Below are positions 1 through 37,253 of a stretch of 37,253 nt of DNA, one piece after another. The first letter of the stretch is position 1. Every line of letters starts with the position of its first letter. Under the pieces are notes generated by a model that saw nothing but the letters and a program-made list of their open reading frames with translations, ran no database searches and was not told where the DNA came from. The DNA comes from a virus (lineage: Duplodnaviria > Caudoviricetes). The translations under genes and the position numbers were made by a program. The stretch spans positions 1-37,253 of IMG/VR virus record IMGVR_UViG_3300030207_000942, one strand, 5' to 3'.

Positions 1-1
1 T

Positions 2-99
2 GCATCTTTGGGACTATATCCTAGCTCAATATATAACTCAGCTCGGTCTTCTAAAAACTTCTCGTTGTGTTCGTTCATCTCTCCCTCCCTAAATATTTA
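2..99. repeat. Terminal direct repeat (98 nt, identical to 37156-37253); assembly circularisation overlap
   Basis: Exact match between both ends. Base 1 (T) differs from 37155 (G). The repeat lies within coding sequence. Confidence 0.95.
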
Positions 100-470
100 A
101 TCCCCTCAATAAGAATCTCTGGATTATCTTTTGCTCTTCCAAGCATCGCATTACAATCATTGCATAACAACTTTCCAACCTTACCAGTCTTATGGCAGTG
201 GTCTATATTTAATGACTGTTGATTCGTGCCTCTGTTTTTATGTTTAAGATTTAGCTCTTCCTGCGTGATGCCACAAATGTGACACCACGGTTCTTCCCAT
301 AATTTGTCATACTGCTCTAATGTAAGATTGTATCTTTTTGCTGTAATCAAACGATTATGTTCTTTGACTTTGTCACGACCCTTCGCTGTTTTGCGATAAG
401 CCATGCGATATTTGGTATTGTAATCTTTCCTGTCAGTGTAATAAAAATCCCATTTCTCAGAATACTTCAT
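75..470 (-). CDS. Recombination endonuclease VII domain protein (His-Me finger)
   Basis: CHICG...LNIDHCHKTGKVGKLLCNDCNAMLG...DNPEIL motif. Confidence 0.9.
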   Translation of the reverse strand: MKYSEKWDFYYTDRKDYNTKYRMAYRKTAKGRDKVKEHNRLITAKRYNLTLEQYDKLWEEPWCHICGITQEELNLKHKNRGTNQQSLNIDHCHKTGKVGKLLCNDCNAMLGRAKDNPEILIEGIKYLGRER

Positions 471-667
471 TATACTGACCTCAATCTACTAATCTTTGCA
501 TCAAGTTGCCTATTTACTTCTTCGTAAATAGCTAGCCTCAATGTCTCTAATGTAGCATCGTCTAAATGCTCACCTTGTATATTGAAAAAATCTGTAACTA
601 GACCATCATCATTATATGTTCTAGCATAGATGTTTACATCAAAAACTATTTTAGGTTTATCGCTCAT
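470..667 (-). CDS. Hypothetical protein (65 aa)
   Basis: GGAGG RBS; overlaps or abuts both neighbours. Confidence 0.75.
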   Translation of the reverse strand: MSDKPKIVFDVNIYARTYNDDGLVTDFFNIQGEHLDDATLETLRLAIYEEVNRQLDAKISRLRSV

Positions 668-857
668 TTAACACCTCCTGTATATGATTAGCTATAAATT
701 CTTTAGCCTCGACAAAAGTGCCATCAGCTTCCCAATTGTCCTTGGTAAATTTAAGCTTAGCTAAATATAAAATTGTAGCTCTTTGGTAAATAGTTAACAT
801 GTTGCCACCCGCGCTGTAGTCCAACATGCATCTAAGTTCTGTGTGATACTTTGACAT
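657..857 (-). CDS. Hypothetical protein (66 aa)
   Basis: GGAGG RBS upstream of ATG 857; first gene after the leftward promoter. Confidence 0.75.
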   Translation of the reverse strand: MSKYHTELRCMLDYSAGGNMLTIYQRATILYLAKLKFTKDNWEADGTFVEAKEFIANHIQEVLNER

Positions 858-878
858 ATTTACAACCTCCATACAGAA

Positions 879-941
879 AGTATATCTGAACTAAAGTTAA
901 TATCAAATATATAGACAAAGTATCTTAACTTATGTTAATAT
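879..941. promoter_or_regulatory. Divergent sigma70-type promoter pair with two operators
   Basis: - strand TTGATA-N16-TATACT (906-879). + strand TAGACA-N18-TAATAT with extended TG (912-941). Operators at 887-900 and 925-938. Confidence 0.65.
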
Positions 942-1006
942 ATGATATGCATAAGAATCATCATATACAACGTTTGCATAAAATCTTAAAAAGGAGGATT
1001 ACAATT

Positions 1007-1471
1007 ATGTCAGAAACCGTGGAAGGAACTACAGACCATGTCACTATCGACACACAAATAGGCAGTTTTGTAGATATGGCTAGCAAGCTCAGTAACCACT
1101 ATCGTATTGATAATACTAATTTGCTTACTGATGACTTTGAAGCTTTTTGCGAGGCTTTTCATAAATTGACTAAGGCTATATACAATCAAGACCAATGGTC
1201 AGCACTCGCCAAGATTGACCACCTTTCCAAAGTGCATGACACTTTAAATGACGGCCTTTCTAGTGTGAAGAATAATCTGCGACACTTAATGAACGGTATC
1301 AACAGATTAACAGAATCTGAAGATAAGTTAGACAGATTCAGAGACACTCTCTTTGAACTCATGGAAGACCACATGGATAGTGTTGTAAGAGACAATGCAC
1401 GAGAAGACATGAGAGAGATAGCGCAAGAAGAAATAGATGATGCTATCGGTCAACTCTATGTCACTAGATAG
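1007..1471 (+). CDS. Hypothetical helical/coiled-coil protein (154 aa)
   Basis: Strong AAGGAGG RBS before ATG 1007; isolated monocistronic gene. Confidence 0.8.
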   Translation: MSETVEGTTDHVTIDTQIGSFVDMASKLSNHYRIDNTNLLTDDFEAFCEAFHKLTKAIYNQDQWSALAKIDHLSKVHDTLNDGLSSVKNNLRHLMNGINRLTESEDKLDRFRDTLFELMEDHMDSVVRDNAREDMREIAQEEIDDAIGQLYVTR

Positions 1472-1476
1472 AACTA

Positions 1477-1507
1477 CCAGTTTGTCACTTCTGGCTAAAA
1501 AGTGACA
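1477..1507 (+). terminator. Hairpin or possible pseudoknot 3' of the 1007-1471 gene
   Basis: TGTCACTT (1483-1490) pairs with AAGTGACA (1500-1507); loop CTGG is complementary to CCAG (1477-1480). Confidence 0.45.
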
Positions 1508-1529
1508 TCACTTTCCTACATTAAGATAC

Positions 1530-1925
1530 TGAGCATGACAAGCAAGTCCTAACTAAAGTTGATCTTAACCAAAGTTAATAACCAAGAGTTACCAAGGCCT
1601 ATGCGAGGGCTGTTGTTTAAACTTGTTTCTATCGTTAGCATGAGACCGCGCGGGCTACCTTCTTGATGAGCATGAGTATGGCTTTGCTTAGCATGACAGT
1701 TACCATGAGCATGAGTGTATGCATGAGGAGTATCACCTCCGTACGTACGCGGAAGCTGACACGCTGTAAAAAATCTTCTAGGAAACGTAGGCGAATGGTC
1801 CTCCGCCCACACACATACGTTAGCAAAAAAAACAAGCCATGTCAAACCAGACCCCCTGCCCCCCCAAACGGCGCGCAGTTGTATAGTATAATGCATTCTT
1901 CCGCGCAGCGGGGGAAAAAAAAGGA
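1530..1925. other. Long non-coding region upstream of terS; candidate genome-end/packaging region
   Basis: GCATGA repeats, C/G/A homopolymer runs, locally high GC, no credible ORF. Confidence 0.55.
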
Positions 1926-1928
1926 ACT

Positions 1929-1967
1929 TAACCTATAGTTGACCGACTAAAAACTATAGGTTAGACT
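1929..1967 (+). promoter_or_regulatory. terS promoter overlapped by a 12-bp inverted repeat
   Basis: TTGACC(1939)-N17-TAGACT(1962); TAACCTATAGTT (1929-1940) / AACTATAGGTTA (1952-1963). Confidence 0.65.
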
Positions 1968-1976
1968 ACTTTAATA

Positions 1977-2381
1977 ATGAGTAGAAGCCTTACAGAGCAA
2001 CAAAAAGCGTTTATTCAGCACTTTAGTAGAACAGGTAATGCTACACAGTCCGCAATTAAGAGCGGATATAGCCCTAAAACTGCAGAACAGCAGGGATATG
2101 AACTCAAAAACAAACTAGCTGTAGAGATAGAAGCAGAAACTAGGAAGTTATTATCTAGCGCTGTGCCTATGGCAGTTGATAAATTAACAAAACTAGCAGA
2201 AGATGATAGAACAGCGCCGAATGTTAGATTAGGTGCTATTAAAGATATTTTAGATAGGGCAGGTTACCAGGCAGTACACAAAGTAGAAGATGTAACTGGC
2301 AAAAAGTCAGACCAAGAATTAGAGGCAGAACTAAAACACCTTTTATCTGGGCTGATGGTAGGTACTGGTAATATTAACTAA
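1977..2381 (+). CDS. terS: Terminase small subunit
   Basis: LTEQQKAFIQHF..TGNATQSAIKSGYSPKTA N-terminal HTH motif; directly upstream of terL. Confidence 0.92.
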   Translation: MSRSLTEQQKAFIQHFSRTGNATQSAIKSGYSPKTAEQQGYELKNKLAVEIEAETRKLLSSAVPMAVDKLTKLAEDDRTAPNVRLGAIKDILDRAGYQAVHKVEDVTGKKSDQELEAELKHLLSGLMVGTGNIN

Positions 2382-2386
2382 AGTTA

Positions 2387-3805
2387 ATGAATGATAATTT
2401 AGAAAGAGCAGTAGAAATAGCTAAGGAATTAGAACGTAGAAAAACTGTAAATAGACTAAACCATTATAAACCGTATAAATATCAAACTAAATTTCACAAT
2501 ACTGTAGCATCACAGCGATTACTTATGGCTGGTAACAGAATAGGTAAATCTTTTTGTGGCGCAATGGAAATGGCATATCATTTGACTGGCAAATACCCAG
2601 AGTGGTGGCAAGGTCGCAAGTTTGACAAGCCTATTAGAGCGTGGGCAGGTGGGTCATCTAATGAAACAACTAGAGATATATGTCAAAAAGAGCTTGTAGG
2701 ACAACCTGATGACCCCTCAGCAAAAGGAACAGGTAGCATACCACTAGACGACATAGGAGAAACTACAAGAAAACCAGGTGTACCAAACGCTATGAACAGC
2801 TTAGTCATTAAGCACGTCAGTGGTGGGTGGTCAAGACTTGCATTCAAAGCATATGAAATGGGTAAAGAAAAATGGATGGGTGAAGCTGTAGATGTGGTAT
2901 GGCTAGACGAAGAGCCACCAGGGCCTATATATAGCCAGGCACTAACTAGAACTGCGGACAGAGGTGGCATGGTATTTATGACATTTACACCAGAAAATGG
3001 TATGACAGAAACAGTTGCGCAGTTTGTAAACAATCTAAAACCTGGTCAAGCACTACAACAAGCAGGGTGGGATGATGCACCACACATGACAAAAGAAGTA
3101 AGAGAACAAATACTATCTGCATTACCGCCGCATGAAAGAAAAATGAGAGAGCAAGGCATACCACAACTAGGTTCTGGTCTTGTATTTCCTGTAGCAGAAG
3201 AAGACATTGTCACAGAACCTTTAGATATTCCACCACACTGGCCTAGAATATGCGGGTTAGACTTTGGTTGGAATCACCCAACAGCTGCAGTGTGGATTGC
3301 ATGGGATAGAGATAGCGACATAGTGTACGTGTATGATACATATGCTATGCGACAAGAAGCAGTGCCAATGCATGCAAGCGCATTAAAAGCGAGAGGCAAC
3401 TGGATTCCTGTAATTTGGCCTATGGACGGCAGACAAGCTGACAAAGGTTCTGGTAAATCACTTACTGAGCAATACAGAGCTGAGGGTGCAAACATGACGC
3501 GTGACCATTTTACAAATCCACCACCTGCAGGACAAAAGGATGGCACAGGTGGTATTTCTGTTGAGGCAGGAATTATGGAAATGTATACGCGTATGCAAAC
3601 AAAACGATTGAAAATATTTAAAAATCAAGATAAACTTTTACAAGAATTGCGAATGTACCATAGAAAGGATGGTAAGATTGTTGCAATCAATGACGATGTA
3701 ATTTCTGCTATGCGTTATGCAGTTATGTCATTGCGAAAAGCAAGAGTCAAAGATTACCAACCAACGTATGTTCAAGCAGACACGGAGTTTAATGTTTTCG
3801 CGTGA
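2387..3805 (+). CDS. terL: Terminase large subunit
   Basis: Walker A AGNRIGKS, Walker B VWLDEE, TFTP coupling motif, nuclease GLDFG..HPTA and DDVISAMRYA. Confidence 0.97.
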   Translation: MNDNLERAVEIAKELERRKTVNRLNHYKPYKYQTKFHNTVASQRLLMAGNRIGKSFCGAMEMAYHLTGKYPEWWQGRKFDKPIRAWAGGSSNETTRDICQKELVGQPDDPSAKGTGSIPLDDIGETTRKPGVPNAMNSLVIKHVSGGWSRLAFKAYEMGKEKWMGEAVDVVWLDEEPPGPIYSQALTRTADRGGMVFMTFTPENGMTETVAQFVNNLKPGQALQQAGWDDAPHMTKEVREQILSALPPHERKMREQGIPQLGSGLVFPVAEEDIVTEPLDIPPHWPRICGLDFGWNHPTAAVWIAWDRDSDIVYVYDTYAMRQEAVPMHASALKARGNWIPVIWPMDGRQADKGSGKSLTEQYRAEGANMTRDHFTNPPPAGQKDGTGGISVEAGIMEMYTRMQTKRLKIFKNQDKLLQELRMYHRKDGKIVAINDDVISAMRYAVMSLRKARVKDYQPTYVQADTEFNVFA

Positions 3806-4071
3806 GGAAAGAACACAAAAGCAAAAAGGGAGGTCTTACTAAAGCTGGTCGTGCCTACTTTAAACGTAAAGAAGGAGCTAATCTAAAACCACCAGTAAGT
3901 AAAGGTAAGAACCCTAGACGTGTTAGTTTCGCAGCGAGGTTTGCTGGTATGAAAGGACCTATGAAAGACAAAAAAGGTCGCCCTACTAGAAAAGCTATGG
4001 CATTAAAAAGATGGGGATTTGGAAGTGTAGCGGCAGCACGAAATTTTGCACGCAGAAATAAAAAGTCTTAG
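3802..4071 (+). CDS. Small, very basic protein (DUF6321-like)
   Basis: GGLTKAGRAYF...NLKPP...RRVSFAARF.GM.GPM....GRPTRKA.AL..W; GTG start overlaps terL stop. Confidence 0.75.
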   Translation: MRKEHKSKKGGLTKAGRAYFKRKEGANLKPPVSKGKNPRRVSFAARFAGMKGPMKDKKGRPTRKAMALKRWGFGSVAAARNFARRNKKS

Positions 4072-4083
4072 GAGGACAAAATT

Positions 4084-4254
4084 ATGCCAGGACATTATGG
4101 TAAAAAGAAAGGCGGTATGAAAAAAGGTGGTGCTAAAAAAGGTGGCGCTAAAAAAGGTACTGCAAAACTAGCAGCTATGTACGGAAATAAAAAAAAAGTA
4201 ACAAGGGGTGATATTATTGCTGCAGCCAAAAAGAATAAAAGAGGTAAAGCTTAA
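4084..4254 (+). CDS. Lys/Gly-rich basic peptide (56 aa; below ORF-track cutoff)
   Basis: AGGAGG RBS; MPGHYGKKKGGMKKGGAKKGGAKKGTAKLAAMYGNKKKVTRGDIIAAAKKNKRGKA. Confidence 0.85.
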   Translation: MPGHYGKKKGGMKKGGAKKGGAKKGTAKLAAMYGNKKKVTRGDIIAAAKKNKRGKA

Positions 4255-4409
4255 TGGCTAAAAGAGGATTGTACGCAAACATTCATGCAAAAAGAAAAAG
4301 GATAAAAGCAGGTAGTGGCGAAAAAATGAGAAAGCCTGGAACTAAAGGCGCACCAACAGCAGCTAATTTCAAACGTGCTGCTAAAACTGCTAAGAAAAGA
4401 AAAAAATAA
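4254..4409 (+). CDS. Lys/Arg-rich basic peptide (51 aa; below ORF-track cutoff)
   Basis: TAATG coupling at both ends; MAKRGLYANIHAKRKRIKAGSGEKMRKPGTKGAPTAANFKRAAKTAKKRKK. Confidence 0.85.
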   Translation: MAKRGLYANIHAKRKRIKAGSGEKMRKPGTKGAPTAANFKRAAKTAKKRKK

Positions 4410-4705
4410 TGGGTAGAGCAGCAAAATCAATTTTTTCCGCACCAGTAAAATTAATTAAATCAGCTATTAAACTGCCTAAAAAAATAATATCTACAGGCAT
4501 GGGTCTTGTAGGTGGAAAAAGAAAAAAACAATCTCAGTCAAGAGCAGAGGCTATGCAAACTGTATCACAAGCAGCAGGACCTATTTTAGGTTCTAGAACT
4601 CGTGCATTGCCTTCACAAAACCTAGCAGGTTCGCAAACTGTAATGACATCTGCGTTAGGAGTTTTAGAAGAAGCTAGAACAAGAAGGTCTACGTTAGGAG
4701 GATGA
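4409..4705 (+). CDS. Basic small protein, putative virion/ejection protein
   Basis: Translationally coupled; C-terminal MTS.LGV.EE......TLGG motif. Confidence 0.7.
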   Translation: MGRAAKSIFSAPVKLIKSAIKLPKKIISTGMGLVGGKRKKQSQSRAEAMQTVSQAAGPILGSRTRALPSQNLAGSQTVMTSALGVLEEARTRRSTLGG

Positions 4706-5115
4706 ACATAGTTATTGACTCAAACAGTATACAAGAGTTTGCTGATTGGATAAAACCTAGGGCGGATGTACACATAAATGATATAGCTAATAGTTCATAT
4801 ATTGGTTTTGTAGAAAAAGATAAAATCATAGGTGCTGTATTATTTACAAATTATGATGGAAATAATATTTATATACATGTTGCATTTGATACACCTAGAT
4901 GTGTAAATAAAAAAACTATTAAATTAATGTTTGACTATATATTTAATCAAATAAAATGTAAAAGAGCTACTGCACAATGCGATGATACAAATGCAAGAAT
5001 TAAAAAATTAGTAGAAGGTGTAGGCTTTACAAGAGAAGGCACTATGCGCAACATGGCAGGCAAAAATAATTTAGCTGTATATGGCATGTTAAGAGAGGAA
5101 TGTAAATGGGTATAG
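4702..5115 (+). CDS. GNAT-family acetyltransferase (RimJ/RimL-like)
   Basis: MFDYIFNQIKCKRATA....N....KLVEGVGFTREG.MR...VYGMLREEC. Confidence 0.85.
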   Translation: MNIVIDSNSIQEFADWIKPRADVHINDIANSSYIGFVEKDKIIGAVLFTNYDGNNIYIHVAFDTPRCVNKKTIKLMFDYIFNQIKCKRATAQCDDTNARIKKLVEGVGFTREGTMRNMAGKNNLAVYGMLREECKWV

Positions 5116-5330
5116 TTAAAGATATATTATTTCCAAAACAACCAAAACAAGACAACTCTATTTTAATAGAACAACAAAAACGTGCAGACGCGCAGGAGCA
5201 ACGACTCAAAGATGAACAAGCAAAAATACGAAGACTAGGCCAAACAGGTCGTACTTCATTAATTATGACAAGCGGCATGGGTGTAGAAGACGAGCCTACA
5301 GTTATGAGTAGAAAGCTGGGAAGTGCATAA
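5106..5330 (+). CDS. Small pre-portal protein, putative virion/ejection protein
   Basis: Position before portal; GRTSLIMTSGMGV...KLG tail. Confidence 0.7.
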   Translation: MGIVKDILFPKQPKQDNSILIEQQKRADAQEQRLKDEQAKIRRLGQTGRTSLIMTSGMGVEDEPTVMSRKLGSA

Positions 5331-6979
5331 TGGAAAAATATGAATATATTAAAAAGCGATTAAATGCAATGCAAGGCGACAGACAAATGTGGGAAGACCA
5401 CTGGCAAGAAATATTAGATTATGTAATGCCACGTAAAGCTGACGTTACAACACATAGAGCAAAAGGTGAAAAAAGAACTGAAGTATTGTTTGACTCAACA
5501 GCTATAACTGCAAGTAGTTTGTTAGCTGCAAGTTTGCAGGGTACATTAACATCGCCATCTCTTCGCTGGTTTCATATAAAACTTAGAAATGAAGAATTAA
5601 ATATGGACAGAGAAGTACAGTTATGGTTAGAAGATGCATCACAAAGAATGTATAACTTGTTTAATGGAACAAATTTTAACAGCGAAGTACACGAACTATA
5701 TCTTGATTTAGTTACTATAGGAACTGGTTGTCTTTTTGTAGAAGAAGGCAATAAAGGTTTTGATATAGATTTAATTAATTTTAGAAGCATGCATTGCGCT
5801 GAATATTATATACAAGAAAATATAAATGGCGTAGTAGATACTTTATATAGAAAATATAAACTTACAGCAAGACAGGCTATCCAAGAATTTGGTGAAGACA
5901 ATGTAGGCGAAAAAATTATAGAAGCAGCACAAAACAAACCAGATAAAAATTTTAATTTTATACATGCTGTAGAACCAACAGAAGATTATGAAAGAAGTAT
6001 GGGCAAATCTGCTACGAAACTACCTTTTCATTCATGTCATGTATGTGTAGAAGACAAAATGGTAGTCAGAGCAAGTGGATATATAGAGTTTCCTTATCTT
6101 GTACCACGCTGGTCAAAAGCAACAGGAGAAATATTTGGACGTTCGCCATCATATAATGCTTTACCTGACATAAAAACATTAAACAAAGCTGTTGAAATAG
6201 GATTAAAAGCATGGGCAAAAGCAATAGACCCGCCTTTATTAGTCCAAGATGATGGCGTAATAGGTAAAGTAAGAATGACACCAGGTGGTATAACTGTTAT
6301 TAGAAACGATTCAGCAGTGCAACCTTTTCAGGGTGGAGCTAATTTGCAGCTTACAGATATGAAAGAAAACTCTTTGCGTACTGCTATAAGACAGGCTTAT
6401 TACTCAGACCAGTTACAATTGCAAGACGGGCCGCAAATGACAGCAACAGAAGTACAAGTTAGATATGAACTTATGCAAAGACTTCTTGGTCCTACACTAG
6501 GTAGATTTCAGTCTGAATTTTTACAACCTCTTATAGAAAGAGTTTTTGGACTTATGCTTAGAAATCGAGCATTTTTACCAGCACCAGAAATAATAGCTAA
6601 TCAAGCCATTGACGTTGAATTTGTAGGTCCTTTAGCAAGGTCACAACGTATGGAAGAAGCTGTTGCGGTAGAGAGACTGTATCAACTAGCAATGAATGTA
6701 GCACAAGTAAGTCCAGATGTCATGGATATAATAGACCACGATGAAGCACTTAGACAAAGAGCAAAATTATTAGGTGTGCCAGACAGTGTATTAAGAGGTA
6801 GAAACGAAGTTGCACAAGGAAGAGAAATGAGAGCAATGCAGCAGCAACAACAACAACAAATGATGGCAGAACAAATGGAAGCAGAGACACTACAAAAACA
6901 AGCACAAGCAACAAAAGAAGCTGTTGACCCTAGGGTATCAGCAGAAATACAAGATGTATTGGCAGAGGTTACAGGATGA
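5330..6979 (+). CDS. Portal (head-tail connector), T7 gp8/BPP-1 type
   Basis: FDSTA...LAASL, PYLVPRW....GEIFGRSP...ALPDIKTLN, MTATEV..R..L....LGP...R.QSEFL.PLIER. Confidence 0.96.
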   Translation: MEKYEYIKKRLNAMQGDRQMWEDHWQEILDYVMPRKADVTTHRAKGEKRTEVLFDSTAITASSLLAASLQGTLTSPSLRWFHIKLRNEELNMDREVQLWLEDASQRMYNLFNGTNFNSEVHELYLDLVTIGTGCLFVEEGNKGFDIDLINFRSMHCAEYYIQENINGVVDTLYRKYKLTARQAIQEFGEDNVGEKIIEAAQNKPDKNFNFIHAVEPTEDYERSMGKSATKLPFHSCHVCVEDKMVVRASGYIEFPYLVPRWSKATGEIFGRSPSYNALPDIKTLNKAVEIGLKAWAKAIDPPLLVQDDGVIGKVRMTPGGITVIRNDSAVQPFQGGANLQLTDMKENSLRTAIRQAYYSDQLQLQDGPQMTATEVQVRYELMQRLLGPTLGRFQSEFLQPLIERVFGLMLRNRAFLPAPEIIANQAIDVEFVGPLARSQRMEEAVAVERLYQLAMNVAQVSPDVMDIIDHDEALRQRAKLLGVPDSVLRGRNEVAQGREMRAMQQQQQQQMMAEQMEAETLQKQAQATKEAVDPRVSAEIQDVLAEVTG

Positions 6980-7215
6980 TAGATAACGAAGACGTTAATG
7001 ACCAATTAGGTAAAGAATACAAATTGTTAAAAGGCGATTACGCAACAACTTTTAGCACAAAAGAAGGTATGCGAGTATTAGAAGACCTCAAACATGCATA
7101 CTATCACAGAATATCTTTTAGTAGAGACCCTTATGCAACTGCTTACAACGAAGGTATGAGAGCAGTTATTATAAGAATAATCAACCTAATTTCTAAGGAG
7201 GAAAATAATGGCTGA
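6976..7215 (+). CDS. Small post-portal protein (Bbp19-like)
   Basis: YATTFSTKEGMRVLEDL...DPYATAYNEG.R.VI..I. Confidence 0.75.
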   Translation: MIDNEDVNDQLGKEYKLLKGDYATTFSTKEGMRVLEDLKHAYYHRISFSRDPYATAYNEGMRAVIIRIINLISKEENNG

Positions 7216-8044
7216 AGAAACAATGACCACCGAGTCAACAGATAGCCCAGAAACAGAGCAAAACTCAGGTTCAGTTTTAGGGTCTGATAGTGTAGGTGAC
7301 AATCAAGATTGGAGGAATACTTTACCTGAAGATTTAAAGAATGACCCTACTCTACAAAATTACAAAGACGTTGCATCACTTGCAAAAACTGTTGTGCATC
7401 AACAACAAATGATAGGTAATAGAATACCTTTGCCTAAAACAGAAGAAGAAAAAGCAGAGCTGTATGGCAAGTTAGGCCGACCAGATGCACCAGAAAAATA
7501 TGAAGTTAATGTAGGACAAGATTATGAACAATATTTTAACGAATCTGCATTAAATGAGTTCAAAAATGTTGCACATAAAATTGGTTTAAACAACGACCAG
7601 GTATCTGCTCTTATAGATTTTCAAAAAAGTCAGGTAGATTATGAATTGCAAAATCAACCAGGAATGTTAGAAAGTCAGAGAAAAGAAACAGAACAAAGTC
7701 TAAAACAGGAATGGGGTTTTGACTATGACAAAAATGTCAGGGCAGCACAAAGAGCGCTAGATGTTTATGGAGACGAAGATTTAAAACAACTCATGAACAC
7801 AGAAGTAGGTAATAACCCTGCAATAATTAAACTGTTTCACAGATTAGGCCAGGAAGTAACAGAAGATATGGCACAAAACACACAAAATAATAAACTTACT
7901 ATATCTCCTGTAGATGCAAAACAAGAGATAAGTGCAATAATGCAAAATCCAAAACATCCTTATTTTGATTCTAGACATAGAGAACATAAAGATGCTGTAG
8001 AAAAAATGAGACAATTGCACGAAAAAGCATTTGGCACAGAATAA
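7208..8044 (+). CDS. Capsid scaffolding/assembly protein
   Basis: Acidic; DWRNTLPEDLK, KLGRPDAPEKY, LKQEWG.DYD, GNNPAIIKLF, HPYFD..H.EH..AV; between portal and capsid. Confidence 0.85.
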   Translation: MAEETMTTESTDSPETEQNSGSVLGSDSVGDNQDWRNTLPEDLKNDPTLQNYKDVASLAKTVVHQQQMIGNRIPLPKTEEEKAELYGKLGRPDAPEKYEVNVGQDYEQYFNESALNEFKNVAHKIGLNNDQVSALIDFQKSQVDYELQNQPGMLESQRKETEQSLKQEWGFDYDKNVRAAQRALDVYGDEDLKQLMNTEVGNNPAIIKLFHRLGQEVTEDMAQNTQNNKLTISPVDAKQEISAIMQNPKHPYFDSRHREHKDAVEKMRQLHEKAFGTE

Positions 8045-8059
8045 GTTTTAGTTTATAAT
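8031..8059 (+). promoter_or_regulatory. sigma70 promoter for the capsid operon
   Basis: TTGGCA-N17-TATAAT. Confidence 0.7.
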
Positions 8060-8071
8060 TTTTGTACCAGT

Positions 8072-8144
8072 TCGCCCAGTAGGATAACGATATGGTAGCC
8101 GTATGTGGCTATAAACCATAGGTTTCCCTTTTTGGATAAAAACC
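8072..8144 (+). promoter_or_regulatory. Structured 5' leader of the capsid gene (three ATAA-bulged hairpins)
   Basis: Hairpins at 8072-8090, 8091-8120 and 8121-8144. Confidence 0.65.
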
Positions 8145-8179
8145 GAGAGACTAAAAATTATTTTATGGAGGACTGAATT

Positions 8180-9043
8180 ATGTCAGTACAAATAACTACA
8201 GCTTTTGTAGAACAATATAAAAGCAACGTATTTCATTTGGCACAACAAAAAGGTTCTAGACTTAGAGATGCTGTACGTACAGAAACAGTAGTTGGTAAAG
8301 CTCATTTCTTTGAAAGAATTGGCTCAACAGCAGCATTAAAAAGAACATCTAGACATTCTGATACTCCTAGAGTTGACACACCTCATTCAAGAAGGAAAGT
8401 CACTATGGATGATTACGATTGGGCAGACTTAATTGACAACGAAGACAAAGTAAGAATGCTTATTTCACCATCGTCAGAATATGCACAAGCGGGTGCATGG
8501 GCAATGGGTAGAGCAATGGATGATGCAATTATTGATGCAGCTTCTGGTAACGCCTTTGGTGGCGTAGCTGGTGGCACAACAGTAGCATTACCATCTGCAC
8601 AAAAAATCGTTCACGGCTCTGCAGGATTATCAGTAACAAAACTTATTGAAGCCAAAGAAATTTTGGACGCAAACAGCGTAGACCCAGAAGAACCTAGGTA
8701 TTGCGTTGTAACATCAAAACAACTATCAGATTTGTTAGCAATAACACAAATTACATCTGCAGACTTTAACTCAGTTAAAGCACTTGTTCAGGGTGAAATT
8801 GATACATTTATGGGATTCAAATTTATCAGAACAGAAAGACTAGACACTAACTCATCTAGCAACAGATTAGTTTTAGCATTTGCACAATCTGGAATTGGCC
8901 TTGCTGTTGGCCAGGATATCAACACTAGAATATCCGAAAGAGCAGACAAAAATTACGCAACCCAGGTATTCTTATCAATGACTATCGGTGCAACACGTAT
9001 CGAAGACGAAAAAGTTGTTGAAATAGAATGTACTGAGAGTTAA
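8180..9043 (+). CDS. Major capsid protein
   Basis: MSVQITTAFVEQY...LAQQKGSRLR, AMGRAMDD.II, TSADFNSVKALVQGEIDTFMGFKF, GATRIEDEKVV; GGAGG RBS. Confidence 0.95.
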   Translation: MSVQITTAFVEQYKSNVFHLAQQKGSRLRDAVRTETVVGKAHFFERIGSTAALKRTSRHSDTPRVDTPHSRRKVTMDDYDWADLIDNEDKVRMLISPSSEYAQAGAWAMGRAMDDAIIDAASGNAFGGVAGGTTVALPSAQKIVHGSAGLSVTKLIEAKEILDANSVDPEEPRYCVVTSKQLSDLLAITQITSADFNSVKALVQGEIDTFMGFKFIRTERLDTNSSSNRLVLAFAQSGIGLAVGQDINTRISERADKNYATQVFLSMTIGATRIEDEKVVEIECTES

Positions 9044-9058
9044 TAGGAGGAATCAATT

Positions 9059-9568
9059 ATGGCAACAGCTAAATCAGTAGAGATTACAGCATTAGACGCA
9101 TCGCCTAGAGAAGTCCTAGAAACTGGAAGTTTAGAGGGTAGAATGCGTGTAGCAAGTGGTACAATTGCCGCTGGAACAGGCGACATTGATAATGACGATG
9201 TATTAATGATGGTACAAATTCCATCTAACGCAAAAGTATTATCAATCAAACTATTCAATGACGATTTAGATTCTAATGGCTCACCATCATTGGCAGCCAA
9301 CGTAGGTCTATATTATGAGAATGGTACTGTTATTGATGAAGATTGTTATGCATCAGCCATAACAACTTTACAAGCAGCAGAAACAACTGGAGCTGAAGTT
9401 GCTTTCGAGGCAAGAAATGTTAATGCAGTTTCTAACTTTGCATGGGAAGATGGTGGTTTATCCACAGACCCAGGTGGAGCTTTAAGAATTGCTTTAACTA
9501 TGTCTAACGCAGCAGCAACAGCAGCAGCTGGCGATGTAACACTAATAGTTACATATGTTGTAGATTAA
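9059..9568 (+). CDS. Putative capsid cement/decoration protein
   Basis: Beta-rich, IPSNAKVLSI motif; follows capsid gene and precedes terminator; AGGAGG RBS. Confidence 0.65.
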   Translation: MATAKSVEITALDASPREVLETGSLEGRMRVASGTIAAGTGDIDNDDVLMMVQIPSNAKVLSIKLFNDDLDSNGSPSLAANVGLYYENGTVIDEDCYASAITTLQAAETTGAEVAFEARNVNAVSNFAWEDGGLSTDPGGALRIALTMSNAAATAAAGDVTLIVTYVVD

Positions 9569-9572
9569 CAAC

Positions 9573-9602
9573 AAAAAAAGGGGGGTAGTTTCGGCTACCC
9601 TC
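9573..9602. terminator. Intrinsic terminator/attenuator hairpin
   Basis: GGGGGTAGT-TTCG-GCTACCCTC with an upstream A tract; no U tract on the + strand. Confidence 0.7.
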
Positions 9603-9612
9603 TGAGGATATT

Positions 9613-10188
9613 ATGGCAACAGAAGTTTCAATATGTGCTAATGCACTTAGAAAATTAGGGGATGACCCTATTACATCACTTACAGACGATACAGAAAGAG
9701 CAAGAATATGCAATGCTTTGTATGAACCAGCCAGAGATGCATGTCTTAGGTCGCATCCTTGGAATTTTGCAATTACAAGAGCAACGCTTGCTCAGTTATC
9801 GACAACACCAACATATGAATATGCATATCAGTATGCCTTACCAACTGACCCATATTGTTTGAGAGTCTTGTCTATGGAGTATGAGGATTATATATTCACA
9901 GTAGAAAATTCTACAGAAGGCAGAGTTTTACTTACAGACGAATCAACAGCAAAAATAAAATACATTGCACGAATTACAGATACTGCATTGTTTGATACTT
10001 TGTTTGTCGATACATTAACAGCAAAATTATCAGCAGAATTAGCCTACCCTATAACAGGTAGTGCGAGTTTACAAGCACAAATGGAGAAGATATATCAGCA
10101 AAAATTATCTGAAGCAAGAAGCATAGATGGGCAAGAAGGATTTCCTACAGACCTTGTATCAGAAACATTTACTGATTTTAGGAAATAA
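9613..10188 (+). CDS. Tail tubular protein A (adaptor, T7 gp11-like)
   Basis: ICANALRKLGDDPITSL, RDACLRSHPWNFA, YQYALP.D..CLRV. Confidence 0.9.
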   Translation: MATEVSICANALRKLGDDPITSLTDDTERARICNALYEPARDACLRSHPWNFAITRATLAQLSTTPTYEYAYQYALPTDPYCLRVLSMEYEDYIFTVENSTEGRVLLTDESTAKIKYIARITDTALFDTLFVDTLTAKLSAELAYPITGSASLQAQMEKIYQQKLSEARSIDGQEGFPTDLVSETFTDFRK

Positions 10189-12665
10189 TGGCAAGAGTAC
10201 ATCCATTTCAATCTAATTTTACAGCAGGAGAAATTTCACCTAAATTAAAAGGGCAAGTAAATTTCAAAAAATATCCAAATGCCTGTGATACATTAGAAAA
10301 CATGACCGTGTTTCCGCAAGGCGGAGCAACAAGAAGATATGGCACATCGCATGTGTGTTCAGTAAAAGACTCATCTGCTACTACAAGACTCATACCATTT
10401 GAATTTAATGTGACACAGGCATATATATTAGAATTTGGAAATAATTATATAAGATTTTATAAAGATGACGGACAAATAACAGAAGCAAATAAAACTATAA
10501 CAGGTATTACACAAGCCAATCCTGCAGTTGTAACTGCAAGTTCTCATGGTTACAGCAATGGCGACCATGTATGGATAAATGATGTTGTAGGCATGACAGA
10601 ATTAAATGGTAGAAGATTTACTGTAGCAAACAAAACAACGCATACTTTTGAGTTGTCTGGAATAAACAGCACATCTTTAACAGCGTATAGTTCAGGCGGA
10701 ACAGCTGCAAAAGTTTTTGAAGTAACTACTACATATACGGCAGCACAAGTAAATGATATAAAATTTACACAATCAGCAGATGTAATGTATTTAGTGCATC
10801 CTGAACATGAACCAGCAAAATTAACAAGAACAGGCCATACATCTTGGACGCTAACAGATGTTGTATTTACTAGAGGGCCTTATTTGCCTACAAATACAAC
10901 AACAACTACATTAAATCCAGGCTCTTCAGGCGCAGGCACAGGAGTTGCTTTAGTAGCATCTGCTGATTTATTTGCATCAACAGACGTAGGTAGGCTGGTA
11001 AAACTACATAGTGGCCATGCAAAAATTACAGCTTTTACAGATGCACAAAATGTAACAATAGAAATATTAGAAGCATTATCAGCGGCAACAGCGACAACAG
11101 ATTGGCAACTAGGATATTTTTCAGCAACAGATGGTTTTCCCGAAACAGTATCATTTTTTGAGCAAAGACTTATATATGGCGGCACTACGAATTATCCACA
11201 AACAATATTTGCATCAGAATCAGGAGATTACGACAGTATGGACGAAGGTTCTGCAGGTGCATCTAATGCCTTTATATATACAATAGCAGCAAACAGAGTA
11301 AATAAAATTAGATTTTTAATGCCAGCAAGAGACTTGGTTATAGGAACAGCGGGTGGTGAATTTAAGGTTGGAAGACCAACAGGTGAACCTTTAAAACCAG
11401 CTAACGTTCAAATAACACAACAAACCACATTTGGTGCAGCTAAAACACAACCAGTACAAATAGGAAATGCTGTGTTGTTTGTGCAAAGGCAAAAAAGAAA
11501 AGTTAGAGAGTTTGGATATAATTTCCAAGACGATGCATATGTTGCGCCAGACATGACATTGTTGTCAGAGCATATTACACAGGGTGGCATAGAAGAAGTA
11601 GCTTATGCGCAAGAACCAGATTCTATTTATTGGGCTGTGCGTAACGATGGCGTTTTGTTAGGGCTTACTTATCAAAGAGAAGAAGACGTAGTAGCATGGC
11701 ACAGACATATAATGGGCGGAAAAGCACAATCTTGTACTGTTACAGTTACAGATTATGACAATACATTATCAGGAACAAAACTAACTTTTACAAAATCAGA
11801 TGGTACGACTGTAACATTTACATCTACAACAGGGACTGCAGGAACTAATGAATTCAAAACAGAAACTAATAACAACACAACAGCAAGTAATTTACAATCT
11901 GCCATAAATGGTCATGCAGATTTTACAGCTACAGTCTCGAGTGCTGTAGTTACTGTTACTGAAACTACACCAGAAAGCACAGGATTTTTAACAGTTGTTA
12001 GTCAAGATTCTGTAAGGTTAGCGACTACAGATGAGTCAGCTGCAAAAGTAAAATCGGTTGCAACAATTACAGAAACAGACGAACATCAAACATGGGTTAT
12101 AGTAGAAAGACTTATTGGCGGCAACACTGTGCAACACGTAGAATTTTTAGATGAAAATTTTAATATGGACAGTTCTTTATCAGGAACAGTAACAGGAGCT
12201 AGCACAAAAGTAACAAGCCTCGACCACCTAGAAGGCGAAACAGTGCAAATACTTATAGACGATGCTGTGTACCCAAAACAAATAGTAACTAATGGACAAG
12301 TTACAGTTAGTTTACCAAGCACGTTTGCAAGTAAAACTATTAAAGTTGGATTAGGTTTTGTTTCTACATTAAAAACATTAAATATAGAGTCAGGCGCACA
12401 AGCAGGTACTGCGCAAGGCAGAGAAAAAAGGTATAATGAAATTATTGTAAGATTACATGAAAGTGTAGGTGTAACAATAAACAACGACCAGCTGCCTTTT
12501 AGAAGTTCAGCAGACGAAATGGGTCAGCCTATACCTGCATTTACAGGAGATAAACGAGTGTCAAATTTTGGTTGGACAAAAGAAGGCCAAGTAACAATAC
12601 AACAAACACAACCGTTACCATTGACAGTTTTAGCTATAAGCGGAACACTCGTAAACAGTGATTAA
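10188..12665 (+). CDS. Tail tubular protein B (nozzle, T7 gp12-like)
   Basis: QSNFTAGEISP, QGGATRR.GT, RLIPFEF, TQSADV, FFEQRL, AWHRH, LDHLEGETV, QPLPLTVLA. Confidence 0.92.
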   Translation: MARVHPFQSNFTAGEISPKLKGQVNFKKYPNACDTLENMTVFPQGGATRRYGTSHVCSVKDSSATTRLIPFEFNVTQAYILEFGNNYIRFYKDDGQITEANKTITGITQANPAVVTASSHGYSNGDHVWINDVVGMTELNGRRFTVANKTTHTFELSGINSTSLTAYSSGGTAAKVFEVTTTYTAAQVNDIKFTQSADVMYLVHPEHEPAKLTRTGHTSWTLTDVVFTRGPYLPTNTTTTTLNPGSSGAGTGVALVASADLFASTDVGRLVKLHSGHAKITAFTDAQNVTIEILEALSAATATTDWQLGYFSATDGFPETVSFFEQRLIYGGTTNYPQTIFASESGDYDSMDEGSAGASNAFIYTIAANRVNKIRFLMPARDLVIGTAGGEFKVGRPTGEPLKPANVQITQQTTFGAAKTQPVQIGNAVLFVQRQKRKVREFGYNFQDDAYVAPDMTLLSEHITQGGIEEVAYAQEPDSIYWAVRNDGVLLGLTYQREEDVVAWHRHIMGGKAQSCTVTVTDYDNTLSGTKLTFTKSDGTTVTFTSTTGTAGTNEFKTETNNNTTASNLQSAINGHADFTATVSSAVVTVTETTPESTGFLTVVSQDSVRLATTDESAAKVKSVATITETDEHQTWVIVERLIGGNTVQHVEFLDENFNMDSSLSGTVTGASTKVTSLDHLEGETVQILIDDAVYPKQIVTNGQVTVSLPSTFASKTIKVGLGFVSTLKTLNIESGAQAGTAQGREKRYNEIIVRLHESVGVTINNDQLPFRSSADEMGQPIPAFTGDKRVSNFGWTKEGQVTIQQTQPLPLTVLAISGTLVNSD

Positions 12666-12666
12666 T

Positions 12667-13224
12667 ATGGGATTGCCAATAATAGCATTAGCAGCAGGTG
12701 CAGCGCTTACAATTTTAGGCGCAAGAAATCAAATAAATAGTATTCGTGCATCTAAAAAAGCAGCTCTATTTGGAGCAAATTATGATTACGAAGTAGGGCG
12801 TGAAAAAAGATATAGTGAAAGATTACGAGCTTTTCAAAATTGGCGAGCTGCAACAGGGAGAAGGGGTGTAAGTTACACCAGTGCTTCTAACTATACACAG
12901 CTAGCTGAATTTACTATGCAAGCAGAAAGAGAAAATAAAAGAATGTTAGATAGATATACATTACAAAGAAATAAAATTAATGCTACAGCAGCAGCACAAA
13001 TAGCAGGTGTTTATAATAAAGCAATAGTATCAGCAATAACGATAGGATATTCAGGATATAATTATTTGCAAGGAAGTAATTTAGCAGCAGAAGGCGCGTT
13101 AAATACAGGATTTTTGCAAGGAGGTGCTTTGTCTGGTATGCCAGGATATTCTGGAGCTACTTTTACTAGCTTAGGCGGAGCTACACCAGCAACAGGAAAC
13201 ACACTTTTAGGAGGCATTTATTAA
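12667..13224 (+). CDS. Putative internal virion protein (gp14-like position)
   Basis: Hydrophobic Ala/Gly-rich N-terminus; first of three genes after the nozzle; alternative GTG start at 12658. Confidence 0.65.
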   Translation: MGLPIIALAAGAALTILGARNQINSIRASKKAALFGANYDYEVGREKRYSERLRAFQNWRAATGRRGVSYTSASNYTQLAEFTMQAERENKRMLDRYTLQRNKINATAAAQIAGVYNKAIVSAITIGYSGYNYLQGSNLAAEGALNTGFLQGGALSGMPGYSGATFTSLGGATPATGNTLLGGIY

Positions 13225-15044
13225 TGTCAACAATTATTGACGAACAGTATACAACCCTTGGTAACATTGCAGCAGATACTAGAGCGCAAGGTGATACTAC
13301 TGGAGCAGGAGAAATGATACGTCGTATTGGCGTAAAAGAAGGAAACAAAGAAAATCTTTTTAAAAATGCACAAGCTATATTAGCAATAGATTTACAAAGC
13401 AAAAAAATGAATGTTGATTACAACGTATTTGCAAAAGGTTGGTTTCAAGAAAATATAATGAAACCAGGCTTTGCAGACAACCCAGATACCTGGATTCAAA
13501 AATTTCAAAATGATTCTGCAATTTTTAAAGACAATTTGTATAGCAATCAAAACTTTTTGCCAGCTGCAGTTCTCAAAGGAAAAGCCTTAATAAATTTAGC
13601 TGAAGGCGACACAATATTAAATTTACAAGAAGAAGCTTACACAGCAAATAAAAAAAATTTTAGAATAACTTCCGACACAAAACGTGAACAAGCTAAAGAT
13701 TCTATTAAGTTAGCAGACTCGCCTACAGAAATTCAGGGCATATTTGATAGTCAAATATTATCAGACGACGACAACGTAAATAAGGTGTTTTATTCTGCAA
13801 GTGAGCTTAGCCAAATAAAAGACGATTTTTATAATTATGCAAACTCAGAATATATGTTTAAATTAGCTGCAGTTTATGATGACAACGGAGAGCTTGATTA
13901 CAGAAAAACTGAAGAAAATATAAAGAATCCAAATTTTACAATAAAAACTGTAGATGGAAAAAGAGTAGATGTACAAGACGCTGCTAGATTAGAATTGATT
14001 GAAAGCCTAGGAACTTTGGCTAGTAATCAAGATAAAGCCAAAGACAGCATAATTAGTGCAGCAAATGATAAAGGCACAGCACGTTATTATGAAGGTGTAT
14101 ATGAAATGAAAACTGCTACAACTAAAGAAGATTACGATGCGGGTTTAGCTAAAGTAAACGAAGGCCTTAATCAGGTAAGTTCCGAAACAAAAGTAGAATT
14201 ACTAGCACACAAGGACAGTTTTTTAAAAAGCGGTGATGAGACATATCAAAACACAACATATTTAAATTTAAAACTTTTAGCGTCAGGTGGTTTTTTAGAT
14301 ACGTCTACTATATCACGAGCTGTGCAAGAAGGTAAATTAGACCCAGGTAAAGTAAATGAACTGGTAGATGACAACAGAATAGCAAAAGAAAAAATTGAAA
14401 GTGGCAACGCAAGGCACGAATCAAATGCAATAACCATTCTTGCTAATACATTAGGCATGAACACTGAAGGCGTTGCTACTGGTAATGTTTTACTAGATAT
14501 AGCAGCGCTTAATGCAAGTAATGACAACAAAAAAAATGCAGACTTTGCGCGAGCATATTCTTATTTGCAACAATATATAGAAATTGGAACAAAAGAATAT
14601 GGTTTAACACGAAGAGAAATTCTTACAAACCACCGTGTTATAGAGAGTATAGGTAACCAAACAAAAGATAAACCATCTAATGTAGTATTTGGCGACACTA
14701 ATGAGGAAATACAATCACTTTTAGATGACAATAAGTATTTATCATCAAAAACTGTAGGTATTGGACCAATTACACCAAGAGGTATAATTATAAATCAATT
14801 ACAAAATATTCAAGGCGGCAACGTGCCGCAAAAAAGATTAACTGGCGAAACAATTGCTGAATTTGACAATCGAGTTACTAATTTAAAAAAAGTTTTACAA
14901 GTTCTAAGATACCAAAAAAGAGCGGACGCATCGAATGCAGACGTTAAAATGTTTGCAGAAATATTAGAAATACCAGATTATTATTTTAATAATGACGGAA
15001 CACTTAATGAAGACCTAATAAAAGGAATGAATCAAGAAGATTAA
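13224..15044 (+). CDS. Putative internal virion protein (gp15-like position)
   Basis: 606 aa, helical; TAATG coupling; synteny. Confidence 0.65.
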   Translation: MSTIIDEQYTTLGNIAADTRAQGDTTGAGEMIRRIGVKEGNKENLFKNAQAILAIDLQSKKMNVDYNVFAKGWFQENIMKPGFADNPDTWIQKFQNDSAIFKDNLYSNQNFLPAAVLKGKALINLAEGDTILNLQEEAYTANKKNFRITSDTKREQAKDSIKLADSPTEIQGIFDSQILSDDDNVNKVFYSASELSQIKDDFYNYANSEYMFKLAAVYDDNGELDYRKTEENIKNPNFTIKTVDGKRVDVQDAARLELIESLGTLASNQDKAKDSIISAANDKGTARYYEGVYEMKTATTKEDYDAGLAKVNEGLNQVSSETKVELLAHKDSFLKSGDETYQNTTYLNLKLLASGGFLDTSTISRAVQEGKLDPGKVNELVDDNRIAKEKIESGNARHESNAITILANTLGMNTEGVATGNVLLDIAALNASNDNKKNADFARAYSYLQQYIEIGTKEYGLTRREILTNHRVIESIGNQTKDKPSNVVFGDTNEEIQSLLDDNKYLSSKTVGIGPITPRGIIINQLQNIQGGNVPQKRLTGETIAEFDNRVTNLKKVLQVLRYQKRADASNADVKMFAEILEIPDYYFNNDGTLNEDLIKGMNQED

Positions 15045-18000
15045 TGAAAGATTTAAAACAAATACAAGCAGATGTTGATTTTGACGTAGATGAATACGAA
15101 TTAAAACTGCGTAAAAAATACAAAAATGCAGGTTTTACTGACGCAGAGATTAATAAACATTTAAATACATTAGATTCAGAAAGTGAAATTATAGGTACTG
15201 ATGATTTAATTATTGACACAGAGGCTATACCAGAAGAACGTTTAGATGAAGGCGATTTATTATTACGACAAAAAATTAACAAAGAAGAATATTTGTTAAA
15301 AAAAGAATATAGAAATCAAGAAATAGCAAATATCTTTAATGTAGATGCGCGTATTCAAGAAAAAGCGCGTATACAAAATAATGACAAATCTTCTGGCACA
15401 AATCCACATTTATCTACAGTAATAGGAGACAAAGAAGATTTATATAATCCTTTTAGCACACTTTTAAAAGACGGGGAAACTATACAAGAATATGCAAAAA
15501 TTGCAGAAGATTTAAAAACACAACGTCAAGTACAAAAAATGGGTTTAAAATATTTAGATAATGGGCCTTTGCATAATTATGATTTATCAAAAGTAGAAAA
15601 AGTTAATCTTTTAGATACTGCTTCAACTATTTTTTCATTGGCAAGTAATAGTAAAAACATACACAGTACAGATGGTAAACGTAAAGGTTTTTTACAACTA
15701 ACAGACAACCAATGGGAAGATTGGAAACAATTATATGCAGCTACAGAAAGAAAAAATGGCACGTTTATTTATGAAGAGTGGTTAGATGAATCAGACCCTA
15801 CTGCAGTATTGGCACAAAACAAACACGCAATAATTCTTATAAATTATATTATGCATAGTCCAAATATAAGCGAAGAATTAAGAGCTGGTTTGTTAAATGG
15901 AGATATAGAATCAGCACAAAAGTTTGTAGATTTACACATTTACATGGGGGAAGAAAACAAATCACAAGTTAGAAAAGAAGGATTATTGACTGATAACTAT
16001 GAGATTACAAGTGGTGATTTAGGTTTTATAAATCCACAATCTACAATCGGAAAAATTTCTAAAGCACTACCTGGCGGTAAAGAAATTGTTAAATTTTTAG
16101 GTGGCTATGGCGTAGAAAATATCTTTAGTAACGGTTTTGATAGTTCAGTTAATGGTGCGATAGCTTTGTTTAACGAATATCAACTAAGAGATGATGTTAT
16201 AAATATTAATAATTTAAAACAAATAACTGATGAAAAATATTTGAAAGAACCAGGGTTAATGCCTGCTTTTATAAAAACAATGAGAGATTTGTTTTTTGTA
16301 AAAGATTTAGATACACCTAGCGAAAAGAAAAGAAAATTAGCAGAGACTTTAAATTATGACAACATGTCTACTTATATGGGATTTGCAAAGGATGTTATAA
16401 CTTTTGCAAATGATTTACCTTATTTTGCAGCAGGTGAAAAAATAAGACCTTTGAGGGCTGCTAACCAAGTTTTTAAATCTACAGTAGGAAGCGGGTTTGC
16501 TTTTTATATCCCAACAGTTATGAGGTCTAGCTTGTACAATGCAATATTAGATAATAAGGTAGACAATTTTGGTAATTTTTTAGAACACTTATTGTCTTAC
16601 GATGTTCAAAAAAGTGGTTTAAAAGCTTTTTCTGTAGGAGGGTTGTTAGGCTTAGGTAGGGCAAAATTTATTAATCGACCTATGGATATTAGATTTGTTA
16701 GAAATTCAGACAAAACAAATGCATTTCCTTCAACAAGATTAAAACAAGGTCGTTTGTTAGATACAAGAAAATATAATTACAATCCTATGACTAATAAATT
16801 ACAAGGGCATTTAGCCAATTTAGCGTGGGACACAGTTGGTTTAGGAACATTAAGCCCAATAATACAAGAAGGCAGGTTGCCAGTTGGAAGTGACTATGCG
16901 CATGCAGCTGCTATTGGTGGTGTTTTAAGAGGAAAAGATTTATTTTTTGGTGGAAAAATGAAACCAGAGCATCACGCAGTCGACCAAAAAATCAAAAAAA
17001 ATGCTTTTAATTTAGACCCAAACAAAATTATTGAGGCAGATGTACTAGCTACACAACAAGTTAGAAATGGAATAATACCAGTGATGTATGACAGATTTGA
17101 TTCAGCAATTAGAAATGCATTTAAAAAAAGAAATGTAGATGTAATTAACGAACCTGTTTATAGACCAAACGACAAAATAACCACACGCATAGGACAAGAA
17201 GAATATAGACATTTAAATACTATTGATGAAAATGGCGTAAAAATAAACTTGGTAGAAGACCCATATAATTATTTAAAAGTAGAATTAGCTAAAGATATGA
17301 ATAAAGGTAAAGGGTCAACAACTGAAATTGTTGAAGACCAGTTTGGAAATATTAGCCCAGTGTATACTACAAAATCAGAAAATAATTACGAAATGCCTAC
17401 GCAAAACAGATACGTCCAGGAAAAAGAAAAAATTGACGATATAGAATATAAACCAAACACAGAAGAATCTTTACAAATGGTAAAAGTTGGAGACAAATAT
17501 AACCCAGTAATAAGAAAACCATCTCTTACAGAAAAAGGAATAGCTGTTAGAAAACGTAATATATTTAGAGAAATTAAAAATGAAAACGATAGAATAAAAA
17601 TAAGGCCACTTAAAACAGTCATTTATCCAGCTTTAACTAATATTATTTTAGAATATAACAGAGGTAATATTTTAGAAGATATTGGATGGTTAAATGATTA
17701 CATTCCGAAAAAAGGTGATGCAGGCTATGAAATATTTGAATCGCAAAAAAAAGAAGGTGCAATTGTAGGTGGTTTTACTGGAGAGAATAATTTAATGTAT
17801 CACGGTTATGCTGCAACTCCTGTTATAAAATTTGTGCCAGATTTTCAAACACACCTCAAACAATCTGAAGAACAAGACGGCATGGGAGATTATAAAAACA
17901 ACCCTTACATAGCTTTTGCAATAAAACATCCAAGAGAAAGAACTGATGAAGAAGATATTTATGTTTTTAACAAATCAGCGTACGACATGTTAAGGCTTTA

Positions 18001-21000
18001 TGATTTTCGTGCAGAAGGTGAATTAGAGGCGGCATCAGTCAGATTTGTGTACAAAAAGAATTTTGTGCCTGATAAAGGATTAGGGCCTCAAAATCCAGAA
18101 TATTTAAATCAACCAAAAGATAAACACGGTGCATTAATGTTTTTTACACCTAATGGAAAACTTTTGTCAGCCCTAGAACCTTTACCCGTAAACTCACATA
18201 TTTATAGAGGTTTAGAAAAACAATACAAAAATATGAATAAAAAGAAAAATGAAAAACCTATAATAGATAGATACAACAGTTTTGTTGAATCTAATGATTT
18301 TTTAAATCCGATGACAATAAGCCCTAAATCTGGCAAAGAAATTAGAGATAAGCTTTTTTATGGAACAGGGTTGACTATGCAAGATATGCTGTTGATGATG
18401 GAAAAAATTGGTGTTGAAGTAGAATTTGTGACAAAAGAACAAATGAAAAAAAAATACAATGCGTCTGGTGCTTTAGGTTTTACTGCGCCACCAGAATTTT
18501 TTAATAAAGAAATATCAGCTAAAGGTATGAAACAAGAAGGCAACATAAAAATTATTTTGTTAGACAAATTTAAAAATGACCCATCATTAGTTATAGAATT
18601 AGAACAACTTTTTGCCCATGAAATGATGCACGTTATTGATTATTATGATAAACAATGGTCAGAGTTAACAAAACCAAGAGAACGAGGACAAACCGAAAAT
18701 TATGAAGGATATGCCGCAGCTTTATCAAGAAAATTTGGTGGTAATAGATTTGTTGGAAGAATGTTAGGTACAGATTTTAGTGGTGGAGAAGCAGACTCTA
18801 GAGTTCCAGGAAATTTTAATTTTAGAGAATTTATGGAAGCTATGGAACAGTCAGAATCAGTAGCAGATACTTTTAGAATAGGACGCGGAAACGTACTAGG
18901 AGCATTAGCTACGTACAAAGATTTTGGAGAAGAATTTTTTGATGCAACTAAAAATGAACCTATGTCTCTTGCAACTTACAAAAAACGTATAAAAGAAATG
19001 GAGCTTGAAGCCAAGTCAAGGCAAAAAGAAATAGAAGAAAAATATAAAAAAGTTTTTGAAACAGACAAAGTGCCACGAACTATAAAAAATAATAAAATAC
19101 TGTTGCCTGTATTAGAAGAATTTTTACCCATTCAAATATACGAGGACCTGTTAAATTTTTCTCACCCTTTGCGTCTGCAAATGATTACAAATGCAGTAAG
19201 CAGTTTACCTAAAGATTATAAAAAAATTTTTGACCCACAAAGTTTTGATGATGTAGTTGGACCAACAGTGTATAAAGATTATGGTAGGGCATTTGCACAG
19301 GCAATAGAAAATGAATTTGCACTTAATGGAATTATAAGTTTGCACGTTGTTTACAGAGAAATGGCTTATATTTCAAACCAGTTTAGACCTACAAGCGAGG
19401 AAGCTCTAGATTATAGAGCTGCATGGATAAATCAATTTCAGGGTAGCAGCCTTGAAGATTACGGGTACGCGAATACTATAAAATACATAAAAGAAATGTA
19501 TCAAAAAGCAGATATGGTTTTTCCTTCTTTGCAAAGAAGATTAGAATATACTCCTGCAGAATATAAAAAACATAGAAAAGAAATAAAAGCCGTCTTAGAT
19601 GCACCAACTTCTCGTTTATCAGAAAATGGGGTAAAAAATATGTTAGGCGAATACGACTTTTATTTCTCAAGAGTAAGTGGATATTATAGAAACACTAAAG
19701 AGATGTTTGCTGATTGGGGTATGGCTTTTATTTTATATCCAGAATTTACAAAAGTTCATTCTCCAGTAGCAACAAAATTTTTTCTAGAACATTTAGACAA
19801 AAAACCAGAATTTGCTAAAACCTATAATTATATACAAGCTGCAATAAACAAAACACCTGGTGAATCTACAGGCAGAGAAGGACAATTGTTTAACGATATG
19901 TTTGATGCTATCAAAAGAAAACAAAAAGAAGTAGAGGTTGCAAAAGAAGAGGGAGACGTAAAAGACCCATTTGAATATAAAACAAAATATTTTGACCAAC
20001 ACAGTATGCTCACCAGTTATCTTGATGCTACTGGAGGCAGGCCGCAAGAATTTTCAAGTGCAATCTTAAAAGGTGAAGCGACAAAAGAAGTCAGAAAAAA
20101 TCAACATTTAGATTTTACACAAAATCCAGAACTTACTAAAGAAGACGATATTATGTGGCAAATTGGTCAACTACAACTTAAATCTACAGAGTTTGAAAAA
20201 TTTTCAGACCAACTTTTTCCTGTAATGCAAGCTTTGCAAGAAGCAATGATAAAATACCCAGAAATGAGAGAAGATACAGATGCATTTCTAACTACAGTAG
20301 GCCTATACCACATAGTAGCAAAAGGCGGTTCGAGAGAAGAAGTTGCACAAAACCCATTGTTTTTAAGAGGTAAAGAATTATTTAAAAACATGCACCCAAT
20401 ACAATATCGTGACAAAGATGGCAAACCGTATGGTGACCCTATAAGTGTTATTGAATTTCTTGATAAAAGACCTATGGCAGAAGACATGATAAAATACATA
20501 GACAAAACATATCCAGAAGTAAATGCTGCCATAGAAGAATTTTTTTCTGTTACAAGAGATGCCTTAGTAAATTCTTTAGCTTATAGTGGACTTGTAGATA
20601 TAGCAACATTAAAAAAAATAAAAAACAACAAATGGTTGACAATAACTTATGGCGACAGAATGATAGAAAGATTAAGAGTTACAGGTCGAGAAGGTTTTAA
20701 AGGAACAGGTTTTGAAGCAATTAAAGGCAGTATAAAAACACCAGCTGCATCGTTTTACGAAACTATAGAAAAAACAATAAACATAATAAGTGTTGCTAAA
20801 AATAACACTTTTTTAAATTATCTTGCCAGAAAAACTCCATTTGATTTAAAAGGATATAAGCGTTTATTAGAATCAGAAGGTTTATTAGATGACACTAGCA
20901 GAGCAAATCAAGCTGTAAGTTTTGATTTGTGGCAAGACCAAGTAGGTTTTTTACGAACTAGCAAAGAATTATTGGAATCTTTTTTTCCTGGTGTAATGGG

Positions 21001-23440
21001 TACAACAATAGGTGCTAATGTTTTTAAAACAGAAACTTTGGAAGATGGCACTGTAACATTAGCTAAAAATAAAAATTTACAAGGCCGTATTATAATTGAT
21101 GTAGAAGATAAAAAACACAAAAAAGTTAGTCCAAAAGTTCAGGAACAAATAAAAAAATTAAGAAAACTTATAAAAGAATTAACTCGTGCAGGGAACACTA
21201 AAGTAATGAACGAGATGAGAAAGGAACTGTTTTACTTGCAAAAAAATAATTTAGAAATAGATAAAAATAAAATCCCTAAAAATATGGAGTATGTTAAATT
21301 TAAAGAATTGCAAAATGAATCTTTAACTGGTGCTGTAAATCTTTTGACAAATGAATCTTTACCCGAAGTAGATTTAGGTATTGCGGCAGGTTCGGTAAAA
21401 TACACAGAAGTTTTTATACACAAGGCACTGGTTGCAGCTTTGTTTGATAAAGAAGCAACGGCTATTGGAAATATTGCATTTTTAAGAAGTTTTGCTGCTG
21501 GAATACAATGGGGAAAAGATTTATATGTAGGTTACAACCCTATTTACGCATTAAGAAACCCACCTAGAGACGCTTATGATATTGCTATAAAATCTGGTGC
21601 TAACCTAGTAAATATATTAGATAAAAACGCATTAAAAAATGTGCAAAATTATTTAAAAAGAGTTTCTGGAAAACCATTTGAAAAAATGTCTAAGCAAGAC
21701 CAAGTGTTAGGCTACACTAAATATATTATAGAAGAATATAAAGATGCCTGGCGTGTAGTAAGAAATCCACAAATTATAGAAGCAGAAAACAAAGAGTTTT
21801 ATAAAAGAATTAATATGATGCCAAAAGCAAATGTGGGTAAAGCAGCCGACATTTTTAAATTAACTGATTACAACCAAGGCATGTTCAATATATACGAAAA
21901 ATTGTCATTGCAAGACGGAGTTAATTATCATGCAGAACCAGAAGTTGCTGGTCGCAAATATATTTTACCGCAAATCAACAAATTAGCTTATGAAATATAC
22001 GCTTTGACAAAAGCAGGTGAACTAGCACCAAGAGCAGCTTTTTGGCAATATTACCAAGATGGTGTCAAAGATGGACTCTATCCAAAAGTTGACCCAAAAA
22101 AATTAGATATAGAAATACAGCGAGTTATAACTCCTAACTATGCAGCCCGCGGAACTTACGCTGCTTATTTAGAATTGACAATGCCTTTCTTTAACGCTAC
22201 TGTTCAAAGTTACAGAGCAGACATTCGTGCCTTTCAAAGAAACCCGCAACAATATTTACTTAGAACAGTCCAATATAACAAATGGGAAATTATAAAAAAT
22301 CTTGCAAAATATGGTGTGCTGGGAGGGTCGATAGCAATGATGTTTAGAGGAGTAGACCCAGTTGACGAAGCCTTGTATCATAACCTGCCATTATTTTTAA
22401 TGGGTGAAGACGATGATGATTACAAATCTAAAAAAGTATTTTATCTTAAATTACCTAAAAGTCCTACAGCTATACTACACAATTATTTTGTAGATTCTGC
22501 AATGCATGAAATTTTATCAGCAGCGGGTTATGATTATTATGATGACCCAACTTTTCCTAGAACTCTTACAAATGAAAGAAAAAATGCGGCTAGGCTGGAA
22601 TATCTAAAACCTAATGCAAGTTTTGTGTTGGAAGCTATGATAGACACTATGAATTTTTTAGTAGACGGAACATTGCCCAAAAGTAATTTGACAGACAACT
22701 ATCTTGTTACAGACGATATAGCATACCTATCAAAAAAATCTAGAAACAAAACAAACGATTTATATTATTCTATGTTTGGTCCTACAGGAGATAAGTACGA
22801 AAGACAATTTTTTATAGATGATTTTGCTAAAAGTATGTACAACAAATATGGTTTAGGCTCACCTATAGGACATCAATTTGATTTAGGCAGAAACATGGGA
22901 TTTTCCAATCTTAAAGAAAAATTAAGAAAAAAAGGCCTAGGAGCATTAAATTCATTTTACGGAATAGGACCTGAATTAGGAGAAATGGCTATAGACCAGT
23001 TTAAAGAAAATAAACAAATGATAAAAGTTTTAGACAGACAATTAGTAGATAGTTATTTTAACAAAGCGGAAAGAGGGGAAACGCCTACGGAACAAGAAAT
23101 GAACGCAGTAAATACGATGGTTAAAAGACAAGGTATAGATGCAATATTTAAATGGTGTAGAACAAGTGGATTGAATTGCACAAGGGCCAGTTTAAAATAT
23201 TTACAGTTACCCAAAAAAGAAAGAGAATATATTGACAAAAATTATTTTAACAAATATATGTTTAATAATACTGGTAGAATGACTAATACTGAAAAAGATG
23301 CAATGGATAAAGTACAAAATGAAATTAACAAAGGTGGAGTACGATTACAAGTTGACGTAGAAGGCGCAGAAACGGTAGACAAAGGTGGAGTAAAATTACA
23401 AATTGACGTAGAAGGCGCAGAAAAGGTAGAAAAAGAATAA
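15044..23440 (+). CDS. Giant internal virion/ejection protein with a zincin HExxH motif (polyvalent-protein-like)
   Basis: 2798 aa; AHEMMH at residue 1192; EMFAD at 1553; PFFNATVQ motif in the C-terminal region; gp16-like position. Confidence 0.75.
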   Translation: MKDLKQIQADVDFDVDEYELKLRKKYKNAGFTDAEINKHLNTLDSESEIIGTDDLIIDTEAIPEERLDEGDLLLRQKINKEEYLLKKEYRNQEIANIFNVDARIQEKARIQNNDKSSGTNPHLSTVIGDKEDLYNPFSTLLKDGETIQEYAKIAEDLKTQRQVQKMGLKYLDNGPLHNYDLSKVEKVNLLDTASTIFSLASNSKNIHSTDGKRKGFLQLTDNQWEDWKQLYAATERKNGTFIYEEWLDESDPTAVLAQNKHAIILINYIMHSPNISEELRAGLLNGDIESAQKFVDLHIYMGEENKSQVRKEGLLTDNYEITSGDLGFINPQSTIGKISKALPGGKEIVKFLGGYGVENIFSNGFDSSVNGAIALFNEYQLRDDVININNLKQITDEKYLKEPGLMPAFIKTMRDLFFVKDLDTPSEKKRKLAETLNYDNMSTYMGFAKDVITFANDLPYFAAGEKIRPLRAANQVFKSTVGSGFAFYIPTVMRSSLYNAILDNKVDNFGNFLEHLLSYDVQKSGLKAFSVGGLLGLGRAKFINRPMDIRFVRNSDKTNAFPSTRLKQGRLLDTRKYNYNPMTNKLQGHLANLAWDTVGLGTLSPIIQEGRLPVGSDYAHAAAIGGVLRGKDLFFGGKMKPEHHAVDQKIKKNAFNLDPNKIIEADVLATQQVRNGIIPVMYDRFDSAIRNAFKKRNVDVINEPVYRPNDKITTRIGQEEYRHLNTIDENGVKINLVEDPYNYLKVELAKDMNKGKGSTTEIVEDQFGNISPVYTTKSENNYEMPTQNRYVQEKEKIDDIEYKPNTEESLQMVKVGDKYNPVIRKPSLTEKGIAVRKRNIFREIKNENDRIKIRPLKTVIYPALTNIILEYNRGNILEDIGWLNDYIPKKGDAGYEIFESQKKEGAIVGGFTGENNLMYHGYAATPVIKFVPDFQTHLKQSEEQDGMGDYKNNPYIAFAIKHPRERTDEEDIYVFNKSAYDMLRLYDFRAEGELEAASVRFVYKKNFVPDKGLGPQNPEYLNQPKDKHGALMFFTPNGKLLSALEPLPVNSHIYRGLEKQYKNMNKKKNEKPIIDRYNSFVESNDFLNPMTISPKSGKEIRDKLFYGTGLTMQDMLLMMEKIGVEVEFVTKEQMKKKYNASGALGFTAPPEFFNKEISAKGMKQEGNIKIILLDKFKNDPSLVIELEQLFAHEMMHVIDYYDKQWSELTKPRERGQTENYEGYAAALSRKFGGNRFVGRMLGTDFSGGEADSRVPGNFNFREFMEAMEQSESVADTFRIGRGNVLGALATYKDFGEEFFDATKNEPMSLATYKKRIKEMELEAKSRQKEIEEKYKKVFETDKVPRTIKNNKILLPVLEEFLPIQIYEDLLNFSHPLRLQMITNAVSSLPKDYKKIFDPQSFDDVVGPTVYKDYGRAFAQAIENEFALNGIISLHVVYREMAYISNQFRPTSEEALDYRAAWINQFQGSSLEDYGYANTIKYIKEMYQKADMVFPSLQRRLEYTPAEYKKHRKEIKAVLDAPTSRLSENGVKNMLGEYDFYFSRVSGYYRNTKEMFADWGMAFILYPEFTKVHSPVATKFFLEHLDKKPEFAKTYNYIQAAINKTPGESTGREGQLFNDMFDAIKRKQKEVEVAKEEGDVKDPFEYKTKYFDQHSMLTSYLDATGGRPQEFSSAILKGEATKEVRKNQHLDFTQNPELTKEDDIMWQIGQLQLKSTEFEKFSDQLFPVMQALQEAMIKYPEMREDTDAFLTTVGLYHIVAKGGSREEVAQNPLFLRGKELFKNMHPIQYRDKDGKPYGDPISVIEFLDKRPMAEDMIKYIDKTYPEVNAAIEEFFSVTRDALVNSLAYSGLVDIATLKKIKNNKWLTITYGDRMIERLRVTGREGFKGTGFEAIKGSIKTPAASFYETIEKTINIISVAKNNTFLNYLARKTPFDLKGYKRLLESEGLLDDTSRANQAVSFDLWQDQVGFLRTSKELLESFFPGVMGTTIGANVFKTETLEDGTVTLAKNKNLQGRIIIDVEDKKHKKVSPKVQEQIKKLRKLIKELTRAGNTKVMNEMRKELFYLQKNNLEIDKNKIPKNMEYVKFKELQNESLTGAVNLLTNESLPEVDLGIAAGSVKYTEVFIHKALVAALFDKEATAIGNIAFLRSFAAGIQWGKDLYVGYNPIYALRNPPRDAYDIAIKSGANLVNILDKNALKNVQNYLKRVSGKPFEKMSKQDQVLGYTKYIIEEYKDAWRVVRNPQIIEAENKEFYKRINMMPKANVGKAADIFKLTDYNQGMFNIYEKLSLQDGVNYHAEPEVAGRKYILPQINKLAYEIYALTKAGELAPRAAFWQYYQDGVKDGLYPKVDPKKLDIEIQRVITPNYAARGTYAAYLELTMPFFNATVQSYRADIRAFQRNPQQYLLRTVQYNKWEIIKNLAKYGVLGGSIAMMFRGVDPVDEALYHNLPLFLMGEDDDDYKSKKVFYLKLPKSPTAILHNYFVDSAMHEILSAAGYDYYDDPTFPRTLTNERKNAARLEYLKPNASFVLEAMIDTMNFLVDGTLPKSNLTDNYLVTDDIAYLSKKSRNKTNDLYYSMFGPTGDKYERQFFIDDFAKSMYNKYGLGSPIGHQFDLGRNMGFSNLKEKLRKKGLGALNSFYGIGPELGEMAIDQFKENKQMIKVLDRQLVDSYFNKAERGETPTEQEMNAVNTMVKRQGIDAIFKWCRTSGLNCTRASLKYLQLPKKEREYIDKNYFNKYMFNNTGRMTNTEKDAMDKVQNEINKGGVRLQVDVEGAETVDKGGVKLQIDVEGAEKVEKE
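23328..23429 (+). repeat. Tandem 51-bp repeat, two copies, in frame
   Basis: KGGVRLQVDVEGAETVD / KGGVKLQIDVEGAEKVE. Confidence 0.9.
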
Positions 23441-23469
23441 GAATAATGATAAAATTATGAGGATAGAAA

Positions 23470-25959
23470 ATGGCAATATCAACAACAATAATTAAGAATA
23501 GTTACAGTGGAGACGGGTCTAACGATACCTTTGCATACCAGTTTAAAATAGCTGCAGATGCAGATATACAGGTTATTATTAGGTCATCTACTGGTGCAGA
23601 AACTGTAAAAACCCTCACTACACATTATACAGTAACTGGTGCAGGAAATGCAACTGGTGGGAATGTAGTCTTTGAATCTGCACACATACCTACAGCTACT
23701 GAAACAGTAGTTATAAGAAGAAATACAACACAGACACAAACACTTGACTTAGTAGAAAACGACCCATTTACAGCAGATTCTGTAGAGGGTGCATTTGACA
23801 AGAACTTAGCAGCTATACAAGAACTTCAGGAGCAAGTAGACAGGTCATTTAAAGTATCAAGAACTAATACAATATCATCATCAGAGTTTGTAGATAGTGC
23901 TACTACAAGAGCTGGTAAGACACTAGGATTTGATTCATCAGGCGATTTAACTACAGTTGCAGACTTTTTACCAGCTGGTGGAGATTCAGCATTATTTAAA
24001 TATTCAACAACTACATCAGAAGCTGACCCAGGAGCTGGCGTGTTTAGAATGAACAATACTACATTCTCTAGTGTTACAGAACTTTACATAGATGACACTG
24101 ATTTAAACGGCTTAGATGTTGCAGCATGGGTGCAGTCCTTTGATGACGTGTCTGGAAACGATACAAACAGAGGCCGTATTAGAATACAAAACGCAGGAAC
24201 ATTAACATCTTATATTACATTTAAAGTAAGGGGTGCAGTATCTGACGAAACTGGATATACAAAAGTATTAGTAACTCACATAGCATCAAACGGCACACTA
24301 GCTAATGATGCAAAAGCATTTATATCCTTTGTACCTAGTGGTGAAGATGGTGCAATACCAGGATATTTCTATAAGTTTGATACAGGCACAAGCGATACAG
24401 ACCCTGGAGCAGGAGAGATAGCCTTTAACAATGGCACATATGCTTCAGTAACAGCTATATATATAGATGATGTTGATGCAAATGGAAGCTCAACACAAGC
24501 AGATACAATAACATGGGATGATAGTACATCTACAATTAAAGGCTATCTACATATAGTAGACATAAATGACAGCAGCACATACGCAAGATTTTCTATTACT
24601 GGTGCATCAACAGATGCTTCTGGATATAATAAACTTGCAGTAACACATATTGCATCAAACAATACTTTCTCAGCAGCAGATGAATTATCAGTACACTTTA
24701 CTAGACAAGGCGATAAAGGAGATACAGGAGCTACTGGCTCTACTGGTTCTACTGGTCCAGCAGGAAGTAATGGTAGTGATGGTAGTGATGGAGCTGATGG
24801 TGCAGCAGGCACAAACTCACAATTGTCTATGACATTTGAAAGCACAACTTCTGACGCTGACCCAGGTGCAGGTAAAATTGCATTTAATAATGGCACTCTA
24901 TCTAGTGTATCTATCCTTTATATAGATGATGCAGATGATGCAGGTGCAGACATATCTGGTTATGTTCAAAGTTTTGATGACGTATCTAATACAGTAGCAA
25001 GAGGAATAATAACAGTAACCAAAGAAGGAACAGCATCTACCTTTGCTACATTTAAAGTTAGTGGTGCTGTTACAGATGCAAGTGGTTACACTAAAGTGCC
25101 TGTTACTCATGTAGTAAGCAACGGAACTTTTTCTGACAATGATGGAGTAGGAGTACATTTTAGTTATAGTGGTGCAGATGGTGGACAACAATCTGCTGCA
25201 AGATTTGTATTTAATATTACAGGTACACCTACAACTGTCACTGGCTCAGATGCTGCAGGACAAACACTTGCATACACAGCAGGACAAGTAGACGTATTTT
25301 TAAATGGTGTAAAACAAGTAGTAGGTACAGACGTAACTGCAAGTAATGGCAGCAGCCTTGTATTTGCTTCAGCGTTAGCAGCAGGAGATGTTGTAGAAGC
25401 AGTAGCCTTTACAGCTTTTTCTTCATCTAACATAGCAGCAAGTGAAGTAACATCTGGAACTTTTGACAAAGCTAGACTACCAGCAGGTGCTATATTACAA
25501 GTATTACAAGCTGTAAAGACAGACACACAAGCAACTACCTCTACATCACCAGTAGACGTTAGTGGGCTTTCCGTAGCAATTACACCTCGTAGCACATCAA
25601 ATAAAATTTTAGTTATGATGGATGTTGCAGTTGGTACAGCAGAATCTACAGGTAGTTTGGGAGCTGTGTATTTGTTACGAGGTTCTACAAATATTTATGT
25701 TGGAGATGCAGCTAGTAATAGAGCAAGAGCAACTGCACAAATAGATAACAACGCTGGTGATATGTCATTTAGTATTGTTCGTAACCATGCAACATTTTTA
25801 GATAGTCCGTCATCAACATCAGAACAAACATACAAAGTACAGTTTGAAACACACAATGGTGCAAACGAAGTTTATATAAATAGAAGTGGTAATGATGGCG
25901 ACCAAACTTATATACAAAGAGTAGCATCATCAATTACAGTTATGGAGGTAGCAGGGTAA
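23470..25959 (+). CDS. Tail fibre protein
   Basis: T7 gp17-like N-terminal anchor (SYSGDGS..TF.Y.F, VIRR.T...Q..D); three DPGAG...YIDD repeats; collagen Gly-X-Y segment. Confidence 0.92.
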   Translation: MAISTTIIKNSYSGDGSNDTFAYQFKIAADADIQVIIRSSTGAETVKTLTTHYTVTGAGNATGGNVVFESAHIPTATETVVIRRNTTQTQTLDLVENDPFTADSVEGAFDKNLAAIQELQEQVDRSFKVSRTNTISSSEFVDSATTRAGKTLGFDSSGDLTTVADFLPAGGDSALFKYSTTTSEADPGAGVFRMNNTTFSSVTELYIDDTDLNGLDVAAWVQSFDDVSGNDTNRGRIRIQNAGTLTSYITFKVRGAVSDETGYTKVLVTHIASNGTLANDAKAFISFVPSGEDGAIPGYFYKFDTGTSDTDPGAGEIAFNNGTYASVTAIYIDDVDANGSSTQADTITWDDSTSTIKGYLHIVDINDSSTYARFSITGASTDASGYNKLAVTHIASNNTFSAADELSVHFTRQGDKGDTGATGSTGSTGPAGSNGSDGSDGADGAAGTNSQLSMTFESTTSDADPGAGKIAFNNGTLSSVSILYIDDADDAGADISGYVQSFDDVSNTVARGIITVTKEGTASTFATFKVSGAVTDASGYTKVPVTHVVSNGTFSDNDGVGVHFSYSGADGGQQSAARFVFNITGTPTTVTGSDAAGQTLAYTAGQVDVFLNGVKQVVGTDVTASNGSSLVFASALAAGDVVEAVAFTAFSSSNIAASEVTSGTFDKARLPAGAILQVLQAVKTDTQATTSTSPVDVSGLSVAITPRSTSNKILVMMDVAVGTAESTGSLGAVYLLRGSTNIYVGDAASNRARATAQIDNNAGDMSFSIVRNHATFLDSPSSTSEQTYKVQFETHNGANEVYINRSGNDGDQTYIQRVASSITVMEVAG

Positions 25960-26462
25960 TGAGTAGAGCAAGAGAATTAGGAACATACGCAGGAAAAATT
26001 TTACAAGTCAAATCAACTATTAAGACTGATACCTTTAGCACTACCTCTGGTTCAATAACTGATATAACAGGATTAAATGTATCTATTACACCAGCATCAA
26101 CTTCAAATAAAATTCTTGTAATAGCTAGAGTAAATATTGGTTTAGATAGAACAGCACCATATTTATACCCATTATTTTTATTTAGAGATTCTACAAATTT
26201 AGGTATACATGATTCAGCTAGTAATAGAACAAGAGCGCATTCTGGTGGACAATGGCCGTGTGCTTCAACTGACCCAACAGTAGATTACGTATTAGAATTT
26301 TTGGATAGTCCAAGTTCTACCAGTTCTCTTACATACAAAGTTGCTATGTTTTCAGAAAGTAGTGGCACAGCATATGTTAATAGAGGTACAGAAAATGATG
26401 GTGATGCAGCTATAACAGGTAGGTTTACATCAGTTATTACAGTACAGGAGGTTGCAGGATAA
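25959..26462 (+). CDS. Tail fibre-associated protein, paralogue of the fibre C-terminal domain
   Basis: GKILQV....KTDT, ITP.STSNKILV, FLDSPSSTS..TYKV, EVAG shared with the fibre tip. Confidence 0.85.
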   Translation: MSRARELGTYAGKILQVKSTIKTDTFSTTSGSITDITGLNVSITPASTSNKILVIARVNIGLDRTAPYLYPLFLFRDSTNLGIHDSASNRTRAHSGGQWPCASTDPTVDYVLEFLDSPSSTSSLTYKVAMFSESSGTAYVNRGTENDGDAAITGRFTSVITVQEVAG

Positions 26463-26755
26463 TGGATATAATAACAGCAATTTTAGCTATAGATTCTGAT
26501 GCAGATGTAAGTGTAAATGCAGAAAGCTTTGACCAGATTACATGGCATGACGGCAATCCAAACAACATTACAAAAGAGCAAATTATTGCAAAACAAGAAG
26601 AATTAAAAACAGCACATAATAATACCAAATACCAAAGAGATAGAGCTGCAGAATATCCTAGCTGGGAAGACCAATTGGACAAGATATATCATGATGGGAT
26701 TGATGCTTGGAAGGCAGATATAAAAGCAATTAAAGATAAATATCCAAAACCATAG
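26462..26755 (+). CDS. Putative tail fibre assembly chaperone
   Basis: YQRDRAAEYPSWEDQLD.IYH.GIDAWK..IKAIKDKYPKP; follows fibre genes. Confidence 0.7.
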   Translation: MDIITAILAIDSDADVSVNAESFDQITWHDGNPNNITKEQIIAKQEELKTAHNNTKYQRDRAAEYPSWEDQLDKIYHDGIDAWKADIKAIKDKYPKP

Positions 26756-26764
26756 GAGTGCAAC

Positions 26765-26953
26765 ATGAGTAATATATTAGAAGATATTATTAAAAGACTA
26801 GAAAAAGTAGAACATAGGGTACAGGGCGTAGAAGAAATTTTAGAAATAGAAGACAGCTACGGGGATATTTACAACACAGAATTAGAAGCTGAAGACGCGT
26901 ATCCAGATTGCGATTGTGATGAGACTTGCGAGGATTGTGAGGTTGAAAACTAA
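26765..26953 (+). CDS. Small acidic protein with a Cys cluster
   Basis: AGGAG RBS; N-terminal coiled coil; CDCDETCEDC. Confidence 0.7.
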   Translation: MSNILEDIIKRLEKVEHRVQGVEEILEIEDSYGDIYNTELEAEDAYPDCDCDETCEDCEVEN

Positions 26954-27158
26954 TAACGAACTAACTGTAGAGATAGAACGTATTAAAGGTGATATAAAAC
27001 TTATACACAAATCAGTAGAAACTATTGAAAAGAATCATTTGCGTCATATAGAAGACGATATAAATTCTATAAAAAAAGTTTTGTGGACTGTGGCAGTAGT
27101 TGCAGGAACACAAATGATTATTGTTATACGAGAACTTTTAATTAGGGGGATAGCATAA
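26937..27158 (+). CDS. Coiled-coil plus C-terminal TM protein (XhlA/holin-like)
   Basis: IEKNHLRHIEDDI followed by VLWTVAVVAGTQMIIVI; start uncertain (26916, 26937 or 26943). Confidence 0.65.
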   Translation: MRLKTNNELTVEIERIKGDIKLIHKSVETIEKNHLRHIEDDINSIKKVLWTVAVVAGTQMIIVIRELLIRGIA

Positions 27159-27535
27159 TGTTTGGTTTGTTATCAGCAGTAGTATCAACAGCAGTAGATT
27201 GTTTTAAACAAAGACAAGAGACTAAAAAGTACGAAGCCATGGCTGAAAGAAATCATATGTATCGTATGGCTCAGGGAGAGATAGACTATCAAGCACAGGT
27301 AAGAGCAGACAACAACAATGGTTGGAAAGACGAGTTTGTTCTTGTGATAGTATCATTGCCTATACTTGTACTTGCATACGCAGTATTTTTTGGTGATGAT
27401 ATGATGAAGGAAAAGTTAGACCTATTCTTTCAATACTTTAATGGATTACCTCAATGGTATCAATGGTTACTAATAGGTATTTTTGGAGCTATATATGGAC
27501 TTAAACCAGCAGCTGGCATGTTTGGTAAGAAATGA
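27158..27535 (+). CDS. Putative holin (multi-TM membrane protein)
   Basis: GWKDEFVLVIVSLPILVL, LPQWYQWLLIGIFGAIYGLK; basic C-terminus. Confidence 0.65.
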   Translation: MFGLLSAVVSTAVDCFKQRQETKKYEAMAERNHMYRMAQGEIDYQAQVRADNNNGWKDEFVLVIVSLPILVLAYAVFFGDDMMKEKLDLFFQYFNGLPQWYQWLLIGIFGAIYGLKPAAGMFGKK

Positions 27536-28173
27536 ACTATATAATACATACAATAATTCAAGTATTATTAATTTTTGCAGGGGTGGTAGCATTTGCAACA
27601 GATAATAGTACGTCTAATCAGACTAACACTTCGGGTTCTAACACTTCCATATCGGGTGGTTACACGTCAACGACCACGAATACATACTCAGGAGGTCAGA
27701 CTAACACCACGACCAATAGCACGAGTAACACCACGAAGACTCAACAGATACCTGTAAATACTGCAGCAGCACCCTCTATGTCATCATACAGCCAGGACCT
27801 ATGTATAGTAGGCGTGTCTGGTGCAGTTCAGGTAACAGGGTTTGGAGTATCAGGTGGGACATATGTTGTTGACGAGAATTGCGAAAGGATGAAACTATCA
27901 AAATTATTATACGACTTTAATATGCGAGTTGCATCAATCGCAATACTTTGTCAAGACGATAGGGTGTTTTCTGCCATGGAACACGCAGGTACTCCTTGCC
28001 CATTTGAAGGACAGATAGGAAAAGATGCTACAAATCAATGGAAAAAATATGACATAGAAAGACCAGATTATGATACTTATGTACAAAAACTTAAAAGAAG
28101 AGCAGCTATAGATAACAAAACAGAGTTTGTGCCTATAGACACGGAGTATGATTTATATGGAGACGATGATTAA
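27532..28173 (+). CDS. Secreted protein with Ser/Thr/Asn-rich linker and Cys-containing domain
   Basis: Signal-peptide-like N-terminus ending AFA; four Cys (DLC, NCER, ILC, TPCP). Confidence 0.75.
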   Translation: MNYIIHTIIQVLLIFAGVVAFATDNSTSNQTNTSGSNTSISGGYTSTTTNTYSGGQTNTTTNSTSNTTKTQQIPVNTAAAPSMSSYSQDLCIVGVSGAVQVTGFGVSGGTYVVDENCERMKLSKLLYDFNMRVASIAILCQDDRVFSAMEHAGTPCPFEGQIGKDATNQWKKYDIERPDYDTYVQKLKRRAAIDNKTEFVPIDTEYDLYGDDD

Positions 28174-29575
28174 ATGTGGCTACTTGTTGTTAATTGCATT
28201 CTTGATAGCGTGGGCAGCAACAGCAGAAGACATAACGACTGGAAACCTTTTGCCAAATGGTTCTGGAAACGCAAGTAACTACCAATCTGTCGATAGTTCT
28301 ATACCTAACGTAACAACTAATGGCTTTACAGTTGAAGGAAATATAAGAGACTGGGGACAAGAGTTAGAAACAACAGGTACAGGAAGTATAAATTATACTG
28401 GTACATTACTTAATATTGTAACAAATGATGACACCACAACGCAAGACAAATTAGATAATGGTATAACATTAAACTCTACAACCATAGTACAGAACTGTGA
28501 ATGGGTAGGCTCTGCTTATCAATGTGGTCAAGCAAGAGCGGGGCAAGACAGTTACACAACGACAGTACAAATATTAGATAAAGATGGCACGGTTCTTGCA
28601 ACTGTAAACCAAACTAGAAATAATGATTCTGGTTATGGTGCTAATGCATACAAGTATGAAGATACAGTTACTTACGCAGGTGCAGGTAGTAACCAGTTCT
28701 ATTGGGAATGGGAAGGGGTAGATGAAGGTAGCTATGTAAACCTAGGTGGACCTAATCTTCTTGGTGCAAAACTTACAATGACATACAATAATACTGTAAT
28801 ACCAGAGGAAACTATAGAAGAAATATATGAAGTTATAGAGGAATTTGAGGAATGGGAAGAACAATTTGTAGAAGAAGAACTAATAGAAGAGTTTGAATTA
28901 TTACCACCACCTATTGCATTAGAAGAAATGGGCATTATAATTGAAGAAGAGCAAATCGTAGAGGTGTTTGAAACTTTTGAAGAGTTAGAAGAAGAGTTTG
29001 AAGAGGTAGAAATACTGCAAGTATTTGGAGGACCAGAAATTGTACCAGAACCCGAGGAAGAAGAGGTTAGTAACGAGACTTCTGTTGCAGCAGTTGAAGA
29101 AGAGTTCATGGAAGAACAACCTGAACCGACTGAAAGTACCCCTGTGGAAACAGTTCAAGAAGAACCTCAGAGTGAACCATCTAATAACGAGCAAGTGGCA
29201 GTAGCTGAAGAAGAATCTACAGAAGTATCTGTAAGCGTAAGCTCTATACAAGCAGAGGTTAGCGTAAAGATAAAAAGCGTAGAGAAACAATTAGCAGCTA
29301 CTAGCATTATAGCTCAACAAGTCATGGTGCAAGAGCAAGTAGATTTATCTAGCTACAACAAAGCATATGTAGATAACAGAAAAATATACGAAGGCAATAC
29401 TTATGAAGACCTACGAACACTTGATGAGTATAGCAAAAAGATTTATAATGATGATAGAAAGTTTGTAGCTATATCTATGAATGACCCTGTAAAGGATTAT
29501 CAAAACAATCTTAGAAATGCTACAATAAAAAGAAAGATAGCTGAACAAGAACTTAGACAGCTAAGAGGTTACTAA
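28166..29575 (+). CDS. Secreted protein: beta-rich domain, Glu/Pro-rich linker, C-terminal helix
   Basis: MIKCGYLLLIAFLIAWAATA signal-like segment; GGAG before ATG 28166. Confidence 0.75.
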   Translation: MIKCGYLLLIAFLIAWAATAEDITTGNLLPNGSGNASNYQSVDSSIPNVTTNGFTVEGNIRDWGQELETTGTGSINYTGTLLNIVTNDDTTTQDKLDNGITLNSTTIVQNCEWVGSAYQCGQARAGQDSYTTTVQILDKDGTVLATVNQTRNNDSGYGANAYKYEDTVTYAGAGSNQFYWEWEGVDEGSYVNLGGPNLLGAKLTMTYNNTVIPEETIEEIYEVIEEFEEWEEQFVEEELIEEFELLPPPIALEEMGIIIEEEQIVEVFETFEELEEEFEEVEILQVFGGPEIVPEPEEEEVSNETSVAAVEEEFMEEQPEPTESTPVETVQEEPQSEPSNNEQVAVAEEESTEVSVSVSSIQAEVSVKIKSVEKQLAATSIIAQQVMVQEQVDLSSYNKAYVDNRKIYEGNTYEDLRTLDEYSKKIYNDDRKFVAISMNDPVKDYQNNLRNATIKRKIAEQELRQLRGY

Positions 29576-29817
29576 TGGATTTAATGGAAACACTAAAAAA
29601 ATATATAGCACTTGTTGGTATTGTTACTACAATAGGTGGTGGTTTTTATGCATGGGGTGTATTTAACAATAGGCTTGATGAATTAGAACAATCTAAATCT
29701 ACAAAAACAATAAAGGCTATGAAAAAAGAAATAGCTATACTAGAAAAAAGAGTAGCTGTGTTAGAAACAAAGCTTGATGAATTTAGATTTACAATACAAA
29801 ACCCACTAAAAAATTAA
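29575..29817 (+). CDS. N-terminal TM plus coiled-coil protein
   Basis: YIALVGIVTTIGGGFYAWGVF followed by heptad repeats; TAATG coupling. Confidence 0.75.
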   Translation: MDLMETLKKYIALVGIVTTIGGGFYAWGVFNNRLDELEQSKSTKTIKAMKKEIAILEKRVAVLETKLDEFRFTIQNPLKN

Positions 29818-29826
29818 GGAGGTATC

Positions 29827-30021
29827 ATGGCTTTAGATAAAGATAAAATTAAAGAAGAGCTAAAAGATTTTACTGAAGATGCAGCAGAAGTTATTGGAGA
29901 TGCACTTAAAAAACATTTCTGGAAATCTGTAAAAGCAGCATGGAAAGGTTTCTCAGTTATACAAAAATTATATGTAGTTGTAATCTTTGGAGCTTACTCT
30001 TATTTATTATATTGGATTTAA
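29827..30021 (+). CDS. Small C-terminally anchored membrane protein
   Basis: AAGGAGGT RBS; LYVVVIFGAYSYLLYWI. Confidence 0.75.
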   Translation: MALDKDKIKEELKDFTEDAAEVIGDALKKHFWKSVKAAWKGFSVIQKLYVVVIFGAYSYLLYWI

Positions 30022-30716
30022 ACTAACTTACCTATCCAGTTTCCATCATTATCAAGAACCATAGGAAACAGTTTAGGTATTCCATCTATAATCATACCGC
30101 AGCCTAGTATGAATCTGGTTTTAAAATTTTTAGCATAGGCAAATGCTAGGCTCTTTTGATTTATAAGGCAGCCTACATTCATACCCCAGAATAAATTGTC
30201 AGGGTTTGCCCACCACGATATCAAGAACTTAGTGTGGTAATGTCCTTGCACTGCATTCATTCCCATAGTTTGTGATACCTTTAACACATCTGCTACCCTG
30301 CCATGTGTAAAAAAACATCTTTGTTTATTCGGTAAAGTAATAGTTAAATCATCTTGCCATGTCCACTTCTTTGTACCTAAAAACTCCCCATAAGTTCTAA
30401 GAAACATACGGCTCATACCAGACTTCAATGCCCTACGATATACCATAGAACTGTGGTTAGATTCTACTTCTATTACTTTTGGAAATATTTCTTCTAGTTC
30501 TTTGACGTATACTTTTGCTTGTGTTAGTTCATCACCTGGACTAGGCAGGTCAGGGTCGTGGTCGTGCATAGACATAGCTTGAAAATCTAATAAGTCGCCA
30601 ATATTTACGACAAAATCTGGATTGTATTCTTGTTTAATTTTGCTAAGAAATGCAAAAGCATCTTTGTGATGGTATGGTATGTGCAAATCACTTATTATTA
30701 ATATGCGCTCATACAT
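30018..30716 (-). CDS. Calcineurin-like metallophosphoesterase
   Basis: ISDLHIP, IGDLLD, SNH, FTHG, QGHYH motifs. Confidence 0.92.
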   Translation of the reverse strand: MYERILIISDLHIPYHHKDAFAFLSKIKQEYNPDFVVNIGDLLDFQAMSMHDHDPDLPSPGDELTQAKVYVKELEEIFPKVIEVESNHSSMVYRRALKSGMSRMFLRTYGEFLGTKKWTWQDDLTITLPNKQRCFFTHGRVADVLKVSQTMGMNAVQGHYHTKFLISWWANPDNLFWGMNVGCLINQKSLAFAYAKNFKTRFILGCGMIIDGIPKLFPMVLDNDGNWIGKLV

Positions 30717-30722
30717 TATCGT

Positions 30723-30752
30723 ATCTTACCACAAGTTATCCACATTAATCAA
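30723..30752 (-). promoter_or_regulatory. Promoter for a leaderless metallophosphoesterase mRNA, containing a DnaA box
   Basis: TTGATT-N18-TAAGAT with extended TG; ATG 6 nt after the -10; TTATCCACA at 30736-30744. Confidence 0.55.
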
Positions 30753-30930
30753 CAGGTGGATTCAATTCTTCAAACATGTTTAACAATCTTTTTTGTATTA
30801 AGTTGCGCAATCTTTCTTCTGTTAGTTCAAAAGTTTGTTTGTCGTTTAATTTCATGTAACAAACTTGTTTTTCTTTTATCATATATGCTATATCTCTAGC
30901 TAACTCGTTTACAGTTTTTGTCATTGACAT
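30745..30930 (-). CDS. Hypothetical protein (61 aa)
   Basis: AAGGAG RBS upstream of ATG 30930. Confidence 0.7.
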   Translation of the reverse strand: MSMTKTVNELARDIAYMIKEKQVCYMKLNDKQTFELTEERLRNLIQKRLLNMFEELNPPVD

Positions 30931-30951
30931 TTTAACTCCTTTTTATATAAT
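30924..30951 (+). promoter_or_regulatory. Consensus sigma70 promoter, antisense to the surrounding operon
   Basis: TTGACA-N16-TATAAT. Confidence 0.75.
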
Positions 30952-30957
30952 ATAAAT

Positions 30958-31029
30958 GTTAGTTGAGTTGAGTCAAACATAGGTTTGATAATGAAGAAAG
31001 CAAGGAGACTTGCACTACAGCTCAACTAA
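30958..31029 (+). ncRNA. Candidate small structured RNA (three-way junction, about 72 nt)
   Basis: 12-bp closing stem and two hairpins, one with a GAGA tetraloop; begins 7 nt after the TATAAT. Confidence 0.65.
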
Positions 31030-31943
31030 AATTGCACCTTGTCTCTATAATAATTACAATAATTTTTTACATTACAATAATGTTCACATCTAACATCTTC
31101 ACCTATGCGTCTTATAATTGCACAATCTTTTCCCTCTGTCATATTATTATCAGCTATATATTGATGTGCCAATTTTTCTGACTCTAAAACACGCACTGCT
31201 TTAACTCTTCCTTTTTTCATAACTGCATAAGTTGTAGGTTTTGACCATCGTTCAGCAGGCGTACATACTGGTAATTTATCAGTCGTTTTATGAAGACTTT
31301 CTTGATGCAAACTTATTCTTTGTTTAATGTAATTAGATTGTTCTTCTCTAGACCATCTGCGTATTGGTATCATAATGGCTTGCTTCTTTGGATAAGTGTC
31401 AGATTGCATTACGCGCACCTTAGACCAATCACGTAATATAGCCATAATGGATAATGATTGTACAGGGTATAAATCATTATTGCTTGCTATAAAATCATAT
31501 ACATTCAATTGTTGTTCCCATTCTATTTTATTATTTTGTAACGCATCCATAGCAGTCCAGGCAGATGTAACTTTAAAGTCAATAAGACTACCGTCTGCTT
31601 GTAACAAATCTATTTGACCACTTAATTTCCAATGATTAGTTTCTGGACCTTCATAAAAAATTCTTTCTTCTACTATGTCTGATTTTAAGGCAGCCCTTTC
31701 TATAACGTGATGCACTGATTGACCTAAGAGCGAGAAAACTAAGTCTGATACATCTTCCTCTATGTCCAGGGCATACCTAGATTCTAATTGTGTTATTCTT
31801 GGTGGTTTAATTAAAGTAGTAGTGCTAATATCCGATGGTCCTTTTATGTAAGTATCATTCTGTACAGCTCTAACAATACATTTTGGTAAATTGTATTTGT
31901 TTTTTATGCGACGAAGCTGTACAACTTTTGGTAGGTCTCTCAT
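31026..31943 (-). CDS. PD-(D/E)XK (Cas4/RecB-like) exonuclease
   Basis: GQSVHHVIE, LSGQIDLL....LIDFKVTS, QLNVY, C-terminal C...RCEHYC.VK.YC. Confidence 0.85.
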   Translation of the reverse strand: MRDLPKVVQLRRIKNKYNLPKCIVRAVQNDTYIKGPSDISTTTLIKPPRITQLESRYALDIEEDVSDLVFSLLGQSVHHVIERAALKSDIVEERIFYEGPETNHWKLSGQIDLLQADGSLIDFKVTSAWTAMDALQNNKIEWEQQLNVYDFIASNNDLYPVQSLSIMAILRDWSKVRVMQSDTYPKKQAIMIPIRRWSREEQSNYIKQRISLHQESLHKTTDKLPVCTPAERWSKPTTYAVMKKGRVKAVRVLESEKLAHQYIADNNMTEGKDCAIIRRIGEDVRCEHYCNVKNYCNYYRDKVQF

Positions 31944-32533
31944 TAAAAGGGTACATCTCCAATGTCGTTGGCCTCGTCACCAAGGTCTGTGTTCATGCCT
32001 TCTAATTCTTTAGACCTCATAATCATATTTCTTATACCTTCAGACAAAGAATTAAAAGTGTCTCTTTTGTTTTGTTGAAAATCTTCTATTGTAAATAAAA
32101 CAACATCATGAATGGCAGGTCGCATTTTATCTGGATTTGAATGTGGCATTACGCTATTTACCTGCACCCTACCACGTTTGTCTTCTATTAAATTTAACAT
32201 GCAAGATACATTGACAAGGTTGCCTATATCAAATCCTTGTTTTTCTGTTTCTGTAAACGCTCTACCTCTCCATGAAGTTAGGTCTGCACCTAGTTTACTT
32301 TTTTCATGTAAAGATAAATTGTAAAATTTACTGATGGTAAGTGGCATGCCATCCTTTAATTGTTCAGGCAATTCCCATATCAACATAACCTGTCTTTTCC
32401 AAGTTGTCTCTCCTTCATAAGTATTTTTCTGTGTGCCAAGGTCGATTACCTTTACACAACGAGCTTCGTGAACTCCAACATCTGGTTGTATAAAACCAGA
32501 ACCAGAGTCTGTGCTTTTTGCAATTAATGCCAT
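31943..32533 (-). CDS. Putative ssDNA-binding protein
   Basis: GVHEARC..VIDLGTQ, SK.YNLSLHEKSKL...L.SWRG; SSB-like acidic tail ending GDVPF; GGAGG RBS. Confidence 0.7.
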   Translation of the reverse strand: MALIAKSTDSGSGFIQPDVGVHEARCVKVIDLGTQKNTYEGETTWKRQVMLIWELPEQLKDGMPLTISKFYNLSLHEKSKLGADLTSWRGRAFTETEKQGFDIGNLVNVSCMLNLIEDKRGRVQVNSVMPHSNPDKMRPAIHDVVLFTIEDFQQNKRDTFNSLSEGIRNMIMRSKELEGMNTDLGDEANDIGDVPF

Positions 32534-32565
32534 ATATGCCTCCAAATTTTTTTTATTGTTTCAAA

Positions 32566-32623
32566 AGATTAACATATGTAAAGCTTACTGTCAACTTGAC
32601 TAGAGTTAATAATGTCGTATATT
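32566..32623. promoter_or_regulatory. Back-to-back divergent promoters, each with an operator
   Basis: - strand TTGACA-N17-TAATCT. + strand TTGACT-N16-TATATT. Operators at 32569-32582 and 32596-32609. Confidence 0.75.
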
Positions 32624-32629
32624 AATAAT

Positions 32630-32848
32630 ATGGAAAATGAAAACTATATTATGGCTGTACAAAGAACTGTAGAAATAAGAAACAATTACGGTGGTGCAGA
32701 ACTCGCTAGAAAACTAGGCATATCACATGCCGCTGTGTCTAAATGGAAAGTTATACCTCCTTTTCGTGCATATCAAATTGCACAACTAGGTGATTATAAG
32801 TTAGAATATATTAGACCCGACATTAAATTTGGTGTTGGCCCTCAATAG
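32630..32848 (+). CDS. Cro/YdaS-like HTH regulator
   Basis: YGGAELARKLGISHAAVSKWKVIPPFRA..I.......LE.IRPDI; likely leaderless start at 32630. Confidence 0.88.
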   Translation: MENENYIMAVQRTVEIRNNYGGAELARKLGISHAAVSKWKVIPPFRAYQIAQLGDYKLEYIRPDIKFGVGPQ

Positions 32849-32896
32849 GAGGCAGTAAATCATCCTTTACGTATATGCAACCTCTTGCTGCCTCCT
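32847..32896 (+). terminator. Stem-loop after the cro-like gene
   Basis: AGGAGGCAGTAA / TTGCTGCCTCCT, 12-bp stem with a 26-nt loop. Confidence 0.55.
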
Positions 32897-32898
32897 TG

Positions 32899-32989
32899 TA
32901 GCAATGCTATAGCACTGTGTTATACATTCGCAATGCGATTTTATCCCCTTCATCTTCACCTTCATCTTCATCTTCACCTGCATCTTCAT
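32899..32989. repeat. Candidate replication origin: palindromic iterons plus a (CTTCAY)n array
   Basis: TAGCAATGCTA 32899-32909; TCGCAATGCGA 32928-32938; seven 6-nt units 32948-32989. Confidence 0.6.
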
Positions 32990-32998
32990 ACAAGATAG

Positions 32999-33040
32999 TT
33001 GACAAGCAGTAGAGTTATTAGTTATATTAACTAGAGTAAA
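32999..33040 (+). promoter_or_regulatory. Promoter and operator for the DUF1376-like gene
   Basis: TTGACA-N18-TATATT; TTAACTAGAGTAAA at 33027-33040. Confidence 0.65.
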
Positions 33041-33043
33041 GGT

Positions 33044-33415
33044 ATGAGAAAACTAAAGAGTTATGAACAAAGCCCTGCTTTTCAATTTTATGCAAGCGAC
33101 TGGATAAGCGACCCTAACAGAATGATGATGTCCCTTGAGGAGCAGGGTGCATACATATTGTTGTATTGTCATTGTTGGAGAGCTGGTACTATATCTAAAG
33201 AAATGGAAGTATTAGCACGTATGTGCAATTGCAGTTTGGAAAAAATAAAGAAGATATGGCCTAGGATACAACATATGTTTAAGGAAACACCAAAGGGTCA
33301 ATTGTTTTGCGTGCAAGCTGAAGAAGAAAGAGAAGAGCAATTAATTAATAGAAAAAAACGTAGTGACGCAGGTAAGAAAGGTGCTAAAGTTCGATGGAAG
33401 AATGGTAAAGCATAA
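33044..33415 (+). CDS. DUF1376/YdaU-like replication initiator, N-terminal domain only
   Basis: PAFQFYASDWISD....MMSLEEQGAYILL....W, LARMC, RSDAGKKGAKVRW. Confidence 0.85.
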   Translation: MRKLKSYEQSPAFQFYASDWISDPNRMMMSLEEQGAYILLYCHCWRAGTISKEMEVLARMCNCSLEKIKKIWPRIQHMFKETPKGQLFCVQAEEEREEQLINRKKRSDAGKKGAKVRWKNGKA

Positions 33416-33605
33416 TTTGTTTTTCTATTATATCTTCTATGTTATGTGTGTTGCAGTAAAAAGTATCAAATCTATCTTCTATTTCTTTTACAACCAATTC
33501 TGTAATAGCTATGCTGTCAGACACACGATGCGTTCTGTCTATATATTTTAAAATTTTTATTTTATCCAAGGGTTGTATTCTGCCATTTTTTTTTACTATA
33601 TTCAT
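33384..33605 (-). CDS. Stand-alone ATP-cone-like protein
   Basis: IVKKNGRIQPLDKIKI...THNIEDIIEKQI matches the ATP-cone pattern VxKRdG..e.fd..KI...t.eI.diVe..L. Confidence 0.7.
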   Translation of the reverse strand: MNIVKKNGRIQPLDKIKILKYIDRTHRVSDSIAITELVVKEIEDRFDTFYCNTHNIEDIIEKQIMLYHSSIEL

Positions 33606-33606
33606 T

Positions 33607-33897
33607 TTAGTTCTCCAACATTTGTAATACTTCTGCCAATAAATCTTCTTGACTTCCCCATTTGCGACTAAACTCTTTAGAATTGTAATGAAAAGATTCT
33701 TGACTTAATCTATGATGATAAGGACACAATGGTATTACTTCATAATGACTTGCTCTTTTACCCATGCCCGTCATAGACCTTATGTGATGTAACTCAGCAG
33801 GCGACATCTCATTGCCTTGCTTGTGACAAATAATGCACCCAAGCTTAGCAACTTTATTCATGTGTTCTTTTTCTGCTTTAGTTTTTGTACGTGCCAT
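33607..33897 (-). CDS. Ref-like HNH nuclease
   Basis: EKEHMNKVAKLGCIIC...PAELHH....GMGKRASHYEVIPLCPYHHR...WGSQEDLL. Confidence 0.85.
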   Translation of the reverse strand: MARTKTKAEKEHMNKVAKLGCIICHKQGNEMSPAELHHIRSMTGMGKRASHYEVIPLCPYHHRLSQESFHYNSKEFSRKWGSQEDLLAEVLQMLEN

Positions 33898-34168
33898 AAT
33901 CGAAATCTTTTTCCGTAAAAGTTTTTGCGCCAATTTTATTTATTACTTTGATGTTACGGGTAGGAATTATTATTTCATCACCAACATCTTCGATTGTAAA
34001 AGACATAACAAATATGTGTTTGTCTTCATCTTTATAAACTAAATAACCTTCTGTGTAACATATACTTAAAGTGTCTTTTCCAACATCAGACCTCGATTTC
34101 CATTCTGCGTGACTGGTAGCATCTTCCCACCAACATTCATATTTTGATAAAGTAAATTTACGGGCCAT
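33878..34168 (-). CDS. Hypothetical phage protein
   Basis: W.DA.S..EW...C.TEGYL pattern; overlaps both neighbours. Confidence 0.75.
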   Translation of the reverse strand: MARKFTLSKYECWWEDATSHAEWKSRSDVGKDTLSICYTEGYLVYKDEDKHIFVMSFTIEDVGDEIIIPTRNIKVINKIGAKTFTEKDFDYGTYKN

Positions 34169-34517
34169 AGTTTTTTCTTTCTCTTCCATCGTTTATCATT
34201 TTTGTTTTCCAAGTATCAAAATTAATATCAACAATTTTCTTTTGCCAATTTAATTCTGATTCTATTTGCACAGCTTCGGCAAGTGCTTGTATGTGCTTTT
34301 GATACCTTTCGTCTGAACGTGCTTCCCTTTCTTGGGCTGCGGCCGTCTCTAATTTGCCTGTTGTAGAGTTTAGCTGATATTCTTTCATGAGTCTAGCTAA
34401 CAAAATTTTTCTACCATGTTCTAGTATTGTTAGATTTTTCTTAGCTTCAGCGTGTTTTATACCTATTTCTCGTAATTTTTCTAATTTTAATTCTATTAAG
34501 TCATCATATGTATTCAC
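34158..34517 (-). CDS. Coiled-coil protein, possibly a UvsY-like recombination mediator
   Basis: All-helical, AAQEREARSDERY; ATGA overlap with the helicase. Confidence 0.6.
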   Translation of the reverse strand: MNTYDDLIELKLEKLREIGIKHAEAKKNLTILEHGRKILLARLMKEYQLNSTTGKLETAAAQEREARSDERYQKHIQALAEAVQIESELNWQKKIVDINFDTWKTKMINDGRERKNYGP

Positions 34518-36001
34518 TTGTTTGCCTCCATAGCTTTCGCTTTTTTAATATTGTAATGTTTTATGTAATTAAGAACATCTTTGCCAGGTTTAACTGGCTG
34601 TACCTGTTTGTTTGCAGGAAAATGTTTGTATTTATCTTTAAATATCCAACTAGCCCAACCATCATCATAGCCCTTTTGTCTTGAATAATATAAAACTTGG
34701 CTATAAAAATGTTTTTTATGTTCTGGTTCTACCTTATCTTTCTTTGTTATTTCTATCAATCTGCCTTGTTTTATAAGAATTGCTCTTTCTTTTTTAGTAG
34801 GCACATGTAAACACATAGGGCATTCTGGCGCGTTTTTAGTGGGTTTATAGACGTAATTACATTCAACGCAGGTATAAGGTTGTTTTTCTATTTCGCGTGG
34901 CTTATTTGGCTTCCTGTTGTCTCTTTTTTTTGCTTTCAAAGACCAAGTTGGGGGTTCATCAGGAAATCCATGCTCGTAAACAGCGCCACTATGGTCAATT
35001 ATAAGGGTGTCTTTCTTGTTTTTGTATGGTCTAAGGCTTCTGCCTACCATCTGCAAGTATAATCCATAGCTTTTTGTAGGCCTAGCAAGAATAACACACG
35101 ACACTTTAGGGCAATCCCAACCTTCTGTAAGCACTTGACAGTTACTTAATACTCTAATATCTCCTGATTGTAGCATTTCTAGTTGTCTTTCGCGCTCTGT
35201 TTCCTTCATTTCACCATCTATATGCCCAGCAGGTATGCCATTTTGTCTAAAAATATTAGCAATATATTTACTGTGTGCAATAGATGTAGCAAAAACCACA
35301 GTTGGCCTGTCATTTGCGTATAAATTCCAGTGTTCTACTAAATCTCCTACTAATTTAGGTATGTTCATACGTTTGTTTAACATTTTAGCGTCATAATCAC
35401 CAGCAGTAATCTTAATTCCTTTTAAATCTGGCATAGTAGGCGCAACAATTCTGCTTGGGACTAAATATTCCTGAGATGTAAGCTCTTTAATATTGCTGCA
35501 CTCTATTATTTTCTCGTAAATATCGCCAAGACCACGCCCATCAGACCTACACGGTGTTGCTGTAAGACCTATGATGTAAGAACTAGGGTATAACTCTAAT
35601 AATTCTTGAAAACTTGTAGACACTGACCTATGTGCTTCGTCTAATATAATGACATCTGCTACAGGCAAATCAAAATCTTGTTTATCTTTACGTGCAGTAA
35701 AAGTCTGTATTGATGCTATTTGCACGCCAGCGTGTTTTGTAGGGCTTTTACCTGCCATAAGTAAACCGTGTGGCACACCAAAATCATAGAGCTTACGGCT
35801 ACATTGCATAATAAGTTCTCGTCTGTGCGCTACAAACAAGCAACGTTTACCGCCCGCTACTACACGCCTTATAACTTCAGAGGCCACAACGGTCTTACCA
35901 GAGCCAGTTGGCGCAACTAATAAAAGTCGACGCAAACCTTTTCTGTAATTCAACGACATTTCTTCTATACTTTTTGTTTGATAATTACGTAGTTGGTACA
36001 T
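34514..36001 (-). CDS. SF2 DEAD/DEAH-box helicase with Zn finger
   Basis: LRNYQ, APTGSGKT, DEAH, GLTATP, LTEGWD, QMVGRSLR, CVEC...CPMC. Confidence 0.95.
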   Translation of the reverse strand: MYQLRNYQTKSIEEMSLNYRKGLRRLLLVAPTGSGKTVVASEVIRRVVAGGKRCLFVAHRRELIMQCSRKLYDFGVPHGLLMAGKSPTKHAGVQIASIQTFTARKDKQDFDLPVADVIILDEAHRSVSTSFQELLELYPSSYIIGLTATPCRSDGRGLGDIYEKIIECSNIKELTSQEYLVPSRIVAPTMPDLKGIKITAGDYDAKMLNKRMNIPKLVGDLVEHWNLYANDRPTVVFATSIAHSKYIANIFRQNGIPAGHIDGEMKETERERQLEMLQSGDIRVLSNCQVLTEGWDCPKVSCVILARPTKSYGLYLQMVGRSLRPYKNKKDTLIIDHSGAVYEHGFPDEPPTWSLKAKKRDNRKPNKPREIEKQPYTCVECNYVYKPTKNAPECPMCLHVPTKKERAILIKQGRLIEITKKDKVEPEHKKHFYSQVLYYSRQKGYDDGWASWIFKDKYKHFPANKQVQPVKPGKDVLNYIKHYNIKKAKAMEANK

Positions 36002-36833
36002 ATCTTCTCCATATATCATTAAGTTGAAATATTACTTCTCGTAAATTTTCTGGCGGTGTGCATGCTTGTGCAAAACGTATTGCTTCTTCTCTAGCATAAT
36101 CGTAAGTTTCGCCACGCATTCTAATGCTAATTAACATTTTAACAAGTTTTTCATGCCTGTCGCCTTCGCCTGCTCCATAACTAAAATTTGTAGCAGTGTG
36201 TTTATAATCTTTGTTTATAACAACTTTTTGAACTTGTGGTCTTTTCAAACCTAATTGTATTTTTATTTGTTGTCTACTGTATGGTTTGCGTTGTAACCTC
36301 TCTATTATTTTTATAGGATATGGTTTGTTTTTGTTGTGGTAAAAACCTGCAACACGCATAACGCGTGGCAAATCTTTGACCTTTGTATCAGCATTATATT
36401 TTTCTGCAAGAGCTTGCTGATATAATGTAAAACTTTCTAATGGCATGTCAGACACTAACCAGTAACAATGATATTTTTTTGGGCTAGTGTTAACAACCAA
36501 GTGTGGCTGTAAATCAAATTTATCAGGCAAAGGGCTTCCGTCTAAATCTATAAATACAGCACGCACTTGGTTTATATGGCGTGTCGTTCTACCAAGGAGG
36601 TTGGTTTCGTTTACTGTAAAAAACACGCCTGCGCCTTTTCTATTTAGTTCAGCTAGCTTGTGAAAATGCTCTCTTATCGTGCCATGGAATTGCTTGACCA
36701 GGGATTTATTTCCGCTGTGCTTGTCGTCAAATGTTTGAAAACTGTGCTGTTCGCCAAACATCTGCAAAAATTCATAGTATTGACTGCATTTCATAAATAT
36801 TGCTTGATTCTTTATAATTCTCTTAATATCCAT
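35985..36833 (-). CDS. RepB-type (AEP superfamily) primase with PriCT-like C-terminus
   Basis: GVFFTVN, VFIDLDG, TSPKKYHCYW, KDLPRVMRVAGF.H.K, EGDRH..L; start uncertain (36860, 36833 or 36794). Confidence 0.88.
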   Translation of the reverse strand: MDIKRIIKNQAIFMKCSQYYEFLQMFGEQHSFQTFDDKHSGNKSLVKQFHGTIREHFHKLAELNRKGAGVFFTVNETNLLGRTTRHINQVRAVFIDLDGSPLPDKFDLQPHLVVNTSPKKYHCYWLVSDMPLESFTLYQQALAEKYNADTKVKDLPRVMRVAGFYHNKNKPYPIKIIERLQRKPYSRQQIKIQLGLKRPQVQKVVINKDYKHTATNFSYGAGEGDRHEKLVKMLISIRMRGETYDYAREEAIRFAQACTPPENLREVIFQLNDIWRRYVPTT

Positions 36834-36860
36834 ATTACGATTGCTATTCCCAACCACCAT

Positions 36861-37022
36861 TTAAGAATGTATAGAAAGGAGTCTCTTAGTTTTGGACTTC
36901 TTTTCTTTGGCGATTTTCTTTCTAGCTTCCACTGATTTCGCATGCTTCTTTTTCATCTCCTTTTTTTGTTTCTCGTTCATAGTGCGGAAAAAACCTGCTC
37001 CTCCAAACGTATTATCTTTCAT
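36861..37022 (-). CDS. Small basic hypothetical protein (53 aa)
   Basis: GGAGG RBS before ATG 37022. Confidence 0.65.
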   Translation of the reverse strand: MKDNTFGGAGFFRTMNEKQKKEMKKKHAKSVEARKKIAKEKKSKTKRLLSIHS

Positions 37023-37090
37023 ATTGTTCCTCCCATTATTGCTATCGCTAACCAACAAAGCAATGTTGTTAATATAATTGTTCTAGTCAT
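37019..37090 (-). CDS. 23-aa single-TM micropeptide
   Basis: AAGGAGG RBS; MTRTIILTTLLCWLAIAIMGGTI; overlaps genes on both sides. Confidence 0.6.
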   Translation of the reverse strand: MTRTIILTTLLCWLAIAIMGGTI

Positions 37091-37232
37091 CATCTTCCTC
37101 CTTTGGTAAATGGTCGTAGTTATCATGCTCTAGGTCTTCCTGTGCCATTATCATGGCATCTTTGGGACTATATCCTAGCTCAATATATAACTCAGCTCGG
37201 TCTTCTAAAAACTTCTCGTTGTGTTCGTTCAT
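37083..37232 (-). CDS. Small acidic hypothetical protein (49 aa)
   Basis: GGGAGG RBS; ATGA overlap with the endonuclease VII stop; MNEHNEKFLEDRAELYIELGYSPKDAMIMAQEDLEHDNYDHLPKEEDDD. Confidence 0.75.
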   Translation of the reverse strand: MNEHNEKFLEDRAELYIELGYSPKDAMIMAQEDLEHDNYDHLPKEEDDD

Positions 37233-37253
37233 CTCTCCCTCCCTAAATATTTA
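37156..37253. repeat. Terminal direct repeat (copy of 2-99)
   Basis: Exact 98-nt match. Confidence 0.95.

Follow-up and report, generated by a model that had tools for sequence, protein, structure and literature searches.

An apparently perfect sigma70 promoter that points against the genes around it raises the question of what it transcribes. Such a site lies in the window, the whole stretch of 37,253 nt analyzed here, which is a virus record of 37 kb, 98% complete, with podovirus-type head, tail and replication genes. The window's capsid protein shares 78% identity with that of Pelagibacter phage Baldr and 58-62% with those of HTVC010P-type phages; by sequence comparison the phage is a relative of the HTVC010P/Baldr-like pelagiphages, and a SAR11 host is therefore likely. 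Baldr itself has no such element, and blastn searches of cultured phages, with the window region and one homologous locus (a group B member, see below) as queries, gave no credible match. Elsewhere in the window, a 2798-aa ORF (15044-23440), without a PHROG match and 20-40% identical to counterparts in related phages, probably encodes an internal virion protein. A low-complexity run of GATGAA/GGTGAA-like hexamer repeats (32867-33012), located between the repressor-like and replication-initiator genes and adjoined by an 11/12 promoter-like site at 32999, is a possible origin region.

The promoter is composed of a -35 hexamer, TTGACA, at 30924-30929 and a -10 hexamer, TATAAT, at 30946-30951 of the + strand, 16 nt apart. 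A preliminary description of the locus had called it perfect, and it is indeed the only 12/12 site among the 56 sigma70 sites found in 25000-37253, and the only perfect one genome-wide. As that description also held, the promoter covers the ATG (30930-30928) and the RBS (30936-30940) of a 61-aa ORF of no known family (30745-30930, - strand), whose place is taken in other members by genes of 77 or 95 aa. Because TTGACA is at the same time the reverse complement of the first codons of this gene, the perfect -35 match is partly borrowed; the hexamer is weaker in most relatives, and loci L001 and L003 carry TAGACA at this position, plus a TG-extended -10 box.

The transcript would be approximately 72 nt long (30958-31029, + strand), with a 5' end placed by the -10 spacing and a 3' end placed by the outermost helix, P1, which pairs 30959-30970 with 31018-31029 and contains one U-G pair. 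Enclosed by P1 are the P2 hairpin (30972-30989; 7 bp and a variable 4-nt loop), in which the stem at 30973-30988 is lengthened by G30972-U30989; the J2/3 strand (30990-30999; consensus AAYGNAGAAA), the core of the motif; P3 (31000-31013), with 5 bp and a GNGA tetraloop; and the J3/1 strand ACUA (31014-31017). The 3' arm of P1 overlaps the stop codon (31026-31028) of a phage exonuclease gene (31026-31943, - strand; phrog_2139), whose product is 55% identical to a Baldr protein. The promoter and helix coordinates given earlier, and this overlap, were exact, except that G30958, previously taken as the first paired base, is unpaired in the MFE fold, where U30959-A31029 is the first pair. Folding of 30955-31035 gives a three-way junction on the + strand, with a free energy of -27.1 kcal/mol (z -5.36) that none of 200 shuffles equals; the - strand reaches -20.0 kcal/mol (z -4.18). 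A fold of equal stability occurs in just 1 of the 1860 81-nt windows of the genome. A 10/12 promoter-like site on the - strand (30976-30949) and a terminator-like - strand call on P3 also overlap the element. Two short TTG-start ORFs, 31010-31093 and 31032-31181, do follow the promoter on the + strand, contrary to the earlier statement that none does, but both are shadow ORFs of the exonuclease gene, and relatives do not conserve the AAGGAG ahead of the first.

Homologues were first sought in loci fetched via the 61-aa protein (n = 3) and via an exonuclease alignment (best 80 of 482 loci), the latter having worked where a scan with a single exonuclease protein gave no match. A promoter-plus-P1 pattern was discarded as too loose: it returned about 520 stretches, and among the loci then available only L001-L003 matched the element by blastn. 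Searches with core patterns retrieved 120 and 90 stretches from viruses, 51 from metagenomes and one from a bacterial genome. From 96 distinct core matches, the 54 with a paired P3 and flanking helices were kept, while the 42 dropped were mostly unpaired, located in coding-like sequence, or incomplete. Overall, about 50 distinct homologues were obtained, all from viral and metagenome contigs, and the eight genomes examined, as well as the window, hold one copy each. The sole match among 185,579 bacterial and archaeal genomes (L391) was attributed to chance, as one of its three variable P3 positions is paired and it has no model match. A model search of 151 alphaproteobacterial genomes (the class of G001), a small sample run with no positive control, gave no match; a weak one (L547; E 0.025) was found in genome G166.

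As for the novelty claimed for the element, Rfam 15 holds no match for it at E ≤ 1 for the window or E ≤ 10 for nine member loci, with only chance-level matches off the element. ARAGORN found no tRNA or tmRNA gene in five loci, and there is no fixed CCA behind P1. No paper on non-coding RNA of pelagiphages was found in our literature search, and the core sequence is absent from all searchable full texts. The RNA may already stand, unnamed, among the candidates of PMC10690425 or PMC5737381.

An alignment (A2) was prepared from 45 of the 54 kept members, leaving out three near-duplicates and six short forms. As it required no gaps, the geometry of the element (P1, a single base, the 7-bp P2, 10 nt, the 5-bp P3 and ACUA) is nearly fixed. 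In A2, 82% of the cells are paired; the share falls to 64% in shuffles and to 30-47% after sliding of the partners. Double-sided change is seen in 20 of the 24 pairs. All three helices covary: double-sided change was seen in 12/12 pairs of P1 (72% of cells paired) and in 6/7 pairs of P2, while P3 is paired in 100% of cells, and RNAalifold yields the same fold unaided. We also applied a home-made, tree-aware substitute for R-scape, run with 150 null alignments over 3081 pairs, in which two of the 24 structure pairs reached E < 0.05; no other pair did, leaving no covarying pair, hence no covarying pseudoknot, beyond the nested fold at that threshold, and the structure holds six of the top seven pairs.

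Since the search patterns themselves force conservation of the core, it was checked separately on 48 matches (32 distinct) from loci fetched via neighboring proteins, although some bias remains because the model was built from core-selected rows. All 32 distinct members parse as AAYGNAGAAA, P3, GNGA loop and ACUA. Within J2/3, G4 and A6-A10 are fixed in all 32, position 5 takes all four bases, and positions 1-3 vary between A/G, A/G and C/U, respectively; ACUA is invariant. The P3 loop is GAGA in 29 members and GGGA, GCGA and GTGA in one each, always GNGA on the + strand, and its closing pairs covary too, with GCUAA-GAGA-UUAGC as the commonest P3 (17/32). This core stays fixed while the neighboring exonuclease drifts to about 55% identity. 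Moreover, a natural short form (L141, L230, L252, L272, L296 and L322) lacks P2 and has one helix capping the core, which suggests that the working unit is probably the 28-nt core J2/3-P3-ACUA. Altogether, homologues and covariation support the earlier proposal of a conserved three-way-junction RNA on the + strand with a promoter-like signal at its 5' end: it is virtually certain that the element is a real, conserved, structured one, and very probable that it is RNA. The family, apparently undescribed, is a real phage RNA family with a well-supported fold.

The homologues belong to two phage groups. In group A, the kind represented by the window, the RNA lies antisense to the early operon, behind the exonuclease gene, and occurs in 9 of the 80 exonuclease loci (six long and three short forms). 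The gene behind the promoter varies; on the other side, insertions of Dam-like, methylase-like or other genes are seen, and in some members other genes intervene between the exonuclease gene and the RNA. On an exonuclease tree of 33 rows, presence of the RNA needs two changes (shuffled mean, 10.5), with carriers spanning deep branches. Seven near-complete group A genomes and Baldr lack the RNA; it is dispensable in this group.

Two further features concern other regions. An insertion hot spot lies beside the RNA in L272, L252, L427, L370, L372 and L344, where genes of about 150-160 aa, presumably methylase-like from their motifs, or of 271 aa separate the RNA from its usual neighbor. In the window, a late-strand gene block at 26916-30021 (80, 213, 475, 80 and 64 aa), mostly without PHROG assignment, is present in the three other RNA-bearing group A genomes tested (3/3) and missing from the RNA-less ones (4/4), and two of its genes also match the group B genome G158.

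Group B is formed by phages of 36-38 kb that carry tail and tape-measure-like genes, encode a capsid protein of the lambda E type, and have no close cultured relative (best 35%). Here the RNA lies in sense direction behind the capsid gene; the antisense arrangement emphasized in the preliminary description is correct for the window against its surrounding operon but is not family-wide. The model matches 39 of the 62 capsid loci, all of them among the 50 closest (L483-L532). Of the 11 misses among these, three loci are incomplete, seven have no directly following glycosyltransferase gene on the same strand, and one (L531) comes from a more distant phage. What follows is a gene for NUMOD4-HNH, for a glycosyltransferase-methyltransferase fusion or for a methylase-like protein, or else a convergent ORF: the RNA directly precedes an HNH-family gene in most loci, several have no adjacent HNH gene, and L505 and L508 have a convergent ORF directly 3' of the RNA. 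In genome G154, the RNA and the HNH gene are found together at a new site some 17 kb from the capsid gene, moved away from it and from the glycosyltransferase genes. DNA methylase and DNA-glycosyltransferase-like genes (the glycosyltransferases scanned being those of G152 and G154) cluster beside the RNA. Groups A and B have in common a metallophosphoesterase of 22-28% identity, encoded in 5/5 group B genomes but also in 2/4 RNA-less group A genomes, along with scattered tail and other matches; with so little shared, no common phage partner is evident. A 97-aa tail-region protein, which the window shares at 69% identity with two group B genomes, may hint at a shared host.

Group B loci carry other unusual features. 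A fusion of 960-970 aa with the order GT1-methyltransferase-GT2 (L549:1544-4465, + strand; L551:4730-7621, - strand) adjoins DNA methylase genes, is inverted in G154, and is a candidate DNA- or virion-modifying enzyme. Just 3' of the terminator-like hairpin of the capsid gene, one to three tandem 25-nt units (L483:3996-4070, L517:3994-4068, L488, L499, L505, L523 and others) each read as a small H-type pseudoknot: a stem of 4 bp, a loop of 5 nt, a linker rich in A, and a tail, 3-4 bases of which change along with the loop. These units, present in 16 of the 28 group B loci tested and in none of eight group A genomes, have no Rfam match and resemble type III antitoxin repeats in plan. Behind them come an RBS of the GAGGT type and a basic ORF, about 30 aa long, that ends at the promoter of the RNA (L259:2557-2742, - strand; L517, about 4090-4185; L500, L503 and L522), an arrangement that occurs even where the three-way-junction RNA is absent.

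Regarding the promoter, a -10-like hexamer ends 33-42 nt 5' of J2/3 in 34 of the 43 distinct members, against 17.0 ± 3.2 in 500 shuffles, and the best such hexamer lies 5-9 nt ahead of P1 in 30 of the 43. This spacing would point to a primary 5' end, and a -10 box about 7 nt ahead of the 5' end is what a stand-alone sigma70 sRNA gene should have. On the - strand, such hexamers are nearly as frequent (32/43), as they are near-palindromic; once the -35 box is included, the + strand outscores the - strand in 30/43, which resolves the strand only weakly. Most members have no U-tract 3' of P1. Among the RNA runs, one of the four listed shared words (0.17), and no contig assembled from RNA runs spans the element in the window or in L483; contigs of this kind cannot show a 70-nt RNA, and the result speaks neither for nor against its transcription.

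One of these contigs (31031-31251, depth 7.5) lies over the 3' end of the exonuclease gene, ending 2 nt short of P1, a weak single hint of - strand processing. Together with the terminator-like call on that strand, it would agree with a role of the element in terminating or processing the - strand exonuclease message, through the P3 hairpin and the T-rich complement of J2/3. However, the flanking genes of group B are all on the RNA's own strand, which already disfavors this reading. The pairs themselves also favor the + strand, with 65 G-U against 14 A-C cells in an alignment fitted to the structure (L345 dropped), and on the - strand the G-U pairs that L003, L490 and L491 have in P3 would become mismatches. 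Moreover, the usual P3 contains only two G-C pairs, and the T-run is broken by fixed bases; we regard this explanation as the least probable of all. Scarcely more probable is a structure in single-stranded DNA, serving as an origin, priming or nicking signal that the promoter opens. DNA hairpins also tolerate G-T pairs and contain G-A loops, and a single copy per genome would suit such a signal, but the element occupies differing positions in two unrelated genome plans, has been relocated within group B, and is missing from the seven near-complete group A genomes and from Baldr, which must still replicate.

The arrangement of the neighboring genes bears on whether the RNA acts in cis, as a leader that modifies RNA polymerase or stabilizes the transcript, for which put-like promoter-proximal RNA offers a model, and that would gate HNH translation in group B and drive antisense read-through over the exonuclease gene and the gene upstream in group A. 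The promoter-like box always adjoins the element; most members lack a U-tract; an AUG lies 16-21 nt 3' of ACUA in most group B loci, so that P1 overlaps the ribosome footprint; and in group B the RNA is found wherever the glycosyltransferase gene closely follows the capsid gene, with the exception of L531. Nevertheless, group A has no + strand gene downstream, the downstream neighbors are of at least five kinds, L505 and L508 have their convergent ORF in that place, and G154 has only the 0.5-kb HNH gene before a convergent gene. A cis-acting leader is therefore, in our view, unlikely. Retention of both the promoter-like box and the core despite changing neighbors and orientation is instead the behavior of a gene, not of a leader attached to one gene.

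If the RNA is a gene of its own, its fixed junction has to be explained. About 14 fixed junction bases on freely covarying helices of fixed length, with a dispensable P2 and indifference to neighbors, make up the pattern of small ribozymes and aptamers. The fixed junction would suit a new class of small self-cleaving ribozyme, or a metabolite-binding aptamer acting as a sponge, as well as it suits the protein-binding role favored below, and either would be a new RNA class. We hold this to be rather unlikely, as none of the Rfam ribozymes or riboswitches matched within the limits given above, cleavage within a unit clamped by P1 would give no clear product in group A, and no consistent pathway lies downstream, as would be expected of a riboswitch. 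Even less likely is a regulatory RNA that acts by base pairing with J2/3 as seed, either in the manner of C4/CI or as an sRNA against a conserved host RNA. Its size and three-helix shape are like those of C4 (77 nt and three stem-loops in the accessible part of PMC5320573), and G-U wobble would let J2/3 pair with a fixed target despite its variation at positions 1-3. Yet such a seed is identical across unrelated phages and enclosed in the junction, and the RNA predicted in the window leaves out the RBS of the 61-aa gene. The 10-mer of J2/3 recurs in two of nine phage genomes, at unrelated places, and its generic form matches 1-3 times in RNA-bearing and 1-4 times in RNA-less genomes, where 1.4 matches are expected. 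No conserved target of the unpaired strands was found in the nine genomes, a result that leaves room for shorter or imperfect targets. Invariant bases in a closed junction suit tertiary folding or binding better than seed pairing.

Based on these results, we favor, at a probability of roughly 0.45, a stand-alone phage RNA gene whose invariant junction binds a host protein in trans, as a decoy or inhibitor; a decoy had been the second option of the preliminary description. The RNA, of about 70 nt, would be transcribed by the host sigma70 RNA polymerase from its own promoter, starting near 30958, with its 5' end tucked into P1 and its 3' end presumably trimmed back to P1, given that most members have no U-tract. 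P1 and P2 would be a scaffold that keeps the 28-nt core closed, and the junction would offer a surface to a partner from the host, not from the phage: no phage protein common to all RNA-bearing genomes was supported, and since none tracks the RNA across both groups, the partner would be the host's. Likewise, finding one RNA in two phage groups that are otherwise unrelated suggests a single host target. The NUMOD4-HNH gene of group B would be a passenger using the promoter of the RNA, whose role may lie in counter-defense or host takeover; the methylase- and glycosyltransferase-like neighbors would fit a counter-defense region. No mimicked host RNA was found by model search in one alphaproteobacterial rRNA operon or in the 151 genomes of that class. 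More tentatively, the RNA could possibly be of a new counter-defense or takeover kind, a 28-nt tertiary module that inactivates a host protein, acts as a sponge for a host signal or, as a new ribozyme class, cleaves itself, copying no known host RNA. If true, podo- and siphovirus-like phages unrelated to one another, infecting the most abundant bacteria of the ocean, have exchanged this module. With its small size, covariation-backed fold, minimal form and apparent promoter, the RNA can be synthesized immediately for cleavage, ligand and protein tests.

Among known systems, the immunity RNAs are closest in build, and had been put forward as analogues: C4 of P1 and CI of P4, beside which CA of N15 is a further example. 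Like C4 (RF01695) and P4 CI, as far as the accessible text of the sources describes them, the element is phage-encoded, 70-80 nt long and built of three helices around a junction, and it shows the three stem-loops in about 77 nt of C4-type RNAs. C4 and CI are cut from longer precursors by RNase P. Their variable loops pair with targets in the same genome (accessible parts of PMC5320573 and PMC4825925). By contrast, the 5' end of the element is predicted at the promoter, its unpaired strands are invariant across two unrelated groups, and the C4 covariance model does not match it. Invariant unpaired strands and the absence of a conserved target make the analogy weak.

Other comparisons share single features. 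Fixed junctions and covarying helices recall small ribozymes and riboswitches (hammerhead, twister-sister, purine, glutamine-I and c-di-GMP-II), and the short form loosely resembles the 5' strand of c-di-GMP-II; unlike them, the element has no Rfam match, no pseudoknot, no fixed downstream gene and no partner strand for kink-turn G-A pairs. The nuclease-associated HEARO/omega RNAs and the NUMOD4-HNH homing genes come to mind because the RNA precedes an HNH-family gene in most group B loci, but in contrast to HEARO/omega RNA the element is much smaller and has no variable guide end. A nuclease guide or scaffold was rejected, as NUMOD4-HNH is absent from 8/8 group A genomes, four of which carry the RNA. 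The L11/L10-binding junction of 23S rRNA, numbered H42-H44, is likewise a three-way junction in which AGAAAGC leads into a short hairpin; only these 7 nt are common, however, and they occur twice in that 23S, while the conserved loops of the rRNA have no counterpart. Mimicry of this site or of the sarcin-ricin loop was rejected for lack of the conserved loops and pairs and of a model match in one alphaproteobacterial operon. Small RNAs that sequester CsrA/RsmA carry repeated GGA in hairpin loops; here GGA appears at the P3 loop in a minority of members only, and such a decoy was rejected as well.

This leaves the RNAs with which phages occupy host proteins. Pseudo-ToxI and RNA anti-CRISPRs, which are phage RNA decoys, copy host RNAs, namely a tandem pseudoknot antitoxin and the CRISPR repeat. 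Type III antitoxins are tandem H-type pseudoknot repeats, and membership in them or in pseudo-ToxI was rejected, as the element, unlike pseudo-ToxI, is present in a single copy, covaries at E < 0.05 only within the nested fold, and has no match among the host RNAs tested. Still, phages do use RNA decoys, such as pseudo-ToxI of phage TE in the accessible part of PMC3475682, and it is in this way, with its fold occupying a host protein, that the element would most likely work.
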